Shown: positions 1 through 64,000 of the stretch, piece by piece | How positions within the stretch are numbered: position 1 is the first letter of the stretch | Layout of the letters: each line of letters begins with the position of its first letter | Source of the DNA: a virus | Virus record (IMG/VR): IMGVR_UViG_3300019889_000011 | Direction: 5' to 3' (one strand) | DNA length: 64,000 nt | Translations under genes and position numbers: made by a program | The notes under the pieces: generated by a model | The model's input: the letters and a program-made list of their open reading frames with translations, nothing else | What the model was told of the DNA's origin: nothing | Database searches by the model: none

Positions 1-851
1 TGATTGCAGAGGGACAGCGCAGCGGTCAAATGCAAACTGCTGGAGATAACGCTGGCGCACATCGAGGAAAACAAAGGTCGTCGTGTGGCACGACTACCTT
101 ACGCGACTTCGGTATATCACGCGACCAGTCCTCGCGGTGGCAAAGGCTCGCGGAGATACCGAAGAAAGAGTTTGACGAGGCACTTATTGCAGATGACGTA
201 CCGACGACTATCGGGGTGATGCGAACCATTGCAATTGCACATAAGAACGCCCACCGCGAGTCGGTTGCCAAGCAAGCATCGGATACCTGCACGACATCAG
301 ACCTCTCCCAGCTCGCCGGGAGAGAATTCGGAACCATCTATGCGGACCCGCCGTGGCTCTATGGCAATCAGGGCACGCGCGCATCCACCGGCAACCACTA
401 CGGCGGCATGACCGTTGATGAGATCTGCGCGCTCCCGGTCGAGGCCACGGCCTCCGCAAACGCGCACCTGCATCTCTGGACGACGAACGCGTTTCTTTTC
501 GATGCGAAGCGCGTCATGGAGGCGTGGGGCTTCGAGTATAGAAGCTGCTTCGTCTGGGTAAAGCCGCAGATGGGCATTGGCAACTACTGGCGTGTCTCCC
601 ACGAGTTCATGCTCCTTGGCGTTCGCGGTTCGGCATTGTCATTCAACAACCATTCACTCATGAGCTGGGGCCAGTTCGACCGGACGAAGCACAGCGCCAA
701 GCCGGAGGCCATCAGGGCGCAGATCGAAAGCGCCAGCCCCGGCCCCTATCTTGAGCTGTTTGGAAGAAGACCGGCAACCGGGTGGACCGTCTGGGGCAAC
801 GAGATCAAGCTCTCCATGTTCGATCAGGATTTGCAGGAGGTCGTCGCATGA
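1..851 (+). CDS. DNA N6-adenine methyltransferase, MT-A70 family (5' end lies upstream of the window)
   Basis: Motif IYADPPWLY (DPPW catalytic motif of MT-A70/Dam-like MTases). The frame is open from position 3. The N-terminal segment is duplicated at 57745-58128. Confidence 0.7.
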   Translation, partial: IAEGQRSGQMQTAGDNAGAHRGKQRSSCGTTTLRDFGISRDQSSRWQRLAEIPKKEFDEALIADDVPTTIGVMRTIAIAHKNAHRESVAKQASDTCTTSDLSQLAGREFGTIYADPPWLYGNQGTRASTGNHYGGMTVDEICALPVEATASANAHLHLWTTNAFLFDAKRVMEAWGFEYRSCFVWVKPQMGIGNYWRVSHEFMLLGVRGSALSFNNHSLMSWGQFDRTKHSAKPEAIRAQIESASPGPYLELFGRRPATGWTVWGNEIKLSMFDQDLQEVVA

Positions 852-1384
852 GCCAGTACTCATGGGAGCAAACGCTTGCAGTTGAACGCCGAGGCAACGA
901 CGTGCTGGATGCCGTGTTTGGCGCTGAGCACATCATCGTCAAGGCAACACATGCTCACCAGAGACAGAAGATTGATCGCTTTCACATCGACAAAAAAGAT
1001 GGCCGGTTGGTCTTCCGAGTCGACTACAAGGTCGATATAAAGGCCGGTGAGACTGACAATCTCGCGCTGGAAGAAGTGTCTGTGAAGAAGAACGGTAAGG
1101 TCATCCACAGAGGCTGGATTCACACCACCATCGCCGACATTGTCGTCTTCTACGTGCCTGATCGCGAGTTTGCATATGTTCTGGAAATCCCGGCGCTCAG
1201 GGAGTGCTGGCCGAATATCCAGGCGAGATTTGTTTTGCGGACCACATCGACCCTTCGCGATGGTGACAAATATGAGACCGACTTCTATGCGGTTCCAATC
1301 GCATGGCTTCGTCAGAATCACCTGATCCTAAAGGAAATTACGGTAATCGACAGCCAGATGAGACTCGCGCTGAGGCGTGCGTAA
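848..1384 (+). CDS. Hypothetical protein, translationally coupled to the MTase (ATGA overlap); possible nuclease partner
   Basis: ORF with ATG at 848 overlapping the upstream stop. No recognisable motif; an R-like partner is speculation only. Confidence 0.45.
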   Translation: MSQYSWEQTLAVERRGNDVLDAVFGAEHIIVKATHAHQRQKIDRFHIDKKDGRLVFRVDYKVDIKAGETDNLALEEVSVKKNGKVIHRGWIHTTIADIVVFYVPDREFAYVLEIPALRECWPNIQARFVLRTTSTLRDGDKYETDFYAVPIAWLRQNHLILKEITVIDSQMRLALRRA

Positions 1385-1417
1385 TGAATATTTTTAGCTC
1401 CGAAGAAAAGAGACTCT

Positions 1418-2566
1418 ATGAGTGACCAAGACCTGATAGTGCTTCCGCAGCAATCCGATGCGTCTGACGCCATCCCGCCGCTAAGCCAGTCCATGTATGA
1501 GTCGATGGCCTGCCCTGCCAGCTATCAGGCGCAGTACGTGCATGGCATCTTCTCTCCGGCGAACATCTACAGCGAACTCGGCCAGGAGGTGCACCGCTGC
1601 ATGTCCCTCTACGCCGAGCACCTGAAGGATATCGACCGCGAGGAGGATTGGGTCTTCTTCGAACGAACGCTGGCCACCTTCACCGAAGAAGCACAGAAGA
1701 TCCTCCGTGGCGTGATCGGCTCGATAATCTTCAATCCCCAAGCCATCCTCAGCACCGAGTTGCGCTTCACCGACTATGAAGATGGCGCAGGCACGCCCGA
1801 CCTGATCACGATGGAGACTTCGGTCGACGCGACGATCTGGGATTACAAGAATTACTTTGAGATGATCGAGGCCGACACCTTCCAGTCGAAGCTCTACCCT
1901 CTGCTGCTTTTCCGCCACAATCCCAATCTGGAAACGGTGCGATTCGTTCTAGTGTTTATGCGCTATGGCCGGACGCGGGAGGTCACGTGGACGCGTGACC
2001 ACGTGCCGTATCTGGAGAAGGTCCTATCAGATGCCCGCGTGCGGCAGAAGGCCATCCATGAGACGCCCGGGCTGGCACGCGCTATCCCCGGCAAGGCGTG
2101 CGACTATTGCCCGCTGTTGCGCACGATGCGGTGTCAGGTGAATGCGTGGAACCCATACGCCACGATGACCACCTCAGATCGCCTGCGTTACATCCTGTTT
2201 CTGCGCGCTGCGCTCAAGGGCAGTACGGAGATTGTCCGCAGCGCAGCGCGATTTGAGCCGGTCACGACGCAGGACGATAACGGCAAGGTCTACGAAGCCA
2301 GCTTCGTTCCAACAGAGAAGCGCACATTGCCGCTGCTCCCGACACTGACTGTGTTGCAGCAACACTTCGACGAATCCGGCGAAGACCTGTCACTCAAGGC
2401 CAACGTGTCGAAGACGTCGCTCGCCAGCCTGCGCCACGCCAAGAAGCGCGTTCTGCTCGATCAGGCGCTCACGGATATCGAGCTGGTGAAGGAGACGACC
2501 AGCTTCAAAATCACCAAAGCCAACCCGGAACAACCGGATGAGGCATACGGCGACAGCGAGAGATGA
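1418..2566 (+). CDS. PD-(D/E)xK nuclease, Cas4/RecB-like, with C-terminal Cys cluster
   Basis: GTPDLITME...IWDYK (D..E.K arrangement) and CDYCPLLRTMRC cysteine cluster. The following gene is tightly linked. Confidence 0.45.
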   Translation: MSDQDLIVLPQQSDASDAIPPLSQSMYESMACPASYQAQYVHGIFSPANIYSELGQEVHRCMSLYAEHLKDIDREEDWVFFERTLATFTEEAQKILRGVIGSIIFNPQAILSTELRFTDYEDGAGTPDLITMETSVDATIWDYKNYFEMIEADTFQSKLYPLLLFRHNPNLETVRFVLVFMRYGRTREVTWTRDHVPYLEKVLSDARVRQKAIHETPGLARAIPGKACDYCPLLRTMRCQVNAWNPYATMTTSDRLRYILFLRAALKGSTEIVRSAARFEPVTTQDDNGKVYEASFVPTEKRTLPLLPTLTVLQQHFDESGEDLSLKANVSKTSLASLRHAKKRVLLDQALTDIELVKETTSFKITKANPEQPDEAYGDSER

Positions 2567-2576
2567 GGAGCGAACG

Positions 2577-4322
2577 ATGAAGATCAACCGGGTCATATTG
2601 AAGCACATCCGCAGCCACAGCCATACCGTCATCCCGTTCGAGCGCGTCAGCTTCATTCGCGGCAAGAATAAGTCCGGCAAGACAACGGTCGCGATGGCGA
2701 TAGAGATGGTGCTGGCTGGCCGCTGCGCGGTCACCGATGAAGCTGGCAAGGGCTATGAGGAAGTCATTCAGGTGGGCCAACAGACGGGCACTGTGATCCT
2801 TGAGTGCGACACCGTCACTATCACCCTGACGCTCGACCGCAGCACCGGACGCACGCTCAAGGTACAGACCGGCGTCGGCACTACGAACGAACGAATCATG
2901 CTTGGCAAACAGGCTCAGGAGTGGATCGCCGAGAATATCGGCACCCCGGACGTAATCAACGCGACGCTCAATGCGTGGCGCTTCATGAGGCTGAGCGAGA
3001 ACGAGCAGGCATCGTTGCTGGCTCGCGTGCTTCTGCCGGCAAAATTGGAGCTTGAACCGGAGGTCAACAAGTGGCTTGCTGGCAGCAGATTATCCGTCGT
3101 CGAACGTCCTTCCTTGTTCGCAACCATCGAGGCAACCTACAAGGCTATCGCCGCTGCCCGTACCGACGTCAATCGCAAGCTGCGCGACCTGAAGGCCATC
3201 GTCGAGCCGGAGCCGACCGACGTTAGCGACAACGGCACGGTGGCCGCAGAGCTGGCCGGGAAACGTCGTGCCCTCGATGAGGAGATTGAAAGCATCGCCC
3301 GTCCTCTGACTTCGCTCCGCGAGAAGTTGTTGAACGATGAGACACGCAAGGCGCTCGAACTCAATGCACAGCTGCGAGAGCGACAGCCGCAGATACGCCT
3401 CACACTGATCGCCGAGCGTGACAACCTTGCGCGGATCGAGGATACGCTCAGCCATGCTGACGACGCCGTGTGTCCCACCTGCAAAGCGAAGCTGACACCG
3501 GAGGCGAGCAAAGCGTTTTTCGCTCCCTTCCGCGCGCGGGAGACCGAATCGAAGGCAACAATCACGCGACTGGAGAAGGAGTTGAAGTCATCCATCGACG
3601 CGGAGGTCGGCTCCAAGCAGCTGGCGGTCGACACTTCCAACCGGCAGGTGGTTCGTGACGCCGAGGGCCAGCTTGGACGATTGCGCGACCGGCTCGACTC
3701 TCTCAGCACTACCGACACCCTCGTCGCGAAGGCAGCGTTCGAAGCCAAGCACGCGGCATACGAAAAGCAAGTGAAGGAGCGCGAGCGCGCAGAGGTTCAA
3801 CTCGCCGAACTCGAAAAGCTGCTCGTGTTCTTCGGTCCTCGTGGCATCAAGGCAAAGCTAATCGCGGAGCGCCTGGACCTGTTCACGGAACACGTCAACG
3901 GCGTGCTCGACCAATGGGGATACTCGCTGGGCTTCACCATCGAGCCGTATTCGCTGCGCATCACGGAGACCGACCCAGAGACCGGCTTCGTTGGCCCGAT
4001 GCTCAGTCCCAACCAACTGAGCGCCTCTGAGTCATACCGGCTCGGCATTGCCTTCAGCATGGCGATTGCCTACTGGACCAACCTGCGTCTGCTCGTCGCA
4101 GACGGCGCGGACATTCTCGACAAGGACGACAAGTGGACGCTTGCGCAGGCGTTCCTGCAATCGGATCTGGAGCAGGCCATCATGACGTCGACCGGCATCG
4201 CAGGCACGTTTGAAGCGGCGGGCACGGCGTTCTACACACTATCGAAGTCCAACGGTGTCACAGCGCTCGAAGTGGACGCGGTTACGCCGATGGCTGAGGA
4301 GGTGGTGACCACATGCCGGTGA
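2577..4322 (+). CDS. SMC/Rad50/SbcC-like ATPase with zinc hook
   Basis: Walker A GKNKSGKT at the N-terminus, long coiled-coil middle with a CPTCKAKL CxxC hook, and a C-terminal LLVADGADILD Walker B / D-loop region. SD GAGGAG lies upstream of ATG 2577. Confidence 0.7.
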   Translation: MKINRVILKHIRSHSHTVIPFERVSFIRGKNKSGKTTVAMAIEMVLAGRCAVTDEAGKGYEEVIQVGQQTGTVILECDTVTITLTLDRSTGRTLKVQTGVGTTNERIMLGKQAQEWIAENIGTPDVINATLNAWRFMRLSENEQASLLARVLLPAKLELEPEVNKWLAGSRLSVVERPSLFATIEATYKAIAAARTDVNRKLRDLKAIVEPEPTDVSDNGTVAAELAGKRRALDEEIESIARPLTSLREKLLNDETRKALELNAQLRERQPQIRLTLIAERDNLARIEDTLSHADDAVCPTCKAKLTPEASKAFFAPFRARETESKATITRLEKELKSSIDAEVGSKQLAVDTSNRQVVRDAEGQLGRLRDRLDSLSTTDTLVAKAAFEAKHAAYEKQVKERERAEVQLAELEKLLVFFGPRGIKAKLIAERLDLFTEHVNGVLDQWGYSLGFTIEPYSLRITETDPETGFVGPMLSPNQLSASESYRLGIAFSMAIAYWTNLRLLVADGADILDKDDKWTLAQAFLQSDLEQAIMTSTGIAGTFEAAGTAFYTLSKSNGVTALEVDAVTPMAEEVVTTCR

Positions 4323-4906
4323 GCACATCGCTCCGCTTCGAGATCTTCGCTAGAGATGGATTTGTCTGCCAATACTGCGGCCATCGCCCGCCCGACGTCG
4401 TGCTCGAAGTCGACCACGTGCACCCCGTATCCAAAGGCGGGACAGATGATTCGATCAACCTCATTACAGCGTGCTTCGGTTGCAACCGAGGTAAGGCCGC
4501 AAAGGTACTCTCGAATATTGCGCCACGACCGGACGCGGACCTTGCTTACCTTCGGGAGGCTCAGATTGCCGCAGAAATGAAGCGGTTCTTGAAGACGCAA
4601 CGAGAGGCCAATAAGCAAATCGAGCTTGTCTGCCAGCACTTTCGCGAACGGTGGAGATTCTATCTTATGGAGCCGCCGCCGGACCCCGTGAAGCTCACGT
4701 TTTGGGTCAAGCGGTATGGTCCCGACGAGCTGGAAATATCTATCACGCGAGCCGGTGCAGCCTACCGTGTCGGTCGTTTCTACAACTCATACGACGCAAT
4801 CAGATACGTCGGAGGGATTCTGAAGTCCCGCGACAATGGCGGCGAACTACCACCAAAAACACCTCAACAACCACCTGTGCAGCCCGCAGCCTTCGATGAG
4901 TTCTGA
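4313..4906 (+). CDS. HNH endonuclease
   Basis: CQYCG...EVDHVHPVSKGG...NLITACFGCN (HNH motif with CxxC pairs). It overlaps the upstream ATPase gene by 10 nt (coupled). Confidence 0.75.
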   Translation: MPVSTSLRFEIFARDGFVCQYCGHRPPDVVLEVDHVHPVSKGGTDDSINLITACFGCNRGKAAKVLSNIAPRPDADLAYLREAQIAAEMKRFLKTQREANKQIELVCQHFRERWRFYLMEPPPDPVKLTFWVKRYGPDELEISITRAGAAYRVGRFYNSYDAIRYVGGILKSRDNGGELPPKTPQQPPVQPAAFDEF

Positions 4907-5753
4907 CATGGCCGCTCTTCCCTACATGCAGCTTTACGTGGCCGAGTATCTAGCCGATACGACGCACCTGAATGCTGCTCAGCACGGAGCCTACCTCCTC
5001 CTGCTGATGAACTACTGGCAACGCGGAAAGCCGCTCAGCAACGCCGACGGTCGTCTAGCGTTCGTTGCACGAATGTCACCGCAAGAGTGGGAGGAAAACC
5101 GCACCGTGATCGCAGAGTTTTTCGACGTGCAAGCTGATGAATGGATACATCATAGGGTCGAACGGGACCTTCAATTTGTCACGGAGAAATCCGGCAAAGC
5201 GAGTGCCGCTGGTAAAGCGAGTGCAGCTGCCAGATTCAACGCTCGTTCAACACCCGTTGAACAGCCGCTGAAAGAACGTTCAACCATTAAGACTTTAACA
5301 GAAGAGATTAAGACTTTAAAAGAAAGTACAAAAGCAAAGTCTATTGTGCCTACGGCACTGTCGACGGGAACCGTCGACGATCCCCCGACCTTGCTTGGGC
5401 TAGATCCTTTTGAGCCGAAGCGCACCCCAAATGAGTACGCGGTGTACTGGAACTCTCACCGAGGAACATTGCCAGCCGTCGATGTACCACTGGTCGAGAG
5501 CCGCGCTCAGAAACTCAAAGTGCGGATTCATCAAGGGCTGACGCCAGAAAAATTCCGGGAGGTGATCAGAAAAGTTCATGCGACCCCTTTCTGTCTAGGC
5601 GACAACGACCGCAGCTGGCGGGTGACGTTGGACTTCCTGATCGCCAATGACAAAAACATTTCCAAAATCCTGAAGGGTGACTACGACCGCGCTGCGAAGC
5701 CGAAGCCGGTCCGCGTCGCCATGAACAGCAACTTTAGGGAGCAGGCGCGATGA
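4896..5753 (+). CDS. YdaU/DUF1376-family phage replication-associated protein
   Basis: N-terminus LPYMQLYVAEYLADTTHLNAAQHGAYLLLLMNYWQRGKPL matches the DUF1376 signature. It sits directly upstream of the DnaB gene. Confidence 0.6.
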   Translation: MSSDMAALPYMQLYVAEYLADTTHLNAAQHGAYLLLLMNYWQRGKPLSNADGRLAFVARMSPQEWEENRTVIAEFFDVQADEWIHHRVERDLQFVTEKSGKASAAGKASAAARFNARSTPVEQPLKERSTIKTLTEEIKTLKESTKAKSIVPTALSTGTVDDPPTLLGLDPFEPKRTPNEYAVYWNSHRGTLPAVDVPLVESRAQKLKVRIHQGLTPEKFREVIRKVHATPFCLGDNDRSWRVTLDFLIANDKNISKILKGDYDRAAKPKPVRVAMNSNFREQAR

Positions 5754-7165
5754 AACAGCTTGACCATGAACGGTACATAAGCCCGGTCGACAACTACGGA
5801 ACCGAGATGACGGTGCTTGGCGCGATTCTGGTGGATAGCCACGCATACGACGAAGCAGAGTCGATCACATACAACGACTTCGGACTCAGCTCACACCGGA
5901 CCATCTTCGGGAGGATGGCCGCGATGATTTCCGATGGCAAGGTCGTCGACATCGTCACGCTGTCCGAGGAGATGCGCAAGCACCGCGAGCTTGACGCTGT
6001 CGGCGGCGTTCCCTATCTCGCCTCCCTTAGCGAAGGGCTGCCGCGTCGCCTATCCATCGAGTCGTATGTGCGGATCGTGAAGGACAGGTCGCAACGCCGG
6101 TCCCTGATGAAGCTGTGCGACCACACCGTGACGCTGGCCGAAGACGAGAGCATCGGCACCGACGAGCTGCTGACTGACACCGACATGCGGCTCATGGAGA
6201 TCAGCGCAGAGAACGAGGCGGTCCACACGGTGACGCTGGCTCAGGCGTCCGACCGGGAGTTCGAGAAGATCATCGCGGAGCGGGACTCGAACAAGAGCTT
6301 CATCGGCATCCCCACCGGCCTCGATGTGCTTGACGCCAATGTCGGAGGCTGGGTGGAGGGCGAGCTGGCCGTCATTGCCGGGAAGCCGGGGCAGGGGAAG
6401 TCGTCGGCGCTGATCCAGACCCTTGTGCAGTGCGGCATGGATCGCGTTCCGGCACACATCTTCTCGCCGGAGATGACCAAAGGCCAGATACTGCGCCGCG
6501 TTTGGGCTGCCGTGGCGTCGCTGCCGTTCCACCTGCTCACACACCCCACCTTCCTGCACAGCGCCGACGTGGGGCGTTTACGCGAAGCAATGGCCGAGGT
6601 GTCGGGTTGGCCGCTGGTGATCGACGACGACAGCAACATCACCCCCAGCCAGCTCATCTCACGCGCGCGCATCTCCAAGCGGCGAAACGGCACGCGGCTG
6701 TTCGGCGTCGACTACCTGCAAAAGATGCACTTCCTGTCGAAGCCGGAACACCGCCACATCGAGGTCAGCGATGCCGCCGTCAAGCTGGCCAACCTTGCGA
6801 AGAAGGAACACGTCGCGGTGGTGGCGCTGAGTTCGCTGACGGACAAGGGTGGCAGGGCAAGGAACGCGCCGCCGACGTTGGGCGACCTGCGCCAGTCCGG
6901 GGATATCCAGTACGAAGCGTCGACTGTGGTCTTCATCCACCGCGAGTCAGAAGAGTCGACCGAGCAGATCAAAGACGACGGCTGGATGATCATCCCCAAG
7001 CAGCGCAACGGCAAGACCGGCCAGTTCGAAGTCCGGTACAACGAGCGGCTGATGTTTGAGGCGGGGAGCCAGCAGCGGACGTTCTCGGAACAAGCGCCGC
7101 GACCCACCCCAAAGCCGCGAGCCGTGCAGTATGCAATGCCACACAAAAACGACGTTTTCGATTGA
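5750..7165 (+). CDS. dnaB: Replicative DNA helicase DnaB
   Basis: N-terminal DnaB domain, then GIPTGLDVLD...AGKPGQGKSS Walker A and a RecA-like C-terminal region (DYLQKM, SSLTDKGG). Confidence 0.85.
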   Translation: MKQLDHERYISPVDNYGTEMTVLGAILVDSHAYDEAESITYNDFGLSSHRTIFGRMAAMISDGKVVDIVTLSEEMRKHRELDAVGGVPYLASLSEGLPRRLSIESYVRIVKDRSQRRSLMKLCDHTVTLAEDESIGTDELLTDTDMRLMEISAENEAVHTVTLAQASDREFEKIIAERDSNKSFIGIPTGLDVLDANVGGWVEGELAVIAGKPGQGKSSALIQTLVQCGMDRVPAHIFSPEMTKGQILRRVWAAVASLPFHLLTHPTFLHSADVGRLREAMAEVSGWPLVIDDDSNITPSQLISRARISKRRNGTRLFGVDYLQKMHFLSKPEHRHIEVSDAAVKLANLAKKEHVAVVALSSLTDKGGRARNAPPTLGDLRQSGDIQYEASTVVFIHRESEESTEQIKDDGWMIIPKQRNGKTGQFEVRYNERLMFEAGSQQRTFSEQAPRPTPKPRAVQYAMPHKNDVFD

Positions 7166-7343
7166 TCAGCAAAGCGGGGTCCAGAGATGGCAGAGATGCA
7201 GAGCATTGAACAGGTGATACGAGCGACGGCGGAAGAGTTCGGGCACTGCCCCGGCTGGACCAAGCTGCTCGCAGATGCACTGACGGAGCTGTACACGACG
7301 CGCCGCAAGTTATCAACGGAAGAGCAACCAACGGAGGATACCA

Positions 7344-7571
7344 ATGAACCAGCCCACCATCACGCAATCTAGCGCAGAGCCAACAGTGGAGAGCCTCACC
7401 AAGCGGATAGATGTCCTCGAAAGTTTCATCCTTGATTGGATGACGAAAATTACGGCCCTCCAGCGCGACATGCTTAACACCGCCCGAGATTCCAATAACA
7501 ATGTGTTGCGAATCCTTGACCTCATGGAGGGCACGCTCGATGCCCAACCCAAATCTCCGCGACTGATGTGA
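7344..7571 (+). CDS. Small coiled-coil hypothetical protein
   Basis: ORF only. Confidence 0.3.
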   Translation: MNQPTITQSSAEPTVESLTKRIDVLESFILDWMTKITALQRDMLNTARDSNNNVLRILDLMEGTLDAQPKSPRLM

Positions 7572-7575
7572 CGAC

Positions 7576-7758
7576 ATGAATGCTCCACAGGTCTACCTCT
7601 ATCGCTGGAACCGAATGGGCCGCAAAGGTCAGCGCTGCATTGTGCTGTGTCGCGGATCGATGAATAGCTGCATGGTGCGCTTCGAAGATGGCCATGAGGC
7701 TGTGACCAGTCGGAACGCACTCGCGGAGGCCAAGCATCAGGGAGGCGACGATGGATGA
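7576..7758 (+). CDS. Small hypothetical protein
   Basis: ORF only. Confidence 0.25.
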   Translation: MNAPQVYLYRWNRMGRKGQRCIVLCRGSMNSCMVRFEDGHEAVTSRNALAEAKHQGGDDG

Positions 7759-7853
7759 GTTGAAGGTCGTCTTCGTGTTTGTGATCGTCGTCCTGTTCAT
7801 CTACTTGTTCCGCAATCCCAAAGGGTAAGGGTACTCGACAAAGAAGGTTCTCA

Positions 7854-8540
7854 ATGGCGTCGCATTCGAAAAGCAAACGAACGGACCGGGAGTTCAGCAC
7901 GAACTGCCGAACGTCAAACACTCTCGAACCGGATGGACGGGTGAATTTTATGAAAACGGAACAAGATAAACGCGCAGCTGTACTTCGCGGAAAGGAAGGA
8001 CGACGACTAAATCAGCACCCGGCATACGTGACAGCGACACACCTTATAAATTGTCAGAGCCCTTATGACCCATCCGATAGAACACTTTACGCGACGGCGA
8101 ATAATCGCCAAAACCTCCATGATCGCGATGCGCGGATCTCAACCCCGGTAATCACAATATTGGCGGCGACTATGACCATTGAAGAGATGAATGCACTCCT
8201 TCGGCAATCGAACTCGGAAGTAGACGAATCAGTCAGGGCCCTCAACGCAGCTTGGAACAAGGTCAGTGCGATGAAAGAGCTTCTGATCCCCGAGCTACTC
8301 AACATAACAAAACAAATCCAGCAGTCACGCATGACGACCGAACGCGAGATGAACTCCACACTGGAGTGGCTAAAAACTGTGCGTCAGTTCTTTCTGGAGA
8401 AAGACTATGACGCAGAGATGGCGAGGATGCATTCGTTCATCTCCCTCTGTAAAGACATTCAGGCGCTCAAGGATGCCGGTACGCTCGATGCGGTCGCGGA
8501 CCTAGCAATCAAGCTGGCGGTGCAGGAGGTGGCGTCATGA
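7854..8540 (+). CDS. Hypothetical protein in AT-rich segment (start uncertain)
   Basis: ORF in a region of conspicuously lower GC than its surroundings. No motif recognised. Confidence 0.35.
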   Translation: MASHSKSKRTDREFSTNCRTSNTLEPDGRVNFMKTEQDKRAAVLRGKEGRRLNQHPAYVTATHLINCQSPYDPSDRTLYATANNRQNLHDRDARISTPVITILAATMTIEEMNALLRQSNSEVDESVRALNAAWNKVSAMKELLIPELLNITKQIQQSRMTTEREMNSTLEWLKTVRQFFLEKDYDAEMARMHSFISLCKDIQALKDAGTLDAVADLAIKLAVQEVAS

Positions 8541-8605
8541 AAGGTCGCGCATTGAGACGTGCATTGATAACGAGCGATGCAATCCGCATAAATTCAGAGG
8601 TGCCG

Positions 8606-9292
8606 ATGATAACTGACACGACTGAGCTTATCTCTCCTGACGACGCAAAGGAGATGCTCAAGCGAAACGCGGCTAATCGACCTGTGAACTGGAACAAAGT
8701 CGATGAGTTCGCACAAATTATGCGACGTGGAGAATGGCAACTCCATCCGCAAGGAATCATCCTTGACCCGAATGGCAACATTCTCACTGGCCAGACTCGG
8801 TTATGGGCTATCGTTCACTCCGGTGTATCGATCTACATGCGAGTGAGTCGCGGGAGTCCAGCCGAGACCGCATTCGTAATAGACAGGGGGAGACCACAGT
8901 CTTCGCGCGACCTGTCTACACGTCGAACCGAACGCAAGCACAGTCCCATTGAGGCCAGCATTGCGCGGTGCATCTGCGTGCTCAGGGGACAGCAAAAGCC
9001 TTCCGTCGACGAGATCGCTGAGGTGATCGTAGAGAAGAACACCATCCTCTCAAACGTCTTGAAGCAGTGCGCAGGCGCAAAGAAAGATAAAGCGATGCTC
9101 ATGATCCTTGGCGCAATCGCTGAAACTTGCACCGACGTAGAAGGTGCGTCCTCACTAGCAAAGAAGTCCCGAATTTTTGCTGACCAGTTGGAGCGCGCGC
9201 TCCTCCCTTACTCCGTACAGTCATGCTGGGGCCGAGGCGTTAGCTTCGGGATGGCTATGCAGAAGGCACAGGAAACAATACAGCGGACATGA
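8606..9292 (+). CDS. ParB/Srx-like nuclease-domain protein
   Basis: HPQGIILDPNGNILTGQTRLWAIVHSG resembles the ParB N-terminal GxxR/DGxHR region. An SD-like AGAGG lies upstream of ATG 8606. Confidence 0.5.
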   Translation: MITDTTELISPDDAKEMLKRNAANRPVNWNKVDEFAQIMRRGEWQLHPQGIILDPNGNILTGQTRLWAIVHSGVSIYMRVSRGSPAETAFVIDRGRPQSSRDLSTRRTERKHSPIEASIARCICVLRGQQKPSVDEIAEVIVEKNTILSNVLKQCAGAKKDKAMLMILGAIAETCTDVEGASSLAKKSRIFADQLERALLPYSVQSCWGRGVSFGMAMQKAQETIQRT

Positions 9293-9807
9293 TCACCCTC
9301 AAACAATTCAACGACAGCACCAGCCTCAAGCGTCGCCACATGGCCGAACGACTGAAGGAGAAGGTGTGGAAGAGCGGAAAGCGTGAAGGCAAGGTACGAC
9401 GCGCGAAACGCGAACTGCCATTCACTTTGCAAGAGTTCCGCGCATGGGTCATGGAGCGCATGGGACTTGGGGCGAAGCGCTGCTTCTACTGTCCGCGTCC
9501 CATCGATTGCCTCAGCTTCGAGCCAGACCACTACATGCCGCTGGAGCTTGGCGGCGGTGTTGGCCTCGACAACCTCGTCGACTGTTGTGAGGACTGCAAC
9601 CGGCTGAAGGGCGCGATGCCACCTGATGATTTCATTCTGCTAATGGCGTTCATGGATACAAACATCTCTGCGGCGGGCCGCAACGATATCAAAAAGCGGC
9701 TGCGGGCTGGCGCGATGGGAATACGTCAGCGTCACTTTCCCGGAGAGAAGAAGCCACCGCAGCGAGTCGAGCCGGTCGCTGCGACCAAGGAACTGGACTT
9801 TTTCTAA
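9289..9807 (+). CDS. HNH endonuclease
   Basis: CFYCP...EPDHYMPLELGG...NLVDCCEDCNRLKG. Confidence 0.7.
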   Translation: MITLKQFNDSTSLKRRHMAERLKEKVWKSGKREGKVRRAKRELPFTLQEFRAWVMERMGLGAKRCFYCPRPIDCLSFEPDHYMPLELGGGVGLDNLVDCCEDCNRLKGAMPPDDFILLMAFMDTNISAAGRNDIKKRLRAGAMGIRQRHFPGEKKPPQRVEPVAATKELDFF

Positions 9808-10001
9808 GGAGAATTACCGATGGATTTAGTCGTCAGCAAGCTTGAGATGGAGTGGGTTTTGACTAGCCTCGAACGAGGCGCTCCGATGAGTTTGTGTATC
9901 ACCAAGCATCACGTTGATGGAACGAAGGCCGAGCTACTTCTTAGCGAAGCTGAGACGACCATCCTGTCTCAACTCATCACAACCAGAAAGGACAAAGCAA
10001 C

Positions 10002-18242: not shown

Positions 18243-18804
18243 CCTATTCGACGATCCAAATCTTCAGTCCTACCTCACGCGCGCCGAAAGAGAGATGCTT
18301 CCAATGATGGAAAAATCAGCCATTGCGATCACGCTGGTGACCGGCTCAGTTGATGTAAAAATATGCCTCGAAATTGGTGCCGCCATCATGCTCGACAAGC
18401 CCATCATCGCAGTGATCTCCGAAGGCGCAAAAGTGCCGGCGAATCTGAAGCGAGTCGCCAACGTGATCGTCGAAGGCAACATGAAGGATGCGGCTACGCT
18501 CGCGAAACTTCAACAAGCTATATCGAACATAATGGCGCAGGATCCGCGCGCCCCGAAGTACTGGCAGCATGAGACCACCGGCGTCTTATACCCGGTCGTC
18601 ATGGCATATCTGACCGGCAAGGATATGAACGCTGAGCAGGTAGCCACTATGCGCGCCTATCTTCGGCAGTGGATTCAATCGCCGGTATGGTATGGCGGTG
18701 AGGAGCTGCGCAAGCTACGGGCCAGCATCGACGTGATCCAGACACGCGATGACATCGAGGCTTGGCTGTGTGCGGCGCTCGATGAAGGGTTCGATCCGCT
18801 ATGA
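18232..18804 (+). CDS. Hypothetical protein
   Basis: ORF with ATG at 18232. A weak resemblance to a Rossmann-like nucleoside-transferase fold is not supported further. Confidence 0.35.
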   Translation: MKSDLFDDPNLQSYLTRAEREMLPMMEKSAIAITLVTGSVDVKICLEIGAAIMLDKPIIAVISEGAKVPANLKRVANVIVEGNMKDAATLAKLQQAISNIMAQDPRAPKYWQHETTGVLYPVVMAYLTGKDMNAEQVATMRAYLRQWIQSPVWYGGEELRKLRASIDVIQTRDDIEAWLCAALDEGFDPL

Positions 18805-18968
18805 CCATGTATCAACTCACGATCTGCACCGATATATTCCTCTTCGTGTCGCTAGTCTTCAATCTCCTCACTCTGTTGTCGACCCGGAGGACGCGACGAA
18901 TCCTGAAAGAAATAATCGAACTGCGGCAAAAGCAAGAGGACCTGCTTCGAAGTCGGGGTCTGATATGA
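18801..18968 (+). CDS. Small TM protein (55 aa) in AT-richer segment
   Basis: Hydrophobic ICTDIFLFVSLVFNLLTLL followed by RRTRR. Confidence 0.3.
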   Translation: MTMYQLTICTDIFLFVSLVFNLLTLLSTRRTRRILKEIIELRQKQEDLLRSRGLI

Positions 18969-19633
18969 ATTGCAGCCGCCCTCCACTTCCTGTTTTGCTA
19001 CATGCTTTGAGGCCGGTCGTGCGTCAGGCCATGCTCAAAGAGTTCACGCCGGACTGCTGCATCGCGACGTGCCGCGTGCTGCATCAGGTCTTCGAGAGCT
19101 TCGGCTATTACGCAGACGCGGTTCCAGTGGACGTCTACATCTTCAATGCGCCGATGGCCGCGTTACTGAGGGACGGCGTAGAGATCCCAACGGACGACCC
19201 TGTTGCACGGAGAAAGCTGTTTGACGCGACTGGTGCATGGGGCGTCGGCATCACGCGATTGAGCGCGGACGTTGGCGCGCCCGTCGTCGGCGGGAGATAC
19301 GGTGGCCATCTGGTGCTGCGAGTCATGAACACGCTGATCGACGCTTCGCTGCAACAGGCCGACCGGCCTCAGTACGGTATCGCCCTCCCATCGCTGATTG
19401 CGTTCTCCCCAGACGTGCAAGCCTTCTTCACGCAGAAGCGAACGGGCGATAAGCGTTGCGGCATTTCGGTAAACCGCTGCGAGATCATCTACCAGCGCAT
19501 GAAGGACTACAGCTTTCGTCGATCACCCGACTGGCTGCGAAGCGGCTCACCATATACCGATGTGATTCGTAGCATCGTCATGCAGGCTGAGAACCGGTTG
19601 AACCACCACGCGGAGGAGAGAGCCTATGGCTGA
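18965..19633 (+). CDS. Hypothetical protein
   Basis: ORF only. Confidence 0.35.
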   Translation: MNCSRPPLPVLLHALRPVVRQAMLKEFTPDCCIATCRVLHQVFESFGYYADAVPVDVYIFNAPMAALLRDGVEIPTDDPVARRKLFDATGAWGVGITRLSADVGAPVVGGRYGGHLVLRVMNTLIDASLQQADRPQYGIALPSLIAFSPDVQAFFTQKRTGDKRCGISVNRCEIIYQRMKDYSFRRSPDWLRSGSPYTDVIRSIVMQAENRLNHHAEERAYG

Positions 19634-19940
19634 TTTTTGGGTGAATGGAATTGTGTCGAACGTAGACGGTCTGCCAAAGATTCAACTCTCAAACGAGAAC
19701 GGTATCTTCGCGCAGCTCTCGATGGGCGAAGCCCGGAGCATCGCGCACAACATCATGCTAATGGCTGCGCGAACAGAGGCCGACGCGCTGATATTGAACT
19801 TTTGCAGGAAGCTAGATTCGGGCGAACGAGGCGATCAGATGGCGGCTGTCATGATGCAGGAGTTCCGAGACTTCCGCGCCAAGATAGACGACGAGATTGT
19901 GGAGTCTGGCTACGACAAGCCACCCGGAGAGGAGCAGTGA
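19626..19940 (+). CDS. Hypothetical protein
   Basis: ORF only. Confidence 0.3.
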   Translation: MADFWVNGIVSNVDGLPKIQLSNENGIFAQLSMGEARSIAHNIMLMAARTEADALILNFCRKLDSGERGDQMAAVMMQEFRDFRAKIDDEIVESGYDKPPGEEQ

Positions 19941-20263
19941 TGCAGGTGACATGGTTTGGGAAGCAGTATGACGCTCCAATCTACTACGACACGACACAGG
20001 CACCGACGCCGGTCGACGTTGCGTGCATGTATTGCGACGAGCTGATCCTGATGGGAGAGGACGGCTTCTTGGATAGTGGCTCCAACCCGTTTCATCGCGA
20101 GTGCTGGGTGAGGATGCTTATCGGTTCTGTCGCACATCAGCGCCACCTCTGCACCTGCTATATGCCCGAGGGTGCCGCGCAACCACACGAGCCGGAGGGC
20201 TTGAGCCGACGACAGACCGCGAAGCTCGCCGTGGCCTACCACGAAGGCACAATCGAGGATTAG
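19940..20263 (+). CDS. Hypothetical Cys/His-containing protein
   Basis: ORF; coupled to the upstream gene. Confidence 0.3.
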   Translation: MQVTWFGKQYDAPIYYDTTQAPTPVDVACMYCDELILMGEDGFLDSGSNPFHRECWVRMLIGSVAHQRHLCTCYMPEGAAQPHEPEGLSRRQTAKLAVAYHEGTIED

Positions 20264-20277
20264 GAGAGGGAGAAGGG

Positions 20278-20604
20278 ATGCAATCACTGATTGTTGCACC
20301 GCATAACGGCAAGTCGGTTGTCATTGTCGTCTTTCATGGCGACGCTCTGGACCGCATGAGCAAGAGCGATCCCGCCATTGTCGAGGGAGTCTTTCTCGCC
20401 CAGCTACGGCGGCTCCCTGCTGCCAACGACACCGTGTATCTACCGCTCACAGATTTCATGTTTTGCTATGAACCGGATCAGGAAGCGTTCGAATCCAAAT
20501 GCCGGGAACTACGCGACCCCAAAGCGATTCTGCAATGGCTTGGCCGGGGATGGGAGAATCGACCGGAGGAGCGCGACACAGTCATCAAGGGCACCGATAT
20601 CTAG
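20278..20604 (+). CDS. Hypothetical protein
   Basis: SD GGAGAGGGAGAAGGG upstream of ATG. Confidence 0.35.
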   Translation: MQSLIVAPHNGKSVVIVVFHGDALDRMSKSDPAIVEGVFLAQLRRLPAANDTVYLPLTDFMFCYEPDQEAFESKCRELRDPKAILQWLGRGWENRPEERDTVIKGTDI

Positions 20605-20657
20605 CCGAAGTGCTATGGTGTCCCACACAGCGGCAACCAGCGCGCAGGAGAAACTAC

Positions 20658-21236
20658 ATGGCAACGCTCTATAGAGCAGACGGAACCATCGAAACAATTC
20701 AACCAGCCAATGGCATCAACTTCAGCCTCGGGGAGTTGCAGACGCTCGTCGGCGGCTACATCGAGATCGTTCGCACGAAGGACGGTCAATTTTTAGTCTG
20801 CGACGAAAACGGCAAGGTCAGCGAGCAGCCCAAACACATCAACCTTCTGGCGACGCACATGTATCGGTACGGCGCGCACGATCCAATCGTCGGCGACGCG
20901 CTGGTTGGAACTCTCCTTGAGGTCGACGGGCCACCGGATGTGGAAGAGGAGGAGTTGACCGAGCTGCAATACACGGTGCCTGTGAAGGGTGAGAGTTTCC
21001 GTCTCTACATCTTTGGCGATGACGGTATGCACTCAGGTGGTCAATGGTTCCGGCGAATGCCGGTCTATCCCGACGAGGAGATCACGGTCCACGAGGCCAA
21101 GACTCGCGCAGAGGCTGCGATCGCGGCTGGCTCTGAGATCCGCATCACCGATGGCGGCGACATGCTGGTCTACCACTTCAAGGGCGGCAAGCAGCTGTAT
21201 CCGGCTGGCACGGCAGACGTGTGGGAGGCCATGTGA
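20658..21236 (+). CDS. DUF3846-like protein
   Basis: N-terminus MATLYRADGTIETIQPANGINFSLGELQTLVGGYIEIV resembles the DUF3846 signature common in phage and plasmid accessory genes. Confidence 0.4.
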   Translation: MATLYRADGTIETIQPANGINFSLGELQTLVGGYIEIVRTKDGQFLVCDENGKVSEQPKHINLLATHMYRYGAHDPIVGDALVGTLLEVDGPPDVEEEELTELQYTVPVKGESFRLYIFGDDGMHSGGQWFRRMPVYPDEEITVHEAKTRAEAAIAAGSEIRITDGGDMLVYHFKGGKQLYPAGTADVWEAM

Positions 21237-21435
21237 GCATAAGGGCGCGCGATCTAATTGGTCGCAAGATCATCGCTGTAGACCTGCGCAGGTTTCATAC
21301 CGGTAGGCACGACGCTCCGTGGTCCACCGACCCCATCCTTACTTTGGACAATGGGCGCAAGCTCTACTTCTCCACTCAAGAGACAGAGGTCGGTGAATAT
21401 GGCGTCGAACTCTGTCTTACAGATCGGAATTCCAA

Positions 21436-22023
21436 ATGACCGGGATGCAAGAGCGCATGATCGCCCACATGCAAGGGATGAAGGCGCTCAGGGAAACCAT
21501 GAAGATCTCCGACCAGTTCGTCTACAAGGGCATCGAGCACTTCCTGCTGGAACACGGCAGGTGGTACGAGGTGACGCCGTGGCGCGGTAAGTATAAGCAG
21601 GGCGCTCCCAAGAACTGCTTCGCCAACGCCATGCTGCTTGGCGCGCAGAAGGGTTTGCGCTATGTCGAAGGTCTCGCATTTGCGGACATAAAGATCGAAC
21701 TGCCCATCCACCACGGCTGGAACATCGATGAGCACGACAACGTGATCGACAACACGTGGCTCAATACCGGGCTGGTCTACTTCGGTGTCGAGTTTTCCGT
21801 TGGACGAGCAGATGACGCGATCTGGAACGGCGACAGCACAGTGCTCGACGACTACCGGCGCAGGCATCCGCTGTTTCGCGAGCCATGGCGCGGGGAGGAC
21901 TATTCGCTCAAGTGGGAGGAAAGCGAAGGACTCAGGCTCTTGCGGCGTATGGACAAGGGCGAGTCCCCAAAGCGGCTTCTCGGCGAGGTCGAGCAACTGA
22001 GAAAGGAACACGCGGGGAAATGA
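21436..22023 (+). CDS. Hypothetical protein
   Basis: ORF only. Confidence 0.35.
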   Translation: MTGMQERMIAHMQGMKALRETMKISDQFVYKGIEHFLLEHGRWYEVTPWRGKYKQGAPKNCFANAMLLGAQKGLRYVEGLAFADIKIELPIHHGWNIDEHDNVIDNTWLNTGLVYFGVEFSVGRADDAIWNGDSTVLDDYRRRHPLFREPWRGEDYSLKWEESEGLRLLRRMDKGESPKRLLGEVEQLRKEHAGK

Positions 22024-22559
22024 CGAACGTTGATATCAGCACACTCATGCAGCTTGAAATGGCCGCAGCCATCGAGCAGAAGCGAAAGCTCGGGACGGGT
22101 GACGACAATTTCAGGATGAGCATCAAAATCGTCGGTCCCGGAGGATCGGTTGCAGATGTTCCGCTGCAATGGTCGAGCATGCAGGACAAGTATCTGAAAA
22201 TGGGAATCCTCTCGCATCTCTGTGAACACGTGTCGGCGGTGGCTGCCGTAGTTACATCGGACGTTCGCCGTCTGAACTCGAAGGCGTTCTGCTCGCGCTT
22301 CAAGCTCGACTATGCCGACAGCGCGATGTTCAAAAAGGAATACGACCGGATCATGGCCGACTACAACCACGAGATGGTCAACCTGCCGCGTGAGACGTGG
22401 GAGGAATCATTGTTTGTCGTTGCATACGGACCCCGCACGAAAAAGATGCTGGTGGCTCCCTATGCGGTGGTTGGCGGTGGCTTCATGTTTGAACGGCCAG
22501 AATTCGCAAACGAGGATGCGGAACTGGAGGTCGGGTTGATACCGGCTTGGTGGGTTTGA
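22020..22559 (+). CDS. Hypothetical protein
   Basis: ORF only. Confidence 0.35.
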   Translation: MTNVDISTLMQLEMAAAIEQKRKLGTGDDNFRMSIKIVGPGGSVADVPLQWSSMQDKYLKMGILSHLCEHVSAVAAVVTSDVRRLNSKAFCSRFKLDYADSAMFKKEYDRIMADYNHEMVNLPRETWEESLFVVAYGPRTKKMLVAPYAVVGGGFMFERPEFANEDAELEVGLIPAWWV

Positions 22560-22642
22560 GGGTAGCCAACCGCGCCGACACGTGGCCGCTGGTGGCGCTC
22601 ACGCTGGAGGATGCGCCTAATTCCCCGCCCCACCAACGACGA

Positions 22643-22670
22643 CGCCCCCACGAGGCTGTGGGGGCGTTTG
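22643..22670 (+). terminator. Rho-independent terminator at end of plus-strand early arm
   Basis: CGCCCCCAC-GAGGCT-GTGGGGGCG hairpin followed by TTTG. Confidence 0.5.
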
Positions 22671-22702
22671 GCTGTCTGCTTCAGGGTTCGGGCGGGATTA
22701 GT

Positions 22703-23080
22703 TCACAGTTCGCCCGCGACCAAGTGAAGCTCTGTTTTCGTGTGTCCTTTTTGGTCTTGGACCTGTACCATCAGGCCGCCGTAACCAGTGCCTATGCGAT
22801 AGGCCTGAAACTCCATGCCGACGGTCAGATCGATATTGCGTGCGTTGGTTGCTGGTGCCGCCGTGACGATCAGCGTTATCCTTCGGAGGTTGGGGTTGGA
22901 GTTCTCGGGGTCGAGCATCTCGACCGTCACTGTAGGAATACGGTCGCCCCTGAGCCCCCTCGTATAGCCGCTTTCGACCACCTTGCCACCCATCCAAATA
23001 TGGTCGGCAGCGCGAAGGCTCGACACGGCGAACAGCGTGAACAGCAGAGTTGCAATCGTGGAACTGAGTAGCTTCTTCAT
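22703..23080 (-). CDS. Secreted small protein (signal peptide), moron candidate
   Basis: MKKLLSSTIATLLFTLFAVSSLRAAD signal peptide. The conserved leader motif precedes ATG 23080. Confidence 0.5.
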   Translation of the reverse strand: MKKLLSSTIATLLFTLFAVSSLRAADHIWMGGKVVESGYTRGLRGDRIPTVTVEMLDPENSNPNLRRITLIVTAAPATNARNIDLTVGMEFQAYRIGTGYGGLMVQVQDQKGHTKTELHLVAGEL

Positions 23081-23298
23081 TTTGAATCTCCTGCGGCGGG
23101 TGCCGCTGTGACTGGTGCCGGTTTCGATGTGCAATACGGTGTGTGGGCGCGTAACTCACGAGCGCCGAACGACCGTTCGCAATATGGGCACGGACGCTCT
23201 ACCTTCGGGCGCGATGGCACCTCTGCCCGTTTGCGCCTCAGCCACTCCAGCGCATAGGGCTCAAGCTCCTCGGTGGTGAACTTCTCCAGCGACTTCAT
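23077..23298 (-). CDS. C2HC zinc-finger protein (single finger)
   Basis: CPYCERSFGARELRAHTPYC, the same finger type as the three repeats in 54767-55213. Confidence 0.45.
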   Translation of the reverse strand: MKSLEKFTTEELEPYALEWLRRKRAEVPSRPKVERPCPYCERSFGARELRAHTPYCTSKPAPVTAAPAAGDSK

Positions 23299-23837
23299 CG
23301 CGCGCCGCCGACGGTCTCAGTCAGCCGCGCCAGCTTGACTACTTCGCCATGCAGTGCCGGGTGGCTCAGCCTTACCGTCCCCATGATTGCCAAGCCTTCG
23401 ATAAGGAACTTCATGCTCTTCCAGAGCACAGCGTCGACCGTGATTGTTGCTGCCTGCGCCTCTGTGGTGTCTGACTGCGTCATCGTGTTTCTCCCTGCGG
23501 TTGGTGCCGCTGTTGTTGTGCGTGCTTCTAACTTCGCTATGACTTCGTCTAGCTCGTCGAGCGCGTTACCGATAGCAGGTGCCGGAAGGTTCCAGCTGCT
23601 GACCGGTGCCGTCGCCAGCACGGTCTCTACAAGGTTCGCGACGACCCTTGCTTCAAGTGCTTGGATCGCTTCCTTTTTCGTGAAGCCGAGGACGCACTGT
23701 GAGAAGTGCTTTCCGCTGACCTGCTCATACCACCATCCATTCTCGGGGTCGCGGTAGATGGTGTGTTGCCGCTCGCCGATGGTTACGGTGTACTCGCCGG
23801 TGGTGCTGAAGTCTGCGTTGCGTTTCGTCGTCGTCAT
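23295..23837 (-). CDS. Hypothetical protein; may be two in-frame genes
   Basis: Continuous 180-aa ORF. The conserved leader motif occurs upstream of ATG 23837 and again in-frame upstream of internal Met 23483. Confidence 0.4.
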   Translation of the reverse strand: MTTTKRNADFSTTGEYTVTIGERQHTIYRDPENGWWYEQVSGKHFSQCVLGFTKKEAIQALEARVVANLVETVLATAPVSSWNLPAPAIGNALDELDEVIAKLEARTTTAAPTAGRNTMTQSDTTEAQAATITVDAVLWKSMKFLIEGLAIMGTVRLSHPALHGEVVKLARLTETVGGAR

Positions 23838-23877
23838 TGTGTTTCTCCTGCGGCTGGTGACCGCTTTGGGTTGAGGG

Positions 23878-24048
23878 TTAGTTTGCTAGGAAGGTCTTCG
23901 TTACGTGCCAGTCTTGCGCGTTGCCGGTGTTGTTGTCGTTGTAGACCCGCACCGTGTTCTCGATCACTTCGCATACCACGCCTGTCTCGCCGTATACGTT
24001 TCTAACTTTGTCGCCTGCTTTGAAGGTGGTCCGTGTCGTCGTGGTCAT
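23878..24048 (-). CDS. Small hypothetical protein (56 aa)
   Basis: Translated by hand as MTTTTRTTFKAGDKVRNVYGETGVVCEVIENTVRVYNDNNTGNAQDWHVTKTFLAN. The conserved leader precedes ATG 24048. Confidence 0.4.
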   Translation of the reverse strand: MTTTTRTTFKAGDKVRNVYGETGVVCEVIENTVRVYNDNNTGNAQDWHVTKTFLAN

Positions 24049-24316
24049 CGGTATGGCTCCTGCGGCTGGTAGCCGCTTGGTACGCTGTCCAGCGTAGACA
24101 CATTACTCTAACGTGTACAGTTCTATTTTCAGGAATCGACCGGGCCGGGAGGCGAACAAGAAATGTCGGCTTTTTGTGTTCGGGACATTCCGGGAGGGTT
24201 GGTATAGGCGGGGTCAGCGGGGGATGGCGGGTGGCCCTTGGCTCAGGATTGGCTGAACTTCGCGCCACGTTGCCCTGTGTGGCCTCGGCGCGCCCCGGGT
24301 GGGGGAAACGGGCGCG

Positions 24317-24388
24317 GTCAGGAACCCGGCGCGCCCACGGCCAACAGCGGCAATCCGTCAGGAACATGTCAGGAACCGCGTCAGGAAC
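24317..24388 (+). repeat. Arm-type direct repeats (4 x GTCAGGAAC), left of att core
   Basis: Copies at 24317, 24357, 24368 and 24380; the last three are spaced 11-12 bp apart. Confidence 0.55.
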
Positions 24389-24560
24389 CGGAAAAGAATT
24401 TATTGAATTTATGGACGCATAAGAAGCATTTTACTGGGCCAAAACGTGACGACGCGGAGCGTGTAAATCCTAACGTTTCAAAGAGTTGTGGCGTATCTCA
24501 TGGAAAAGAAAACACGTTAGCCTGTTTTTTGCTAAGTCTATGAAAACTCGTCGCAAGGTT

Positions 24561-24607
24561 GGCTACGAACCAGTAGGTCGGGTGTTCGAATCACTCCGGG
24601 CGCACCA
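24561..24607 (+). tRNA. 3' portion of tRNA-Arg(ACG): anticodon loop through CCA. This is the att core, with no 5' half present.
   Basis: GGCTACGAACC anticodon region (anticodon ACG), T-arm GGGTG-TTCGAAT-CACTC, acceptor 3' strand CGGGCGC, discriminator A, then CCA. Near-identical to the same segment of E. coli tRNA-Arg(ACG) as recalled from memory. No matching 5' acceptor strand (GCGCCCG) or D-arm is present upstream. Confidence 0.6.
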
Positions 24608-24677
24608 TACAAACCCCACAAAACACAATACTTAGAGGCTTCCGGCCCTTCCCCCAGAAAGGCCGAAAACCCCAAAT

Positions 24678-24746
24678 GTCAGGAACCGGTCAGCAACCGG
24701 GTTTCGGAAAAAGCAAGGTTCGCGGTAAGCAAACCGCGTCAGCAAC
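24678..24746 (+). repeat. Arm-type direct repeats (GTCAGGAAC, 2 x GTCAGCAAC), right of att core
   Basis: Copies at 24678, 24689 and 24738, in the same orientation as the left-arm copies. Confidence 0.5.
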
Positions 24747-24763
24747 CGCGAGGACTGGCCGGG

Positions 24764-26086
24764 TCATCGCCCCGCCTTGCCCTCGCCGTCCTGCCGGAAC
24801 ATCTTCTCCAGCTCCGCGACGTCCCTTTGCGCCGCCTCCTCAGCCGCTGAGCGCGCCGCCAGCACCTTGTGCCCGTCCGCGATGAAGGCTTCCATAGTGG
24901 ACGGAATGACGCTGCGCACCCCGGGCATGAAGTGCGAATACTTGTCCATCGTGGTCGCGATACGGGAGTGGCCCAGCTGCTCCTGCACCAGCTTGGGGTG
25001 GACCGCCGCCGCCAACTGCGCCGAGGCGAAGGCGTGGCGCAGGCTGTGCAGATGAATCGAGGCGGGCAAGCCAGCCGCCGCGCGCAGCTCGGCGAAGACG
25101 GAGGTCGTGGTATCGGGATGGAAGTTGTCGCCGTAGGTCGACGCGAACACAAAGTCCTGTTCGTTCCACCGCCCACCCGCCTTCGTCCGTTGCGCCCGCT
25201 GTAGCTCTGCCTGCTGGACCAGAGCGTCCAGAACCAACGGCGAGATTTCAATGTCCCGCCTCGACTTCGATCCGGTCTTGAGCGCAGCCATCCGCGACCC
25301 GGCCCCGGAGAAACGCTTGGTCGGTTGCACCTTGAGCCGTTTGACCCGTACCCTCTGGATTTCATTGCGCACGCTGATCCACCCTCCAGTCAGATCCACG
25401 TCCTGCCAGCGCAACGCCACCACCTCGCCGCGCCGCAGTCCCGACATCATGCTCACGATGATGAAGGTCCGCCACTTGCTATTTTCTATGCTGCGCAACA
25501 GGTGGGCGCTCTGCTCAGCGTTCAGGGGAACGAACTGCGCATGCTCTTCGCGCACCGCCTTGCCGTCGTTGGTCTTGACCAGCTTGGCGACGTTTCGTTC
25601 CAGCAGGCCATCGCGCACCGCCGATTCCAGCATGGTCGAGATGGTCTCGTGGATGGCCTTGATGGAGCGGCGGCTGTAAGGCTTGCCAAGCCTGCTGTTC
25701 ATCTCGCGCTTGTCGTTGAGCATCTTGCGGATGTGGTCTGGCCGCAGGTCGTTCAGCCGAACCTTTCCAATGGCCGGGATGATATGCAGCCGGGTCGGAC
25801 CCTCGTAGTACTCGAAGGTGTTCGGCTGGTCCTTGACCGCGACGATCTCGCGCAGCCAGCTGTCAGCATGCATCGCCACGGTCAACTTCGCTGGCGCAAC
25901 CGCAATTCCCTTCCGCGTGTTTTCATTCTGCTGATCGAGCCATCGCTTGGCGTCGCCTTTGAGTTCGCAGGTCTTCGACCTCCGATCCAGCTTGCCATCG
26001 GGCTTGCGACCCACAATTATCTCTGCGCGCCAACCGCGCCCCTCAACAAAAAATATGCTGCCTTCACCGTTTCCCCTTTTTCCCAT
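24764..26086 (-). CDS. int: Tyrosine site-specific integrase
   Basis: C-terminal catalytic region LHSLRHAFAS (HxLRH) ... LGHSRIATTMDKYSH (catalytic Tyr), with an N-terminal SAM-like/core-binding domain. Confidence 0.9.
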   Translation of the reverse strand: MGKRGNGEGSIFFVEGRGWRAEIIVGRKPDGKLDRRSKTCELKGDAKRWLDQQNENTRKGIAVAPAKLTVAMHADSWLREIVAVKDQPNTFEYYEGPTRLHIIPAIGKVRLNDLRPDHIRKMLNDKREMNSRLGKPYSRRSIKAIHETISTMLESAVRDGLLERNVAKLVKTNDGKAVREEHAQFVPLNAEQSAHLLRSIENSKWRTFIIVSMMSGLRRGEVVALRWQDVDLTGGWISVRNEIQRVRVKRLKVQPTKRFSGAGSRMAALKTGSKSRRDIEISPLVLDALVQQAELQRAQRTKAGGRWNEQDFVFASTYGDNFHPDTTTSVFAELRAAAGLPASIHLHSLRHAFASAQLAAAVHPKLVQEQLGHSRIATTMDKYSHFMPGVRSVIPSTMEAFIADGHKVLAARSAAEEAAQRDVAELEKMFRQDGEGKAGR

Positions 26087-26271
26087 GCTTCTATCCTTTC
26101 TAATGCTTCTTCAAAACTTTCCACATACTGAACGAAAAATCCGCTTCTGCCCTATGTCATATAAGTGACATTATGATAAGCAGTGGAAGCATAGCACGTA
26201 TAAGAAGCATTGGAGACATTGCAATCCTCCGTGCTCCCGTATTTAGGCCCCATGAAAGGAAGAGCTTTTCG

Positions 26272-26496
26272 ATGACCAGAAAGAAACCATCCACAGCAGT
26301 AGAAGCCCCGCCTGACGATGATCTTCTGCGCATGCGGGATGTGGCAGACATCCTCCATTGCAGCCTCGCGCATTGCTACAACCTCGCGAATAGTGGTCGG
26401 ATTCCAGCACTCCGCGAAGGAGGCATGATCCGCACACCACGCTCGCAACTCATGGCGTGGATCAAGAACAAATCTGTTGAGGTTCACGCAGCTTAG
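26272..26496 (+). CDS. xis: Excisionase / AlpA-like HTH DNA-binding protein
   Basis: LLRMRDVADILHCSLAHCYNLANSGRIPALREGGMIRTPRSQLMAWI is a typical excisionase-family HTH. It is divergent from int. Confidence 0.55.
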   Translation: MTRKKPSTAVEAPPDDDLLRMRDVADILHCSLAHCYNLANSGRIPALREGGMIRTPRSQLMAWIKNKSVEVHAA

Positions 26497-26736
26497 CAGT
26501 ACGGAAGGAACACAGATCTAGACAAGGAGGGTGGGACGATAATCAGAAGACCAGCGATTTTAGAAACTGAGCCAAACGCAGACGGCATGCCTGCACGACA
26601 TATATGCCGCAACGAGACGCTTCAATTTACAAACCCTTTTCCCAAGCCTGCTACAACCGGGGGAAGGCACGCGAGGAAGAACTAAAAGAAAGTTCCCCGA
26701 CGTGCCCCAGCCCCGCCCGCGATATCCCCCCGCCGC

Positions 26737-27249
26737 TTACTTCTTCAGCACCAAAACAATCGTGATCAGCGAACCGACGAGGCCCACCAGCCCCAGAAGG
26801 ATCACCCACCCTGCCTGCATTCCATCGGCCTTGCCCGAGGTTCGGTCCCTGTACGTCTGCATCGCATCCATCTGATCATTGATCAGCTTGGTATTCATGT
26901 CCACCTTGTCGTATAGCGCAAGAATAGCCCGGTCAAACTCTGGACGAGGAAGAAACGTTGCATTTTGATCCGTCAGCGTTCCGCGAAACTCGTTGACTGC
27001 ATCGAAACGCTTCTCTGATGCCAGCTCGGCTTTGATGACGGCACGCTCGGCGGCGCTCAGTGCTGCGGAGACCGCCTTCTCCTGTGCGTGGAACGCGGCC
27101 TCTATGGCCTTCTCCTGCGCGTGGAACTGTTGCTGGTAGGAGCGGTCGCGCTCGTCCATCACGCGCATGATCCACTGGTCAGCTGTGGAGACGGTCGACC
27201 CGGTGCCGGGTGTCTCGGTGGTGGCATTGCCAGTCGGATTGCTCATCAA
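26737..27249 (-). CDS. Tail-anchored coiled-coil membrane protein (C-terminal TM)
   Basis: FHAQEKA repeats and a C-terminal WVILLGLVGLVGSLITIVLVLKK. Function unknown. Confidence 0.4.
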   Translation of the reverse strand: MMSNPTGNATTETPGTGSTVSTADQWIMRVMDERDRSYQQQFHAQEKAIEAAFHAQEKAVSAALSAAERAVIKAELASEKRFDAVNEFRGTLTDQNATFLPRPEFDRAILALYDKVDMNTKLINDQMDAMQTYRDRTSGKADGMQAGWVILLGLVGLVGSLITIVLVLKK

Positions 27250-27662
27250 GTCCCAATCCTAAATTCGTCTTTCTTTGCTTGTCCGGCGACCTTTTGCGCC
27301 GAAAGGTCAATATTTAGTGCAGCAGCAGTGCTCTCCATCGCTGCGACTCGACCATCCATTTCGGCTATCTTGTCGTTGATCACGGTTTCCACGGTGGCTG
27401 CAATGGTGGTGGGGTCTTCGCCCGTGGACACATTCACCCACTCCCCTGTGCCATAGTCATCCATCAGTAGGATTTTGATGTATCTTTCACCGGGATAAAT
27501 CTGTTTGCGTACAACTTCTGTCATAACTTTAGCTCCCTGTTGGCATCTGGATTGTGCCCACAATGACATAAGCGTCGTTGAGTGCTTGAGTGAGAATGGT
27601 GAACCAACTGTAAGAGCCGAAGTCCAATGTGTTGACCACGACAGTAACGTTTTTGATGTCAA
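27246..27662 (-). CDS. Small hypothetical protein downstream of tail fiber (start uncertain)
   Basis: ORF only. Confidence 0.3.
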   Translation of the reverse strand: MTSKTLLSWSTHWTSALTVGSPFSLKHSTTLMSLWAQSRCQQGAKVMTEVVRKQIYPGERYIKILLMDDYGTGEWVNVSTGEDPTTIAATVETVINDKIAEMDGRVAAMESTAAALNIDLSAQKVAGQAKKDEFRIGT

Positions 27663-29892
27663 GCACGGATGAGGCAGGTACGTTCAGGATGGTTCCGGCT
27701 GAGAACATCCGCGTGCTGGCTCCCTGCCAAAATGTCCAATCTGTTCCCTCACCACCGGGGCCAAAAATCTCTAGTTCATACACGCCTGGAGCGCCATCAG
27801 GCCCGGGTGTATAGGTTCCCGTCTGGATGTGCGCGTTATTTGCTGTGTTCCTCGCAACGTTCGGGAGCAGGTCGGTCGAGCCAATATTACCGGCTGTGAC
27901 CACCGATGAGGACGTGATGCTCACGGTGTAGAGATCGATCTCAAGCCAAGCAGACACTGCACCGTTGGCACGTGCGGAGCGAATCCTGACGTCGTATTGG
28001 TCTCCGGCCACGATGTCGTTGATAAACGCGAAGTTCAGCAAAACGTCGACAGGAACGGCGCTGATCCATTGAGCGTCGCCGGATTTGCGGTATTGAATCT
28101 GAATCTGTTTGGTGAGAATGTCGAGTGGCGTATCCCACTCCACCCGAATGCGCGGCAGCACAGTGCCGTCGGGCTGAATCACTGCCGTCGACGCGCCGGA
28201 CGTCAGGCTCATGTTGGTCGGTGGCGCTGGCGTCAGTGTGGTCTGCGGAGCTGCTGGCACGTCGTAGACTGTCAACTCCTCGACGACGCTCCAGTCGTAG
28301 ATACTCGCCTGCGTCTCCTGAACGTCGAACGACAGCTGAAGACTCGGCGGCTCGTCTTCTCCGCTGCCTTCTTCGAGACTGAGAGTCGGCTTCACGACCT
28401 CTAGCACCTTGTTGGTCCAGCCAAGCTCAGGAAACGTCATCTGGAAGACGTCGGCTTCCTGCATGCCCCACGCCGCCAGATTCATATGCAGCGACCCTGA
28501 TCCCTGCGCGCGATTGCGCAAGAGAGTGATCTTCGCTACCCGTTGTGCCTGCGTAATGGACAGCACGCAACTATGGGAGAGGTCGAACGGTCGCTCGATC
28601 CCCAAGTCCTCGGTGAGGTACTGGTCCGCAGCGTAGCCGTGACGAACGTCAGCAGCGTACTGCGGATAGCTCGCGGGCTGGAAGCCGAACGGGAAGGTGT
28701 TCGCCATCGTGCCGTCGTAGTAGCCGTTCGAGTCGTAGAGGTTGCCGACCGTGTTGTAGGGATAGCTCGCGGCGATATACGTTCCGCTGACCCGGTTGAT
28801 GAGGTCACGCGCGGAGCGGTTTGGATTCCATTGCACAGGTCCGGTCAGAGCACGCTTGTCGAAGACATACGACGGACCTTGCCAGTATGCGGGCCAGATG
28901 TACCACTCGCCTCCGATGTAGCTCAATCGTCCGGCAGCGGCTGGCATCATGGTACTGAGCTGGTCACCCGGAGCGACACCTGAATCAAACGCCCAGTTGC
29001 AGGTGTAGCGCGACTCCGTTCCACCGATGCCGATTGGCACCTGCTCATCGCAGACGTTGGCCGCCGCGATCAGCTGCGCGACGTTGACGCCGCCCAAGTC
29101 GCCTAAGCCGAAGAGTGAGTTCTCTAAAACATCCGCGACGCACAGCGCCCAATTGTTCGTAAACTTCCGTGTTCCGGTGCGTGGATCGAGAATGTCGTTC
29201 TTGCCGCGCACAGTGAACTGGATCTCCGGCTCGCCGGGAAACAGGTTGGTATCGTACTGGACCTTCAGATAGACATACGTGCAGCCGCCAAGGTAGGGAG
29301 AACGGCCTCCAGAGGCAGACCAGATTGGATCGTTCGCGGTGAGACCGCCAATGACGTCACCGACCGCCTGATCGCCCCAGCGAGCCTCGCAGTAGACCTT
29401 GCCGCCAAAGTTATAGGTGTTGCCGCCCGGCCCGGTGTGGCTATTGTTGTCCGGGTTGCCGCCGAAGCCGACACCGTTGCGAACGGTCCAGCCCACTCCC
29501 GAGCCTTGGAAGTAGACCTTACGTCCATCGAGATACAGGCCGACGATGCTATCGCAGACGTGTCCCGCGAGGACGATGACATAGTTGAACTGGTCGTGGT
29601 GGCTGCCGGTCGTCGAGCGGTAGACTTCGACCCCGCCGACACGACGCTCTCCATAGATGATCTGCCGGTAGGCCGCTGACTGGCGCGTGGAGATGGTCAT
29701 TCCACGGTTGGCCGTCAACGCCTGTCCGATGGCGGCTGTTTCGAGGCCGATGCCGCCGATGACCATTGCGGACCACAACTTCAGGAACATTGGCGAAGCA
29801 AGCAGCGCCGGGTTGTAGAAGGCGAGAACGCCCATCCCAACCGCCGCGCCGAGCATAGCTGCGCCTTCGATAGCCTTGCTCATATCGCCCAA
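27529..29892 (-). CDS. Tail host-specificity / central fiber protein (lambda J / GTA g15-like)
   Basis: 787-aa protein, the last large gene of the tail module. Gly-rich beta-rich N-terminal region and FN3-like C-terminal segments. It follows an NlpC/P60-like gene as in GTA-type clusters. Confidence 0.6.
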   Translation of the reverse strand: MGDMSKAIEGAAMLGAAVGMGVLAFYNPALLASPMFLKLWSAMVIGGIGLETAAIGQALTANRGMTISTRQSAAYRQIIYGERRVGGVEVYRSTTGSHHDQFNYVIVLAGHVCDSIVGLYLDGRKVYFQGSGVGWTVRNGVGFGGNPDNNSHTGPGGNTYNFGGKVYCEARWGDQAVGDVIGGLTANDPIWSASGGRSPYLGGCTYVYLKVQYDTNLFPGEPEIQFTVRGKNDILDPRTGTRKFTNNWALCVADVLENSLFGLGDLGGVNVAQLIAAANVCDEQVPIGIGGTESRYTCNWAFDSGVAPGDQLSTMMPAAAGRLSYIGGEWYIWPAYWQGPSYVFDKRALTGPVQWNPNRSARDLINRVSGTYIAASYPYNTVGNLYDSNGYYDGTMANTFPFGFQPASYPQYAADVRHGYAADQYLTEDLGIERPFDLSHSCVLSITQAQRVAKITLLRNRAQGSGSLHMNLAAWGMQEADVFQMTFPELGWTNKVLEVVKPTLSLEEGSGEDEPPSLQLSFDVQETQASIYDWSVVEELTVYDVPAAPQTTLTPAPPTNMSLTSGASTAVIQPDGTVLPRIRVEWDTPLDILTKQIQIQYRKSGDAQWISAVPVDVLLNFAFINDIVAGDQYDVRIRSARANGAVSAWLEIDLYTVSITSSSVVTAGNIGSTDLLPNVARNTANNAHIQTGTYTPGPDGAPGVYELEIFGPGGEGTDWTFWQGASTRMFSAGTILNVPASSVLDIKNVTVVVNTLDFGSYSWFTILTQALNDAYVIVGTIQMPTGS

Positions 29893-30314
29893 GCCCTCTT
29901 GATTGCAGTAAGCGGCACGCGCTTCAATCCACCTTCACCGACGACGACGACGTGACGTCCGCTCAGGTGCACCACTCCGGCGATCAGCCGCGAGTCGTCT
30001 TCGACAACGACAAGGTCGCCACGCTTCGCCATCAGGGGAAATTCATGCTCGACCAGACCGTGCTTCGCGGCGCAGTAGCTTGCAGCGTCGGCAACCGTCG
30101 TTCCACCAGTCAGCGATGCGATCAGCGCAAAGGCCTTTTTTTCGGTGGTGTACTTGCCCCGGAAGTCTTCAGCGATGTCAACGCCGGTAATCGCCTCGAC
30201 CGCGTCCGCTGCGAACAGGGCGCAATCATTGGTGCCCCATGCGAACTCCATCGTGACGCGCGCGAGCAGGAAGTCGTCGAAGTGCTGTGTGTCCCAGTGG
30301 TCTTTACGCTGCAT
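29880..30314 (-). CDS. NlpC/P60-like tail-associated peptidase (GTA g14-like)
   Basis: About 144 aa with WGTNDCALFAADAVE (candidate catalytic Cys). Its position between the g13-like and J-like genes fits the GTA layout. Confidence 0.45.
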   Translation of the reverse strand: MQRKDHWDTQHFDDFLLARVTMEFAWGTNDCALFAADAVEAITGVDIAEDFRGKYTTEKKAFALIASLTGGTTVADAASYCAAKHGLVEHEFPLMAKRGDLVVVEDDSRLIAGVVHLSGRHVVVVGEGGLKRVPLTAIKRAWAI

Positions 30315-30317
30315 CGA

Positions 30318-30875
30318 TTACATCCCCCATCGCAGAGCCTGTGCGCTGAGTGCTTCAACCCAGTCGAAGCCGGAGTCATTTGGATGAGCGAGGTTCTGTT
30401 CGCCGGATGTGTAGCGCTTCTGCTGTGCCCGCTGAAGATCGAACATGCGCGTCTCTAGCGCCAAGGTGATGCTCACTTTATCTTTGTCGACGCTGATCGA
30501 CGGTTGATCGACGGTGCCGCGAAATATCCGGTATGGAGCGCCGACCATCGTGTTCGGAATCACTACAGCGCCGAACCATATCTGCGCCTGCGCACCGATC
30601 TGAATGTCGGTCATCGATTCCCCGAGATAGATCAGGTCGATGCCGCTCAGAGTGACAGAGGTCCCATTGGCTGTGACGTCCATCCCTCCGCTGATCGAGC
30701 CGATGCTCCCGAGCGTGCCAACGCCAAGAAACGTGTTGCCATTCCAGACCAGCGGACCGGCACCGCTCCACACGTAGCGAGTACCGGATTTGAACGTGAG
30801 GCTGACCAGCACGACGGGGCAGATTTGCGGCTTGGCCAACTCTGCGAGGAGCGTGACATTGACATTCCTGCTCAT
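30318..30875 (-). CDS. Tail hub-like protein (GTA g13 / DUF2163-like)
   Basis: Assigned by size and synteny in a GTA-like tail module; weak motif support. Confidence 0.35.
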   Translation of the reverse strand: MSRNVNVTLLAELAKPQICPVVLVSLTFKSGTRYVWSGAGPLVWNGNTFLGVGTLGSIGSISGGMDVTANGTSVTLSGIDLIYLGESMTDIQIGAQAQIWFGAVVIPNTMVGAPYRIFRGTVDQPSISVDKDKVSITLALETRMFDLQRAQQKRYTSGEQNLAHPNDSGFDWVEALSAQALRWGM

Positions 30876-31513
30876 CGATACTCCTGAATCTGAAAGGAAA
30901 TGCTGGAGTAGCGGGTCACGTCGGTCGACCATGTGCGCTTATTCGAAGCCAGACGGAAGAGACCCTTGGGAGAGTTGAGGATGATGGCCTGTCCGTCGGC
31001 GGGAGCCTCACGAAGCGATGGCCAGATGGCAATCGATGCCTTGCCAGCACCGTCGGAGTTGACGCGGTTGACGACCCGATGGAAGCGATAGCCGACCTGT
31101 ATGTAGTCGCCATCCATCAGCAGACCCCATGCATTGGCTGGCCAGCCGCGCGAGAGCAGAGCCTGCGCGCCAGTGACGTTTCCAGCGGTATCGACGACAG
31201 GGATGCCTTTGCCGCTTCCTCTCGGCGTTGGCTTCAGTGGGTCGCCAAGCTGAAACGGGTTCAACATGCCGCGCAGCTCCATCAGGAAGGCGATCCATCG
31301 GTCGGCCTGCGTCTGCGTCAATGGAGGTAGCGTCAGCGTCCCGGTCCACTGATCTGCACCGACCCACTGCTGAGCCTGCACCTGTCCAGTGAAGATCGAC
31401 GTCACGATTGCCACAGAGTCGGTAAACGAGAACTCGACCGAGCGCAGTCCCGGCGCACTTGGAAAAGAGACAAGGGACACGGCATTGCCGTTGAGTGTGA
31501 TTGGAGTTATCAA
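30872..31513 (-). CDS. Distal tail protein-like (GTA g12 / DUF2460-like)
   Basis: 213 aa. Synteny and general resemblance to phage-conserved TIGR02217-type proteins. Confidence 0.4.
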   Translation of the reverse strand: MITPITLNGNAVSLVSFPSAPGLRSVEFSFTDSVAIVTSIFTGQVQAQQWVGADQWTGTLTLPPLTQTQADRWIAFLMELRGMLNPFQLGDPLKPTPRGSGKGIPVVDTAGNVTGAQALLSRGWPANAWGLLMDGDYIQVGYRFHRVVNRVNSDGAGKASIAIWPSLREAPADGQAIILNSPKGLFRLASNKRTWSTDVTRYSSISFQIQEYR

Positions 31514-31561
31514 GGGAGTTTGTAGACCTATGGGGAAAGACAGCTTGTGGTAGATGGCTGA

Positions 31562-33718
31562 CTACATTTGCGCCAAGAGTCCAGCCTTTATGCACGGCGC
31601 AAGCATTTTGTTTGACCCGGTAGCTGTTGGGTGAACCGTATCAGCGAGAAGAGTTGTCGAGGTTAGCGAATTGACGCCGCTCACTAAAGACAAGTCCACC
31701 ACCGCCACGGCATATGACGCACACACAGCTTTGATAGCTGTAACCACGATGGGGTAATTCGTAACGGACAATCCTGCACTCTTATAGGGAATGACCCACA
31801 CGAGCCTTATAGACGGCTTCGCTTTCAGGAAACCCTCCACCGCTGCCCTGAGGTATCCGTAATAGGTTGTTGCCGTCGCCGCATCGGTGATAGCGCCAAG
31901 GTTAGACAGCAGCGTCGTATCGTTCGTTCCGAGGAAAACTGTCACGATATCGACGTTCGCGAGGACCTGAGCGAGCGTCTGTCCAGCGGTTGGCCAAGGT
32001 CCGGGCGAATTGATCTGCACGGCACCCACGGCAACGCTTCCATCCCCGGCAGCCTGCGGGAGAGTCGTGTTTATAATCCCGCCTGTCGATAGACCGTTGA
32101 CGGGATCGCCGGTCGCGATGGGGCTGCCCGACACCTGAAACATCTCGAAAATCTGATCGGCCCGTCGACCACCCCGAGCGTCTTGCGAGGGGATAGTCAC
32201 ACCAGTTGCCGCAACGATATTGGCCTGATAGAGACCGGACATCTTCGCCGTGATCGAGTCGCCCCACGGCATCCAATTTTTGCCCACGAGAGGCTTCGTA
32301 ACGGACGAGAGCTGATCGGACGTGACGTAGCCGAATGCCTTGAAGCTGGCCGGAAGAGTCGAGCCGTTCACGAGCATCACGGTCGATGGGACATACCACT
32401 GAGGACGGCCTGACGCAGACGCGGTTGCTATCCAGAAGCGAAACCACACCGCTCCGGCGGGTACAGGGATCGGCGTACCCGCCGCGACAGGAGCATCGAT
32501 CGTTGCAAGCGGCGTCTTGTCGAGATTGTAAAAAATAGGTTTCGCACTAGTCGGAACCACGTCAACGATGATGTTGGACGTGATGAACGAAAGCCCCATC
32601 ACGTTGATATAAGCGGACGTCGAAAACGCCGGAGCAGCCGGGACAAGCTGGTCGCCTAGATTGAGGTAGCCCAACTGAATCGCTGTGAAATCGAATAGGT
32701 TGATAACGCTCGGGCTCAAAGCATCGAGAAGGGCGACAGCCGCATTCAGCGTGGCAGATTGTGAGATCGCAACCGACGAATTGAGAATGGTCGTATTGAC
32801 ATATCCGAACGCCTGATACGAAGAGGGCAAGGTTCCATAAGCCATCATCGCAGTGTTGACATCGACCAATGGCGTTATTCCAGACGCCGAGGTGACCGGC
32901 ATATAGAAACGCAACCAACCGGCTCCAGCCGGGATAGGGATAAGGGTGTTGGCCGGAGTGCTCGTGGTCGAATAGCAGTTGAGAAATGTTTGATCGCCAT
33001 TGTAGAAGCACAGACCAAAACCGGGTGCGCCCGTGCTGCCGTAAGCGATGATGTTGAGAATGATGTTGGCAATGCCCCCAACAGGGATGAACGCTGAGGT
33101 CTGAAAACCAGTCAACGCGCTTTGGACGGTTCCATCGGCCCTCAGTGCCCCGGTAACGGTTTTGCTTTTATCGAAGAGGTTGATTCCGTTCGGCGATATA
33201 GCCGCGACAGCCTTCGATGTAATCAACCCCAATGTGGCCACGGAGACATCTCCCGGAACACCTTTTAGAGACGCAATCCATTGCGCCTGTGTGCCGACGA
33301 AGCCGCCAGCAACCGCGATGGCGTATGCTGAGTCCCCTTGCGGCCCGTACTGCGTGAGCGCAAGAGATGCGAGGTTCGGGCTGTAGGTGTCGAAGTTCCA
33401 CGTGGTCCCTGATGGCTGCACACACCCGTACCCTGCGCCAAGAAGACTCTTACCGGTGACATTGTCGGTGACGGCGACGGAATAGCCGACGTTGATAGGA
33501 GTGGTCAACGTGGTATCGGCTAGCTGGATGGTGAACGCACCATTGACGACCGGCGCTGTAACCGGCATTGACATGACCTGACCGCCGCCACCAGCCTTGA
33601 ACGAGATCGGCCAACCCGCGTTGTTGACCGGGTAGAAGCTGATCGTCGCGTTCGCAACCAAAGCGCCGGACGGGTCCTTTAGAGCGGACGCAGAAACTTG
33701 AGTGAATCCAACTGGCAT
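31562..33718 (-). CDS. Tail spike/fiber with C-terminal SGNH (GDSL) hydrolase domain
   Basis: C-terminal WMPWGDSITAKM (GDS block I), later GTND and DTVHPT (DxxH). The N-terminal two-thirds contains an internal duplication (FGYVNT / FGYVTS modules). Confidence 0.6.
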   Translation of the reverse strand: MPVGFTQVSASALKDPSGALVANATISFYPVNNAGWPISFKAGGGGQVMSMPVTAPVVNGAFTIQLADTTLTTPINVGYSVAVTDNVTGKSLLGAGYGCVQPSGTTWNFDTYSPNLASLALTQYGPQGDSAYAIAVAGGFVGTQAQWIASLKGVPGDVSVATLGLITSKAVAAISPNGINLFDKSKTVTGALRADGTVQSALTGFQTSAFIPVGGIANIILNIIAYGSTGAPGFGLCFYNGDQTFLNCYSTTSTPANTLIPIPAGAGWLRFYMPVTSASGITPLVDVNTAMMAYGTLPSSYQAFGYVNTTILNSSVAISQSATLNAAVALLDALSPSVINLFDFTAIQLGYLNLGDQLVPAAPAFSTSAYINVMGLSFITSNIIVDVVPTSAKPIFYNLDKTPLATIDAPVAAGTPIPVPAGAVWFRFWIATASASGRPQWYVPSTVMLVNGSTLPASFKAFGYVTSDQLSSVTKPLVGKNWMPWGDSITAKMSGLYQANIVAATGVTIPSQDARGGRRADQIFEMFQVSGSPIATGDPVNGLSTGGIINTTLPQAAGDGSVAVGAVQINSPGPWPTAGQTLAQVLANVDIVTVFLGTNDTTLLSNLGAITDAATATTYYGYLRAAVEGFLKAKPSIRLVWVIPYKSAGLSVTNYPIVVTAIKAVCASYAVAVVDLSLVSGVNSLTSTTLLADTVHPTATGSNKMLAPCIKAGLLAQM

Positions 33719-33755
33719 AAGGCGCTCCCTTTGTGTGTGTAGTTACTGTGTTTGG

Positions 33756-36700
33756 TTAGCTGCGCATGGTCAGAGGCGATCTGCGCTTGCGCTCAAAGAC
33801 TGCTGCGGCTCCACCCGCCGCGATGCCGGGTGCCGCTAAGCGGATGCCGCGCTGCACTGCGGCCTCCATCGCTGCCGGGTCATTCGCACCCCGAGCGTCC
33901 ACATGAATGTGGGTGTCGCCAATGGATGAGGAACTGCCGCCGAGTTTGTTATTCGGGATGATCGAGCCGCGCGCGCCGCTCATGAACATCTCGGGTCCGC
34001 GTTCGCCGACCATATAAGCGCTGCCGGGCGAGACCGGCCCACCAGTAGCAAGGCCCGGAAGAAACACGCCAAGGAGAGAACCTAGAATATCGCTGGACCC
34101 AATGCCCGCTGCACCCGTTATAGCGCTCACGGCTTTATCGGTGTCTGCCTGCTTCACCCAGAAAGGATTTGACTGAGAGCCGTCCGGCGCAGTGCCGCCG
34201 ATGTTGATGCCGAGTGCGCCTCCGACCGCACTCAGGCCAGCCTGAAGGCCCTTCTGAACCGTTGACCTCACCATCTGCTTGCCAACATCCGCAAACATTT
34301 TGCCGAAGTCTGCGTTACCTCCGGTCACCAGTTCGGTGATGCTGTCACCGACCTTTTGGAACGCATTGTGCAGCGCTTCATAGACGATCAGGCCGGTCGA
34401 AATGGCCGACCGCTGCATATCGAGGAAGAACGCTGTCACGCCATCTGTGGCGCGTCCGCTGATCAGAAGGAGCTTGATGGTTTCATCGGTCTGCTGGTTG
34501 AGGATTTCCTGATTCTTGGCGACAACTTGAAGGTTCTCTGCATAGGTAAGCGTCCCGCCATTCAGGGTTCGCATTGCTTCTGCCGCCGCCTTCAATCTGT
34601 CCTTCGGCTCCTGAGCCTTATCCGCCGGGGACCGCAGTTCACGTGCGTCCTGTAATGCTCTCTGTAGTTTGTCCTCAGCAGAACTGTCGATCATGGCCTG
34701 CCGCTGCTTCAACAACGCTTCCCGTAGTTCAGTCACCTTCGTTGTTGCAATCTGTGTGTCGATGGCATACAACTTCGCGCTGAGCGCTGCATCGTCCTGA
34801 GCGTCAACCGATTTGAGTGTGGCATCTGTAATGAGGCGACGCGCTGCAAGGTCATACCCCATGCTGATGACGTTGTCATTGATGGTCTTCTCCTCCTTCG
34901 CCACCGACTCGGAGAAGATGTCCTGCGAACGAGTGAGGATCTGCGCGAGGGTTCCGCCCTTCGTGCGAAGCTCGTTCCACGCCTGCTGGATTGCGTTCTG
35001 ACGCATGACCGCATCTGCGCCCTGATTGGTCGCCTGCGTCATCATGTTGGTCTGGCTGATGCTGAGTGCTGTGGCGCGGGCAGAGTTTTGGATTAGATCA
35101 CCCAGAGCTTTCTGCGCACCGTCCTCTGAAATCGTGCTCTCTGTCGAGCGAATCAGCGCCTGTGTTTTCTGGTCGACGAGTGAGGCATAGTCCTTTGTTT
35201 TCGCGCCGGTCTGCTTGGCTATCTCCTGGCCAAGCTTCATGATCTCGTTGTTGGCCTTGTTCGCGGCAGTCACCTTGCGCTGCGCCTGCTCCTCCAGACC
35301 CGCAGCTGCCAGCGTCTGCTTCGATTCGCTTAGCCGCTCCTGTAGGTCTGCAAGGAACTTGTTTCTCGGGTCTTCCTTCTCCGTGCCAAGGCCAGAAGTA
35401 TCTGGACCAGCATCACCCTTCGGTGGAGGTGGTCCATGCGGCGGCGGCGGTGGTGCAGGAGTATCTTTCGCTATACGTTGCTTCTTTGCCTCGTCGAGTG
35501 CCTTGACCGCCCACTGCGGCGTCAACTTCCCGAGCACGCTCTGTATCCACTCGAACGCCGAGCTGAAGACGCTGGAGATGACCTTCGTGACCGCGTTGTC
35601 AGCGAAGAACCCTATCAGGCCGGTCCATAGCGACTTGATCATTCCGATGAACGCATTGAATTGTTTGCCGATCCCTGTCAGCGCCCAGCCCATTGCGATC
35701 CAAGCGGCATTCCATGTGTCGCGCAGCTTGTAGGTGGAGTCTCCGATGGAGAACGTCGAGTCGCGGAACTTATAGAGCACCAGTGCCAGTCCAGCGATTG
35801 CCGCAATAGCGATGGTGGCAGGGGCAGTGAGGACCGCCACTGCACCGCCCAAGACATAGCTCGCAGCTGCCGCGATACCTTCGCTCTGTGCCAGCAGCAG
35901 GACGAACTTCGATGAGTAGGAGATCCAAGCTGCGAAGGTCGAGAGTTGTGGAACGACTTTCCCGAGACCGGCGAAGCCTAACATCATCTTCGTGATGCCC
36001 TCGCCGATCTTGCCGATACTGCCGGATGTTGCGAGGTCCCCGATAATCGGAATGGCGATCTTGGCCACCTGTATCCCAGCCAGCGACGCAAGCGCAATCT
36101 TCAACAGGCCGATATGTGTGACGGCGAACTCGATGCTATCGCCGAGCACTTGGATTGCCCGCGTGACGCCTGCACCGAACGACTTTGCAAGGTCGGGGAT
36201 GTTGGCATTTCTCGCAATCTCGACGAGCCTCTCCAGGAGGCCATCAAGGGCCGGGAGGACTGCGCCAAGCAGCGAGTACCCGATCCCCTTGAGCATCAGG
36301 TTCAGCCTGTCGAGGTTGTCGTGCGCCTTCTCCGCGAGGTCAGTGGTCGACGTCCCCAGCACTAGCCCGAAGCGATGCGCCTCTTCAGTCACCTTCGCCT
36401 GCTCCTCACCGAGCTGGTTGAGAAGAGGAATGAGGGACGCGGCTCCCTTGCCGAAGAGTTGAACGACGAGTGCGGTCTTGCCGCCGGAGGTCGACATCTT
36501 CGAGAACTTTGCTGCCAACTCCTCCATGAGGAGGCCGGAGTCTTTGATCCTTCCGTTCGCGCCGATGGCACTGACGCCGACACGTTCGAAGATGCGCTGA
36601 AGGGCCACGTTGCCGTTCTGCGCCTTGAACGCTGACGCGCTCAGCTTGACCAGTCCCTTGCCCAACTCCTCCGTGCTGACGTTGCTGAGGCCAGCGGCAT

Positions 36701-36974
36701 AGCTGAGGACCGAAAGCGTCTCTGCCGTTGTACCGGCAGATGCAGCCATTTTGCCAAGCTCGTCCGCAGCGTCGATGGCGCTCTTGATGGTTGCTGTGGT
36801 CGCAGTCGCAATAGCGCCAGCCATTGCCACGCCGACCAGTGTGATCTTCTCCAGCGACCGTTTGATATCGTTCGCGGTCTTCGCGGACAGACTGCTCATC
36901 TTGTCCATCGACTTAGAAAACGAGGCTGTATTAGCCTTCAGATCGATGGTGAGAACACCGACAACGACGCTCAC
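33756..36974 (-). CDS. Tail tape measure protein
   Basis: 1072 aa, largely alpha-helical and Ala/Gly-rich with a central hydrophobic segment and a proline tract PPPPPHGPPPPKG. It lies downstream of the chaperone pair. Confidence 0.85.
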   Translation of the reverse strand: MSVVVGVLTIDLKANTASFSKSMDKMSSLSAKTANDIKRSLEKITLVGVAMAGAIATATTATIKSAIDAADELGKMAASAGTTAETLSVLSYAAGLSNVSTEELGKGLVKLSASAFKAQNGNVALQRIFERVGVSAIGANGRIKDSGLLMEELAAKFSKMSTSGGKTALVVQLFGKGAASLIPLLNQLGEEQAKVTEEAHRFGLVLGTSTTDLAEKAHDNLDRLNLMLKGIGYSLLGAVLPALDGLLERLVEIARNANIPDLAKSFGAGVTRAIQVLGDSIEFAVTHIGLLKIALASLAGIQVAKIAIPIIGDLATSGSIGKIGEGITKMMLGFAGLGKVVPQLSTFAAWISYSSKFVLLLAQSEGIAAAASYVLGGAVAVLTAPATIAIAAIAGLALVLYKFRDSTFSIGDSTYKLRDTWNAAWIAMGWALTGIGKQFNAFIGMIKSLWTGLIGFFADNAVTKVISSVFSSAFEWIQSVLGKLTPQWAVKALDEAKKQRIAKDTPAPPPPPHGPPPPKGDAGPDTSGLGTEKEDPRNKFLADLQERLSESKQTLAAAGLEEQAQRKVTAANKANNEIMKLGQEIAKQTGAKTKDYASLVDQKTQALIRSTESTISEDGAQKALGDLIQNSARATALSISQTNMMTQATNQGADAVMRQNAIQQAWNELRTKGGTLAQILTRSQDIFSESVAKEEKTINDNVISMGYDLAARRLITDATLKSVDAQDDAALSAKLYAIDTQIATTKVTELREALLKQRQAMIDSSAEDKLQRALQDARELRSPADKAQEPKDRLKAAAEAMRTLNGGTLTYAENLQVVAKNQEILNQQTDETIKLLLISGRATDGVTAFFLDMQRSAISTGLIVYEALHNAFQKVGDSITELVTGGNADFGKMFADVGKQMVRSTVQKGLQAGLSAVGGALGINIGGTAPDGSQSNPFWVKQADTDKAVSAITGAAGIGSSDILGSLLGVFLPGLATGGPVSPGSAYMVGERGPEMFMSGARGSIIPNNKLGGSSSSIGDTHIHVDARGANDPAAMEAAVQRGIRLAAPGIAAGGAAAVFERKRRSPLTMRS

Positions 36975-37222
36975 GTTGTAGCCTCGCGACTCTTGGGAAC
37001 ATGCATAAATGCGGCCATAATGTCCTCGCCAGTGACTTGCCTGTCTGGTTCGGCAGGAAAGGGGTGCAACATGAAAAGCTCAGGCGCCAGCGGCTCCTTC
37101 GGTTTACAGAAGGAGAAGTTTGCCGAGGTTGAAGAGATGATGCCGACGAGTAGCTCCTCGCGCTGGAGCTGTTCGATCTGACGCTTGCGCAATTCATGCA
37201 ACATGCGCGGCGTTATCTCCAA
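36971..37222 (-). CDS. Tail assembly chaperone T-like ORF (possible frameshift product)
   Basis: Short ORF in a different frame directly after the G-like chaperone gene and before the tape measure. Confidence 0.35.
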   Translation of the reverse strand: MEITPRMLHELRKRQIEQLQREELLVGIISSTSANFSFCKPKEPLAPELFMLHPFPAEPDRQVTGEDIMAAFMHVPKSREATT

Positions 37223-37293
37223 CCAGTCGTCGTCGGTGAGGCGCAGTTCGTATCGTGCGATGGACCATGCTTCAGTCCATGTGAGAGGCGGCC

Positions 37294-37647
37294 TTAGTTG
37301 ACCGCCTTCGTAGGGTCTTTATCTTCCGCCACTTCTGGCATCGATGCGGCCCACGCCTTGAGCAGACCTTCCTGCACCAAGACGATGTTCTGCGGAGTGA
37401 TGAGGTCGCCAACCTCTTCGAGCGTGTAGACGGCACCCGCACGCCGAAGGCACAGATACAGCAAGGCTCGGACCAGCTTGGCCGAGGGGCGCATCAGGTT
37501 TGCTTCGCCCGTCAGCACGTTCAGGCCGGTCAGTTCCTCGCAGTCGATGAGAATGTTGTGGGTGACAACGAGCGGCCAGTCTCTCTCGTCGAGTCGTATC
37601 TGTACCTTCTGGATCAGTCGGTCGGCGATGTTCTTGCGTGGCGCCAT
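37294..37647 (-). CDS. Tail assembly chaperone (gpG-like)
   Basis: About 117-aa acidic protein between the major tail protein and the tape measure. Confidence 0.5.
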   Translation of the reverse strand: MAPRKNIADRLIQKVQIRLDERDWPLVVTHNILIDCEELTGLNVLTGEANLMRPSAKLVRALLYLCLRRAGAVYTLEEVGDLITPQNIVLVQEGLLKAWAASMPEVAEDKDPTKAVN

Positions 37648-37662
37648 AAGCTACTCTCCTGT

Positions 37663-38106
37663 TTAGACAACGGTTTCTGTTACGGCTCCGGCGATCTCCA
37701 TCGACAGCGTGAACTCGCCGAGGGTGCTGGGCTCGAACGGTCCAACGTCGTACTTCGAGATAAAGCCGACGCCGGTGAGTGTGTAGAGCTGCGTGCCCTT
37801 GTTGACCGGAGCCGTGATCTTGAACGGAAACACCGTGCGCCCCTGCGCAAGAGTGAGGATGGTGAGCTGAGAAGCGTCGCCAGTGAAGTTGCCGGTGATA
37901 TCGACCGTTCCGGGGCTGATGAGGCCGGGAAGCTTTTCCTCTGTCGCGTTCGGGCTTTGCAGGTGGGTGGCGTCGACGACCGGGATGGACGCGATGCTCG
38001 ACTTGATGGACTTGATTTCGGCCATCTGAGAATAAACAATGGGGCTGGCGGGGCTGCCTACAGAGAACGTGGACAGATATCCGATATTGGCTTTGGTTGC
38101 TGGCAT
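37663..38106 (-). CDS. Major tail protein (TP901-1 / GTA g9-like)
   Basis: 147-aa beta-rich protein with a good SD, immediately upstream of the chaperones. Confidence 0.65.
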   Translation of the reverse strand: MPATKANIGYLSTFSVGSPASPIVYSQMAEIKSIKSSIASIPVVDATHLQSPNATEEKLPGLISPGTVDITGNFTGDASQLTILTLAQGRTVFPFKITAPVNKGTQLYTLTGVGFISKYDVGPFEPSTLGEFTLSMEIAGAVTETVV

Positions 38107-38174
38107 GGTCTTGCTCTCCTTCGAAACGGTTGTGGGATTTAGGCGGCGTGATTTTTTTTAGCGGCGTGAAATTT

Positions 38175-38573
38175 TTAGCTGGTCGTAAACCAGAGCTGGT
38201 ACTCCAGCATTCGCCGGAACGAGCGGCTGTCCGGGTCGTAATAATCGATCATGTTGTTCTGGAAACAGCCATCGACGAAGACGTGGTCTGGGTCGGTCAA
38301 CGTTCCTCTGTAGCCGTTGAGCACCGCGTCGATGGCTTTGGCCAAGACAATTGAGTCGGCAGCTGTCTTCCCGTAACAGTCGATCTGAAGTCGCCGCATG
38401 AACAGGGACGACGACGCCTTGAGGTCATAGTTGGCCGTCTGCGAAACACCGAGATAGGTCCACGATGGCAGGGTCTGATCGTTGGGTAGCTGCGCGAAGA
38501 ACCCGCCAACCGGGGCAATCGCGGTCACTGCTGCATTGCCCTTGACTAAGAGGACAACACCGAGTTCGATCAT
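38175..38573 (-). CDS. DUF3168-like tail component (GTA g8-like)
   Basis: About 130 aa; assigned by position and general similarity. Confidence 0.45.
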   Translation of the reverse strand: MIELGVVLLVKGNAAVTAIAPVGGFFAQLPNDQTLPSWTYLGVSQTANYDLKASSSLFMRRLQIDCYGKTAADSIVLAKAIDAVLNGYRGTLTDPDHVFVDGCFQNNMIDYYDPDSRSFRRMLEYQLWFTTS

Positions 38574-39003
38574 GATTTGAGCGTGTCCACCGCTATGCGC
38601 ATGACGTCCGTAAACGCCGTCAGTGCCTGTTTGCTGCCCTCATCGAAGCCCGGTCGCATGAATGGTTGCGCGGGTCCGTGCAGGCCCATCTCAACGAGGA
38701 ATCCATAGACGCCCGGCGACTGCCTGCCTTCGGCGCTCTTATACTCCGGCCCGATGATGACGACGCCGGATTCTTCCTTGGGAGACAGCTTTACCTTCAT
38801 CACCAGCGAGTCGCGTAGTTCACCCGGTCGCTTCTGTAGCGTGCCCTTGAGCAGCACAGGAACCTTCGGCCTGATGGCGTCCAGCAGCACGTTGCCGCTG
38901 GCGACCAGACCCTTGCGCACGGCGCGCTTGGCGACCTTCTGACCGGCCTGCGCCAGCGCATCCTCCACGCCTTTCAATCCTTCGATATCGACGGTGATAT
39001 TCA
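38570..39003 (-). CDS. HK97 gp10-family head-tail joining protein
   Basis: MNITVDIEGLKGVEDALAQAG... is typical of the TIGR01725 family. The ORF-track extension upstream is antisense to the next gene. Confidence 0.5.
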
Positions 39004-39345
39004 TTGGCTGGTTCCGAGTGCAAGGCAGTTCAGGATGAGCACGATGTTGCGTTCGCCCGGGTTCTCGATGGACTGGATGAGGTAGCTTCCGTTCAGCGAG
39101 TCGACGCGCATGGTCGCCTTGATGTTTGGCTGCCAGTAAATCTTGAGAGTGAGGTAGAGCTGCGTCGTGTCCTGTCCCGACTTGATGACTTCTGCTCCCC
39201 TTACAGGTTCGATCTGCGCCCATGTCTTCAGGAGAGGTCTCCACTCTGTCGAGGTGCCGGATGCGTCTTCGACCGTGACGCTCTGATAAATCCACACCAC
39301 GTGGACCATCGCGCCGGGGTCGACCATTGGCCAAGGCTGCGGCAT
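39001..39345 (-). CDS. Head-tail adaptor / head closure protein
   Basis: About 114 aa with the GQDTTQLYLTLKIYWQP motif region typical of the SPP1 gp16 / HK97 gp9 class. Confidence 0.55.
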   Translation of the reverse strand: MPQPWPMVDPGAMVHVVWIYQSVTVEDASGTSTEWRPLLKTWAQIEPVRGAEVIKSGQDTTQLYLTLKIYWQPNIKATMRVDSLNGSYLIQSIENPGERNIVLILNCLALGTSQ

Positions 39346-39909
39346 CTATCGCGCCCTCACCAGCGAGCCATAGGTCAGGCACGAAGTCACGGTGTATGGA
39401 TATTCCGAAGCATCAGTCACTCCCTTTTCGAACGGAAGGCGGCTGTTGTACCAGTGGGAGATGAGAAGCTTCATGCCGACCTTCACGCGTGCTCCGGGGC
39501 CAAACCACCACGGATGATCGAGCAAATAGCCGCTGGTGAAGCGAATCAGGACCGCAGACGAAGGCCACGGCGTAAACGTTGGCCACGTGACGTTATATGG
39601 CGGCGTGATGATGCCGGTGCCCTTGGATGCATCGACGACATAGTCGGAAGATTTCATGACGGTCTGGTTGCCGTTTGAGTCGCGGTATTGCACGAGGTCG
39701 ACAGTGATGAGCGGAGCGCGCATGGCGACGCGATAGGACGGCCAGTAGTCATAGACCAAGTCCCACTGCTTGCGCACCAGATCGCGACCCTGCAAAATCT
39801 CAGCCTGTTCGCGCGCTGCCGTGATCAGCAAGCGCAGCTCAGCTTCGTCCTCTGCGTCGTAAACCGGCGAACGATCTGGAATCTTCAAGTAAGACTTGAT
39901 CTCTGTCAT
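39346..39909 (-). CDS. Head-tail connector (gp6-like) with C-terminal extension
   Basis: MTEIKSYLKIPDRSPVYDAEDEAELRLLITAAREQAEILQGR matches the Phage_connect_1 pattern. The start might instead be 40020. Confidence 0.5.
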   Translation of the reverse strand: MTEIKSYLKIPDRSPVYDAEDEAELRLLITAAREQAEILQGRDLVRKQWDLVYDYWPSYRVAMRAPLITVDLVQYRDSNGNQTVMKSSDYVVDASKGTGIITPPYNVTWPTFTPWPSSAVLIRFTSGYLLDHPWWFGPGARVKVGMKLLISHWYNSRLPFEKGVTDASEYPYTVTSCLTYGSLVRAR

Positions 39910-40016
39910 CGAGATCGGCTCGGTGAAGTACTGCTGCGGCGAAGTCTCGGTGAGGTTGATGCTCCCGTATGGGGTCAGACCCTCAATCGTGCCCGGGCTC
40001 ATGAATGGATATGTGC

Positions 40017-40358
40017 TCATAGGTTCACCAGCCGGACCGCAATACAGGCCCAGACAAATTTGCACGTGTAATGAATCGCCTGATCTTCGTAGAAGTTGAT
40101 CCAGCCTTCACACTTCGCGTAGTCGGTGAAGTAGTGAATGACTAACTCGGCCATCGCCAGCGATAGGCTGCCGGTGATGAGGAGGACCATGCCCATGTGA
40201 ATGAAGCAGTGCGCGAGCATAGCCTGCCACGCCGGGATGCCCTCGACCGGGTTCTTATGGTTCTTCGCTGAGGACAGGAACTGCCCTTGTAGTGGGTAGT
40301 CGCAGAGTGCATGACCAGCGCAAAGCATCATCAGCAAGTAGAGAAAACGGTGCAACAT
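40017..40358 (-). CDS. Small polytopic membrane protein adjacent to GT genes
   Basis: Three to four hydrophobic helices. A GtrA-like flippase role is possible but unproven. Confidence 0.4.
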   Translation of the reverse strand: MLHRFLYLLMMLCAGHALCDYPLQGQFLSSAKNHKNPVEGIPAWQAMLAHCFIHMGMVLLITGSLSLAMAELVIHYFTDYAKCEGWINFYEDQAIHYTCKFVWACIAVRLVNL

Positions 40359-41134
40359 CATAGCGGTCTCACCCGCAGAGGACCGGCCCACTTGAACACC
40401 GATTCACTCGGGAATAGATCGCCGACGACCATGTGGCGGTATCGGTCCTCGAAGTCGTTGTCCGGGTCGATGGAGTTGTACCAGTGGAACTTTCGAACCC
40501 GGTCCTCTTTGTGGAGATAGCCGTAGTGGAGCAACCGAACTGGGAGAGGGACAGCGTCATCCAGCAACTGCGCCGGTGCCGACGAGCAATGAAAGTTTCC
40601 GCCGTACTCCGTCCGCTTGAATGTCAGGTTTCTGTCGGTCAGACGGAAGAGCGACGGGCGACGGAACTCCTCATACCAGCGGTCGACGCGAATCTGATCC
40701 TCGCGGTCCCAGAGATAAACGACGTGCATGGTGCCTGCCGTCACTCGCCCCGCCATGATTACATCCGTGAGCGCCGGGACATCGCGGCTGTCGAGCGCCT
40801 CGTCACCATCGACCATCAGGCAGTAGTCGCCAATCTGCGCGCCAGCCTTCCACACTTCAGCCAGCAAAAAATCCTTGTCGCGAGCCTCGTGGATGCCTTC
40901 GAACGGCGACCGAATAACGGTGCAGTCCAAGTTCTCGCAGATGCTCACGGTGTCGTCGGTTGAGTGATCGTCGAACACGAAGATGCGCTCGCAGATCGGG
41001 TATATGGACCGGATGACGCGCTCGATCCACCGAGCCTCGTTCTTCACTCGCAGCATTCCGTATGTCATAAAGCTATGTTGTCCAGAGCTGAAACCCAGCC
41101 CACTTCTGAGTGAGTCGATTGTGGTAGAGCGCAT
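40358..41134 (-). CDS. GT-A fold glycosyltransferase (GT2-like)
   Basis: LRVKNEARWIERVIRSI...VFDDHSTDDT (DxD) ... MVDGDE. Start uncertain (41068 or 41134). Confidence 0.55.
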   Translation of the reverse strand: MRSTTIDSLRSGLGFSSGQHSFMTYGMLRVKNEARWIERVIRSIYPICERIFVFDDHSTDDTVSICENLDCTVIRSPFEGIHEARDKDFLLAEVWKAGAQIGDYCLMVDGDEALDSRDVPALTDVIMAGRVTAGTMHVVYLWDREDQIRVDRWYEEFRRPSLFRLTDRNLTFKRTEYGGNFHCSSAPAQLLDDAVPLPVRLLHYGYLHKEDRVRKFHWYNSIDPDNDFEDRYRHMVVGDLFPSESVFKWAGPLRVRPL

Positions 41135-41633
41135 GTTGTGCAGACCATTCACTCGATGGAAAGTTCGGCACGTGATTGGCGGCAGCATGCGGGACTATAA
41201 CCTTCATTCCTATCTGTCTCGCCTGCATGCATAGGTCTTCGACATGGCAATGAAACGAATCAAACCTATGCGAATCAAACTTCAATCTTGAATCTGTCGG
41301 AAAGAACACGCAGCAGCTGTCCACCGTGCTGACCTCTCCCGGATTGTGATGGCACCACCGGTACTGGCCTTCCCCCGAACGGCCAACGATGCCGCAAACA
41401 TTCCCCTTGGTAGCCTCTGTCCAGAAAGCCTCAAGCGCTCCATTGCGAAAAATCACGTCAGCATGAACTAAGCCGAAAACTTCTCTTGATGTCGAAAGGT
41501 GTTCGTTTCCGATAGACGCGAGCGCGCGGTTCGAACTGTTGACCACTAGGCGGACGTCCACTTCTTTAGAAATGTGGCTGAAGAAGCCGAAATCATCGCT
41601 GTTCGTCCCAACGACAACCATCGTCAGTCTCAT
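41073..41633 (-). CDS. Putative glycosyltransferase-like protein
   Basis: Sits inside the GT cluster. HADVIF and HCHVEDLC acidic/His motifs; weak. Confidence 0.35.
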   Translation of the reverse strand: MRLTMVVVGTNSDDFGFFSHISKEVDVRLVVNSSNRALASIGNEHLSTSREVFGLVHADVIFRNGALEAFWTEATKGNVCGIVGRSGEGQYRWCHHNPGEVSTVDSCCVFFPTDSRLKFDSHRFDSFHCHVEDLCMQARQIGMKVIVPHAAANHVPNFPSSEWSAQHALYHNRLTQKWAGFQLWTT

Positions 41634-42299
41634 TTAGAGAGGGTGCGCTCCATACTTTCTGACGAATATCTGGCGGTTCTCTTCAAAGGCTGCGGACGGA
41701 TACTGCTCGCCGCGAAACGTAGACTTCAACGAGGAATGGTCGACAAAGCAGTGGTCAAAAACGCCGATCTTCAACCCATGCTGCCGGACCCGCAGACAGT
41801 AAGAGTCGTCGTCATATCCGTACCCGGTGAACTCCTCGTCGAGCAGGCCAACCGTGTCGATGGTGCGTCTGGGGATGAGGACGCAGATGAAGCAGACCAT
41901 GCGCGGGACCTCGCGCAGTCCGATACCTTTCGGATGCTGATGCTCCTGTCCCGTCACGTCGGTGACTGCGGCGATGATCCCGAACTCAGGATGCTCGTCT
42001 GCCTGCCGCTGCATTGCGGTGAAGCCTCCCATCGTGCAAAGCATGGCATCGTCGTTCAACAGAATCACATCGTTATGCGCGGCTGCGGCGATTCCGACGT
42101 TGCAGTTCTGCGAATAGATGAAAGGGGTCTCTACCTCGCGCACGCGGTAGTGCCGGGAAGGTGGGATGAAGTGATTCTGACCGCTGCGGTCCCAGACCAC
42201 GATGATGTCGTCGTTGTAATCGTGGCGCTGAACCGCATCGACGCAGGGAGTGAGGTTCGATAGAGTGCGGCTGGGGATGATGACGGATAGTTGTCTCAT
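41634..42299 (-). CDS. Family-2 glycosyltransferase
   Basis: LSVIIPSR...LLNDD...YGYDDDSYCLR, the classic GT2 signature. Confidence 0.65.
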   Translation of the reverse strand: MRQLSVIIPSRTLSNLTPCVDAVQRHDYNDDIIVVWDRSGQNHFIPPSRHYRVREVETPFIYSQNCNVGIAAAAHNDVILLNDDAMLCTMGGFTAMQRQADEHPEFGIIAAVTDVTGQEHQHPKGIGLREVPRMVCFICVLIPRRTIDTVGLLDEEFTGYGYDDDSYCLRVRQHGLKIGVFDHCFVDHSSLKSTFRGEQYPSAAFEENRQIFVRKYGAHPL

Positions 42300-42940
42300 T
42301 GCTCTTCGGGAATGTGCTTCCAGTTGTCGCCCATCACGCGCGGGCTGGTGTTGCCGGGGTGGTTCGTTGCATACATCATCTTTCCGGCATCGACGCTGAT
42401 AAGCCGCCCTGCCGAAACTGCTACCGATACGAAGTCGTTATCCTCGCCGACGTTCTTCGCTTCAAACGGATGCGCCTGCCACCAGCTGCGCCGGTAGCAG
42501 AGCGATGTGCCAAGTGCATATCCCTTCGTGCCTTCGTACTTCCACCAGCGCTCGCCATCGGTAAAGGGCATCGAGTGGTATCCGCTGACGTCGTAGTTAC
42601 CCAACCGGTCTATCTGGTCGGCAAGTCGGCCAGGACCGCTCCAATCGTCGTCGTCCCAATGGCAGACCACATCTCCGGCTGCAAGGCTGCAACCAAAATT
42701 TCGCTTCTCGCCGATAGTGTGGACACCTGATACATGGACCAACCGTATGCGGTCATCATCAGGAACAAGATCACGAACGTCGTCTCCGTCTGCCAGAATC
42801 AGCAGTTCGCGGCGACTGTACGTCTGCTTCTGAAAGCACACTATCGCCTGCGGTAGCCACTTCCTCCGATTGCGTGTCAGGCACATGCACGTCACGAAAC
42901 GGACGTTCTGGGCGCACCTCTGGCGCTTCGGAAGGAACAA
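42296..42940 (-). CDS. Family-2 glycosyltransferase
   Basis: VTCMCLTRNRRKWLPQAI...ILADGDD...WDDDDW...GED. Confidence 0.6.
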   Translation of the reverse strand: MFLPKRQRCAQNVRFVTCMCLTRNRRKWLPQAIVCFQKQTYSRRELLILADGDDVRDLVPDDDRIRLVHVSGVHTIGEKRNFGCSLAAGDVVCHWDDDDWSGPGRLADQIDRLGNYDVSGYHSMPFTDGERWWKYEGTKGYALGTSLCYRRSWWQAHPFEAKNVGEDNDFVSVAVSAGRLISVDAGKMMYATNHPGNTSPRVMGDNWKHIPEEQ

Positions 42941-43097
42941 CTTGCTTGGTCTCGTAGACCACGGTCGGCGGCTCAGCCTTGTGTGCCAGATGGTTCGCCA
43001 CCAGCTGCTTGCCTATGTCGTCGCTGCACTCAAACTGATCGCCTGCGGCGACGGTGCCGTATACGCCCGTCAATTGTCGGTTTGCGATGAGCTTCAT
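42771..43097 (-). CDS. Small hypothetical protein at head of GT cluster (3' extent doubtful)
   Basis: ORF overlapping the GT2 start in another frame. Confidence 0.25.
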   Translation of the reverse strand: MKLIANRQLTGVYGTVAAGDQFECSDDIGKQLVANHLAHKAEPPTVVYETKQVVPSEAPEVRPERPFRDVHVPDTQSEEVATAGDSVLSEADVQSPRTADSGRRRRRS

Positions 43098-43162
43098 AGT
43101 TTCCTTCTGTTAGGCCAGCGTTACCCCTCACCCAGATCCGAGGTAACAACGCGCTAACTGCT

Positions 43163-43203
43163 CGAAAAAGAAGAGGTCACCGACCCTTGGCTGCGGTGAC
43201 CTC
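43163..43203 (-). terminator. Rho-independent terminator just downstream of major capsid gene
   Basis: GAGGTCACCG...CGGTGACCTC 10-bp stem. On the minus strand it is followed by TTCTTTTTCG. Confidence 0.5.
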
Positions 43204-43226
43204 TGTTTGGAAGTGAAGGCAACTGG

Positions 43227-44426
43227 TTAGGAGGCTGGCGACGAGTTGAACGCACCAGACACGAAACTTCCGGGACGAAGGACCACGAGCGCAAGCCGCT
43301 TTTCTGCACGAATGGCGACGAGGTTCTTCGTGAAGAAGTCAGAGTGCTCCGTCGAAATCTCGACCTGCATCTCCATGCGGTCGCGAATCTCAGCGGCTGC
43401 TGACTGGCCAGAGCCGACAAGGAAGGTGCCCGACACGACGCCGTTGGTCGGCACCGTGATCAAGTCCCAGATGGTCGGATTGCCCTGCGTTTGTGGATCA
43501 CCAAGGATGTAGCGTCCCAAGGTGTCCTTCGTGCGTCGGATGTTCCACCAGTCGCGCGGGTTGAGCGCCACGAAGGTGGGCTCGATCTCGTCGGCAATCT
43601 CAATCTGTTCGATTGCGGCACCGAGTTGATCGATCCGGGTGAAGCTGGACCCCAGCAGTGAGGCATTGAACGGAGTCGCCTGAGTGATCAAACCGTTCAA
43701 GTTCTCGCCGGTGTTGTCACCGCTCAGAAGCTGACGCTCCTCTTCGCGGTTGACATAGTACGGCATCGCCGAGCGCAGGAAGCCTTCGAGTTCAGTGAAG
43801 TCATCGAGCGCCTGCCGTGACGCCGGAATCCAGCTGGCAATCGTCTTCACCGCTGCGGTGGCAGTGGTAAAGGTGACTCCCGCTTCCGGCTTCTGGAGCG
43901 TTTCAGCAACCGGCGACGCGATGTTCGGCGGCTGGTTGACCTTGACGTAGTAGATCAGTCCGGCTGTCGTTGGTCGCGAAGAGAGCATGTCGCGGATGGT
44001 GAGCTTGCGACGTGCTTCCGGCACGATTCCCGGCATACGTTCGATCTCGACTACGCCAGCGGTTCCGGCACCGAGACCGGACAGCGTGACTGTGGTCTTG
44101 ACCTCCATCAGGTCCGATACCTGCTTACCGCTCAGGTTGATGATGGCGTGACCTTTCTTGTCGCGAACAAGGCGGCTAATATCCTCGTTCTCTTTCAGAT
44201 AGTCCAGCAACGATTTCTGTGTTTCTGGGCTGTTGCCGAGCCGCTGTACCAGCTTCAGTTCGAGCGCGTCGTACTGAGTCTGGAGCGCCTTGAGTTCGGT
44301 GACGGTGGTGGAGAGGACAGTGCCGTTATTCTTGGCTTCCTCGCTTGCCTTCTCAAAGTGGTTCTTGAGTTCGGCCTGTAGCGCCACGAGCTTTGCTTCG
44401 AGGGCTTTGGTGTCCTGATTTTCCAT
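43227..44426 (-). CDS. Major capsid protein, HK97 fold (with N-terminal delta domain)
   Basis: 399 aa with a coiled-coil N-terminus then the HK97-like core. Paralogous to 58907-60091. It follows the protease gene. Confidence 0.85.
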   Translation of the reverse strand: MENQDTKALEAKLVALQAELKNHFEKASEEAKNNGTVLSTTVTELKALQTQYDALELKLVQRLGNSPETQKSLLDYLKENEDISRLVRDKKGHAIINLSGKQVSDLMEVKTTVTLSGLGAGTAGVVEIERMPGIVPEARRKLTIRDMLSSRPTTAGLIYYVKVNQPPNIASPVAETLQKPEAGVTFTTATAAVKTIASWIPASRQALDDFTELEGFLRSAMPYYVNREEERQLLSGDNTGENLNGLITQATPFNASLLGSSFTRIDQLGAAIEQIEIADEIEPTFVALNPRDWWNIRRTKDTLGRYILGDPQTQGNPTIWDLITVPTNGVVSGTFLVGSGQSAAAEIRDRMEMQVEISTEHSDFFTKNLVAIRAEKRLALVVLRPGSFVSGAFNSSPAS

Positions 44427-44469
44427 GAGGGATGTTTACCTTTCGAGAATTTGGAATTTGGATCCGCGC

Positions 44470-45495
44470 CTAGTCCTTTGGCGGGATAAGCTTGATGATT
44501 TCGTCGAGGATTTTCTCTGCCGAGTGGGTGTTCTCCGGCTCAGGAATGATCGGCGCGGCTTTCGCTTCGGGAGTGTCGGCGGCCTTATCGTCTTCGTCAT
44601 CAGGGTCGTCGTCGGCTCCTTCCGGGAGAAGTGTGTCGAAAATGTCTTTGAGCTGCTTCACGTGATCGTGTGCAGCTTTCAATGTCGTCATGTTGGCGGC
44701 GCTGAACTCGCGGCCAGCCTTGCTCTCCATGAATGCTTGCAGGCTCTTAGTCACCAGCGCGAGAGCGTGCTCCTGCCGTCGCTCCTGCGACATCAGTTCC
44801 ATGTCGCCATATTGCTCAGTCAGGTATGCGAGATAGAGCGGGAGGTAAGCGAGAAAGGCATCTTTGAACTGGTCAATCGTGACTCCTGCTGCGGTTACCT
44901 TGTCGTCGATAGAGATGCCATCGGCCCACGTCAGGAAGCCGAGCGAGTTGAACAAAGCGCAGAACAATTGCGAACCGGCATCCATCAACTGAAGCTCGGT
45001 CAACTCCGCGTCGAAGGTATCCTTCCGCTCCTTGATTGCTTTGATGGCCGTGACCATTGCGGCCTCGTTCATAGGGAAGGTGACCACGCTGCCCTCCCAC
45101 AACCGCAGCTCCTTCAGGCGGCGGATTTTGCCGTCGACCGATTCTTTGATGGTGTCGTAGCCGATGGACAGTCCCTTGATGATGTGCGCCTTCAGCAGCA
45201 GATAGGCTTTCTGCGCGACCGGCAGGTCCAGCAGAAGCTGGCCCTTGACGCGGAGTGCGTCGGGACTATCGATCAGAGTCAGGGAGCCGATGGGTTCCTC
45301 GGTGTCATGCTGCCAGAGGAGCGGGACCGTGGAGCCGTGCTCCTGAATCGTCTTGGTGAACGCACCCGGCTCGATGAGGTCTTTGCCAAGGTCCACGTTG
45401 TTGTAGACCGCGAGCAGACCATCGAATGATCCGTCCTCGTTGATCGCTTTGATCTCGACCCGGAAGCTGCGCTTTACCTGTTTGATAGATGGCAT
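44470..45495 (-). CDS. Prohead protease fused to scaffold domain
   Basis: N-terminal HK97-type prohead protease (GLSIGY motif, as in the paralog at 58145-58894), then a helical acidic C-terminal scaffold-like region. Confidence 0.7.
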   Translation of the reverse strand: MPSIKQVKRSFRVEIKAINEDGSFDGLLAVYNNVDLGKDLIEPGAFTKTIQEHGSTVPLLWQHDTEEPIGSLTLIDSPDALRVKGQLLLDLPVAQKAYLLLKAHIIKGLSIGYDTIKESVDGKIRRLKELRLWEGSVVTFPMNEAAMVTAIKAIKERKDTFDAELTELQLMDAGSQLFCALFNSLGFLTWADGISIDDKVTAAGVTIDQFKDAFLAYLPLYLAYLTEQYGDMELMSQERRQEHALALVTKSLQAFMESKAGREFSAANMTTLKAAHDHVKQLKDIFDTLLPEGADDDPDDEDDKAADTPEAKAAPIIPEPENTHSAEKILDEIIKLIPPKD

Positions 45496-45525
45496 GACGA
45501 TTGTGTCCTCTCGCGTGTGTTTGCT

Positions 45526-46878
45526 TTACTCGCCGAGCCGCACGAGCGCGGTTTGCGTCGCTGGCTTGTCGCTGCCCGGTATGGTCTGCATGTTGAGTTG
45601 AATGTGGTGAGCGTCGCCACCTTGAATCGGGTCCCAGTTCTCCAGATCGCGAACCTCGTTGACGCTGGTGACCGCGTTCTGGAGCAGCGTCGCGTAGCCT
45701 GCGACCCGGCTCGCGAAGTCGCCACGAAGCAACGCGTCGAGATTGTGCCGAAAGAAGTAGCCTGCGGCCTTCTCCTCCGGCGTGAGCACGCATCGCCATA
45801 GCTCCTGCTCCCAACGGATGAGCCACGAAGAGAGCGTCAACTTCACAAACTGAAGTGCGAGCTGCTCGATGTTGGAGAAGGTCGCGCGTGACAGATCGCC
45901 GACGAGATGTGGCGACACGGAGAACCAGCGGCATATTTCGTTGATATCGAAGAGCCGGGTCTCAAGCATCTGCGCGTCGAGCGGGTTGATGCCGATCTGC
46001 TGGTATTTGGTCCCGTTCTCAAGGATGGGTGCCCGGTGCGGCTCCGAATAGGTCTTCTCCCAATCGGTGCGGAACTTATCGAAGTCCGTGTCGCTGGCGA
46101 ACTTCTTTTCCATGTTGAGGATGTACGGGACGCGACCGCCGTTCGCATAGAAGCGCGCGACGTGACGCTCGGCGGCAATCGCGGTCCCGATGGACTGCCG
46201 CGCCATGTGGATGACGGAGTATCCCTGCACACCGTCCGAACCCAACCCGCGAATGTGGAGGATGTCCTGCGGCTTGCCACGCTGCACGGTGAAGGTCTTG
46301 CTGCTGTTATTGCCGTCCTTCACGACGTAGACGAGCCGCTTCTCTCCAGTCTTCTCGCGGTCGACCATGACCTGCGATTGGTCGATGGGCTGAAGCTCAA
46401 TCGCCGTACCCGTACCACTGCGCCGGATGATCTGTGCATAGCCGTTGCCGTTGAGCACGCACTGGCTGGTGCGGGTCTCGCGGAAGGTCATCGCAGTCAT
46501 CTCGTCGTTGGGAGCGTTGTGTAGCGCGAGATTCATGGGATGGCTACTGGCAACCTCTTTCCCTGTCGCATTCTGCCGGAACATGCTCAGGGGAAGGAAG
46601 CCGACTGTTTCGCTGATCAGGCGGTTGCAGGCCCAGCAGACGGAATGGTTGAGCGCGGTGCTGACGCTCACTCTCTCACCCGACCACGCTGGCGAGCCGC
46701 TAGAGATCATGGCATAGATGCCCCTGTAGCCGTTCTCGCGATACCAGTCCGGGCTTTCCCCTATGCTGAAGGTGCTGACGTCCTTCTTTGCGAGATCGAG
46801 CGATACAGAGCGGTCATCGAAAGCGTCCCTGACGTTTCTGGCGGCGGTCTTCAATGCATCAGTGATTGCAGGAAACAC
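45526..46878 (-). CDS. Portal protein (HK97 family)
   Basis: 450 aa between the terminase and protease genes; composition and layout typical of Phage_portal. Confidence 0.7.
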   Translation of the reverse strand: MFPAITDALKTAARNVRDAFDDRSVSLDLAKKDVSTFSIGESPDWYRENGYRGIYAMISSGSPAWSGERVSVSTALNHSVCWACNRLISETVGFLPLSMFRQNATGKEVASSHPMNLALHNAPNDEMTAMTFRETRTSQCVLNGNGYAQIIRRSGTGTAIELQPIDQSQVMVDREKTGEKRLVYVVKDGNNSSKTFTVQRGKPQDILHIRGLGSDGVQGYSVIHMARQSIGTAIAAERHVARFYANGGRVPYILNMEKKFASDTDFDKFRTDWEKTYSEPHRAPILENGTKYQQIGINPLDAQMLETRLFDINEICRWFSVSPHLVGDLSRATFSNIEQLALQFVKLTLSSWLIRWEQELWRCVLTPEEKAAGYFFRHNLDALLRGDFASRVAGYATLLQNAVTSVNEVRDLENWDPIQGGDAHHIQLNMQTIPGSDKPATQTALVRLGE

Positions 46879-48566
46879 TAGTTGACGCTCCGCAGTCCGG
46901 TGTAAGTGATGGTCTGCGATTCGGCCACCAATGCGCGATTGAGAAGCGTGACTGTCGCCGCAATGCCGTCGATGCGCTTCGACGACTTGAGACGTTCCGG
47001 CTTAGTGGGTTGGCAGTTGTCTTTGCGGTCGTACTGCAATTGCAGACACGCCGCGTGCCAGTTGTAGACAGGGTTATTGCCGTGGCGAATCTTCTTGTCG
47101 AGATACTGAGACAGAATGAATTTTGTTGGGAAGCCAAGCTGCATAAAGTTCTGCTGCACCTCGACGGCGTCGATCCCTTCATCGATCAGCTCCATCGCTT
47201 CGGTACGGAAGTTGCAGCGGTCGAAGGCAAGCTCGCGAAGCTCGAACATCTCCCGGCCCCAGCGGATGCGGTCCTTCACGACGCGGAGGTCTATGGCGTT
47301 GCCGCTGGTCGCCGTGACGAAGCCGCGTCGAACCCAATCAGTGAACGGCAAGCGACAGATGCGCTCCAGCTCCGGGACTCTCTCCTCGGGTACGTAGAAG
47401 AATGGGAGGAAGGTCCACGCGTTGATAGCAGCAGACGGTTCGAAGCCGAACACGACAGCCGTGAAGTCGGTCGTCCATGAAGCGTCAACGCCAACCCAGC
47501 ACGGCTTGTCGAGCAGCCCCCACTTTCGAATCAACAGTTCCACGTCATATTCCGGCCATTCGCGCAGATCGACGTCGCCGCCGCACGCCTGCCATTTGGC
47601 CATGTCGATGATCGGATCTTGCTGCGTGGCAATCGGCATGTTCAGGTGGTAGCGGAGGTACTTGCTGCGCTGTGCTGGCTGTGCCAGCGCCTTGTCCATC
47701 TCGCGGACGATAGACGCATCCTTGAGGAAGCCGCCACGATCCTCGTGGCTCGGGTTGGCGGCAACGCGCGCCTCGCGAGACTTCCAATACTCCGGGTCCG
47801 CTTCGAGCTTCTTCTTGTCAGCCTCCCAGACAGCTGCGTAGAACCCGGGCGACGGCAAGGAGCCGTCGATGACCTTCTTCGCTACCTCATACTCCTGAAA
47901 CCAGAGCGGCGACTCATACTCCGCGCCTGCGGTAGTGATGGCCAGGTCGAGCGGCTCGTCGCGTGAAATCTGCCCCTTGGTCGTGACGTCGTAGAGCGTC
48001 TCTGCCTTTGAACTCTTCCAGCGGTGCATCTCATCGCGGATGAGCAGGCTGGGCCGGATGCCGTCCTGCACGTCGCCGTCAGCCGAGAGCACCTGATAGG
48101 TGCCGCCGCCGTCACGACGAACGATTCGCTTGGTGCTGGGAATCACCTTGAGACGAGCGCGCAGATCGGGATTGGCGCTGACCAGCATCGCCGCCGCTTT
48201 GAAGACGATGCCAGCCTGCTCCTTCGCCGCCGCTGCGCCGTAGGCTTCGGGATTCAACTCTGACTCCATGAGCATGTGATAGATGGGGAGGCCGCCCGTA
48301 AGGAACGACTTGCCGTTCTGTTTACCCGTCGAGATGTAGCCGCGTTGATACTGGCGCTTGCCGTCGTCCGCTTGCACCGTTCCGAAGATGTCGCGGAGCA
48401 CTTTGCGGTGCCAGTCGAGCAGACGATAGCCGAGCGGTGGATAGAGGATCTCCGAGTAGAAGCGTTCGACCTTGCACGCTTTGCACTGCGGTTTGCCGTT
48501 CTGCCGAGTCTCGCACCATGTGTCCGCATCGCAATAAGCGCAGGTGTTTGGCTTGTATTCAGCCAC
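46878..48566 (-). CDS. terL: Terminase large subunit
   Basis: Walker A GKQNGKS, an N-terminal Cys4 zinc ribbon, then an ATPase domain and a nuclease domain. Confidence 0.85.
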   Translation of the reverse strand: MAEYKPNTCAYCDADTWCETRQNGKPQCKACKVERFYSEILYPPLGYRLLDWHRKVLRDIFGTVQADDGKRQYQRGYISTGKQNGKSFLTGGLPIYHMLMESELNPEAYGAAAAKEQAGIVFKAAAMLVSANPDLRARLKVIPSTKRIVRRDGGGTYQVLSADGDVQDGIRPSLLIRDEMHRWKSSKAETLYDVTTKGQISRDEPLDLAITTAGAEYESPLWFQEYEVAKKVIDGSLPSPGFYAAVWEADKKKLEADPEYWKSREARVAANPSHEDRGGFLKDASIVREMDKALAQPAQRSKYLRYHLNMPIATQQDPIIDMAKWQACGGDVDLREWPEYDVELLIRKWGLLDKPCWVGVDASWTTDFTAVVFGFEPSAAINAWTFLPFFYVPEERVPELERICRLPFTDWVRRGFVTATSGNAIDLRVVKDRIRWGREMFELRELAFDRCNFRTEAMELIDEGIDAVEVQQNFMQLGFPTKFILSQYLDKKIRHGNNPVYNWHAACLQLQYDRKDNCQPTKPERLKSSKRIDGIAATVTLLNRALVAESQTITYTGLRSVN

Positions 48567-49071
48567 ACAGCTTCATCTCCAGCGCGTCCATAGCGCCGCC
48601 GTCCGCTGCGGCATCGATGCGTGTCCGCGACGATGGCGTGAGGCCGAACTCCCTGCGTTCGATGATGACGCGGGCTGCAAGGTGACCGACTGAGTTCATC
48701 GCCATGCGTCCGTTCTTCATCGTCAGCAGCATCATGATTTCGCCGTGCTGTAACCGCTTGCCCTGCGCCTTGGCCTCGCGCTTGATGGCGGCGGCCATGC
48801 TCCAGATGCCTTCATAAGCTGAGGCCAACATCGCCTCATCTTCCGCGAGCTGCCAGAGAGCGCGACGATCCACGCGGCGAAGGATTGCTGCGCTGGCCAT
48901 CTCGCAGACCATCTCGTCCCAGACAGCGCTTGCAGCGCGGCTGATCTTCTTCGGCTTCGATGGGATGCCGGGAGCGAACTGCGGCTCGTTCTCGTTGAGC
49001 GGACGGCGTGAAGGATTGCCTTCGATCCGGCGCAGTTCGGTTGGTTTTGGTGCTGGTCCTCTCAGGCCCAC
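48559..49071 (-). CDS. terS: Terminase small subunit, P27 family (GTG start)
   Basis: LRGPAPKPTELRRIEGNPSRRPLNENEP N-terminus with SD AAAGGA before GTG 49071. The upstream ORF-track extension is antisense to the DUF3489 gene. Confidence 0.65.
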   Translation of the reverse strand: MGLRGPAPKPTELRRIEGNPSRRPLNENEPQFAPGIPSKPKKISRAASAVWDEMVCEMASAAILRRVDRRALWQLAEDEAMLASAYEGIWSMAAAIKREAKAQGKRLQHGEIMMLLTMKNGRMAMNSVGHLAARVIIERREFGLTPSSRTRIDAAADGGAMDALEMKLCG

Positions 49072-49160
49072 GCTGATCCTTTGTAGCGCTTTGTCGCGAA
49101 TTGACTTGCAATCATGCCGGATCGGAGCGTTCCTCGTGATGGTTCCAAGGAGGAACGAAC

Positions 49161-49541
49161 ATGACCACCAAGCAGACCAAAGTCGCCACCGCCGCCAAGA
49201 AGTCCACCACCAAGAAGGCCACCACGAAGAACACGCCCAGCAAGACTGCTGCGGCCAAGCCCAAGGCCACGAAACCGGCCAGCGTTCGCGCACAGTCGCC
49301 CACCACGCCGCCCAAGGCAGCAACGGAGGGGAAACCTACCACCCCGCGCAAGGACGGCACCAAGGCTAAAGTCTTGGCGATGATCAGCCAGAAGGGTGGA
49401 GCCACCCTGCCGAAGATCATGGAAGCCACCGGCTGGCAGGCTCACAGCGTCCGTGGCCTGATGGCGACGCTGGGCAAGACGATGAAGATCGAGAGCCTGA
49501 AGAACGAGGCTGGCCAGCGCACGTATATTCATCACGCGTAG
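49161..49541 (+). CDS. Histone H1-like low-complexity protein with DUF3489-like C-terminal domain
   Basis: SD AGGAGG. K/T/A-rich N-terminus (KKSTTKKATTKNTPSKTAAAKPKATKPA), then KVLAMISQKGGATLPKIMEATGWQAHSVRGLMATLGK. Its orientation is opposite to the flanking genes. Confidence 0.5.
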   Translation: MTTKQTKVATAAKKSTTKKATTKNTPSKTAAAKPKATKPASVRAQSPTTPPKAATEGKPTTPRKDGTKAKVLAMISQKGGATLPKIMEATGWQAHSVRGLMATLGKTMKIESLKNEAGQRTYIHHA

Positions 49542-50803
49542 GTTCCAGTCTGTTCGGCAGAGGCGGCAGAGATGCCGCCTTCGCTCGTTCTGGCTGCTTT
49601 CAATTCCTCGAACGTCCTGCCGTCGCCGTCGAGCGTGGCCTGCTTGCCGGTGAAGGTCTGCCAGCGCGTGATGATGACGTCGCAGTAAGCCGGATCAATC
49701 TCCGTGGTACGGCATAGCCGCCCTTCCATCTCGCAGGCAATCAGCGTGGTTCCGGACCCGCCGAACGGGTCGAGGACCACGTCGCCGCCCTTGCTGCTGT
49801 TCGCAATTGGGTATGCCACCAGCGCAACTGGCTTCATCGTCGGGTGCTCTTGGCTTTGCGACGGTCGGTCGAAGTGCCAGAGCGTCGTCTGCTTCCGGTC
49901 CGAGTACCAGCGATGGGCTGCTGTCGCCTTCCAGCCGTACAACACAGGCTCGTGTTGCCACTGGTAGTCCGAACGTCCGAACACCATGGTCTGCTTCGCC
50001 CAGACGCAACACGCGGCCAGATAGAAGCCAGCCTCAAGGTACGCTTTGCGGAAGTTGAGACCCTCGGTATCGGCGTGGAAGATGTAGATGGATGCGCCGT
50101 CGCCCATCGCGTTGAACATGCACCGATAGGCGTTCAGCAGGAAGCCGTAGAAGTCGAGATCGTCTTTCTTGTCGTTCTCGATCTTCAGCGCCTTCTTTGT
50201 CTTGCCGGTGTAGTCGATGTTGTATGGCGGGTCCGTCACCACCAGCGCAGCCGAGCGTCCGTCCATCAGCCGGTCGACATCAGCCTGCTTCGTGGAATCG
50301 CCGCATAGCAGTCGGTGGTTGCCGAGCACCCAGAGGTCTCCAGCCTGCGTGACCGGCGTCGCGGGCACCGCTGGAACTTCGTCCGCGTCCGTGAGGCTGT
50401 CCGTAGACTTCGCCATCAACTCCGCAAGTTCGCTCTCGTCGAATCCGGTCAGGCTCATGTCCATGTCGAGCGCTCTCAGATCCAGCAGCTCCGCGCCGAG
50501 CAGAGCGGAATCCCAATCGGTCTCGTCGTGGCTTCGGTTATCCATGAGCCGGTATGCGCGAACCTGTGTCGGGTTGAGGTCGGTGGCGACGTGAACCGGC
50601 ACCGTCTCCGCGCCCATCCTCTTCGCTGCCAGCAGCCGCGCGTGACCGACGATGATAACGCCTTCGGTATCAACGACGATGGGTTGCCGCCAGCCGAACT
50701 CGCGAATGCTCGCAGCTACCTTGTCGACGGCGGCGTCGCTGATCTTTCGAGCGTTTTGCGGATACGGCGTGGGGCGGCCAATCGGCCAGGATTCAATGTT
50801 CAT
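49532..50803 (-). CDS. ParB-like nuclease domain fused to N6/N4 DNA methyltransferase
   Basis: N-terminal ParB-like region (QPIVVDTEGVIIVGHARLLAA), a central TDPPY motif, and a C-terminal AdoMet site VLDPFGGSGTT. Confidence 0.8.
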   Translation of the reverse strand: MNIESWPIGRPTPYPQNARKISDAAVDKVAASIREFGWRQPIVVDTEGVIIVGHARLLAAKRMGAETVPVHVATDLNPTQVRAYRLMDNRSHDETDWDSALLGAELLDLRALDMDMSLTGFDESELAELMAKSTDSLTDADEVPAVPATPVTQAGDLWVLGNHRLLCGDSTKQADVDRLMDGRSAALVVTDPPYNIDYTGKTKKALKIENDKKDDLDFYGFLLNAYRCMFNAMGDGASIYIFHADTEGLNFRKAYLEAGFYLAACCVWAKQTMVFGRSDYQWQHEPVLYGWKATAAHRWYSDRKQTTLWHFDRPSQSQEHPTMKPVALVAYPIANSSKGGDVVLDPFGGSGTTLIACEMEGRLCRTTEIDPAYCDVIITRWQTFTGKQATLDGDGRTFEELKAARTSEGGISAASAEQTGTYA

Positions 50804-50883
50804 GGAAAAATTCTGTAAACCTGCGAAACTTCACGGAAGAGGTGCGCGTGGTACGAAGCGCAAAGTGACAGGTATTTGATCCG

Positions 50884-50895
50884 CCCCCCTCCCCC
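50884..50895 (-). other. Conserved C-rich motif (cos/pac candidate) shared with 61080-61090
   Basis: CCCCCCTCCCC(C) lies 28 bp downstream of the HNH stop. The same motif lies between HNH2 and TerS2. Confidence 0.35.
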
Positions 50896-50922
50896 TCTGC
50901 CCTCTGGTGGCAAGGGCACGTC

Positions 50923-51390
50923 TCAGTCCAACCTGCTCCGTTTCGATTGAAGATTCGCATTCATTTCGCGCATCGTCTTGGCGCTGTGGCACTCGTTACA
51001 TCTGGTCTTGTAGTTGTCGAGGTCCAGCCGGAGGTCCGGTCTGTCTTGTATCGGTATGTCATGTTCGCCGTGGAGATGGCGTTGACCGAGGCGATAGCGG
51101 TCGCGAAGCTCTCTGAGGATGACGTCCGTTGACGGAGGGTCCAGTCCATAGAGCCGCGCGTCGCGGACGACAGACGGTTCAAAGCCGCAATCAACGCACC
51201 GCCATTCGTCGCGCTGGAAGCAAAGGATGCGCAGTCGTTGATGGTCCTCTGTGTAACCACGCTTCGATGGTGAGCCACGGTGTGAGTCATGTAGTCGTGT
51301 CTTCTTGCTTTGGCAGTCGGGACAACGCGGCCCACTCGCTGCTAGCTTGTTACAACCGGGAGTTGAACAGGACCGCTTCGGGAGCCTCAT
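50923..51390 (-). CDS. HNH endonuclease (terminase-associated)
   Basis: Cys4 zinc ribbon plus DHDIPIQDRPDL...NYKTRCNECH. Paralog of 61184-61621. Confidence 0.7.
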   Translation of the reverse strand: MRLPKRSCSTPGCNKLAASGPRCPDCQSKKTRLHDSHRGSPSKRGYTEDHQRLRILCFQRDEWRCVDCGFEPSVVRDARLYGLDPPSTDVILRELRDRYRLGQRHLHGEHDIPIQDRPDLRLDLDNYKTRCNECHSAKTMREMNANLQSKRSRLD

Positions 51391-51401
51391 ATGGTTCGGT
51401 G

Positions 51402-51683
51402 CTAACCCTTCGCTTGAATGGTGAGGTTCACGTTCTGGTAAGCGCCTGCTTTGGTGTTCCAATCGCTGAAGCCCATGTGACCATTGGCAGAGACGACCAC
51501 TGATCCATCTGGATCGAACGTATCCAGACACTGAACAATCGTTCCGTGAACCAGCCTCACCGTTTCCTTCTCACCTTCGTCCGCGAGACCAGCAGGCGCG
51601 TCTGACAAGGGATAAGAGAACTGGCGGTCAAGCTCCACCTTCACGTCTTCGATCTTGCCGCTTGCACTAACGCTCCAGCTCAT
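51402..51683 (-). CDS. Hypothetical protein
   Basis: ORF only. Confidence 0.3.
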   Translation of the reverse strand: MSWSVSASGKIEDVKVELDRQFSYPLSDAPAGLADEGEKETVRLVHGTIVQCLDTFDPDGSVVVSANGHMGFSDWNTKAGAYQNVNLTIQAKG

Positions 51684-51719
51684 AACTTCCTTCCTTCTCT
51701 CCCGCTTGGGAGGGGGTCT

Positions 51720-52061
51720 CTACTGTTCGTGCAGCTTGGACGGGTCGATGAGCTTCTGTGCGTCCGCGTCCGCGATGGCCACGTTGGTGATCATCTCGGT
51801 CAGCAGCTCAGCCCACTCGGTGAAGCGCGGGTCGATGGTCGTGTCGTTCTTCACTGCCGCAATGATGGGGAGCAGGTCTTGCAGAACGGTGACGGTCTCG
51901 TCCGATGCCGTGCCACGGTTGCGGAGGTCTTCGATGAGGCTCAGCACAGCAGGCGTCAGCCCGCTGACGAGGCTGGCGATGCTGGCGGGCACGTTGACAC
52001 CGAACGTACCGAGCAGGGCGGAGAGGAGAGTAAGTGCTAATCCGGGGAGCTGTTCAATCAT
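51720..52061 (-). CDS. Membrane protein with N-terminal TM (i-spanin candidate)
   Basis: N-terminal hydrophobic LALTLLSALLGTFGV then a helical body; adjacent to the lipoprotein and lysozyme genes. Confidence 0.3.
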   Translation of the reverse strand: MIEQLPGLALTLLSALLGTFGVNVPASIASLVSGLTPAVLSLIEDLRNRGTASDETVTVLQDLLPIIAAVKNDTTIDPRFTEWAELLTEMITNVAIADADAQKLIDPSKLHEQ

Positions 52062-52489
52062 GGCTTGACTCCAATCGTTTCAACAGGCGGGATAGGCGCA
52101 CCATCACTGAGCGCAGTGGTGTACTTCGATTGCATCGTGTCGTAGCTGCCCTTCAGAGCGTCGGCGTCGGCCTGCGTAGCAGCCGTGGCCTTGTGATAAG
52201 CGTCCCACAGACGATGTGTGGTGTTGTATGCCTGCGCGAGGCTGTCCATGCCGGTCACCATTGCGGGGGTTGGGTGGAAGCTTCCGTCCGCAACCTTGCC
52301 CTTGTAAGTTTCGAGCACGGCCTGAATGTCGCGGAGGCCGCGATATACCTGCGCGTCGAGCGCGCTAGTCTGGCCCGGGACAGGAGCGGTGACAGTCTGG
52401 TGAGTGGCGCAACCGGTCGTGCAGCCTGTCAGCAGTCCCATTGAGCCGACGACGAGTGCGATTGCGAGGATGATGCGCTTCATAATCAT
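52058..52489 (-). CDS. Lipoprotein (o-spanin candidate)
   Basis: MIMKRIILAIALVVGSMGLLTGC lipobox. Overlaps the lysozyme gene end by 4 nt. Confidence 0.4.
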   Translation of the reverse strand: MIMKRIILAIALVVGSMGLLTGCTTGCATHQTVTAPVPGQTSALDAQVYRGLRDIQAVLETYKGKVADGSFHPTPAMVTGMDSLAQAYNTTHRLWDAYHKATAATQADADALKGSYDTMQSKYTTALSDGAPIPPVETIGVKP

Positions 52490-53058
52490 GTTTGCTCCCT
52501 TGCAGTGTTGCCTGCCAAAAGAAACTGTTCCTTGGTCCACGCGTTCCGCTCCTCCGATGGACCGATACGGTGACACTCCAAGCTGGCTGCCTCCCATCGC
52601 TGGAGTTTGACCAGCTGACAGAACTTCGGGAAGTTCAGCCGCAGCTTCGTAACGCCGAGATTGAAACACATATCAATCAATGCGATCTTGGCCGGGGCCG
52701 GGTAATCGTGGAAGTCTGGGAAGAGCGACGCGAGGTCACTCACGCATTCCGACATCGTCTTCCGCAGGGCTTCGTCGATATCTTCATCCGCGAGCAGGAG
52801 TGAATCTGAACGCCGGTATGCCTTGGCGCTGTATCCCGGCGTCATCTGCTGGACGCGGGTGAACTCGGCGATGATCTCAGCATCGTCCGCGAACTCGGCG
52901 TTGGGACGACGGAAGCGATAGTCGAGCGCAGCTTCTGCGTTCGGGATCATCTCGCCGACGCCAACCGTTACCGTTGCCTGCTTGTTCGTGTCGAGATACA
53001 TCCAATGAATGCGGCCTTCAAAACTGGCGGTGGCTGCGACCGCATCATCGAGATACAT
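52486..53058 (-). CDS. Endolysin, T4-type lysozyme (GH24-like)
   Basis: SFEGRIHWMYLDTNKQATVTVGVGE parallels T4L [21 protein letters not shown] (catalytic Glu). ALIDMCFNLG...LQRWEAA parallels T4L ALINMVFQMG...QQKRWDEAA. Confidence 0.75.
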   Translation of the reverse strand: MYLDDAVAATASFEGRIHWMYLDTNKQATVTVGVGEMIPNAEAALDYRFRRPNAEFADDAEIIAEFTRVQQMTPGYSAKAYRRSDSLLLADEDIDEALRKTMSECVSDLASLFPDFHDYPAPAKIALIDMCFNLGVTKLRLNFPKFCQLVKLQRWEAASLECHRIGPSEERNAWTKEQFLLAGNTAREQT

Positions 53059-53062
53059 GGTT

Positions 53063-53470
53063 TTATTTGCCGTCCGTTGGTACGGGTGCGTCGCCTTGTC
53101 GGCGGTCCGTTGTCGCTTGCCTGCGGTCCTGCGTTGCTACACGCCTGTCCAGCATTCCTTGCAGATAACCGGCTGGCGGCGGTGCGATTAGCGCGCGATA
53201 CGCTGTGGTCTGGAACGCCCACTGCTCCACCCCACGCACAAGCGCGTGGTAGATGTTGACTGAAGTGAGGCCGCTGATGGTGAGCGTGCCCTGGCTCCAC
53301 GTCACAAAGATGCCGACGCCTGTCAGGAACGCGATGATGGCAGAAACCCAATAGTTGAGCGTCTCGGTCTCGACAGTAAGCCAAGGGAAGAATCGGCTCT
53401 TTTTCAGCCATTGCATGACGAAGCTGACGAGGATCGCCGTTGTCGCTTGTGCGCCTAGTTCGCTGCTCAT
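53063..53470 (-). CDS. Holin candidate
   Basis: Two to three TM helices (TTAILVSFVMQWL, WVSAIIAFLTGVGIFVTW) and a charged C-terminus, directly upstream of the lysozyme. Confidence 0.45.
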   Translation of the reverse strand: MSSELGAQATTAILVSFVMQWLKKSRFFPWLTVETETLNYWVSAIIAFLTGVGIFVTWSQGTLTISGLTSVNIYHALVRGVEQWAFQTTAYRALIAPPPAGYLQGMLDRRVATQDRRQATTDRRQGDAPVPTDGK

Positions 53471-53543
53471 TTGGAGTGGGGAGGGTGGTTGCAGTGAAAC
53501 TGGACCGGGCAGCCATGCAAAGGTCGCCCGGTCCGATCCGGGA

Positions 53544-53753
53544 CTAGAGAGGGCTGGTCTCCGTGTTGGCGGTGACCGCAGCTGCCAAGCTGTCCGAAGA
53601 TATCTTCAGCTGTTCAGAAAGGGCGGTGACTTCTGCGGCGGTGGGGCTGTCCGCAAGCTTCGCGGCGATGCCCTGAATGAGGGTGATAGCGGAAACCTCA
53701 ACCGAGGTGCTGGCTGCTACCTGTGCTTCGAGAGCGTCAAATTCTGTCGACAT
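53544..53753 (-). CDS. Small hypothetical protein
   Basis: ORF only. Confidence 0.3.
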   Translation of the reverse strand: MSTEFDALEAQVAASTSVEVSAITLIQGIAAKLADSPTAAEVTALSEQLKISSDSLAAAVTANTETSPL

Positions 53754-53773
53754 TTGGAGTTGTCTCCTGCGGG

Positions 53774-53986
53774 TTAGAGTTGCGTTGATGATTGGCCCTG
53801 CGCAATGACCTCACGCAACGACGTTTCTGATCTCTTCAATCGCGCTGTGAGCTGAGCAAGCTGTTCAGCGTCAACGGATCTCTGTGCAAGCAGTTCGATG
53901 ATGTGATCCAGCTTCGATACGACGGCGTGAAACTGTTCGCGGTCCAGCCCGATAGTGACATTGATTGAAGACTCCAAAGAAGCCAT
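53774..53986 (-). CDS. Small hypothetical protein
   Basis: ORF only. Confidence 0.3.
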   Translation of the reverse strand: MASLESSINVTIGLDREQFHAVVSKLDHIIELLAQRSVDAEQLAQLTARLKRSETSLREVIAQGQSSTQL

Positions 53987-54382
53987 TTATCCCCTTCTGT
54001 GTTGCCGGTGGGAAGACTTGTGACGCTTCAGACGTCGGCACGCAACCCGAGGCGCCTTCATGTCGCCAATCGTCGGCCAGATGCGGACTCGACGACGCGC
54101 CCACAGGATCTCGGAGACACAATCTGCGACTCCTGCGTTGGCGCGGCTATTGGCCGCTGTGAGGCTCGACTGGTCAAACTCCAGCCGAGCAAACACTTCA
54201 GAGGTTTCATGCTTCTGCTGGTCCCGATCGATCAGCCGGAAGGTGTGAGTGCTGGCCTTGATCGCGGAGAGTCGCTCCACAAGCCCGCGTTCGATGTAGC
54301 CGTCCATCTCCGCATAGGTCAGGTGTGCGATCACTTCGTTGTCTCGGTCCAGCAGCACCGCGCGCTTTGCCATGTGGTTCAT
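53987..54382 (-). CDS. First gene of late/leftward operon; basic C-terminal tail (regulator candidate)
   Basis: SD AAAAAGGAAA before the ATG. K/R/H-rich C-terminus. It faces the switch region. Confidence 0.4.
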   Translation of the reverse strand: MNHMAKRAVLLDRDNEVIAHLTYAEMDGYIERGLVERLSAIKASTHTFRLIDRDQQKHETSEVFARLEFDQSSLTAANSRANAGVADCVSEILWARRRVRIWPTIGDMKAPRVACRRLKRHKSSHRQHRRG

Positions 54383-54610
54383 TTTCCTTTTTAGGGTCAG
54401 CGAGGCCCATTGCTCTCGTCACCCGTGTCGCCGATGAGTGCAGCCTGTGGAAATTGCTGCGCGGTATTGACGTTCCCTCTTGACACTCACTCACAACGCC
54501 TAGCGATATGTTCAAGTAGATGCACTATACATCGCGCAAGTCGGAGATAACAACAAGTTACAAATCAAGCTATTTGCACCCAGCGAGTAGGCGTGTTAGT
54601 TTCTTCGAAT

Positions 54611-54637
54611 CCCCGCGAATGACGCGGGGTTTGTTTG
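54611..54637 (+). promoter_or_regulatory. Perfect palindrome CCCCGCG-AATGA-CGCGGGG + TTTGTTTG (terminator-like hairpin or operator)
   Basis: 7-bp inverted repeat with 5-nt spacer followed by a T-run on the plus strand. It lies in the divergent switch region with no plus-strand gene upstream. Confidence 0.4.
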
Positions 54638-54649
54638 TAAGTGCTCGAC

Positions 54650-54750
54650 CTGAGAAGCATTGGAACTATTAGTAAGTATTAGAAGTATTTGTAAGTATGA
54701 GAACGATAAGAACCATAAGAAATATAAGAAGCATTAGAGAGATTAGACAG
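54650..54750. repeat. AT-rich operator/iteron-like repeat array in switch region
   Basis: Repeated GTAAGTAT (x2), ATAAGAA (x3) and AGAAGCATT (x2) units. An ATAAGAAGCATT-type motif also occurs at 24419 and 26200. Confidence 0.45.
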
Positions 54751-54766
54751 AAAAGGAGTGGTCATC

Positions 54767-55213
54767 GTGGGAGCATCGACTGCCGTAATCGACCTGAGCC
54801 GAGTTCCATCGTCCGAGTTGGCGCGGGAGATGAGCCGCCGTTCGCTGCCCGGCCTTGCCGCTCGACGCGTCCTGAAGCCCTGCCAGTTCTGCAAACTGCC
54901 GTTCGGCGTGCGTGACATGCGCAAGCATCTCCACGTGTGCACGTTCAACCCGAACCGGTATGGCGAGCGCGGTGTCCGCGTTTCGAAGCCCTGCCGGTAT
55001 TGCTCCGAACCCATCGCCCGAGGCGAGCGCCGAACCCATACGCGGAACTGCGTTCAGAATCCGAACAAACAATATGCGCCTTGCAACTACTGCGGTGAGC
55101 CCATCGCCAGCGGAACACGACGCGAACACAAGGTCAGGTGCGCGAGCAATCCACGCAACCAGCCAAAGAAGACAGGGGTAAGGAACCGTGGACAGCGAGA
55201 CAATCACGCCTAG
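54767..55213 (+). CDS. C2HC zinc-finger protein (three repeats)
   Basis: CQFCKLPFGVRDMRKHLHVC, CRYCSEPIARGERRTHTRNC, CNYCGEPIASGTRREHKVRC. SD AAGGAG 8 nt before GTG 54767. Confidence 0.5.
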   Translation: MGASTAVIDLSRVPSSELAREMSRRSLPGLAARRVLKPCQFCKLPFGVRDMRKHLHVCTFNPNRYGERGVRVSKPCRYCSEPIARGERRTHTRNCVQNPNKQYAPCNYCGEPIASGTRREHKVRCASNPRNQPKKTGVRNRGQRDNHA

Positions 55214-56327
55214 TGGAGCAGGATCGAACCTTCAGATCATGGGTGAGGCCAACATTGCCAGCAGCGCAGCACGCGTGCAGGCCGAGACCGCCGCGTCGAT
55301 CACCGTGGCACAACGCTTCAAGCGCAGCGAGTCGCAGGTACGGCAAGACCTGTTGAATGCGGTGAAGGCATCGCCCCGGCTCGCGGAGAAGGCGGCATAC
55401 AGCTACCCGCGCGGCAAGCGGCAAGACCCGGTGACGAAGGAGTGGGTCGAGAACATCATCAGCGGCCCGTCAACCTACATTGCACGCGAGGCAGCGCGCG
55501 TGTGGGGGAATCTGGTCTATGGCACAGAGGTCATCCGCGAAGCCGATCACGAGCGGCAGATTCGCTCCTTCGCATGGGACATGCAAACCAACATGCGCTG
55601 TCTGGCTGAGGCGACCTTCAAGAAGCTGGTCCAGCGCAGCCGATGGGTGAAGAAACCCGGTGCCAAGGATGAGAAGGTCACCGAGTGGGTGGAGCCCGAT
55701 GAACGCGACCTGCGCGAGCTGAGCAACAAGTACGCTTCGATTGGTGAGCGCAACTGCATCCTGAAGATCGTGCCGTCGCACCTGATCGATGAAGTGCTGG
55801 AGACCGCGAAGCAGACGACTCGCGAGGATGCCGCCAAGCACCCCGAAGCGGTGAGAGCGAAGCTGGCCGATGCATTCCAGTCTGTCGGCATCTCCGTCGC
55901 ACAGATCGAAGAGTATCTCCGCCATCCCCTCAACCAGACGACGCCCGATGAGATGGCTGACCTGCGCGGCATCTTCACGTCGCTGCGCGAAGGGAACTCC
56001 GTCTGGGACGACTATCGGCACACAATGCTGCCGTCTGACGACGAGGTTGCGGAGATGCCGCAACTGCGTGAGCTGGCTAAGCGGCTCAAGTGGAATGAGG
56101 CCAAGCTCGCCAACGAGATCGGGCGCAACATCGATGACATCCCGAAGCTCCTCTCATTCATGAATGAGCAGGTAGCGAAGGTGAAGGCAACTCAACCCGC
56201 GTCATCGCCGGTCGAGTCATCGCCGCGATCTGACCACGCGGAGAAGCCGGAGCCAGAGGTCATCCCGCCAACGAACGCACAGCGCCGTCCTCGCCAGTCC
56301 GCGCCACCGCCTGCACGCGATTTCTAA
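55188..56327 (+). CDS. Hypothetical early protein (379 aa), Pro-rich C-terminus
   Basis: ORF, possibly with a GTG start. A role as a recombination or replication accessory protein is only a guess from position. Confidence 0.45.
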   Translation: MDSETITPSGAGSNLQIMGEANIASSAARVQAETAASITVAQRFKRSESQVRQDLLNAVKASPRLAEKAAYSYPRGKRQDPVTKEWVENIISGPSTYIAREAARVWGNLVYGTEVIREADHERQIRSFAWDMQTNMRCLAEATFKKLVQRSRWVKKPGAKDEKVTEWVEPDERDLRELSNKYASIGERNCILKIVPSHLIDEVLETAKQTTREDAAKHPEAVRAKLADAFQSVGISVAQIEEYLRHPLNQTTPDEMADLRGIFTSLREGNSVWDDYRHTMLPSDDEVAEMPQLRELAKRLKWNEAKLANEIGRNIDDIPKLLSFMNEQVAKVKATQPASSPVESSPRSDHAEKPEPEVIPPTNAQRRPRQSAPPPARDF

Positions 56328-56391
56328 ATACCTCCACGAAGATCCGACGAACTCAGGGCCAAGCGATGTCGGCCCGGAAAGGGCATGAACA

Positions 56392-56985
56392 GTGAAAACC
56401 GATGTCGTAGAGGAGATGAAACTGAAGTGGCCTGACGGTTGCGAGCGCACACGCATTCAGGATCGTAAGCCGCAAGGCTCATGGAAGTTTGGCACGGCTA
56501 AATATCGCGACGGTCTGGTTGCCGAACTTAGCCGCATGGGTGCAACCGCCATACTCATCTGCCGCGCTGAGAATGAGCGTCTGGACCCCGGCATCGCGGT
56601 GTGGTTCTCCTTGAAAAAGGAAGACTCTTCGTGGCAGCAGGGGTTGGGGATTGAGACTCCAGCGCCGACCCTCGATGAGATCGACGCGGCATTCCGATCC
56701 AAAGCTGCACGATGCCATCCCGACCGTTCCGATGGAGGGGATTCGGAACTCTTCAAACGTCTCAACGATTGGCGGAAGCAAGCAAAAGCGTGGGTGATGG
56801 GTACCCACGACCAGCGCCATGAATATGTGATGGCAATCGACCAGTACACCGAAGCGCGGCTCAATCTATGCGCGCTCAAACTTGCCTTCTCCTACATTCG
56901 CGGCCTTGAGCGAGTCGGTGCTCCGGCGATCCTCACCCAGACCCTCGGAGCGTTTCGAGCGAAGCTGACGGGAGGATCACAATGA
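56392..56985 (+). CDS. J-domain (DnaJ-like) protein
   Basis: LDEIDAAFRSKAARCHPDRSDGGDSELFKRLNDWRKQA contains the HPD tripeptide in the correct helix II-III context. Confidence 0.5.
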   Translation: MKTDVVEEMKLKWPDGCERTRIQDRKPQGSWKFGTAKYRDGLVAELSRMGATAILICRAENERLDPGIAVWFSLKKEDSSWQQGLGIETPAPTLDEIDAAFRSKAARCHPDRSDGGDSELFKRLNDWRKQAKAWVMGTHDQRHEYVMAIDQYTEARLNLCALKLAFSYIRGLERVGAPAILTQTLGAFRAKLTGGSQ

Positions 56986-57272
56986 TGACCCCGCAGCAGA
57001 GAGCAGCAAAGACTCGTGCGTTCAACCGTGCTGGGCAGAAGTTGTACGAAGAGGTATCAAAGCCTGCGCACGAGAAGGTTGAGCAAATTCTCAATCGACT
57101 CCTCTCAGCGGAGGACATCAGGCTACGGTATGTGGGCCCTTGGAGACTCAAGGGAGGGGTTACAGAAGCACGCCTGATGTCCATCGGATTCGGAGGTCTT
57201 CAATTTACCGTGCACGTCGACGGATACAGGACATTGAAAACATACGCTTCAAGCTTTTGGGAGGTGATCTGA
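56982..57272 (+). CDS. Hypothetical protein
   Basis: ORF only. Confidence 0.35.
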   Translation: MMTPQQRAAKTRAFNRAGQKLYEEVSKPAHEKVEQILNRLLSAEDIRLRYVGPWRLKGGVTEARLMSIGFGGLQFTVHVDGYRTLKTYASSFWEVI

Positions 57273-57739
57273 TGGGTCTATCAATTCTTAGTGCGCCTCA
57301 CGACCCCCGCCAGCAGATTGAGTCTTTGCAGCGGGAACTCAACGCGCGCAATCGCGAGCTTTCCGAATTGCAGGAACAGCTTCGCCAAGAGCAGCAGAAG
57401 ACGGCTTCCGTTGAACGGGGAGTCAGTCAACTGCGCGAAATTCTTGGGCCACTCTACGGCGGCCTAAGGATGGTGTTCGGAGAGATCGATTCGATGGGTG
57501 TCGCTGAGTCGGGGCCTACAACAAAGAACTCAGCAGCATGGGAGCAGTGGAAGACGCGCCTCGGAGGTGCAACGGCGCGCGCAATCGATGCCCTCATGGT
57601 GCACGGAGAGATGAATCAAACGCAGTTACGCATCATCCTCGGATGCGCGACCCGAACCGTGACCAACGTCGTCGCCGCACTCAACCAAGCAAAGTTGATT
57701 GACAAAAGAGACGGCAAAATTCGCCTCAAGGAACTCTAG
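57272..57739 (+). CDS. Coiled-coil protein with C-terminal winged-HTH
   Basis: HGEMNQTQLRIILGCATRTVTNVVAALNQAKLIDKRDGKIRL is wHTH-like (MarR-like). Confidence 0.45.
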   Translation: MGLSILSAPHDPRQQIESLQRELNARNRELSELQEQLRQEQQKTASVERGVSQLREILGPLYGGLRMVFGEIDSMGVAESGPTTKNSAAWEQWKTRLGGATARAIDALMVHGEMNQTQLRIILGCATRTVTNVVAALNQAKLIDKRDGKIRLKEL

Positions 57740-57744
57740 AAAGG

Positions 57745-58140
57745 TTGTTTGACCGCGTGAATGCAATGAACCTCGGCCTCGTGAAGTATGACGCAATGAT
57801 CCTCGCTATCGAAGCGTGCGAACGCATCGATGAAGTGAAAAGCATCATCGATAAGGCGCGTGCCCTCGAGGTCTATGCTGCGCAGGCCATGAATACGGAG
57901 GCAGAAGCCAAGGCGGCGCGTATACGTATCCGTGCCGAGCGGAAGACGGGTGAGTTGATTGCAGAGGGACAGCGCAGCGGTCAAATGCAAACTGCTGGAG
58001 ATAACGCTGGCGCACATCGAGGAAAACAAAGGTCGTCGTGTGGCACGACTACCTTACGCGACTTCGGTATATCACGCGACCAATCCTCGCAGTGGCAGAA
58101 GCTCGCAGAGATACCGAAGGACGATGGCAGGCAAGCCAGA
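57745..58140 (+). pseudogene. Truncated 5' fragment of the methyltransferase gene (copy of the gene running off the window start)
   Basis: 57956-58128 is near-identical to 1-172 (perfect for about 127 nt), then diverges into unrelated sequence. The downstream MT-A70 domain is absent. Confidence 0.5.
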
Positions 58141-58144
58141 GAGG

Positions 58145-58894
58145 TCAGCCGACGACGAGGGACCGCAACTCCTTCGAGAATTGTTGGAGTGCCTTCAGGT
58201 CCTCGGCGTCCTTCATCGCCTTTACGCTGCCTTCACAGTTGGCATCGACGCAATCGGGATTCGAGCAGTTCGCGCAATCGCCGTCGGTGCACTCGGGACA
58301 ATCGCACTCGCACAGCGCGTCCTTTTTGAGCAGAGCTTTCAAGCTGAGGTCGATGGCGCGGAGCTGGTCGAGATCGGCGGCGGTCACTTCCCCAGGTCGA
58401 AAGGTTCGGAGGACGTTTTCAATCTGGCCAAGTGTCTTTACCGTGGTGACGACGGCCCCCGGATTACAAGGCACGGCGCAAAGTGAGATCTCATGCAAGC
58501 GAACTTCCTTCAGTGTTCGAGTGCCGTCATCGTTGTATGAGATTTTGCCTTCGCCGTGTGGCAACGTGTAGCCGATGGATAACCCCCGAACGATTCCAGC
58601 TTTCATAAAAGCGTGCGCACGTTTAGCCCCTGCATCTTCCATGAGCAACGTCCCTTTGCAGACAAGGCCCTCGGTCGAGTCGGAGAGAAAAACGCTTCCG
58701 AGTGGTTCCAGTTGTGAGTGACACCAGAGCAAGGGAAGGCCCTTCCCCTGCATCTGAATCGCCTGTTTATATGCGCCCGGTGCGATGATGTCGCCCACGA
58801 GGTCAGCGGGTGCACCGTACGTCGAAGCCAGTCCGGTGAAGGTGCCCGAATCATCGAGCACCTTCACCTTCAGAGAGAAGTCACGCGTCTGCAT
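58145..58894 (-). CDS. Prohead protease (HK97 family), second copy, with Cys-rich C-terminus
   Basis: GLSIGY...LHEISLCAVPCNPGA protease motifs. C-terminal CECDCPECTDGDCANCSNPDCVDANC. Confidence 0.65.
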   Translation of the reverse strand: MQTRDFSLKVKVLDDSGTFTGLASTYGAPADLVGDIIAPGAYKQAIQMQGKGLPLLWCHSQLEPLGSVFLSDSTEGLVCKGTLLMEDAGAKRAHAFMKAGIVRGLSIGYTLPHGEGKISYNDDGTRTLKEVRLHEISLCAVPCNPGAVVTTVKTLGQIENVLRTFRPGEVTAADLDQLRAIDLSLKALLKKDALCECDCPECTDGDCANCSNPDCVDANCEGSVKAMKDAEDLKALQQFSKELRSLVVG

Positions 58895-58906
58895 TGGTTC
58901 CCCCGT

Positions 58907-60091
58907 TTACGCTGGCGACGATGTGAAGGTGCCTGTGAGGAACGACGCGGCTCTTTTGACCACCAAACACATGCGTTTCTCTGCGCGGCACGCTACGAGG
59001 TTCTTCGTAAAGTAATCTGCGTGCTCGGTGCTCACTTCATATTGAATTTCCATTCTGTCGCGAATCTCTGCCGCTGCCGGGTTGCCGCTGCCGACTAGAA
59101 AAGTTCCGGCGCTGATGCTGGTCGTCGGAATAACGAGCAGGTCGAACAGCATCGCGTTGGCCGTGGTCTGTGGGTCTCCGATCAAAAAACGGCCCAAGGT
59201 ATCCTTCGTCAACCGGATGTTCCACCAGTCGTTCGGGTTCAACACGATGAAGCTGGGAGTTAGTTCCTTGGCCGAGGTCAATTGCTGGACAGCACGACCG
59301 ACGATATCGATGCGGCTATAGCTGCCGGAACCTAGCAGCGACGGGTTGAATGGAGTGGCCTGCCCGAGGATGCCGTGGAGATTTTCTCCGGTGTTATCGC
59401 CGCCGAGAATTTGCTGTTCTTCGGCAAGATTTACATAAAACGTGAGGCTGGTTTCGAGGAAACTGGCGAGTTCCTCGAAGTCATCAAGAATATTTTTAGA
59501 GGCCGGAATCCAAGTCGCAATCGTCTTCACCCGCTCACTCGCAGAGGTGAACGCGAGCGCGTTCTCTGCCTTCGCCGCACCTTCCACTTGTGGCGATGCA
59601 ATCCCCAGAGGCGTACTCACGCGCACAAAATCGACCATGCCCATTGAGGTCGGTCGAGCTGTCAGCGCATCGCGCACGGTCAACTCTTGTCGAGGTTCGG
59701 CGGTGATGCCCCGGTCGCGATCGATCGGCAATACTCCGGTGGTCTGCGAGCCTTGCCCGGTCGACGTGATGACCGCTTTGCGCTGGAGGATCTGTTCGGC
59801 ATCCTTGCCGCTGAGCGTGATGATGGCGCTGCCGCGGCGGTCGTGAAGGAGACGCTGGAAGCCTTCGTGAGTCTTCAAATGTTCGACGAATCCAGGCGTC
59901 ATCGAGACGTTGCCGAGGCGGTCGTGATTTTGCAAATCCAAAGAATCGACCTGCGTTTGAATCGCCTTCTGCTGCGAAACGAGCGATTCGACGGACGATT
60001 TGATGCCGTCGAGGACTTCGACCACTGCTTTAGTTTCCATGGGGAGACAACTCCGTTGAACGGCTGGGATTTCGTCGGTGCTGGTCGGCAA
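58907..60091 (-). CDS. Major capsid protein, HK97 fold, second (paralogous) copy
   Basis: Collinear with 43227-44426 (shared blocks GDNTGENL, LNPNDWWNIR, TKDTLGR, AAAEIRDRME, EHADYFTKNLVA). Confidence 0.8.
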   Translation of the reverse strand: MPTSTDEIPAVQRSCLPMETKAVVEVLDGIKSSVESLVSQQKAIQTQVDSLDLQNHDRLGNVSMTPGFVEHLKTHEGFQRLLHDRRGSAIITLSGKDAEQILQRKAVITSTGQGSQTTGVLPIDRDRGITAEPRQELTVRDALTARPTSMGMVDFVRVSTPLGIASPQVEGAAKAENALAFTSASERVKTIATWIPASKNILDDFEELASFLETSLTFYVNLAEEQQILGGDNTGENLHGILGQATPFNPSLLGSGSYSRIDIVGRAVQQLTSAKELTPSFIVLNPNDWWNIRLTKDTLGRFLIGDPQTTANAMLFDLLVIPTTSISAGTFLVGSGNPAAAEIRDRMEIQYEVSTEHADYFTKNLVACRAEKRMCLVVKRAASFLTGTFTSSPA

Positions 60092-60093
60092 CC

Positions 60094-60315
60094 TTACGAG
60101 TCGAGCGAGTCAACTACGCCATGCGAACCCGGTGCGGGGTGCCTATGCCGTGTACTGGCTGTAGGCGACGCTGGAGTGTCATCTCGATTATCACTCATAT
60201 CGGCTTCCGGTGATTGCATGATGGCGTCGATTTTGACGATGGCCTGAACATCGACGCCGAGAGCGGCGGCCCGTCGCTTCAGTCGATTCCATCGCAGGAT
60301 GCGAACGCGATTCAT
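60094..60315 (-). CDS. Small hypothetical protein
   Basis: ORF only. Confidence 0.3.
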   Translation of the reverse strand: MNRVRILRWNRLKRRAAALGVDVQAIVKIDAIMQSPEADMSDNRDDTPASPTASTRHRHPAPGSHGVVDSLDS

Positions 60316-60554
60316 TGAACGATTCCCCCCGTCACCAGGCGAAGTTTCAAGTCTTCAATCTCCACCTGATGGCTCTCCATCAGCCGGGTCTGCAACGCGA
60401 CTTGCGTTTCGAGCTGGTCAATCCTTGCGGTCGCCTGTTCGTTCGCTACGACAAGCTGGTTGTGAGCAAGCTGCAGCGTCACAATTTCACGAATCACCTT
60501 GTCGAGGTCGTCATCGTTTTGCATGTTGCCTCCATTCTTTCGTTTCAAATTCAA
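60312..60554 (-). CDS. Small coiled-coil hypothetical protein
   Basis: ORF only. Confidence 0.3.
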   Translation of the reverse strand: MNLKRKNGGNMQNDDDLDKVIREIVTLQLAHNQLVVANEQATARIDQLETQVALQTRLMESHQVEIEDLKLRLVTGGIVQ

Positions 60555-60557
60555 ATT

Positions 60558-61058
60558 TCAATCGCCGCACAGCGCTCTCTCCAGCGGGTCGTCCATGCTG
60601 CCCGGAACGAAGGCACCCGTCGTCGTCGCGATCCGCGACCTTGAGGCAGGCGTCATGCCGAATTGCTGTAGCATCCGACTCACGATCTCGGCCTGCGCAT
60701 TGATGATTCCCAAGAGCGGTGACTGCATCAGGTAGCCGGTTTTCGTCTGCAACAAGAGCGTCGAGCGATTGCCTTTCGCCGATCTCACCATCAGGCTCTG
60801 AGCCTCAATCAAGGTTCCATACGCCTGACAAAGAATCGCCAGCGCTACCCCATCCGCTTCGCTCAGCACCCGCATCGAGAGCAGGAGTGGAACCAATCTT
60901 CTCCATTCCTTGCGAGCTATGGCGGTCAGGTGTTTCGGCATCTCTGGTGCTCCAATCAGTGGCGTCGGCTCGCGGTCATTCAACTTCTGGTGACCGCGAT
61001 TACCTTCGTAAATCCGCAGTGCAGTTGGTTTCGGTGGTGGTCCCGGCATGATATTCAC
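60558..61058 (-). CDS. terS: Terminase small subunit, P27 family, second copy
   Basis: MNIMPGPPPKPTALRIYEGNRGHQKLNDREP matches the P27 N-terminal signature. Confidence 0.7.
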   Translation of the reverse strand: MNIMPGPPPKPTALRIYEGNRGHQKLNDREPTPLIGAPEMPKHLTAIARKEWRRLVPLLLSMRVLSEADGVALAILCQAYGTLIEAQSLMVRSAKGNRSTLLLQTKTGYLMQSPLLGIINAQAEIVSRMLQQFGMTPASRSRIATTTGAFVPGSMDDPLERALCGD

Positions 61059-61079
61059 CTCAGCTACAGTCTGCGCCTA

Positions 61080-61090
61080 CCCCCCTCCCC
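61080..61090 (-). other. Conserved C-rich motif (cos/pac candidate), second copy
   Basis: CCCCCCTCCCC between HNH2 and TerS2. Confidence 0.35.
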
Positions 61091-61183
61091 TTATCCCTAG
61101 AAAATTCGCGGATAACGTGCACGTGTTCCGTAGAGCGATTGCTGTGGAGATCTAGACGGCCCTACACGTCATCCCTGCCTGTC

Positions 61184-61621
61184 TCATGCCTGCGGGAGCC
61201 GTGCGTTCAGTTCGCGCATCGTCTTGGCGCTGTGACACCGGCTGCATCGCGTCCGGTAGTTGTCGAGGTCGCGACGGAGGTCGGGCCGTTCCTCTACCGG
61301 CACGTCGTGGTCGCCGTGCAGATGCACATCTCCGCGTGTCCATCGTTCTTTCAACTCGGCAAGGATGACGCTGGTGGGTGGTTCATCGAGACCATAAGTT
61401 CTGGCATCGCGCACGACGTCCGGCTCGAAGCCGCAGTCGACGCAGCGCCATCCGTCGCGCTGAAAGCACTGAATGCGGAGCCGTTGATGAGTGGCGTCGT
61501 ATCCTTGCGCGTACGACGAGCCGCGCCGTTGACTCTGCTGCCGCTTGCATTCAGGGCAGCGCCCACCACCCTCGGTCAGCCTGCCACAGCCGTTCGAGCA
61601 GGAGCGCTTTGGAAGCCTCAT
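61184..61621 (-). CDS. HNH endonuclease (terminase-associated), second copy
   Basis: Same architecture and about half identity to 50923-51390 (CVDCGFEP, VVRDAR, YGLD, DNY.TRC..CHSAKTMRE). Confidence 0.7.
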   Translation of the reverse strand: MRLPKRSCSNGCGRLTEGGGRCPECKRQQSQRRGSSYAQGYDATHQRLRIQCFQRDGWRCVDCGFEPDVVRDARTYGLDEPPTSVILAELKERWTRGDVHLHGDHDVPVEERPDLRRDLDNYRTRCSRCHSAKTMRELNARLPQA

Positions 61622-61918
61622 ACGTTTCCTCCTTCGCAGTCATCGTTGATTCCCTTCGACCGCTCTCTACGATGGCCCGTAGTCGCGCGGAATGTCTCCT
61701 TCCTGCGTTCGCTACGATGCCTCTGGCGGGTCACTGTATCCACGTTGCACGCTCGCCGCGTCGCTGACGTCGGTACTCGGCGAACTTCCGTTCGAGTTCG
61801 TCGTTTGTGTACAACGCCCGGTAGTAGCTCCACGAGCGCATCAGCTCTGTTGCTTCACGTGACGGTAGCTTGGCGGCGGCATCTGCGACTCTTTGCTCAA
61901 TGGGGATGTGCGCTTTTT

Positions 61919-62278
61919 CTATTTGCATGCTTCCTCACTTTCATCGTCCTGTGCATTGGTCTTTTTAGCAGTACTGAGCATCGTTGTCGCATACTCGAAA
62001 GCCTGCGAGCGGTACGGTGCCCATGGAAGGATGCCCACCGAGTTCAGCATCTTCTCAATCGTGAACGGCGTGCCGCTTGCGACGGCAGTCTCTACGGCAC
62101 GCTCCACGAGCGCCTGCCAGAGCTTCTTTCGGCGGTCGTTACTCTGTGCGGTCTGTGCTTTCACTGCTGCATCATCTTCATCGAATGTAATCACGCAACA
62201 CCTCCGTGACGGATTGCGCCTGAAGCTGGTAGAGCAGACAGCCAGATGGCAAGCGCTGTACGCTGATCTGCCCTGCAC
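61919..62278 (-). CDS. Hypothetical protein (frame choice uncertain)
   Basis: Several overlapping ORFs here; this one has the most plausible composition. Confidence 0.25.
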   Translation of the reverse strand: MQGRSAYSACHLAVCSTSFRRNPSRRCCVITFDEDDAAVKAQTAQSNDRRKKLWQALVERAVETAVASGTPFTIEKMLNSVGILPWAPYRSQAFEYATTMLSTAKKTNAQDDESEEACK

Positions 62279-62495
62279 GGCGTCGCTGCTGTCTCTTCAT
62301 CGCTGCCTGCTTCGTTCTCTTCTCCTCGGCCAGCACCTCGGCCAGGTATGCAGGTGGGTAGTACTCGCGTGGGCTTTTCATATTTGAGGTTCCTCTCCTG
62401 TTGAACGGTGGATTCAGCTTTTAGAAACATCATCGCGATACGTCCCCAGAGCCGAAGGGCTGTGGGGCATGGAGTTACGGTTTGTTTTATTTCTT

Positions 62496-62568
62496 CCTTG
62501 ATAACCCTTGAGGATCATTGATAAATACCTTGAAAATACCCTTGATCCCGCATCGTCACCTTGATACC
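62496..62568. repeat. Iteron-like array of (C/A)(C/T)TTGA(T/A) repeats at helical-turn spacing
   Basis: CCTTGA/CATTGA copies at 62496, 62506, 62517, 62528, 62540 and 62559 in an AT-richer stretch just downstream of the 461-aa gene. Confidence 0.45.
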
Positions 62569-63941
62569 GCATCGCTGTTCCTATCCCGTTCAGCCAATTG
62601 GTCATAATCTTGTATCCATTCCGTCGCAACTTCCTCCATCTGCCGGAGCCAGCGCGCCGTCGCTTCGGTATGCGGACGGTACCGCAGGCGGTAAATATCC
62701 ACCATTTGCACTTGCGGCACAGTCTGCAAAACCGGGACCAGCACATTTTCATCCTCCGCCCCGTGATCGAGAATGATTTCGGCCAGCATTCGGCGAGCGG
62801 CGGCATTGGCCGCTACCGCAACGGCCCGCTCGAGCGGCTCGCCACCGCCATGCCACGCGATGCCAATGATGGGTTCGCTGCCTCTGTCCTCGTTCTCCAC
62901 AAGATGCGGGACGCGCTCGAGCAGGCCCATTTTGCTCAGAGTGTCAAACGCCTGCCAGAGACCGGTTTCCTTCGATTGATCAACCGATTGACGTTGCCAG
63001 AAGAATTCAGTGCATGCCTGACCGGGATAAACATAGGCACTGAGTAGATTGAAACCATAAACGAAACGGTTGCCGCAGTGGCCGTATTGTCTCCGTCGGT
63101 ATTGCACCTCCACTACCTTCCGACTTATACCTCCGTCATCCGCGAGGTTGTGCGCGTGGTACAGGTCGATGAGAAGCCGGAGAGCATCGAGGTTACGACA
63201 TTGACGCAGCCGCTTCACGGGTGATGGTTCACCATTATCCGTTCCGGTGACCAACGTATTTGGGAGCCAGATTAGATCGCTTCCAGCTTCGAGCCTCGGC
63301 GGTTCGACCTGAAAGGTGGTTCCGTTCTGCCAGAGCAATCCACGCATGACCAACTGTTTCGCCTCTTGCCTTGGGGATTTGGATCCCCTACCTTTTCGCC
63401 GGAAGGTGTTCATCACATATCGCTCGATATCGGAAATGCGCCGCCGGGCAGCATCGAGTACAGCATCGAAAGGTTGCAGTTCATAGACTGGTCGCCGCAT
63501 CGCCGTCGACTGAGCGACAGAGAGGAAGCCAGCTTCGATAAGTTGAGCAATCGCTGGCTTAGCCCGCTTCCAGGCGAGTCCGGTGTAATTCTGAATAGCA
63601 ACGGCGGACCACCTCGAAATGCGATTGCCTTTGCCGGTTCCTGCGCAGATGGTCAGATAGGCAACGGCCATGTTGATATCGTCCAATCCGCAGAGCAACT
63701 TCCATGTCCTTCGGTCTACGGTGAAGAAGCCAGCGCCGCGTGTTATCGTTGTTTCGCCCATGACATAAAACCTTGGCTCTACCGGCTTTGTCCCCGGCGG
63801 AGCTTTTCTATGCCTTGCATCGCGCTGCCGTAGCACGTTTGGCGCGCTCTTCCCGCTTGAGGGCTTTGGGGAGCGGCGCGGCAGGGATCGCAGGCGGGGT
63901 GGTGCTACGGGCTTCAACCCAGCTATCGACCTCGTGCTCAA
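62556..63941 (-). CDS. Large hypothetical protein (461 aa), replication-initiator candidate
   Basis: No motif I can name. Candidate status rests only on the adjacent iteron-like array. Confidence 0.35.
   Translation of the reverse strand: MSTRSIAGLKPVAPPRLRSLPRRSPKPSSGKSAPNVLRQRDARHRKAPPGTKPVEPRFYVMGETTITRGAGFFTVDRRTWKLLCGLDDINMAVAYLTICAGTGKGNRISRWSAVAIQNYTGLAWKRAKPAIAQLIEAGFLSVAQSTAMRRPVYELQPFDAVLDAARRRISDIERYVMNTFRRKGRGSKSPRQEAKQLVMRGLLWQNGTTFQVEPPRLEAGSDLIWLPNTLVTGTDNGEPSPVKRLRQCRNLDALRLLIDLYHAHNLADDGGISRKVVEVQYRRRQYGHCGNRFVYGFNLLSAYVYPGQACTEFFWQRQSVDQSKETGLWQAFDTLSKMGLLERVPHLVENEDRGSEPIIGIAWHGGGEPLERAVAVAANAAARRMLAEIILDHGAEDENVLVPVLQTVPQVQMVDIYRLRYRPHTEATARWLRQMEEVATEWIQDYDQLAERDRNSDAVSR

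Positions 63942-64000: not shown

Follow-up and report, generated by a model that had tools for sequence, protein, structure and literature searches.

A zinc-hook ATPase and a Cas4-like nuclease in a phage early arm: a probable recombination core within a mosaic region

Five adjacent phage genes encode an MT-A70 methyltransferase, a small protein (ORF178), a PD-(D/E)xK nuclease, a zinc-hook ATPase and an HNH nuclease. Do they form a single defence or restriction-like module, or do some of them belong to the recombination machinery of the phage itself? We addressed this question in a window of 64,000 nucleotides, the whole stretch analyzed, from IMG/VR virus record IMGVR_UViG_3300019889_000011. 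We found all five on the + strand (Table 1), with the domains that the original prediction had named, as judged by Pfam, PHROG and PADLOC profile matches. The proposal that they constitute one module was wrong, since synteny among relatives divides them into three unrelated units. The region 1-4906 is a mosaic of a nuclease and ATPase core, a cassette of methyltransferase and ORF178, and the HNH gene.

Table 1 Features of the region and of its flanks in the window.
Feature	Position	Strand	Profile match or remark
phrog_3657 protein, 362 aa, candidate single-strand annealing protein	55239..56327	+	
MT-A70 methyltransferase, 5' part	57745..57955	+	runs on at window position 1 over the circular junction
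MT-A70 DNA methyltransferase, 3' part, DPPW motif	1..851	+	PF05063 E=9.7e-17 (ORF 30-851)
ORF178 (178 aa)	848..1384	+	coupled to methyltransferase, start/stop overlap in ATGA
Cas4/RecB-like PD-(D/E)xK nuclease, conserved ~140-aa C-terminal extension	1418..2566	+	PF12705 E=1.9e-11
Rad50/SbcC-like ABC ATPase, 581 aa, short antiparallel coiled coil and zinc hook	2577..4322	+	
ATPase Walker A/P-loop GKNKSGKT, residues 29-36 (G29-T36)	2661..2684	+	
ATPase zinc-hook motif CPTC, residues 299-302	3471..3482	+	coiled-coil apex
ATPase ABC signature LSASE, residues 481-485	4017..4031	+	family-conserved
ATPase Walker B and D-loop LLVAD-G-A-D-ILD, residues 505-515	4089..4121	+	non-canonical
Free-standing HNH endonuclease, ~120-aa C-terminal domain	4313..4906	+	PF01844 E=4e-12; phrog_14314 E=4.1e-28
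DUF1376 (YdaU-like) replication initiator/primosomal protein	4896..5753	+	PF07120 E=4.8e-22; start may be 4908
DnaB-type replicative helicase	5750..7165	+	PF03796 E=2.7e-51; PF00772 E=3.1e-22

Genome layout and the place of the five genes

The phage genome is a circle or a terminally redundant unit with a length of 57,955 bp, and positions 1-164 of the window recur as a 97% copy at 57956-58119. The methyltransferase gene is cut by the window start; the full 353-aa gene is made up of 57745-57955 joined to 1-851, and the ENA contig (L001) is continuous from 57745 through 57955 to position 1, with a 353-aa MT-A70 gene called there. The early arm begins near window position 54767, with five further genes, including the annealase candidate, upstream of the methyltransferase gene, and the block is thus not at the head of the arm as had been stated. 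Its placement just ahead of YdaU and DnaB replication genes was borne out, with the DUF1376 protein, whose PHROG families are annotated as primosomal protein, and DnaB coming next.

The methyltransferase also matches phrog_359 (E=6.5e-55) and the PADLOC MTase_II model (E=8.9e-48). ORF178, whose start codon overlaps the methyltransferase stop codon, is the coupled small ORF that had been described ahead of the block. It found no match in Pfam, PHROG, PADLOC, NCBIfam or the PDB, and an alignment with its 18 homologues shows a conserved pattern, D43...D59-x-K61...E75, that may resemble a PD-(D/E)xK motif. At the other end of the block, the ATG of the HNH gene overlaps the ATPase stop codon by 10 nt, in line with the translational coupling that had been noted, and the HNH core (CxxC...H...N...CxxC) is intact.

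The nuclease, the zinc-hook ATPase and the annealing-protein candidate

As originally described, a Cas4-like PD-(D/E)xK nuclease precedes the ATPase, at a distance of 10 nt. In addition to the Pfam match in Table 1, it matches phrog_69 “exonuclease” (E=8.3e-14), and its matches to Cas4 models are weak, both in PADLOC (best E=2.1e-5) and for TIGR00372 (22.6 bits, with a cut-off of 65). The nuclease motifs D128, D142-x-K144 and QxxxY are conserved. Cysteines are arranged in a 1+3 pattern, with Cys32, Cys228 and Cys231 invariant together with the motif residues, and the four cysteines would bind an Fe-S cluster. No CRISPR-Cas protein families were found in the Pfam matches of the 64 larger ORFs of the window, and the enzyme appears to be Cas4-like in fold and cysteine pattern only, rather than a CRISPR-associated Cas4. 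Its predicted activity is that of an exonuclease, which we propose serves end resection in a recombination module.

The ATPase has a head fold of the Rad50/SbcC type together with a coiled coil and a zinc hook. In an AF2 model (pLDDT 84.5) helices 270-296 and 308-419 make up the antiparallel coiled coil, with the CPTC motif between them at its apex. Among 155 family representatives, the Walker A lysine (K35) and the first hook cysteine (C299) are invariant, and the second (C302) is found in 140. HMMER aligned LSASE with the LSGGE signature of M. jannaschii Rad50, and the Walker B, with its aspartate at D509, with IILDEPTVyLD of Rad50. Of the motifs originally listed, Walker A, the coiled coil and the CxxC hook are present, but the Walker B is non-canonical: glycine takes the place of the catalytic glutamate, an acidic residue stands at +3, and the H-loop histidine is replaced by threonine. 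Across the family (n=155) the Walker B +1 position is mostly R (59), G (29), E (20) or A (15), +3 is acidic in 153 representatives, and none has the H-loop histidine. Because the Walker B glutamate is mostly lost, and the histidine is lost in all, the family probably works as a slow ATP switch. This reading is uncertain, since the near-invariant acidic residue at +3 could restore hydrolysis.

With NCBIfam Rad50 equivalog models the protein scored about 25 bits, whereas their cut-offs are 700-1000. Its divergence is such that tblastn at 1e-5 matched the window ATPase to no cultured phage.

The phrog_3657 protein encoded across the circular junction is a candidate for the third conserved member of the module, with a Rad52/Red-beta-like fold and a Red-beta-CTD-like tail. 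It has no sequence-level similarity to RecT. Searches of the 64 larger window ORFs (7 + 57 scanned) yielded no match to Mre11/SbcD, RecA, RecT or Erf.

Gene order in relatives and across the ATPase family

For close comparison we used nine distinct relatives, with ATPase identities of 26-66%. Their conserved order is an annealase candidate of ~390 aa, 0-5 variable genes, nuclease, 0-1 small ORF, ATPase, initiator and DnaB/primase-helicase. The nuclease gene lies directly 5' of the ATPase gene in 7 of the 9, and in two of these (L009 and L011) the genes overlap or are 3 nt apart. In the remaining two a single small ORF intervenes, of 81 aa in L004 and of the DUF6166 type in L007, and these ORFs are not conserved.

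More widely, the ATPase family is large: clustering at 50% identity gives 629 clusters or more (E<=1e-30). For 47 non-identical IMG/VR loci, all of them phage contexts, as they were drawn from a viral database, the flank 5' of the ATPase was 3 kb or longer, and in these we counted same-strand genes up to 5 kb upstream. RecT or phrog_3657 was found in 38, a PD-(D/E)xK nuclease in 29, and either in 41. A Pfam tally of 83 upstream ORFs gave PDDEXK_1 (15), RecT (12), RdgC (3), YqaJ (2) and Metallophos (1). SMC-like proteins beside recT/red-beta genes have also been reported in a survey of Firmicutes phages (PMC8093625). Some database records label homologues of the ATPase as “chromosome segregation protein”.

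The same three parts as in the window occur in one operon in the temperate phages phi297 of Pseudomonas (NC_016762), Magia of Burkholderia (MT701587) and PY223 of Bordetella (PP230461), namely a PD-(D/E)xK nuclease, RecT (in PY223 a phrog_3657 homologue) and a zinc-hook ATPase of ~570-590 aa from the same HMM family, with a Walker B of the form hhhDR and no H-loop histidine. The order is nuclease, annealase, ATPase in Magia and PY223, and in phi297 an FtsK-gamma protein stands between RecT and the ATPase. Such FtsK-gamma-domain proteins directly 5' of the ATPase gave 27 ORF matches, in Pseudomonas/Burkholderia-type prophage loci. In all three phages the ATPase gene is followed by a methylase or regulator rather than by replication genes. 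The window differs from them in that its nuclease is larger, of the Fe-S Cas4 type with a C-terminal extension, and adjoins the ATPase, whereas its annealase is set apart by five cargo genes and the FtsK-gamma protein is missing. The genes of these modules carry annotations such as “AAA family ATPase”, “putative recombinase” and “hypothetical”.

A probable recombination module and the competing readings

Our combined findings suggest that the core of the block is probably a recombination module of exonuclease, annealase and end clamp, next to the initiator and DnaB genes. The original prediction had offered this as its alternative, namely a Rad50-like ATPase whose partner is a PD-(D/E)xK nuclease instead of Mre11, and both the synteny and the family-wide linkage to annealases and exonucleases support it. 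The module would consist of the Fe-S nuclease, the ATPase and the annealing protein, whose gene lies 2.7 kb upstream over the circular junction, and would directly precede the replication genes. From the observed domain identities, motif states, synteny and exonuclease/annealase linkage we infer the steps of a possible mechanism. The ATPase would dimerize on ATP and clamp dsDNA ends like Rad50, and its zinc hook may bridge two DNA molecules; such a role in clamping, tethering or protecting ends is suggested by the Rad50 fold and the gene neighbourhood. Since the Walker B glutamate and the H-loop histidine are both missing, the ATPase would be expected to switch or clamp slowly under the control of ATP, and not to cycle fast. 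It may position the nuclease, possibly via the conserved C-terminal extension of the latter, and/or shield the DNA end from host RecBCD, AddAB or SbcCD. The nuclease would then resect the end and the annealing protein would pair the 3' tail with complementary ssDNA, which could lead to circularization, concatemers and recombination-dependent replication.

Such a module would differ from the known systems closest to it. Unlike SbcCD/Mre11-Rad50, it comes without an Mre11/SbcD phosphoesterase, both among the 64 window ORFs and family-wide, where 1 of 83 upstream neighbours is of this kind. The coiled coil is short (~110 residues per arm), and the ATPase lacks the Walker B glutamate (kept in 20 of 155 family members) and the H-loop histidine (0 of 155). 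Relative to lambda Red (Exo, Beta, Gam) and RecET, the third component is a Rad50-like ATPase instead of the RecBCD mimic Gam, the exonuclease is an Fe-S enzyme resembling Cas4 and not lambda Exo or RecE, and the annealase is not similar to RecT in sequence.

The HNH gene and the methyltransferase/ORF178 pair lie outside this core because neither is conserved alongside it, and the same gene orders bear on two readings that span the core and its neighbours. A restriction-modification-like unit of all five genes, in which the MT-A70 enzyme protects phage DNA from the phage's own nucleases (ORF178, the PD-(D/E)xK enzyme and HNH), would fit the translational coupling of methyltransferase and ORF178, the recurrence of this pair elsewhere and the nuclease-like pattern in ORF178. 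Yet the cassette and the nuclease/ATPase pair occur separately, which contradicts such logic. Among the relatives the cassette is present in this phage alone; it is absent from L004 and L007-L010, its slot is filled by unrelated genes in other relatives, and the nuclease/ATPase pair occurs without any methyltransferase in all of them. Conversely, a contig from an unrelated phage (L095/L096) carries the coupled cassette of MT-A70 and ORF178 without nuclease and ATPase. Of four contexts of ORF178 and its homologues, two show coupling to MT-A70 and two have no adjacent methyltransferase, which would be intolerable for a classical restriction enzyme. We therefore give the five-gene unit almost no credence; methyltransferase and ORF178 travel together as mobile cargo, occupy a variable slot and probably serve self-methylation against host restriction. 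Equally improbable is a Septu-like PtuA-PtuB pair made of the coupled ATPase and HNH proteins. As in Septu, an ABC-type ATPase gene is followed by an overlapping HNH gene, and the HNH protein has a weak PtuB match (PDLC00315, E=7.5e-7). However, the ATPase has a coiled coil and a zinc hook, PtuA models cover its P-loop region only, and an HNH gene lies 3' of the ATPase in just 2 of 9 relatives. The two HNH proteins, of the window and of L004, are unrelated (BLASTP E=2.2), and homologues of the former occur in hundreds of unrelated phages; its gene was probably inserted independently or is of the homing type.

Two further readings concern the core itself. It could be a phage-borne Lamassu-like system (LmuA-LmuC-LmuB, also DdmABC or ABC-3C), in which an LmuB-type end sensor restrains an LmuA-like PD-(D/E)xK effector with a C-terminal domain, freed to degrade DNA at superinfection or abnormal replication, with abortive infection or exclusion as the outcome. 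LmuB is the best PADLOC match of the ATPase (E=9.2e-15 and 8.3e-13), and 38 of 38 sampled family members match LmuB models (best 5.5e-22). In its length of ~600 aa, its Rad50-like make-up, its short coiled coil with CxxC zinc hook and its degenerate Walker B the ATPase also resembles short LmuB, whose Walker B reads hhhhD[Q/S/T/E] (PMC12663957; bioRxiv 10.1101/2025.03.14.643221), and the nuclease with its 140-aa extension directly upstream recalls the LmuA-(LmuC)-LmuB order. LmuC is missing from some Lamassu clades (PMC12663957), and the small ORFs of L004 and L007 occupy its place, but they are not conserved, none exists in the window, and no LmuC match was obtained with PADLOC models. Moreover, the nuclease is of the RecB/Cas4 exonuclease type, matching such models only and no LmuA or Cap4 model in PADLOC, scores of the ATPase with the SbcC-like phrog_77 equal or beat those with LmuB, and solved LmuB is more distant from its fold than Rad50 and SbcC are. 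Nor is the setting a defence island: the pair is not sporadic, since all relatives, even at 26% identity, keep it in synteny at the core of their replication/recombination arm, and annealases are linked to the family in most loci (38/47). The Lamassu-like reading is thus unsupported and we consider it unlikely. We are similarly doubtful that the ATPase serves replication or genome organization, be it origin or replisome assembly with DUF1376 and DnaB or phage DNA compaction and segregation, with the nuclease as an independent neighbour. The initiator/loader and helicase genes always directly 3' of the ATPase in the window clade would agree with this, as would the segregation labels and the FtsK-gamma neighbours. 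On the other hand, in phi297, Magia and PY223 the ATPase keeps the exonuclease and annealase as neighbours but is not followed by replication genes, and DNA-end processing, unlike the work of hinge-type condensins, is where a Rad50 fold with a zinc hook is typically found.

A wider generalization of the recombination module is speculative and, in our judgement, unlikely to hold. In it, phage exonuclease-annealase recombinases would generally have a member of the ATPase family as their third subunit, functionally analogous to Gam: an ATP-locked clamp that tethers DNA ends and shields them from RecBCD, AddAB or SbcCD. The family, carried by phages, would also be the sister of LmuB or the source from which it came. 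The family and LmuB share a short coiled coil, a hook and a crippled Walker B.

Synteny of the early genes

The window opens with tightly packed genes on the + strand (positions 1-7165), and all of the genes named there by the original prediction were found. Its proposal that five of them, from the MT-A70 methyltransferase (MTase) to the HNH gene, form a single block was not borne out. Because neither the HNH gene nor the MTase/ORF178 pair is conserved with the nuclease-ATPase core, the five genes are rather three independent units, as seen from synteny in nine relatives and from the contexts in which ORF178 and HNH homologues are found.

Coordinates of features in the window and in related loci
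Feature	Location	Strand	Remarks
MT-A70 methyltransferase	30-851	+	part visible in window
ORF178, 178 aa	848-1384	+	start overlaps MTase stop (ATGA)
PD-(D/E)xK nuclease, 382 aa	1418-2566	+	
ATPase, 581 aa	2577-4322	+	AGGAG ribosome-binding site upstream
HNH protein, 197 aa	4313-4906	+	10-nt overlap with ATPase stop
DUF1376 initiator	4896 or 4908 to 5753	+	
DnaB	5750-7165	+	
HNH_5 endonuclease	9289-9807	+	
Ribosomal protein S10 homologue	10761-11078	+	PF00338, E=7.3e-34
SPFH/Band_7 protein	11816-12634	+	early arm
Cargo slot region	54767-851		across junction
phrog_3657 protein	55239-56327		annealase candidate
Second capsid gene copy, 394 aa	58907-60091	-	50-62% identity to capsid gene 43227-44426
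MT-A70/ORF178 cassette	L095 2979-4546; L096 2384-3954		unrelated phage contig
Small ORF, 120 aa	L007 9636-9998		DUF6166
Small ORF, 81 aa	L004 9759-10004		no family
FtsK-gamma protein	L027-L066, L081, L090, L092, L093; phi297 2721-3692		between RecT and ATPase

The close family of the ATPase comprises 22 proteins, all metagenomic, whose contigs reach ~67 kb (several being 57-62 kb long), and five of its loci are in IMG/VR. Nine relatives with 26-66% ATPase identity were compared, namely the window and contigs L004, L007-L012 and L016. The same order was found in 9/9: a phrog_3657 protein (~360-415 aa), zero to five unrelated small genes, the nuclease, at most one small ORF, the ATPase, an initiator or loader, and DnaB or a primase-helicase. 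A scan of genome contigs yielded only one relative, on a phage-sized contig of 61.6 kb binned into a Pyrinomonadaceae MAG, and no evidence for homologues in defence islands. This contig is the sole hint of a host, and the phage lineage is probably acidobacterial.

Among the relatives, an HNH gene lies between the ATPase and initiator genes in the window and L004 only, and the two HNH proteins are unrelated to each other. Homologues of the window HNH protein are spread through hundreds of unrelated phages. A second endonuclease gene of the HNH_5 type, further downstream, is unlike it in that its position is conserved, being kept wherever a relative has sufficient flank (L002, L004, L007, L008, L009 and L010).

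The MTase and ORF178 genes were found only in the window phage among the relatives. ORF178 has 18 homologues, and on an unrelated phage contig (L095/L096) an MT-A70 gene again lies ahead of it and overlaps it, neither a nuclease nor an ATPase gene being close by; two other contexts had no adjoining MTase gene. MT-A70 and ORF178 are thus a recurring, translationally coupled two-gene cassette, present in two unrelated phage backbones. The invariant residues of ORF178 (D43, D59-x-K61 and E75) resemble a PD-(D/E)xK pattern, and no model matched it. The ORFs that take its position in L008 and L009 were rejected as homologues, a homology test having shown them to be unrelated. The interval from the annealase candidate to the nuclease is a hot spot for cargo, with zero to five unrelated genes (DUF7352 and unknowns in L004 and L007-L010). 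The window's own cargo comprises a 197-aa protein weakly matching DnaJ, ORFs of 96 and 155 aa, the MT-A70 methylase and ORF178.

The nuclease matches PF12705 (E=1.9e-11) and phrog_69, "exonuclease" (E=8.3e-14), with weak matches to Cas4 models that are under the TIGR00372 cut-off. Seven orthologues keep E114, D128, D142-Y-K144 and Q156-x-K-x-Y160. Three Cas4/AddB-type cysteines (C32, C228 and C231) are present in 7/7 orthologues and a fourth in 6/7, and a C-terminal extension of ~140 aa (residues 240-382) is conserved along with the nuclease. PDB sequence-profile searches with the nuclease, ORF178 and the annealase candidate returned nothing useful.

The phrog_3657 protein has at least 460 homologues and a confident AF2 model (pLDDT 89), and gave no match in Pfam, NCBIfam or PDB sequence searches. 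One homologue occupies the RecT position in Bordetella phage PY223, and the annotator of a Bacillus phage remarked of another that it is "next to a recE homologue in 20/20 phages". Both observations support an annealase role, and we consider the protein, with moderate confidence, to be a Rad52-superfamily annealase. By sequence it was rejected as a RecT (1% probability in hhalign against the RecT profile). Orf53 of Pseudomonas phage D3, a Gabija-licensing factor adjoining exo-erf (PMC12407980), was rejected as a homologue (hhalign probability 0.1%), and no ATPase of the window family was found in the D3 early region around exo-erf (28-42 kb).

The zinc-hook ATPase and its family

The ATPase was scored against the families named in the original prediction. 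The top PADLOC matches were to LmuB models, though partial (E=9.2e-15 for residues 184-497 and 8.3e-13 for residues 1-71), whereas PtuA models matched at the P-loop end only (E ~3e-4). In PHROGs, phrog_1499 (annotated "unknown") matched over the full length (E=2.7e-19), followed by the "SbcC-like" phrog_77 (E=2.7e-16). NCBIfam scores were ~25 bits for Rad50, against a cut-off of at least 700, and 13.8 for PtuA, against 500, and none of the six proteins scanned had an NCBIfam match above cut-off. Judged by these sequence scores, the protein is a Rad50/SbcC-like zinc-hook ATPase outside every curated family. Foldseek did not discriminate between candidate families, tblastn against 50,697 phage records gave no match at 1e-5, and blastn of window 1-7200 gave trivial matches only. 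No experimental work on the family was found in the literature.

The first in-frame ATG of the ATPase gene, at 2538, is not the start that homologues use. An alignment of 18 homologues has invariant Walker A residues (G29, N31, G34 and K35), Q-loop Q144, C299 and C302, the signature L481-S-x-S-E485, Walker-B D509 and D-loop D515. Its profile matched Rad50 heads in the PDB (3aux, E=2.2e-11), and the CxxC region matched the isolated Rad50 zinc-hook structures 1l8d (E=2.6e-5) and 6zff (5.9e-5). In the AF2 model (pLDDT 84.5) an antiparallel coiled coil, with arms of ~110 residues each and CPTC at its tip, interrupts the ABC head. Relative to other homologues, the window ATPase and one homologue, P0003, are shortened by matched deletions, of 26 and 30 residues, one in each arm (at residues ~217 in the ascending and ~376 in the descending arm of the window protein), as an antiparallel coiled coil would require for its arm to be shortened with the register kept.

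In HMMER, LLVAD-G-ADILD of the ATPase aligns with IILD-E-PTVyLD of M. jannaschii Rad50, and therefore glycine stands in place of the catalytic glutamate and threonine in place of the H-loop histidine. Searching 1.84 billion representatives with a profile recovered 629 family proteins at E<=1e-30, nearly all of 580-690 aa and with full-length matches. Of 155 full-length representatives, 59 have R, 29 G, 20 E and 15 A directly after the Walker-B aspartate; the H-loop position is never histidine (0/155), and an acidic residue is found at Walker-B +3 in 153. The residues for ATP binding and dimerisation are intact, and the sequences suggest a slow ATP-switch type of protein.

We estimated how often the ATPase lies beside recombination genes by scanning IMG/VR with the ATPase sub-alignment, which gave 75 loci annotated by local HMMs; the counts cover 47 non-identical ATPases whose upstream flank was 3 kb or longer, and genes lying up to 5 kb upstream on the ATPase strand. 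Of these ATPases, 38/47 had a RecT-type or phrog_3657 gene and 29/47 a PD-(D/E)xK nuclease gene, with both in 26 and at least one in 41. For ATPases with Walker B "D-R", a nuclease gene or a RecT-type/phrog_3657 gene was upstream in 33/33. A separate Pfam tally of 83 upstream ORFs gave PDDEXK_1 (15), RecT (12), FtsK_gamma (11), RdgC (3), YqaJ (2), RNase_T (2) and Metallophos (1).

Cultured temperate phages have similar orders: nuclease, RecT-like protein and AAA ATPase in Burkholderia phage Magia; PD-(D/E)XK nuclease, phrog_3657 homologue and "SbcC" ATPase in PY223; and PD-(D/E)XK nuclease, RecT-like protein, small ORF, FtsK-gamma protein and AAA ATPase (ABC_Rad50) in Pseudomonas phage phi297. 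Matches of ~250-390 aa to the phi297 FtsK-gamma protein lie between RecT and ATPase genes in Pseudomonas/Burkholderia-type prophages (27 ORF hits), and it may be a fourth module component that is absent in the window clade. Genes for SMC-like proteins (PF02463) and AAA ATPases adjoining recT/red-beta had already been recorded, with no function given, in a survey of annealing proteins from Firmicutes (PMC8093625).

A proposed recombination module weighed against defence systems

The evidence best supports a recombination module of the phage, composed of a Cas4/RecB-like Fe-S exonuclease, a Rad52-like annealase and a Rad50-like zinc-hook ATPase. Recombination machinery had been the alternative offered by the original prediction, and conserved synteny and the annealase linkage (38/47) both speak for it. 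Such a module would recast the Mre11-Rad50 logic, with a PD-(D/E)xK partner for the Rad50-like ATPase. By analogy with Rad50 and SbcC, the ATP-bound ATPase would clamp and bridge DNA ends; it would also position the nuclease, and might shield ends from host RecBCD, AddAB or SbcCD.

The likeness to a Lamassu system is real in sensor architecture, since LmuB, like the window ATPase, is a Rad50-like protein of ~600 aa that has a zinc hook and a degenerate Walker B; LmuA, with its C-terminal domain, lies upstream (PMC12663957; bioRxiv 10.1101/2025.03.14.643221). However, membership in Lamassu fails in that neither LmuA nor LmuC was matched, the nuclease-ATPase position is core-syntenic, the ATPase is linked to annealases, and its structure is less similar to LmuB than to Rad50 or SbcC. 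In Lamassu, LmuC holds the place between nuclease and ATPase; the small ORFs found there in L004 and L007 are non-conserved, and absent from the window and five other relatives. Synteny also contradicts both a Septu system, for which the ATPase and HNH genes had been paired, and a five-gene R-M-like unit. The arrangement is not a new defence system but a diverged variant of a module already present in sequenced temperate phages, unannotated and unstudied there. An evolutionary link between the ATPase family and LmuB is possible.

When "ATPase plus nuclease" blocks of phage early regions are read as Septu, Lamassu or R-M systems, the reading can be an artefact of mosaic gene order. The point of interest is the ATPase, which has a Rad50-like zinc hook and a non-canonical catalytic site, recurs beside exonuclease/annealase genes in many temperate phages of Proteobacteria as well as in the window's lineage, and points to a large uncharacterised Rad50-like family associated with the annealing recombinases of phages. 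Should the ATPase clamp, tether or protect DNA ends, it would be a third player in phage single-strand-annealing recombination, might improve recombineering in non-model bacteria, and would provide a phage-side relative for tracing the path from Rad50/SbcC-type end sensors to Lamassu immune sensors. The module can be tested directly in the cultured phages phi297, Magia and PY223.

Genome layout and other gene content

The ENA contig L001 matches window 51525-58119 and then runs on into window 1-9575, and the first 164 nt of the window recur as a 97% copy at 57956-58119. From this the phage genome was deduced to be 57,955 bp long and either circular or terminally redundant. The complete MTase gene begins at 57745 and encodes 353 aa. 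The early arm begins near 54767, five genes upstream of the MTase gene, and not with the block that had been placed at its head.

When 57 further ORFs were searched against Pfam, genes for an HK97-type capsid, prohead protease, portal, TerL, TerS and an integrase were recognised, together with tail genes. No Metallophos (Mre11/SbcD), RecA, RecT, Erf or DNA polymerase was among the matches listed for these ORFs, where only matches weaker than ~7e-5 could be missed. The phage is a temperate siphovirus using host polymerases, and the nuclease-annealase-ATPase module is its only recognisable recombination machinery.

The S10 homologue of the window is also found in L002, L003 and L008, and an SPFH/Band_7 gene lies in the early arm. 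Elsewhere in the window are genes for an N6_N4 methylase, a ParB_N protein, two glycosyltransferases and a GDSL lipase. From 58120 on, the genome is not repeated; diverged second copies of head genes, including the capsid gene, are found instead, and this end of the window resembles a chimera or concatenation with a related phage that arose in assembly.

Follow-up and report, generated by a model that had tools for sequence, protein, structure and literature searches.

The 22-base leader that recurs in front of small genes in the 64,000-nucleotide stretch of viral DNA analysed here (the window) combines a small RNA hairpin with a ribosome-binding site. The element consists of an A residue, a GC-rich stem of five, sometimes six, base pairs closed by a loop that is mostly NACCA, and a Shine-Dalgarno (SD) sequence, AGGAG(A), into which the 3′ strand of the stem runs directly; a spacer of 5–8 nt then leads to a start codon, mostly ATG. 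The consensus is A-GCSGC-NACCA-GCSGC-AGGAGA, and the hairpin energies range from −6 to −10.2 kcal/mol. We consider it probable (roughly 0.7) that the element is a portable, cis-acting RNA module of the translation-initiation region that keeps the SD exposed, with a presumed effect on expression. The hairpin would fix the bases 5′ of the SD in a set local fold, so that the SD and start codon would be single-stranded regardless of the upstream sequence; the outcome would be a portable, context-insulated and strong ribosome-binding site.

The sequence-only reading had described four minus-strand copies in a cassette of small genes, each directly before an ATG. All four are present in the sequence and are matched by the covariance model (14.7–38.7 bits; Table 1), and the proposed arrangement, a hairpin set against the SD that recurs in the translation-initiation regions of several genes, is borne out. 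Copies 1 to 4 read AGCGGCTACCAGCCGCAGGAGC (24077-24056), AGCGGTCACCAGCCGCAGGAGA (23865-23844), GCGGCACCAACCGCAGGGAGA (from 23510) and GCGGCACCCGCCGCAGGAGA (from 23106), respectively. Copy 1 lies in the 5′ leader of the cassette, and its hairpin is present in the minimum free energy (MFE) structure with SD and AUG unpaired. Copy 2, in which the fifth pair is U·G, is intergenic and lies 13 nt past the gpA stop. Copy 3, a degenerate and weak match, is in frame inside gpB, where it codes for AAPTAGRNTM, while copy 4 falls within the last codons of gpC (AAPAAGDSK and stop), at the 3′ end of the zinc-finger reading frame. The earlier picture of four genes, each with its leader, does not hold in two respects: there are five reading frames, and no motif belongs to gpC, whose start overlaps the gpB stop as ATGA. 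Nor is the motif confined to the cassette, since two more copies occur on the plus strand, in the early region. Both stem variants, GCGGC/GCCGC and GCCGC/GCGGU, are found within the window. Proteins of L009 and L049 with a hydrophobic N-terminus similar, as judged by eye and not by alignment, to that of the protein behind copy 5 also follow a motif copy, as does a DUF3846 gene in L056. The covariance-model scan of the window gave no copies in the structural (head and tail) module at 27–53 kb.

Table 1. Motif copies, cassette genes and neighbouring features in the window, in order of position.
Feature	Position	Strand	Description	Covariance-model match
Motif copy 5	13064..13085	+	A-GCCGC AACCA GCGGU-AGGAGA, variant B stem; 8 nt before ATG 13094	13057-13088, 33.8 bits, E=3.4e-9
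ORF behind copy 5	13094-13534	+	146-aa protein, hydrophobic N-terminus	
Motif copy 6	20629..20651	+	A-GCGGC AACCA GC(G)CGC-AGGAGA, one bulged G; 6 nt before ATG 20658	20622-20654, 30 bits, E=7.3e-8
Gene behind copy 6	20658-21236	+	DUF3846, E=9.7e-10	
GC-rich stem-loop	22640..22690		GCCCCCAC..GUGGGGGC; between convergent cassette and plus-strand operon; candidate terminator	
gpD	22703..23080	-	125 aa; candidate N-terminal Sec-type signal peptide MKKLLSSTIATLLFTLFAVSSLRA/AD, by eye	
gpC	23077..23298	-	73 aa, C2HC zinc-finger-like	
Motif copy 4	23086..23107	-	A-GCGGC ACCC GCCGC-AGGAGA; 6 nt before ATG 23080 of gpD	23.7 bits, E=1.1e-5
gpB	23295..23837	-	180 aa, two regions; C-terminal 62 aa = 23295-23483	
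Motif copy 3	23490..23511	-	A-GCGG CACCAA CCGC-AGGGAGA, degenerate; 6 nt before ATG 23483	14.7 bits, E=0.014
Motif copy 2	23844..23865	-	A-GCGGU CACCA GCCGC-AGGAGA; 7 nt before ATG 23837 of gpB	38.7 bits, E=6.9e-11
gpA	23878..24048	-	56 aa, no family match	
Motif copy 1	24056..24077	-	A-GCGGCU ACC AGCCGC-AGGAG; 8 nt before ATG 24048 of gpA	24053-24084, 36.4 bits, E=4.3e-10
Near-palindrome	24098..24116	-	ACACGTTAGAGTAATGTGT; upstream of copy 1; L055 counterpart ACACATTAGGGTAATGTGT; candidate operator or −10 region	
tRNA gene, 3′ part	24555..24607	+	..GGTGTTCGAATCACTCCGGGCGCACCA; between integrase and cassette; probable attP core	
Tyrosine integrase	24764..26086	-	440 aa; Phage_integrase E=4.7e-19, phrog_1 E=5e-58	

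Across the contigs compared, pairing of the stem is strongly supported by compensatory changes at every pair. An unbiased scan of viral contigs that imposed no pairing at three stem positions gave 91 matches; full complementarity was seen in 31 of them, where about 5% was expected (p=2e-17), and an ATG followed 22 of the 31 paired matches but only 11 of the 60 others (Fisher p=1.6e-6). A metagenome scan, likewise unbiased, with one pair left free returned C-G 65 times and G-C 35 times, against three G/G and one C/C (100 complementary, four not); a start codon lay behind 95 of the complementary matches, 82% of these being ATG, and behind none of the four others. Seventeen distinct arm pairs were seen, including G·U pairs and a change of the first pair (CUCGC/GCGAG), and double changes occur at four of the five stem pairs. 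The 100% pairing of alignment A3, the basis of the covariance model, is by construction, as its members were chosen for pairing. The shuffling z-scores of the short leaders, −0.3 to −1.6, are not significant alone; the case for an RNA structure rests on the covariation. With the loop left free, an ATG followed 5–7 nt on in 7 of 11 hairpins with a loop other than ACCA; stem and SD are therefore taken to be the core of the element.

The position of the element relative to genes is regular. A start codon with an open reading frame of at least 25 aa lies behind 72 of the 77 covariance-model matches, and the distance from AGGAGA to the start has its mode at 6 nt in the metagenome scan. The hairpin adjoins the SD directly in all copies, and SD and AUG are unpaired in five of the six window copies (MFE or centroid structures). 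Lys or Thr is the second codon in 39 of the 72 genes behind the element; such second codons are a trait of efficiently initiated genes. A comparison of SD usage across the window by crude gene calling was uninformative, because the choice of the longest reading frame gives unreliable starts.

The same regularity bears on two readings that do without an RNA function. The first takes the motif as a site in DNA, which could serve as operator or stoperator, as a promoter recognised by a phage-specific polymerase or sigma factor, or as an integron-like site of cassette recombination. The sequence is partly palindromic, homology between relatives breaks at the motif (see below), and one related contig encodes a Sigma70_r4 protein. 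A DNA site would, however, hardly account for compensatory changes that include G·U pairs and hence pairing on one strand only, for the constant orientation with the downstream gene at 5–8 nt from its start codon, or for a canonical SD within the element, and neither a promoter consensus nor an attC-like architecture is seen; we regard this reading as highly improbable. The second, a local duplication scar or chance likeness without function, was raised in part by the sequence-only reading and draws on the presence of four copies within 1 kb and on the first codons after some cassette copies, which are also alike (MTTT..). Its likelihood is negligible: unrelated genes behind the element, whose stems show compensatory changes, number more than 100 on independent contigs of many phages, double substitutions maintain the stem, and the internal copy is kept in an ortholog despite changed amino acids. 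The pattern GCGGN{4,9}CCGCAGG has five matches in the window against 0.59 expected, a number reached in none of 100 shuffles.

While the stem covaries, the NACCA loop and the A residues that flank it hardly vary. This conservation goes far beyond what a purely structural insulator would need and hints at a specific partner. The hairpin could then be an operator for a trans-acting RNA-binding factor of host, ribosome or phage that co-regulates, by repression or activation, translation of an early or accessory regulon, in the manner of T4 RegA, Mu Com or the coat-protein operators. The limitation of the window copies to non-structural genes fits such a scheme, as do the multiple copies per genome (at least 11 in L029, and five within 6.4 kb of L056) and a tandem motif pair without a start codon in the L029 lineage, which might act as a decoy. 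On the other hand, no candidate factor is common to all motif-bearing loci, hairpins with other loops at the same position still precede ATGs, and a loop that stays identical in lineages with very different gene content and G+C does not suit a phage-specific, co-evolving protein. An operator function therefore seems unlikely as the whole explanation; it would be compatible with the translation-module reading as an additional layer. Among specific candidates, gpC was discarded as a universal factor analogous to Mu Com: outside the close relatives L054 and L056 no homologs were found. The lambdoid nut/boxB element has a 5-bp stem with a GNRA-like pentaloop, occurs once or twice per genome beside boxA and is unlinked to start codons; the present hairpin differs in its NACCA loop and in having six window copies, each 5–8 nt before an ATG.

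Two further origins for the conserved bases were considered and rejected. Stem variant A has a 3′ arm and a loop that resemble the complement of the 3′ strand and linker of 16S rRNA helix 45. This reading is contradicted by free covariation of the stem, as in variant B and others; moreover, a continuous helix would need a different order relative to the SD, and the target rRNA strand is itself paired in the ribosome. Mimicry of a tRNA acceptor end or anticodon loop, suggested by the ACCA loop and by GCAACCA as the 3′ end of tRNAfMet, has the wrong topology for recognition of the RNase P or synthetase type, and the base preceding ACCA varies.

In two related lineages, L029 and L011/L034, the element is located just 3′ of a hammerhead ribozyme. 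In L011, a Hammerhead_II match of 39.7 bits, above the gathering score of 37 bits, abuts the motif. In L029, at least five RAGATH-1-like type I hammerheads precede motif copies by 8–16 nt; their CUGAUGA/GAAA/GUC cores are intact, while their scores are under the Rfam gathering threshold (about 26 against 56 bits). The same arrangement is found at 16 motif copies in metagenome contigs. Near motif copies at another 14 metagenome loci and at 20 loci of mixed origin, a search for other ribozymes returned only the L011 and L034 hammerheads, and Rfam searches detected no ribozyme in the window. A recurring CAGTTA in the 5′ flank was dismissed as a promoter, being the 3′ strand of hammerhead stem I in the L029 lineage. 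In these lineages cleavage would leave an mRNA whose 5′ end lies a few nucleotides upstream of the hairpin, provided that the predicted ribozymes are active. Transcript processing at the hairpins themselves, as proposed earlier, finds no support; the processing predicted in the relatives is by the upstream hammerhead.

The order of hammerhead, hairpin and ribosome-binding site in L029 and L011/L034 is that of RiboJ, a synthetic insulator composed of the sTRSV hammerhead, a 23-nt hairpin and a ribosome-binding site (PMC6206723). The RiboJ hairpin has been suggested to help expose the ribosome-binding site and, as the terminal hairpin after cleavage, to stabilise the mRNA (PMC6206723). As suggested for RiboJ, the phage hairpin leaves the ribosome-binding site unpaired in the predicted structures (MFE or centroid). 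In contrast to RiboJ, which is engineered, single and placed after a promoter, the phage arrangement is natural and repeated between polycistronic genes; its hairpin has a conserved loop and abuts the SD directly, and in most phages, the window included, it is found without a ribozyme. Because no ribozyme is detectable in the window phage, the RiboJ-like reading is limited to the relatives.

These observations also bear on the possibility that the hairpin is chiefly a 5′ stabiliser or processing landmark, guarding monocistronic mRNAs released by ribozymes or host RNases. Such a role would suit hammerheads immediately upstream in two lineages and the location of most copies in spacers, 20–100 nt or more past the upstream stop, and the RiboJ literature reports increased transcript levels with 5′-proximal hairpins (PMC6206723). 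Most scanned loci, however, have no ribozyme, and a stabiliser would not need an invariant abutment on the SD and a fixed spacing to the ATG. The 5-bp stem is also below the length required by RNase III, and the 5′-OH of a ribozyme product is already a poor entry for 5′-end-dependent RNases. Stabilisation as the chief function is accordingly judged somewhat more doubtful still than a trans-factor operator.

Multiple hammerheads of prophages have been described as flanking single genes or small blocks and were proposed to cut long transcripts into gene-length mRNAs (Perreault et al. 2011, PMC3088659). The same layout is seen at the L029 and L011 loci, but not in the window, which has no hammerhead. 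No Shine-Dalgarno or ribosome-binding terms occur in the accessible part of that paper (PMC3088659), and the hairpin-SD unit after ribozymes is, to that extent, apparently undescribed. In a bolder form of the translation-module reading, the hairpin-SD would be a dedicated phage translation signal, its NACCA loop read by a specific ribosomal or phage factor and, together with hammerheads, providing gene-by-gene processing and insulation of mRNA. We offer this as speculative, with the odds clearly against it at present.

The copy inside gpB is conserved in L054, where the gpB ortholog is 80% identical and the corresponding stretch (624-655) reads GCGGCACCCGCCGCAAGGAGAgacacgATG: the amino acids are altered, while stem, SD, spacing and ATG are retained, which bears out the earlier remark on a copy embedded in the 180-aa frame. 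As the C-terminal region of gpB has its own motif, SD and ATG, a nested 62-aa product is predicted, and this copy probably drives separate synthesis of the C-terminal part by internal initiation. In a distant homolog, P0004, both regions are in one chain. The relatives of the gpB cassette were obtained by protein search and exact-protein look-ups; no gpB relatives were found in viral contigs. Pfam and PHROG searches gave no match for gpA, gpB or gpD. The zinc-finger assignment of gpC is weakly supported: a CxxC...HxxxC pattern is visible in the sequence, while the zf-C2HC_2 match (E=4.6e-4) misses the Pfam cut-off. In L054 the gpC homolog runs on into a DUF2442 domain.

The motif is present in the homologous cassettes of L054, L055 and L056, and far beyond them; its absence there, which would have refuted the sequence-only reading, is thus not observed. 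It is kept before orthologs of gpB (L054, at copy 2, and L055) and of the DUF3846 gene (L056). Cassette members, as would be expected if the cassette were a moron, are present in some relatives and absent from others between conserved neighbours. In L055 gpA is missing between motif copies 1 and 2, and leader and motif are joined directly to a gpB-like gene; in L054 there is an additional 92-aa gene, and gpD is replaced by a different gene of 196 aa, which shares with it no more than the motif and some 11 initial codons. Compared with L054, the window loses homology at 23110/23109, at copy 4, and at about 23047; since homology between close relatives breaks at the motif, the motif also marks joints of cassette exchange. 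Being nearly identical before unrelated genes, the module probably also serves as a homology patch for gene swap, insertion and deletion, and the two copies embedded in coding sequence probably arose by deletion.

In this respect the element is similar to PeSL of the T4-type phages, a motif that flanks small accessory ORFs in plastic regions and, according to the accessible parts of the two reports, offers a stretch of homology for the insertion, loss or replacement of ORFs (PMC2839356, PMC4122927). As described in those parts, PeSL combines an early sigma-70 promoter with a stem-loop terminator and acts on transcription, whereas the present element has no promoter consensus, and its stem-loop is followed by an SD rather than a U-run; any action would be on the ribosome-binding site of the mRNA.

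The GC-rich stem-loop at the gpD end of the cassette is a candidate bidirectional terminator, to judge from its sequence. Window positions 22670-22583, taking in part of it, are 76% identical to L054 2871-2958; lacking a U-run, the stem-loop was missed by a simple scan for terminators. The near-palindrome upstream of copy 1, conserved in L055, may be an operator or the −10 region of the cassette promoter; no consensus sigma-70 promoter was called in 22400-24800. The 3′ fragment of a tRNA gene is the probable attP core and agrees with the att-proximal position assigned to the cassette previously. There is no complete tRNA in the window, and two independent assemblies (L001 and L003) both break at window position 24589.

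Contigs with the element came from viruses and metagenomes, and it was also found in metagenome-assembled genomes (MAGs) of Acidobacteriaceae/Terriglobia. A scan of 185,579 species genomes with one stem variant gave 18 stretches, of which nine loci were in genuine motif context, all in Acidobacteriaceae or Terriglobia MAGs with one or two copies each of that variant. The hosts of the element-bearing phages thus appear to be Acidobacteriota, on the basis of the MAG titles of the motif matches and not of the window. The users of the element are a broad group of temperate tailed phages, which place it on selected non-structural genes, both early and accessory, and have in common small terminases of the Terminase_4 family (PF05119) and related large terminases and portals. 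The window DNA has no similarity to known phages. Rfam 15 yielded no relevant match at E<=10 for window 22500-24800 and two canonical copies in L028, and none at gathering score for the whole window; a text search of 8 million papers with motif sequence strings found no relevant occurrence. The hairpin-SD element is apparently undescribed.

The closest counterpart is the start-associated sequence SAS, with its extended form ESAS, of Cluster K mycobacteriophages, a conserved sequence containing AGGAG that lies 3–7 bases before start codons; its function is unknown, with a role in translation initiation suspected, and it is essentially absent from the host chromosome (PMC3203893). Both signals keep a single orientation, recur many times within a genome, prefer ATG and precede unrelated gene families (PMC3203893), and both are restricted to non-structural genes, the window copies being at 13.1, 20.6 and 23-24 kb. 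They differ in that the 13-bp SAS consensus, 5′-GGGATAGGAGCCC, shares only the AGGAG core and belongs to phages of Actinobacteria. SAS is also not a hairpin, and the inverted repeats of ESAS were without RNA-pairing support according to the authors (PMC3203893), whereas the soil-phage element covaries. No ribozyme association has been reported for SAS, in contrast to the hammerheads upstream of the present element in two lineages.

These results add an RNA motif supported by covariation and outside Rfam. Abundant copies are found in phages of the Acidobacteriota, one of the major soil phyla, which has received little study and from which few phages have been characterised. As the RNA structure of the element is clear, its function is directly testable. 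For annotation, the element pinpoints true start codons, including that of the nested 62-aa frame in gpB, and marks likely exchange joints in mosaic genomes. As with SAS in the mycobacteriophages, phages can tag a subset of genes by a common signal in the initiation region. The coupling to hammerheads in two lineages leads to a concrete hypothesis for the purpose of phage hammerheads, and the natural layout of ribozyme, hairpin and ribosome-binding site appears to match the insulator built by synthetic biologists. If the hairpin-SD is indeed a dedicated signal that operates with hammerheads, bacterial and phage hammerheads would have a defined role, namely to supply mRNAs that all open with one standard ribosome-binding module of high efficiency.

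The cassette is a series of small minus-strand genes (24100-22700). Its leader element, A-GCGG...CCGC-AGG(G)AG, lies upstream of four ATGs (24048, 23837, 23483 and 23080), the Shine-Dalgarno (SD) sequence being 6-8 nt from the ATG. In the 64 kb, a loose form of it, GCGGN{4,9}CCGCAGG, has 5 matches, against 0.59 expected. The four leader copies described in the sequence-only reading are borne out with small corrections, gpC having no copy of its own. Copy 3 is in frame within gpB, where it encodes ..AAPTAGRNTM.., and copy 4 forms the final codons of gpC (..AAPAAGDSK*). The whole window was scanned, unfiltered, with a covariance model based on 41 instances; it finds the four cassette copies and two further ones, and none within the structural module. 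A copy also stands ahead of the DUF3846 gene in L056, a relative of the cassette, and ahead of proteins in L009 and L049 whose N-termini resemble, by eye, that of ORF 13094; the motif is thus kept at apparently equivalent genes while its stem bases change.

Features of the cassette, the motif and associated ribozymes (window positions, unless another locus is named by its L-handle)
Feature	Coordinates	Strand	Remarks
gpA	24048-23878	(-)	56 aa
gpB	23837-23295	(-)	180 aa
gpC	23298-23077	(-)	73 aa, CxxC...HxxxC pattern
gpD	23080-22703	(-)	125 aa, N-terminus signal-peptide-like
Further motif copy	13057-13088	(+)	covariance model; alternative stem GCCGC/GCGGU; precedes ORF 13094
Further motif copy	20622-20654	(+)	covariance model; bulged stem; precedes DUF3846 gene at 20658
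RAGATH-1-like type I ribozymes	L029 1746-1806, 2352-2398, ~3016-3066, 4332-4379, ~5810-5860		directly upstream of motif-bearing genes
Type II ribozymes	L011 1625-1682, 1142-1203; L034 1180-1237	(-)	upstream of motif-bearing genes
Tandem elsewhere	L036 313-344; L041 7535-7619; L048 5657-5688; L051 1501-1585(-)		second copy degenerate in L036

The motif-led starts of the cassette all read ATGA, and 39 of 72 motif-led ORFs have Lys or Thr as their second residue. The first codons MTTT(T/K)R are common to the unrelated gpA, gpB and a 92-aa gene of the cassette relative L054 (L054 842 is among the starts concerned), and MKKLL(S/N)ST to gpD and an unrelated 196-aa L054 gene. In the 460-nt gap ahead of the copy at 13057-13088 (copy 5), TTGACG and a perfect TATAAT stand just 8 nt apart (13022-13045, +), a spacing that is non-canonical for a promoter.

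Pairing was assessed in three scans, none of which imposed it. With the three inner pairs left free (scan a; query AGNNNCNACCAGNNNCAGGAGA, viral contigs), 31 of 91 unique matches are fully complementary, against ~5% expected (p=2e-17), with the arms CGG/CCG, CCG/CGG, ACG/CGT, AGG/CCT, CTA/TAG and TCG/CGA; the single complementary types GCC/GGC, GAA/TTC and CAC/GTG are probably chance. An ATG follows at the right distance in 22/31 complementary matches but in only 11/60 of the others. When one pair was left free (scan b; query AGCSGCNACCAGCSGCAGGAGA, metagenomes), C-G was found 65 times and G-C 35 times, against three G/G and one C/C. A start codon lies behind 95 of the 100 complementary matches (ATG in 78; modal spacing 6 nt) and behind 0/4 non-complementary ones. 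Pooling of all instances (c) gives 17 arm combinations, among them U-A and A-U at the fifth pair, G.U wobbles, and C-G at the first. The curated alignment has double changes at 4/5 pairs; since it was itself selected for pairing, the unbiased scans alone count as tests. Judged by these sequence comparisons, the motif is an RNA hairpin; the G.U pairs, the strict co-orientation with genes and the fixed start-codon spacing argue for RNA rather than double-stranded DNA. Structure prediction gives hairpin energies of -6 to -10 kcal/mol and leaves the SD and AUG unpaired.

A scan with the loop left open (query AGCCGCNNNNNGCGGCAGGAGA) returned 30 unique matches, 19 with an NACCA or ATCCA loop; in seven of the 11 with other loops an ATG is still present at 5-7 nt. 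The core is therefore a hairpin abutting the SD, with NACCA dominant and not obligatory. The strong conservation of the loop and flanking A residues keeps alive the hypothesis that a trans factor recognises the hairpin.

An IMG/VR scan with the loop and one stem base open turned up, in many unrelated viral contigs, the same 21-mer directly ahead of an ATG or GTG. The sequence-only reading was wrong in scope: copies are not limited to the cassette, and the element is no duplication scar, as it precedes genes in so many unrelated contigs. The idea of a control element of the translation region stands. Motif-bearing loci have a Terminase_4-family (PF05119) small terminase in common, and some of them large terminase and portal families as well. 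Scanning one genome per bacterial or archaeal species matched 18 stretches. Nine loci have a genuine context (with a start codon next, or as part of a conserved tandem), and all nine are Acidobacteriaceae or Terriglobia MAGs, so that the host group, also for the window phage, is probably Acidobacteriota. No start codon follows the matches in Actinomycetota, Steroidobacteraceae, Parafilimonas, Spirochaetales and one Holophagaceae contig, which look like chance.

The gpB protein has orthologs in L054 (80% identical), L055 (71%, partial) and, distantly, L056 and L058, and the motif copy ahead of it is also kept in L054. The L054 counterpart of copy 3 reads GCGGCACCCGCCGCAAGGAGAgacacgATG: the stem is retained, even improved, while the encoded residues are altered (TAAPTAGRNTM to TAAPAARRDTM). 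This is the outcome expected of selection on an internal initiation site, and a nested 62-aa product from within gpB is likely, from a sample of two sequences; the internal copy was rightly taken as meaningful. Homology with L054 spans motif 2 and gpB, picks up again in the zinc-finger part of gpC and ends precisely where motif 4 begins on its 5' side (23110/23109), past which L054 carries a DUF2442 domain followed by a stop and a spacer. After that, motif 4 and ~11 codons are common again, and the genes beyond are unrelated. In L055 the cassette leader and motif are fused directly to the gpB-like gene, so that gpA and one motif copy are missing there. These breaks indicate that the two embedded window copies are best explained by deletions, which would fuse an upstream ORF to the leader of the next gene. 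Across all loci, overlap with an upstream ORF is limited to 7 of the 85 copies, and most copies lie 20-100 nt or more beyond the upstream stop.

The window is an HK97-type temperate phage, with capsid, prohead protease, portal, TerL, TerS and tape measure genes, replication genes for DnaB, a PD-(D/E)XK nuclease and an SMC-like ATPase, and a tyrosine integrase. Its main head module (43-49 kb) is complete; a second Phage_capsid gene (58907-60091, -; E=1e-32) and a second Terminase_4 small-terminase gene (60558-61058, -; E=3e-20) may be part of a second phage-like element or satellite beside the main phage. Next to the small terminase, at 49532-50803 (-), a ParB_N domain and an N6/N4 DNA methylase form a fusion. 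Between integrase and cassette lies a tRNA 3' fragment (24555-24607, +) ending in ..GGGCGCACCA, the probable attP core; the window contains no complete tRNA, and two independent assemblies (Logan contigs L001 and L003) both end within the fragment, at 24589. Upstream of the cassette, the near-palindrome ACACGTTAGAGTAATGTGT (24098-24116, -), kept in L055 as ACACATTAGGGTAATGTGT, overlaps a -10-like TAGAGT and could be an operator or promoter; a GC-rich stem-loop (~22640-22690) closes the cassette, which is clearly a variable, att-proximal accessory region.

Hammerheads accompany the motif in two related phage lineages. In the L029 lineage at least five motif copies each stand 8-16 nt behind ...ACUGC-CUGAUGA-GANCGGGAC-GAAA-(stem III)-GUC|GCAGU.., an arrangement also present at 16 copies in metagenome contigs. 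Three of the L029 copies align to the RAGATH-1 hammerhead of Rfam at ~26 bits, short of the gathering score (56), with every catalytic-core position and stems I and III intact. The ribozyme of the L011/L034 lineage is type II (Hammerhead_II, 39.7 and 39.6 bits; gathering score 37); one abuts a motif copy in L011 and a second (32.7 bits) lies ~75 nt ahead of another. Neither the window nor 14 further loci yielded a ribozyme. Prophage hammerheads around single genes have been described, and were proposed to split long transcripts into gene-length mRNAs (PMC3088659). L029 also carries, at 1187-1271, two motif copies 53 nt apart with no credible start codon behind; the second lies within the inverted repeat GGGAAGUGCGGC...GCCGCACUUCCC, immediately ahead of the series of units made up of ribozyme, motif and gene. 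Four Acidobacteriaceae MAGs and one viral contig share this conserved tandem. Its 'AGGAGAACGGGA..CGAAAC' is similar to the hammerhead 'CUGAUGAGAACGGGACGAAAC', and it may serve as a leader or decoy, or be a hybrid of motif and hammerhead.

The motif has no match among the Rfam 15 families, and a string search found it in no relevant paper of the library covered. The nearest described phenomenon is the Start-Associated Sequence (SAS) of Cluster K mycobacteriophages, whose function is unknown; it agrees with the motif in position, orientation, gene class and preference for ATG, but differs in sequence, and RNA pairing is not supported for it (PMC3203893). In its recombination aspect the motif resembles the PeSL cassettes of T4-type phages. 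The motif is a further example of start-associated phage signals, and a member of neither group. Ribozyme, hairpin and RBS follow in the order of the synthetic insulator RiboJ in the L029 and L011/L034 lineages, not in the window; for the RiboJ hairpin, a role in exposing the RBS has been suggested (PMC6206723). The hairpin described here would expose the SD, insulating it from its context, would also serve as a joint for recombination, and would work together with ribozyme processing in some lineages.

Follow-up and report, generated by a model that had tools for sequence, protein, structure and literature searches.

A putative free attP with arm-type repeats on both sides of a tRNA-Arg(ACG) 3′ fragment in a temperate phage of likely Acidobacteriota hosts

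Results and discussion

A tRNA-Arg(ACG) fragment flanked by two sets of arm-type repeats

The 64,000-nt stretch of viral DNA analysed here (the window) contains, at 24317-24746, what is very probably the complete attP of a temperate siphovirus-like phage of about 58 kb, referred to as phage A, in an unintegrated form, circular or concatemeric. The window would accordingly consist of a free phage genome and a second, small element (element B), not of bacterial chromosome. The coordinates of the features are collected in Table 1.

Table 1. Features of phage A, its attachment site, element B and four loci with homologous integrases. Positions are those of the window.
Feature	Position	Strand	Description
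Phage A, full unit	1-57955	.	1-127 = 57956-58082
Replication/early genes	1-13 kb	+	
Methylase, exonuclease, SbcC-like protein, primosomal protein, DnaB helicase	0-7 kb	+	PHROG
attP-int-xis module	24.3-26.5 kb		
P arm (distal to int)	24317-24388	+	four repeats GTCAGGAAC at 24317, 24357, 24368, 24380
AT-rich spacer, P-arm sites to core	24389-24559	.	171 bp; 40.7% GC vs 57.6% for phage
Core	24560-24607	+	48 nt = tRNA-Arg(ACG), anticodon-stem position ~29 to CCA end
P′ arm (int-proximal)	24678-24746	+	24678 = GTCAGGAAC; 24689 and 24738 = GTCAGCAAC
int terminator-like hairpin inside P′ arm	24717-24735	-	
Tyrosine integrase, 440 aa	24764-26086	-	phrog_1, PF00589, PF14659
Xis-like HTH_17 gene	26272-26496	+	divergent from int; phrog_66 (excisionase/regulator); PF12728, E = 1.3e-10
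Tail-to-terminase genes	26.7-51.5 kb	-	
Tail fibre, tape measure, neck, major capsid, protease, portal, large terminase, ParB-methyltransferase, HNH	27-51.5 kb	-	PHROG
Element B (satellite-like)	58083-64000 and beyond		shared segment S = 57808-58082 (275 nt), in methylase gene
Element B S78 protease	58145-58894		
Element B major capsid protein	58907-60091		
L071 (P0002, 66%)			attP form; 47-nt tRNA-Arg(ACG) 3′ fragment, T-arm differs, start at same GGCTACG
L072 (P0004, 59%)			integrated; complete tRNA-Val(TAC)
L070 (P0006, 56%)			integrated; complete tRNA-Arg(CCG); 832-kb contig beside glycine-cleavage genes
L073 (P0008, 55%; found in 43 blocks of collection)			attP form; tRNA-Val(TAC) 3′ fragment; TTGCTAGCAGA repeats both sides

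The motif GTCAGSAAC occurs eight times in the 64 kb against 1.39 expected, a number reached in none of 100 shuffles. Seven of the eight copies, all of them perfect 9-mers on the + strand, lie within 430 bp on both sides of the tRNA 3′ fragment, four to the left and three to the right of a core to whose sequence they are unrelated. The eighth, a GTCAGGAAC at 53322-53330, is isolated and probably due to chance. The first-pass annotation had described the repeats as four and three, in one orientation and at helical-turn spacing; number and orientation stand, but the spacing is true of neighbouring sites only, which are 11 and 12 bp apart on the left and 11 bp on the right; the two outer sites lie at distances of 40 and 49 bp. 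The AT-rich spacer that separates the core from the P-arm sites is presumed to be bound and bent by accessory factors. At approximately 24502-24538 the spacer contains, on the - strand (the int-sense strand), a weak terminator-like hairpin followed by a T-tract (fold z = -2.3).

The sequence at 24561-24607 is exactly the 3′ 47 nt of the 77-nt tRNA-Arg(ACG). Identity reaches one base further left, to T24560, giving 48 nt that start in the anticodon stem, and in alignment to full tRNAs it stops at the CCA end or just past it. Anticodon stem halves TTGG and CCAG flank the 7-nt loop CTACGAA, a pattern compatible with inverted core-type sites around a 6-8-bp overlap region but one that any tRNA fragment would show. 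The 5′ half of the tRNA is absent from the window even when three mismatches are allowed, which agrees with the earlier claim that only the 3′ part of a tRNA-Arg is present. The search for an intact tRNA and for further core copies that had been proposed along with that claim was run on the 64 kb: ARAGORN predicted no tRNA, the 47-mer is unique in the window, and Rfam returned a partial tRNA match below threshold only (15 bits, E = 3.1). An Rfam match to mir-2796 looks spurious and was discarded.

The target gene and the likely host

A scan of one genome per species located the 47-mer in 39 places, at 37 of which the tRNA-Arg(ACG) gene is complete, so that plausible hosts hold a matching full-tRNA attB in the form of 37 genes with the identical 3′ 47 nt. 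By label, the hosts of the complete genes are Bryobacterales, Solibacter, Edaphobacter, Paludibaculum and Acidobacteriaceae; nearly all of the matches are labelled Acidobacteriota, and two of the 39 sit in MAGs labelled Arcobacter. Because the tRNA match is exact and the GC content of the phage (57.6%) is compatible, the host is likely a member of the Acidobacteriota.

The extent of the sequence shared with the host could be approached from a second side. Logan assemblies are built with k=31, and Logan contigs from three runs (L002, L003, L053 and L054) end at 24589 coming from either side, as would be expected if the samples also contained the 59 nt at 24560-24618 in a different context. The left limit derived from these contig ends, 24560, coincides with the start of the tRNA identity, arrived at independently. 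The contig ends thus suggest that a host attB is present in the Logan samples and shares the 11 nt TACAAACCCCA past the tRNA, with identity extending to 24618. None of the 39 tRNA loci of the genome scan is followed by TACAAACCCCA.

Other elements appear to use the same gene. In IMG/VR, L005 (2160-2400) and L006 (2040-2341) carry an unrelated integrase beside the same 47-nt core, starting from the same base, with GGTGGGGAC(TTTGGTGGGGACC) repeats flanking the core on both sides. They represent a second, independent attP for tRNA-Arg(ACG), and the identical core beside an unrelated integrase marks this tRNA gene as a shared target. In DBMU01000023.1 (Bryobacterales UBA690), a full tRNA-Arg(ACG) (L007, 7058-7134) is accompanied by a separate 47-nt fragment (L009, 2515-2561), and an Acidobacteriaceae MAG has a tRNA fragment only (L036, 6196-6242). 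The fragments in these two genomes look like displaced copies that mark integrated elements at tRNA-Arg(ACG).

Integrase and excisionase-like gene

An integrase gene and an excisionase-like gene adjoin the att site, as the first-pass annotation had stated; their products belong to the PF00589/PF14659 tyrosine integrases and to the HTH_17 family, respectively. The integrase matched PF00589 with E = 4.7e-19. Residues R218, K270, R350, H373 and Y383 are invariant in 30 homologues, at least 90% of which also have H347. In the AlphaFold model (pLDDT 86.8) the protein is composed of an N-terminal domain (residues ~10-58), a SAM-like core-binding domain and a catalytic domain. The N-terminal domain is modelled as three strands (10-14, 18-27 and 33-40) and a helix (43-58) with pLDDT of ~80-92. 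The N-terminal 80 aa matched no Pfam family, and a profile of this part found no meaningful match among PDB sequences, while five of 20 aligned homologues match PF14657 (Arm-DNA-bind_4) at their N-termini (best E = 4.6e-8). The top PDB matches in Foldseek were the integrase of Tn1549 and full-length lambda Int, and alignments with lambda Int spanned ~410 columns for the full-length protein versus ~340 for constructs that lack the N-domain. The N-terminal domain is a likely candidate for binding the arm sites.

The open reading frame of the Xis-like gene opens at 26173, and a start at 26272 is probable, as the resulting 74-aa form, beginning at M34, has the size of the homologue at locus L071, where a 74-aa HTH_17 gene lies upstream of int. 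By analogy, the divergently encoded HTH_17 protein is likely the excision directionality factor.

Phage records, IMG/VR and JGI contigs contained no close relative of the integrase. Megablast of the integrase/att region (23-27 kb) against 50,697 phage records gave no match. In IMG/VR, the integrase had nothing closer than a 26% relative, and the exact P-arm and P′-arm strings were absent. In JGI metagenomes, relatives did not exceed 32% identity, with the exception of a 30-residue fragment at 57%. A large protein collection yielded integrase homologues at 45-66% identity.

Conserved geometry at homologous loci

Four of the loci with homologous integrases (L070 to L073, Table 1) were compared with the window. 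In L070 and L072, the full tRNA gene lies 145-169 nt past the int stop on the opposite strand, which is the same arrangement as that of the fragment in the window; the tRNA is followed by CGTTGCTTT(C) repeats and then by int, and there are no such repeats on the far side of the tRNA. The repeats thus occur on the int side alone, in line with the earlier statement that a prophage junction keeps the arm sites of one side. L071 and L073, which are in attP form, have repeats on both sides of the core, and L071 contains no full tRNA and has its own AATCACTA-like repeats on either side of the fragment.

The distances between repeats and core are kept within a few nt at the five loci, even though motifs and target tRNAs differ. 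Measured from the CCA end, the int-proximal sites in the window end at 70, 81 and 130 nt, compared with 71, 82 and 125 nt in L072, 71 and 82 nt in L070, and 68 and 80 nt in L073; over all five loci the P′ sites end at 68-72, 80-82 and, for the distal one, 125-130 nt. On the opposite side, measured from the anticodon-side end of the core, the sites in the window start at 172, 184, 195 and 235 nt, and those of L071 and L073 at 173, 187 and 230 nt and at 163, 175 and 196 nt, respectively, so that the starts fall into the ranges 163-173, 175-187, 195-196 and 230-235 nt. Fixed spacing combined with diverged motifs and different tRNAs is what arm sites co-evolving with their integrase would be expected to show.

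This conservation bears on whether the att site could be a relic, that is, whether phage A is episomal or virulent and its int/attP module decayed and non-functional. No clear repressor was identified in phage A, and no integrated copy of phage A was found in the collections searched (IMG/VR and JGI metagenomes), as would be expected of a relic. However, the integrase is full-length with all catalytic residues invariant, the seven clustered repeats are without a mismatch, the core is identical to a living tRNA gene at 48 of 48 positions, and the geometry is the same as in integrated relatives. Decay of the module is therefore highly improbable.

Two further elements are shared among the attP-form loci. 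The window, L071 and L073 all have a P-arm hairpin with a T-tract approximately 20-45 nt past the core on the int-sense strand; it is strong in L073 (6386-6415) and L071 (6300-6330), and its homologue at 24502-24538 in the window is degenerate. This hairpin may be a retroregulator resembling lambda sib, which integration disconnects from int. The 15-20 nt on the 3′ side of CCA are also alike in the window (24608-24625), L071 and L073 (TACAAACCCCACAAAACA, TCCAAACACATCAAAACAA and TTCTAACCCTCTCAAAACAA, respectively) despite different target tRNAs, and may be a conserved candidate protein-binding site in the proximal P′ arm.

An unintegrated phage genome

PHROG annotation of phage A gave a complete tailed-phage gene set with structural and replication modules. 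Past the identical segment shared by the start of the window and the end of the phage A unit (Table 1), similarity has faded by 58119. In two other assemblies (L046 from ERZ27267804 and L048 from SRR7026477), the sequence of window 51.5-57.95 kb runs directly into that of window 1-9.5 kb. The terminal identity and these joins together give a closed phage A map of 57,955 bp. A MEGAHIT contig in ENA, k141_920992, begins 14 nt ahead of window position 1 and, at 57,962 bp, exceeds the cycle by 7 nt; its length presumably reflects a cut of the k=141 graph at segment S, shared between phage A and element B. Contigs L075 and L076, which stop exactly at window 57942, and the far end of L075, which comes back at window 57948, support such a cut. 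Two other explanations of the terminal identity were considered and rejected. The segments 1-164 and 57956-58119 do not qualify as prophage end repeats (attL/attR), being inside a coding gene and read through from the end of phage A to its start in other assemblies; and the window is not two concatenated contigs, because the repeat spacing of 57,955 differs from the 57,962 of the MEGAHIT contig.

An independent k=141 assembly (L001) contains the P-core-P′ junction with 100% identity, and the junction is crossed in the window's own source as well; the passage of the 57,962-bp contig across att is deduced from its length, the sequence read being its first 12.6 kb. As the core (48-59 nt) is shorter than k=141, the path from P through the core to P′ needs real reads spanning both arms, and the need for such reads rules out that attL and attR were joined by the assembler. 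A single integrated phage whose two ends were falsely connected through the shared core is accordingly extremely improbable. Elsewhere, the source contig has one doubtful join, made through the 275-nt segment S, so repeat-mediated joins do occur in this data set; nevertheless, the core falls short of the 141-nt k-mers of the ENA assemblies, the window shares the identical junction with two or more independent assemblies, and L071 and L073, which come from unrelated samples, have the same two-armed layout.

The first-pass annotation had left open whether the site marks a junction of tandem prophages or an unintegrated or excised phage genome. Two head-to-tail copies of a phage, or two related phages, in one tRNA-Arg gene would produce a hybrid attR/attL that mimics attP, with arms flanking both sides of the core, and tandem copies would also be compatible with a cyclic assembly graph. 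From a closed assembly map alone, a tandem array cannot be told apart from a free circle or concatemer. In addition, the Logan k=31 contigs break in the core, so the core sequence appears to have another context in the samples. Against a tandem junction, there is no second core, full tRNA or host gene in the 64 kb, where, within the limit set by the length of the window, one core and one integrase of this type are found. Going rightward from att, phage A gives way at 58,083 to a different element, and 128-24,316 is not repeated. In a tandem array, attL and attR would match attP in abundance and would break k=141 contigs at the core, whereas these contigs are unbranched at att. When the integrase and the 180-aa gene across att were looked up, only contigs in attP form or contigs ending in the core were returned, and no contig was found with this integrase beside a full tRNA. 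Tandem prophages are thus very unlikely. The absence of a second core copy, which had been named as a finding that would refute the att reading, cannot refute a free phage, since a single core is all that the genome of a free phage contains.

Taken together, the closed 57,955-bp map, the k=141 contig that crosses attP, and the absence from the window of a second core, a full tRNA and host genes favour a free genome, whether circular, concatemeric or virion-derived, and agree with the second of the two earlier options. The window's source contig passes from phage A into a different element and is not a clean single-genome contig (see below).

Other genes noticed in phage A include an MT-A70 methylase at the start of the window, a 105-aa protein at 10761-11078 (+) with a precomputed Pfam match to Ribosomal_S10, a C2H2 zinc-finger protein at 16107-16754 (+), and a ParB-fused DNA methyltransferase at 49532-50803 (-).

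Proposed mechanism and comparison with known systems

By analogy with heterobivalent integrases, the small N-terminal domain of the 440-aa integrase would bind the seven GTCAGSAAC arm-type sites, and the core-binding and catalytic domains would bind core-type sites around the anticodon stem-loop. Accessory proteins would bend the 171-bp spacer, allowing an intasome to assemble, and this intasome would recombine with attB, the tRNA-Arg(ACG) gene of the Acidobacteriota host. Strand exchange would most probably take place at or near the anticodon loop, at the left edge of identity, and the 48-nt copy of the phage would restore the 3′ part of the tRNA. The resulting prophage would have the order tRNA (full)-P′-int-xis-tail...head...early genes-P-48-nt fragment-host, and the HTH_17 protein would direct excision. 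In this scheme we infer the pairing of protein and sites, the position of the crossover and the activity of the module.

The Int/attP system of lambda has an attP of the structure P-O-P′, with arm-type sites P1, P2 and P′1-P′3, plus Xis and IHF; its attP spans ~240 bp, and the 15-bp core lies between gal and bio. The system of phage A resembles it in the small additional domain (predicted here) at the N-terminus of the tyrosine integrase, in arm-type repeats on both sides of the core, three of them in the int-proximal arm, in int abutting P′, in the adjacent small excisionase-like gene and in the AT-rich, bendable arm. The P-arm hairpin has the position of lambda sib/tI, and integration would part it from int. 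Unlike lambda, phage A has a tRNA gene as target with 48-nt identity, an attP of ~430 bp, four P-arm sites, seven co-oriented sites and an Xis-like protein that is of the HTH_17 type and not lambda Xis; sequence identity to lambda Int is 16-18% only. Mycobacteriophage L5 targets a tRNA-Gly gene and has many arm-type sites in both arms. It shares with phage A a large attP, clustered arm sites at a spacing of ~10-12 bp and a core that overlaps the 3′ end of a tRNA, but belongs to another host phylum and uses another tRNA.

In structure, the core-binding and catalytic domains of the integrase are closest to the integrases of Tn1549 and Tn916 (best Foldseek matches 6en2, 6emy and 6emz; E ~1e-12, TMt 0.76-0.81), and PF14657, which the N-termini of some homologues match, is the AP2-like arm-binding family of the Tn1549/Tn916 type. 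However, Tn1549 and Tn916 are conjugative transposons with relaxed target choice, whereas the element here is a tailed phage with a specific tRNA gene as its target.

The layout corresponds to that of islands and prophages that enter tRNA genes by way of an anticodon-centred attP (the sublocation classes of Williams 2002; class A of Islander), in which the element brings along the tRNA sequence from the anticodon stem-loop to the 3′ end and the gene is regenerated; as in those islands, the integrase of the integrated relatives adjoins the regenerated tRNA. An anticodon-centred attP with a 3′ tDNA fragment is the commonest class of island, and Islander lists 3760 islands with 3′ fragments and 2083 with anticodon-centred sites (PMC4383910). 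There is no difference of substance from these islands; what is seen here is the free attP form, in a host phylum little studied for phage integration. The mechanism, with a two-armed attP and the anticodon region of a tRNA gene, is textbook; the phage and the integrase clade are new.

Very few phages have been characterised for the Acidobacteriota, a group found in soil (PMC11924767), and the analysis defines the att site, the integrase and the likely host phylum of an uncultivated temperate phage of this group. Within a small clade of integrases (55-66% identity), the geometry of the arm sites is fixed while arm motifs and target tRNAs (Arg-ACG, Arg-CCG or Val-TAC) change. Int/attP pairs of this kind could be used for integration in bacteria whose genetic manipulation is difficult.

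Element B

From window position 57,942 to 64,000, the sequence is 100% identical to a 9,613-bp NCBI MAG contig (L075, 1-9613), which also closes on S to give a cycle of 9,606 bp. The genes of element B encode a P4-type integrase (Arm-DNA-bind_3), AlpA, a 401-aa protein, an HNH protein, TerS, a major capsid protein and an S78 protease, and the element is without genes for a large terminase (TerL), portal or tail. From this gene content, element B appears to be a separate 9.6-kb element resembling a phage satellite. It shares short patches with phage A at 65-97% identity in addition to S.

The join between phage A and element B may be a figure-8 walk by the assembler or a real phage::satellite cointegrate. 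Phage A was found without element B in at least two assemblies. The two cycles sum to 57,955 + 9,606 = 67,561 bp, and the longest contig bearing the integrase measures 67,536 bp; by this arithmetic, the source of the window is probably a figure-8 walk that takes in both cycles. For the ORF at 62556-63941, the 401-aa form was matched and the 461-aa form was not, and no contig longer than 10 kb carries the 401-aa form. That the window represents a real single molecule, in which the satellite recombined into an unintegrated phage A via S in the methylase gene, is unlikely; if true, this would be a case from the Acidobacteriota of a satellite embedded in its helper, a phage whose own attP is intact. 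At 195-204 of L075, element B contains GGTCAGCAACC, which is diverged in phage A and lies just upstream of the gene at 57745; this occurrence is probably due to chance.

Follow-up and report, generated by a model that had tools for sequence, protein, structure and literature searches.

Glycosyltransferase genes in phage structural operons

The closest described systems are those of the mycobacteriophages Che8 and Corndog, in which glycans are attached to the C-terminal ends of the proteins forming capsid and tail tube, according to the citations of Freeman et al. 2023 in PMC11600133, PMC12363180 and PMC12619734. PMC12363180 reports that one glycosyltransferase, Che8 gp110 or Corndog gp38, is essential for capsid glycosylation. 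Corndog gp35-38 and Che8 gp108-110 resemble the locus described here in that the phage itself supplies several soluble GT-A glycosyltransferases. The Corndog genes are located, like those of our locus, inside the virion structural operon, but in a different slot, between portal and protease (gp36-38), and those of Che8 are found at the right genome end. Pope et al. 2013 (PMC3706429) describe in Cluster J mycobacteriophages an island of 8–10 genes, mostly glycosyltransferases and SAM methyltransferases, that separates the capsid gene from those for head-tail connection. This is exactly the slot of the island studied here, and its content varies among relatives in both cases; the likeness is at family level, and Cluster J islands differ in also encoding a Ser/Thr kinase and a protein resembling a metalloprotease, and in the phylum of the host. 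The location, which an earlier sequence-only reading of the locus had regarded as unusual, is therefore not without precedent.

Two other groups share features with individual genes of the locus. The glycocin S-/O-glycosyltransferases SunS/ThuS and the flagellin O-GlcNAc transferase GmaR have the same GT2-family GT-A catalytic domain as GT4 (described below) and transfer a sugar straight onto a polypeptide. The Gtr-type O-antigen seroconversion cassettes (GtrA/GtrB/GtrC) of temperate enterobacterial phages are likewise glycosyltransferase genes of a temperate phage, and in the window, too, a small membrane protein stands beside a GT2-family gene.

Organization of the island

The window, a 64,000-nucleotide stretch of viral DNA (IMG/VR record IMGVR_UViG_3300019889_000011), encodes on its minus strand TerL (46878–48566), portal (45526–46878), an S78 protease (44470–45495) and an HK97-type major capsid protein (MCP; 43227–44426; PF05065 7e-40, phrog_10 8e-60). 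The downstream boundary of the island is a head-tail adaptor (39346–40002; phrog_442 1.8e-11, phrog_40 2.9e-8), followed by head closure (39001–39345) and then the tail genes. Between the MCP and the adaptor, all on the same strand, lie orf108, four GT-A-fold glycosyltransferases (GT1–GT4) and a DUF3307 membrane protein. The sequence-only reading had correctly placed glycosyltransferase genes and a membrane protein between the capsid and connector genes, and to these we add orf108, which it had overlooked. Its description of the island as lying among late virion genes, in a co-expression context, also held: the junctions between island genes are 4-nt overlaps or gaps of 0–14 nt, and no promoter-like site was found on the coding strand of the island. 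We propose that the island and the late virion genes share a transcript. The integrase is encoded at 24764–26086, 14 kb from the island and beyond the tail genes.

The small conserved protein orf108 (42771–43097; phrog_2616, covering the N-terminal ~42 aa) is encoded between the terminator that follows the capsid gene and GT1, and the 3' end of the gene overlaps GT1 by 125 nt (the last ~42 codons, in a different frame). Past the N-terminal part, the protein has a disordered-looking P/E/S/T-rich region with an Arg-rich tail at its end.

Glycosyltransferases of the island

None of GT1–GT4 has a TM segment, and at the level of sequence and model all four are GT-A enzymes in which the metal and nucleotide-sugar motifs are intact and acidic motifs are conserved. 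GT1 (42296–42895), a soluble GT2-family (GT-A) glycosyltransferase and core island gene, matched PF00535 with 46.3 bits (6e-12; gathering cut-off 23.3 bits). Its WDDDDW motif and residues D96/D98/D99 are conserved, as is its GTG start, which in most loci is closely preceded by an in-frame stop. GT2 (41634–42299), a second soluble GT-A core enzyme, matched the phrog_2456 glycosyltransferase family (1.3e-6); its PF00535 score (18.7 bits) was under the cut-off and its PF02709 match was weak. It has a conserved NDD motif and a C-terminal segment like that of beta4GalT. By sequence, GT2 is a distant relative of Corndog gp37 (24% identity over 177 aa, E 6e-6, BLASTP) and of Che8 gp109 (85% in hhalign). 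No counterpart of Che8 gp110/Corndog gp38 was found: BLASTP returned nothing, and hhalign of the GT1–GT4 family profiles gave at most 7.5% probability, for GT2 against Corndog gp38 (37 columns, E 0.005), with the other pairs below 1%. The island enzymes and those of the mycobacteriophages are not orthologues.

GT4 (40358–41068), a soluble GT2-family glycosyltransferase that adjoins the DUF3307 gene in the window, matched PF13704 (1.6e-8) and PF00535 (4e-8, 33.7 bits), both above the cut-offs, and contains the motifs DDHSxDxT, DGDE and GGNFHCSS. We found 848 homologues, with no relative in mycobacteriophages. The best Foldseek hits of its model (pLDDT 95) were SunS/ThuS (8e-12 to 3e-10), the next family being TarS (1e-7), while a profile search of PDB sequences placed GmaR at the top (1.3e-8), followed by ThuS/SunS. 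The type of acceptor cannot be read from the fold, because the GT2 family is generic, the TM-scores to SunS are ~0.55, and the GmaR match spans only the nucleotide-binding half. Assignment of GT4 as a SunS-family peptide S-glycosyltransferase (TIGR04195) was rejected: it scored 18.5 bits, where the cut-off is 350, and is 236 aa long in comparison to about 420. Unlike SunS/ThuS/GmaR, GT4 is a bare catalytic domain with no TPR-like peptide-binding domain, and no SunS-like precursor peptide, leader or ABC transporter was found near it. Its model and profile matches make GT4 a candidate for the protein-directed (initiating) transferase.

GT3 (41073–41633), a minimal GT-A-fold protein, was recognized from its predicted structure, its Pfam matches being weak. 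The AlphaFold model (pLDDT 94) has a GT-A fold, for which Foldseek returned majastridin first (1.4e-8, TM 0.71) and then the polypeptide GalNAc-transferases (ppGalNAc-T, TM 0.63–0.70); the PDB profile match was 2qgi (4e-4). H57-x-D59 and H154 are invariant. Where three clear GT-A/GT2 enzymes had been announced, Pfam thresholds bear out GT1 and GT4, whereas GT2 and GT3 are recognizable only by profile or structure.

Conservation across related phages

Relatives were defined as 80 IMG/VR contigs retrieved with the GT4 profile, at 42–92% identity. The prevailing order in these loci is capsid, orf108, GT1, GT2, 0–5 kb of variable content, GT4 and adaptor/head-closure. Of the island genes, GT4 is conserved best; in related loci it is the adaptor/head-closure that stands next to it. 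Recognizable virion genes were present on the strand of GT4 in 68/80 loci; upstream of GT4, GT1 was found in 43 of 45 loci and GT2 in 42, and a structural gene started at most 700 nt downstream in 49 of 69 loci, and an adaptor homologue did so in 30 of the 69. Of 45 GT4 loci, 27 had an orf108 homologue 3' of the capsid gene, as did two island-less relatives (L108 and L129). The same pattern was seen in four metagenome loci (L005-L008). With dozens of diverged contigs sharing the arrangement, its origin by chance is not an issue. The island is absent in capsid relatives at 34–40% identity, and the comparison of these sequences indicates that it is an ancestral module, kept in its place within the structural genes across a large and diverged clade of uncultured phages assigned to Acidobacteriota and lacking only where capsid identity is 40% or less, rather than a recent insertion in this phage; the earlier reading had described the genes as inserted.

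Larger islands of the relatives contain genes for nucleotide-sugar tailoring, including an aminotransferase, an N-acetyltransferase, methyltransferases, a deacetylase and an RmlD-like reductase. Counted per island, transferases together with tailoring enzymes number three to ten. Corndog similarly has a methyltransferase beside its glycosyltransferases.

Copies of GT4 with 66–71% identity are present in MAGs of Acidobacteriia and Bryobacterales, and from these copies, not from host genes in the window, we infer a diderm Acidobacteriota host. Hosts of Che8/Corndog-type phages are actinobacterial, and our phage is known from sequence alone. We found no close homologues in cultured phages and, in the literature searched, no reported case of virion glycosylation in a phage of a Gram-negative host, in agreement with the earlier remark that such a system would be uncommon there.

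Two genes of the window stand apart from this conserved module. GT3 occurs in 4/80 GT4 loci, has 16 homologues in the database, and has a GC3 of 0.58 in comparison to 0.73–0.79 for its neighbours; it is a rare accessory, probably acquired recently. The DUF3307 small membrane protein (40017–40361; PF11750 30.1 bits at a cut-off of 23 bits; phrog_2470 1.7e-26), encoded between GT4 and the adaptor, was found in 0/80 related GT4 islands; it is present in 177 phage records, at unrelated positions in phages of Proteobacteria. From this distribution, the gene is an independent accessory or passenger outside the conserved island. Based on these counts both genes are accessories, and the five-gene unit of the sequence-only reading was not retained. 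The reading had also called the protein a small polytopic membrane protein. We correct this to a single strong hydrophobic segment and two weaker ones, with residues 47–77 among the hydrophobic stretches.

The C-terminal tail of the capsid protein

The MCP ends with FNSSPAS (codons 43230–43250), and the consensus of the clade for this tail is F-[TNS]-[TS]-S-P. A C-terminal [ST]SP tail was present in 30/46 island-bearing capsid relatives, compared to 1/55 island-less ones, the remaining 16 island-bearing capsid proteins having none; the motif was found in 30/49 capsid proteins and in 3/3352 other ORFs. The closest island-less relative (L108) is without it. Shared ancestry confounds the association between tail and island, as the phages with the island belong to one clade. 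The tail tube protein ends with TETVV, and the capsid-tail motif is absent there. In mycobacteriophages both the capsid and the tail tube end with G-S or G-D-S, whereas in the window the motif is of the [ST]SP type and is restricted to the capsid. Judged by its composition and distribution, the FNSSPAS tail is the best candidate for an O-glycosylation acceptor.

Proposed function and alternatives

We consider it likely, on the basis of the conserved position and tight gene packing, predicted structures, the lack of membrane machinery, the tailoring enzymes, the capsid tail and the precedent of the mycobacteriophage systems, that the conserved core of GT1, GT2 and GT4, with GT3 as an extra in this phage, is a cytoplasmic O-glycosylation module for virion proteins. 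An O-linked glycan would be built on virion proteins ahead of assembly or while it proceeds. The first sugar would be transferred onto Ser/Thr by GT4, which of the four most resembles SunS/ThuS and GmaR, with the MCP's short C-terminal tail, rich in hydroxyl residues, as the prime candidate for the acceptor, and GT1, GT2 and GT3 would extend the glycan, giving a glycan coat on the capsid. Such a coat might, speculatively, shield the particle against proteases, against sticking to soil or EPS, or against recognition.

The main alternative, which we regard as unlikely, is a late-expressed change of the host envelope glycan, in which undecaprenyl-linked intermediates of LPS, EPS or capsule would be modified by the soluble GT2 enzymes on the cytoplasmic side of the inner membrane. 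The altered surface could, for example, block adsorption of progeny or competitors to infected cells and debris; in a variant of this explanation, read-through in the lysogen would result in lysogenic conversion. Most characterised GT2-family enzymes make cell-envelope glycans, and soluble ones can also use lipid-linked acceptors at the inner membrane. Homologues carry the JGI names 'glycosyltransferase involved in cell wall biosynthesis' and 'O-antigen biosynthesis protein', and there are weak NCBIfam matches to TuaG, EpsE, HfsG and AglJ, although every NCBIfam score was far under its cut-off. A GDSL esterase domain on a tail protein suggests a polysaccharide receptor, and a membrane protein adjoins GT4 in the window; the latter, however, is the DUF3307 protein that no related island shares. 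The position of the island in the head-tail assembly block is fixed across the clade, unlike that of moron or conversion cassettes, which are sporadic and located near att/int: besides the 14 kb separating island and integrase in the window, there was no integrase homologue within 8 kb of GT4 in the 80 loci. In addition, the 392 island ORFs of 48 loci included no flippase, polymerase, ligase, GtrA/B/C or polytopic membrane protein.

A Gtr seroconversion cassette was rejected for the window itself. The Pfam check detected no GtrA (PF04138), and GtrB and GtrC are absent as well; TM anchors are missing from the glycosyltransferases, the island is inside the late operon rather than int/att-adjacent, and the membrane protein is of the DUF3307 type, which does not accompany the island in relatives. 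Between the two options offered by the sequence-only reading, we favour virion-protein glycosylation over cell-surface remodelling, based on fold, synteny and precedent.

It is improbable that the target is a protein or peptide outside the virion, such as a host protein (as part of takeover), a phage factor in assembly, for instance orf108, or a glycopeptide secreted in the way of SunS/sublancin. The nearest solved relatives of GT4 do act on a secreted peptide (SunS/ThuS) and on flagellin (GmaR), but GT4 is without the C-terminal peptide-binding domains of SunS, and, as described above, has no precursor peptide, leader or ABC transporter nearby. As for orf108, its tail is P/S/T-rich, its gene directly precedes GT1 and it is found together with the island, yet homologues are also present in the island-less relatives L108 and L129, and just six of its positions are at least 90% conserved. 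The location of the genes among those for head and tail points to virion substrates. Glycosylation of phage DNA (hypermodified bases) against restriction is very improbable: phage glycosyltransferases of several folds, acquired many times, decorate 5-hydroxymethylpyrimidines according to bioRxiv 10.1101/2023.12.21.572611 and PMC12619734, and this phage encodes a ParB-N6/N4 DNA methylase, but that N6/N4 type was the sole DNA methylase in the ORFs scanned, where dCMP/dUMP hydroxymethylase, TET/JBP dioxygenase and C5-methyltransferase were not detected, the genes lie in the head-tail assembly block away from those for replication and nucleotide metabolism, and the number of transferases and tailoring enzymes per island fits a polymeric glycan better.

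Extending virion-protein glycosylation to the relatives gives a more tentative proposal, to which we assign close to an even chance. A large, previously unnoticed clade of temperate siphophages of soil Acidobacteriota would glycosylate its capsids by a system non-orthologous to those of mycobacteriophages, in which the SunS/GmaR-like GT4 would start an O-glycan on the F-[TNS]-[TS]-S-P tag and the variable transferases and tailoring enzymes would diversify the glycan between phages. If true, phages of diderm hosts would, among the records and papers searched, have their first example of a virion glycosylation system, and this would suggest that glycan coats on capsids arose by convergence and are widespread among soil phages, instead of being a peculiarity of actinophages.

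A hairpin downstream of the capsid gene

On the minus strand, 3' of the capsid gene, we identified an intrinsic-terminator-like hairpin with a U tract (43164–43204). The 33-nt hairpin (43172–43204; RNAfold -21.1 kcal/mol) begins 22 nt past the MCP stop and is followed by TCTTTTTC. The capsid gene thus has its own terminator, as had been reported, though one that is not specific to the island: comparable hairpins follow the MCP in 20/46 island-bearing and 19/66 island-less capsid relatives. The hairpin is probably a leaky attenuator or an mRNA stabiliser.

Organization of the late operon

The late operon is encoded on the minus strand throughout. It begins with the small terminase gene (48559-49323; phrog_83), followed by TerL (46878-48566), portal (45526-46878), S78 prohead protease (44470-45495) and the HK97-type major capsid protein (MCP; 43227-44426; PF05065, 7e-40). 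Six closely packed island genes fill the slot between the MCP and the head-tail adaptor (39346-40002): orf108 (42771-43097), whose N-terminal 42 aa match phrog_2616, a family without known function; the glycosyltransferases GT1 (42296-42895), GT2 (41634-42299), GT3 (41073-41633) and GT4 (40358-41068); and a DUF3307 membrane protein (40017-40361; PF11750). The adaptor is followed by head closure (39001-39345), a gp10-like gene, tail completion, the major tail protein (tail tube; 37663-38106), chaperones and the tape measure (33756-36974). Beside the longer orf108-GT1 overlap described below, the island junctions are 4-nt overlaps or gaps of 0-14 nt, and no promoter-like site was detected on the island coding strand. 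The sequence-only reading had assigned these enzymes to the late virion operon, which the tight junctions and the conserved position in the head-tail block bear out; its gene list correctly had the glycosyltransferases and the membrane protein in the capsid-adaptor slot and overlooked orf108. An ENA metagenome contig is 100% identical to the window over 20.7 kb. Public gene calls on the identical metagenome contig L001 omit orf108 in favor of an opposite-strand ORF and truncate GT1 to 91 aa (L001 9143-9415 and 9729-10004, equivalent to window 42885-43157 and 42296-42571), and automated annotation thus hides part of the island.

Conservation of the island across related phages

A collection of 5.8 billion proteins contained 848 GT4 homologues, almost all unnamed metagenome proteins, with many encoded by contigs of 35-67 kb. 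Scanning IMG/VR with a GT4 profile gave 80 loci (42-92% identity), onto which we mapped the window proteins with phmmer and HMMs. Same-strand virion genes were present in 68 of the 80. Where at least 6 kb was available upstream of GT4 (n = 45), GT1 was found in 43 loci, GT2 in 42 and a recognisable capsid gene in 32; where at least 1.5 kb was available downstream, a structural gene, mostly the adaptor, started within 700 nt of GT4 in 49/69 loci. The distance from the end of the capsid gene to the end of GT4 ranged from 1.8 to 8.4 kb among related loci. Variant loci carry the adaptor ahead of GT1, or the island beyond the head-closure gene; the head-tail assembly block is never left. Context look-ups of diverged relatives revealed that the capsid-connector slot was likewise filled. 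When IMG/VR was then scanned with a capsid profile, 80 loci of more than 583 matching were retrieved, and among the matches listed, capsid relatives at 34-40% identity had adaptor or head-closure genes directly after the capsid gene, with no glycosyltransferases. Because the slot is conserved in diverged loci and the island is missing from these capsid relatives, the core of GT1, GT2 and GT4, usually with orf108 ahead, is a long-standing module that one clade has passed on vertically. The island as a conserved genomic module is well supported; the earlier proposal of an insertion gave way in the synteny comparison, where the slot was kept across the 80 GT4 loci.

Two of the genes do not share this history. 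GT3 was found in 4/80 GT4 loci, has an atypical GC3 (0.58 vs 0.73-0.79), counts just 16 homologues across the entire database, and is probably a recent passenger in the window phage. DUF3307 likewise has the pattern of a recent passenger: it was found in 0/80 related loci, so that the small membrane protein, formerly counted with the cluster, drops out of it. DUF3307 homologues were found in 177 deposited genomes, most of them from Proteobacteria phages, jumbo phages included, and their positions bear no relation to glycosyltransferases; in a Bradyrhizobium phage, for instance, the gene lies just upstream of the terminase, and in Sulfitobacter phages it sits among early genes. We rejected a role as GtrA-like flippase partner based on these unrelated positions, the absence from the 80 related islands and the lack of a Pfam link to GtrA.

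Several related islands are larger, up to ~8 kb (L005/L006, 5266-10753; L046, 2962-8000; L053, 4756-5625; L073, 5789-6794). The extra enzymes include a DegT-type sugar aminotransferase, GNAT acetyltransferase, several SAM methyltransferases, PIG-L deacetylase, RmlD-like reductase and a TOD1/MUCI70-like transferase, a set that reads as equipment for building a tailored glycan out of nucleotide sugars and transferring it. Given these added tailoring and transfer enzymes, the glycan probably differs between related phages through diversification.

Capsid hairpin and the orf108-GT1 overlap

A 33-nt hairpin (43172-43204, -21 kcal/mol) followed by TCTTTTTC lies 22 nt past the MCP stop. The capsid gene had been credited with its own terminator; the hairpin is present, but it marks no island boundary and is no sign of separate expression, since among the matches listed a terminator-like hairpin follows the capsid gene about as frequently in island-bearing (20/46) as in island-less (19/66) relatives. 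The similar frequency marks it as a lineage feature. As essential head-tail and tail genes lie downstream, the hairpin is presumably a leaky attenuator or an RNA stabiliser that raises capsid expression.

In the window, the last ~42 codons of orf108 share DNA with the first ~42 codons of GT1 in a different frame (42771-42895, minus strand). The overlap measures 125-170 nt across loci and recurs in about 37-42 related loci, e.g., L016, L026 and L029. SGRRRRRS, the Arg-rich end of orf108, is what the GT1 motif ILADGDD yields when read in the alternate frame. The orf108 stop occupies a homologous position in most diverged loci, and when synonymous codons were resampled, the orf108 frame stayed open in only ~30% of trials per locus, which suggests conserved dual coding. 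The overlap also raised the possibility of a frameshift fusion, which was rejected given an in-frame stop ~12 nt upstream of the conserved GT1 GTG start in most of 42 loci.

Identity of the glycosyltransferases

All four had been called GT-A/GT2 enzymes or GT-like from sequence. GT1 and GT4 exceed Pfam GT2-family thresholds; GT2 stays below the threshold and is recognised by a PHROG glycosyltransferase family and by alignment with mycobacteriophage proteins Corndog gp37 (24% identity over 177 aa) and Che8 gp109; GT3 has only a weak Pfam match and is placed by its model. This model, built from a 16-sequence alignment (pLDDT 94), has a GT-A fold with majastridin as best match (TM 0.71), also found by PDB profile search, followed by mucin-type polypeptide GalNAc-transferases. 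Acidic metal and nucleotide-sugar motifs are kept within each of the four families, and no hydrophobic segment of membrane-spanning length occurs in GT1-GT4. The GT4 model (pLDDT 95) has its closest matches in SunS and ThuS, the glycocin peptide glycosyltransferases (E 8e-12 to 3e-10), with TarS as the next family (1e-7), whereas a GT4 profile search of PDB sequences ranked the flagellin O-GlcNAc transferase GmaR first (1.3e-8), then ThuS and SunS. These relatives of GT4 and GT3 are no more than suggestive of protein glycosylation: TM-scores to SunS are only ~0.55, and the GmaR match is restricted to the nucleotide-binding half. Every NCBIfam match of the island enzymes fell far under its cut-off, and the Foldseek hits of the GT4 model in BFVD were all uncharacterised viral GT2 proteins. 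Among 50,697 deposited phage genomes, searches at the DNA and protein level revealed no close relative of the region, GT1, GT2 or GT4.

The capsid C-terminal tail as candidate acceptor

In the mycobacteriophage systems, glycans are located at the C-termini of capsid and tail tube subunits (PMC12619734). The capsid proteins and the tail tube proteins of Che8 and Corndog all have GS or GDS at the C-terminus. Capsid proteins of the island-bearing clade carry a short hydroxyl-rich tail past a conserved G-[ST]-F, with consensus F-[TNS]-[TS]-S-P(A); the window capsid ends in GAFNSSPAS. Among the matches listed, the [ST]SP tail is found in 30/46 distinct island-bearing capsid proteins vs 1/55 island-less ones, whose tails are mostly acidic, e.g., EFEATP; the nearest island-less relative among them, L108, stops at GSY and lacks a tail. 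The Fisher P of 6e-13 overstates independence, because the island-bearing phages form one clade. Within GT4 loci, a C-terminal [ST]SP occurs in 30/49 capsid proteins vs 3/3352 other ORFs. The capsid tail is thus the best candidate acceptor, and counts as a candidate only, given this clade structure, its absence from 16/46 island-bearing capsid proteins and the lack of a shared C-terminal motif on tail tube proteins.

Proposed function

The module most likely glycosylates virion proteins: the island enzymes would build a tailored glycan from nucleotide sugars and transfer it to virion proteins in the cytoplasm. The position, the packing and the long-range conservation of the slot, a pattern unlike that of morons or Gtr cassettes, point to this role, as do the relatives of GT4 and GT3, the lack of envelope machinery in the islands and the mycobacteriophage precedents. 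A capsid-glycosylation system in particular is plausible. Remodelling of host envelope glycans is unlikely. Lipid-linked intermediates can be substrates for soluble GT2 enzymes; however, the structural-operon slot is conserved, the island is distant from int, and flippase, polymerase and ligase are all lacking; the 392 island ORFs of 48 loci include no polytopic membrane protein. Glycosylation of a protein or peptide outside the virion, to which the similarity of GT4 to SunS and GmaR could point, is more doubtful still, as GT4 misses the peptide-binding domains of SunS and no precursor peptide or transporter is encoded nearby. Glycosylation of phage DNA is very improbable, with no hydroxymethyl-pyrimidine pathway among the scanned ORFs.

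To our knowledge, phage-encoded virion glycosylation has so far been shown for a few mycobacteriophages only, and there it alters how antibodies see the particle. The module most resembles these systems in its proposed function, and in position the island of Cluster J mycobacteriophages, where 8-10 genes, mostly glycosyltransferases and methyltransferases, lie exactly between capsid and head-tail connector genes (PMC3706429). Corndog has an O-methyltransferase and three glycosyltransferases (gp35-38) between portal and protease. By homology, the window module is no member of the Che8/Corndog group. Orthology was rejected as only generic GT-A similarity links GT1 to Che8 gp108 and GT2 to Che8 gp109/Corndog gp37; no counterpart of Che8 gp110/Corndog gp38 was detected for GT1-GT4, and no cultured-phage relative of GT4, GT1 or GT2 was found. 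One study sought virion glycosylation in ten phages and detected none (PMC12894461). The literature searched contained no report from a diderm-host phage, in keeping with the initial remark that such a system would be uncommon in Gram-negative hosts.

If virion glycosylation is correct, a conserved, non-orthologous module in a similar genomic place would indicate a general, repeatedly invented phage strategy. The module spans hundreds of uncultured phages with links to Acidobacteriota, a phylum among the most abundant and least tractable in soil. GT2 'auxiliary metabolic genes' of soil viromes have been counted as carbon-cycling functions (for example PMC11924767), and many may be virion-modification genes instead. 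GT4 and the seven-residue capsid tail constitute a compact candidate enzyme-substrate pair that might serve glyco-engineering of HK97-type capsids.

Host and other features of the window

MAGs of Acidobacteriia and Bryobacterales contain GT4 copies at 66-71% identity, and one homologue carries the name Pyrinomonadaceae. As the window has no obvious host gene, we infer from these copies that the host is probably a member of the Acidobacteriota, a diderm. Phage-type replication genes on the plus strand (1418-7165; PD-(D/E)XK nuclease, SMC-like ATPase and DnaB helicase), left of the central tyrosine integrase (24764-26086, minus strand), converge on it with the late operon (27529-49323, minus strand). 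This layout is that of an L5-like, unintegrated temperate phage genome, not of a prophage bounded by host genes.

A 718-aa tail-region protein (31562-33718, minus strand) has a C-terminal GDSL/SGNH esterase domain (PF13472, 1.7e-10), which hints at an acylated polysaccharide as receptor. Immediately upstream of the terminase genes, a gene (49532-50803, minus strand) encodes an N6/N4 DNA methyltransferase fused to a ParB N-terminal domain. Outside the main structural operon, the window encodes a second HK97-type capsid protein (58907-60091, minus strand; PF05065, 1e-32) and a second S78 prohead protease (58145-58894, minus strand), in the unusual order of capsid then protease and with no glycosyltransferases nearby; this pair (58145-60091) may be a second element or a satellite-like remnant.
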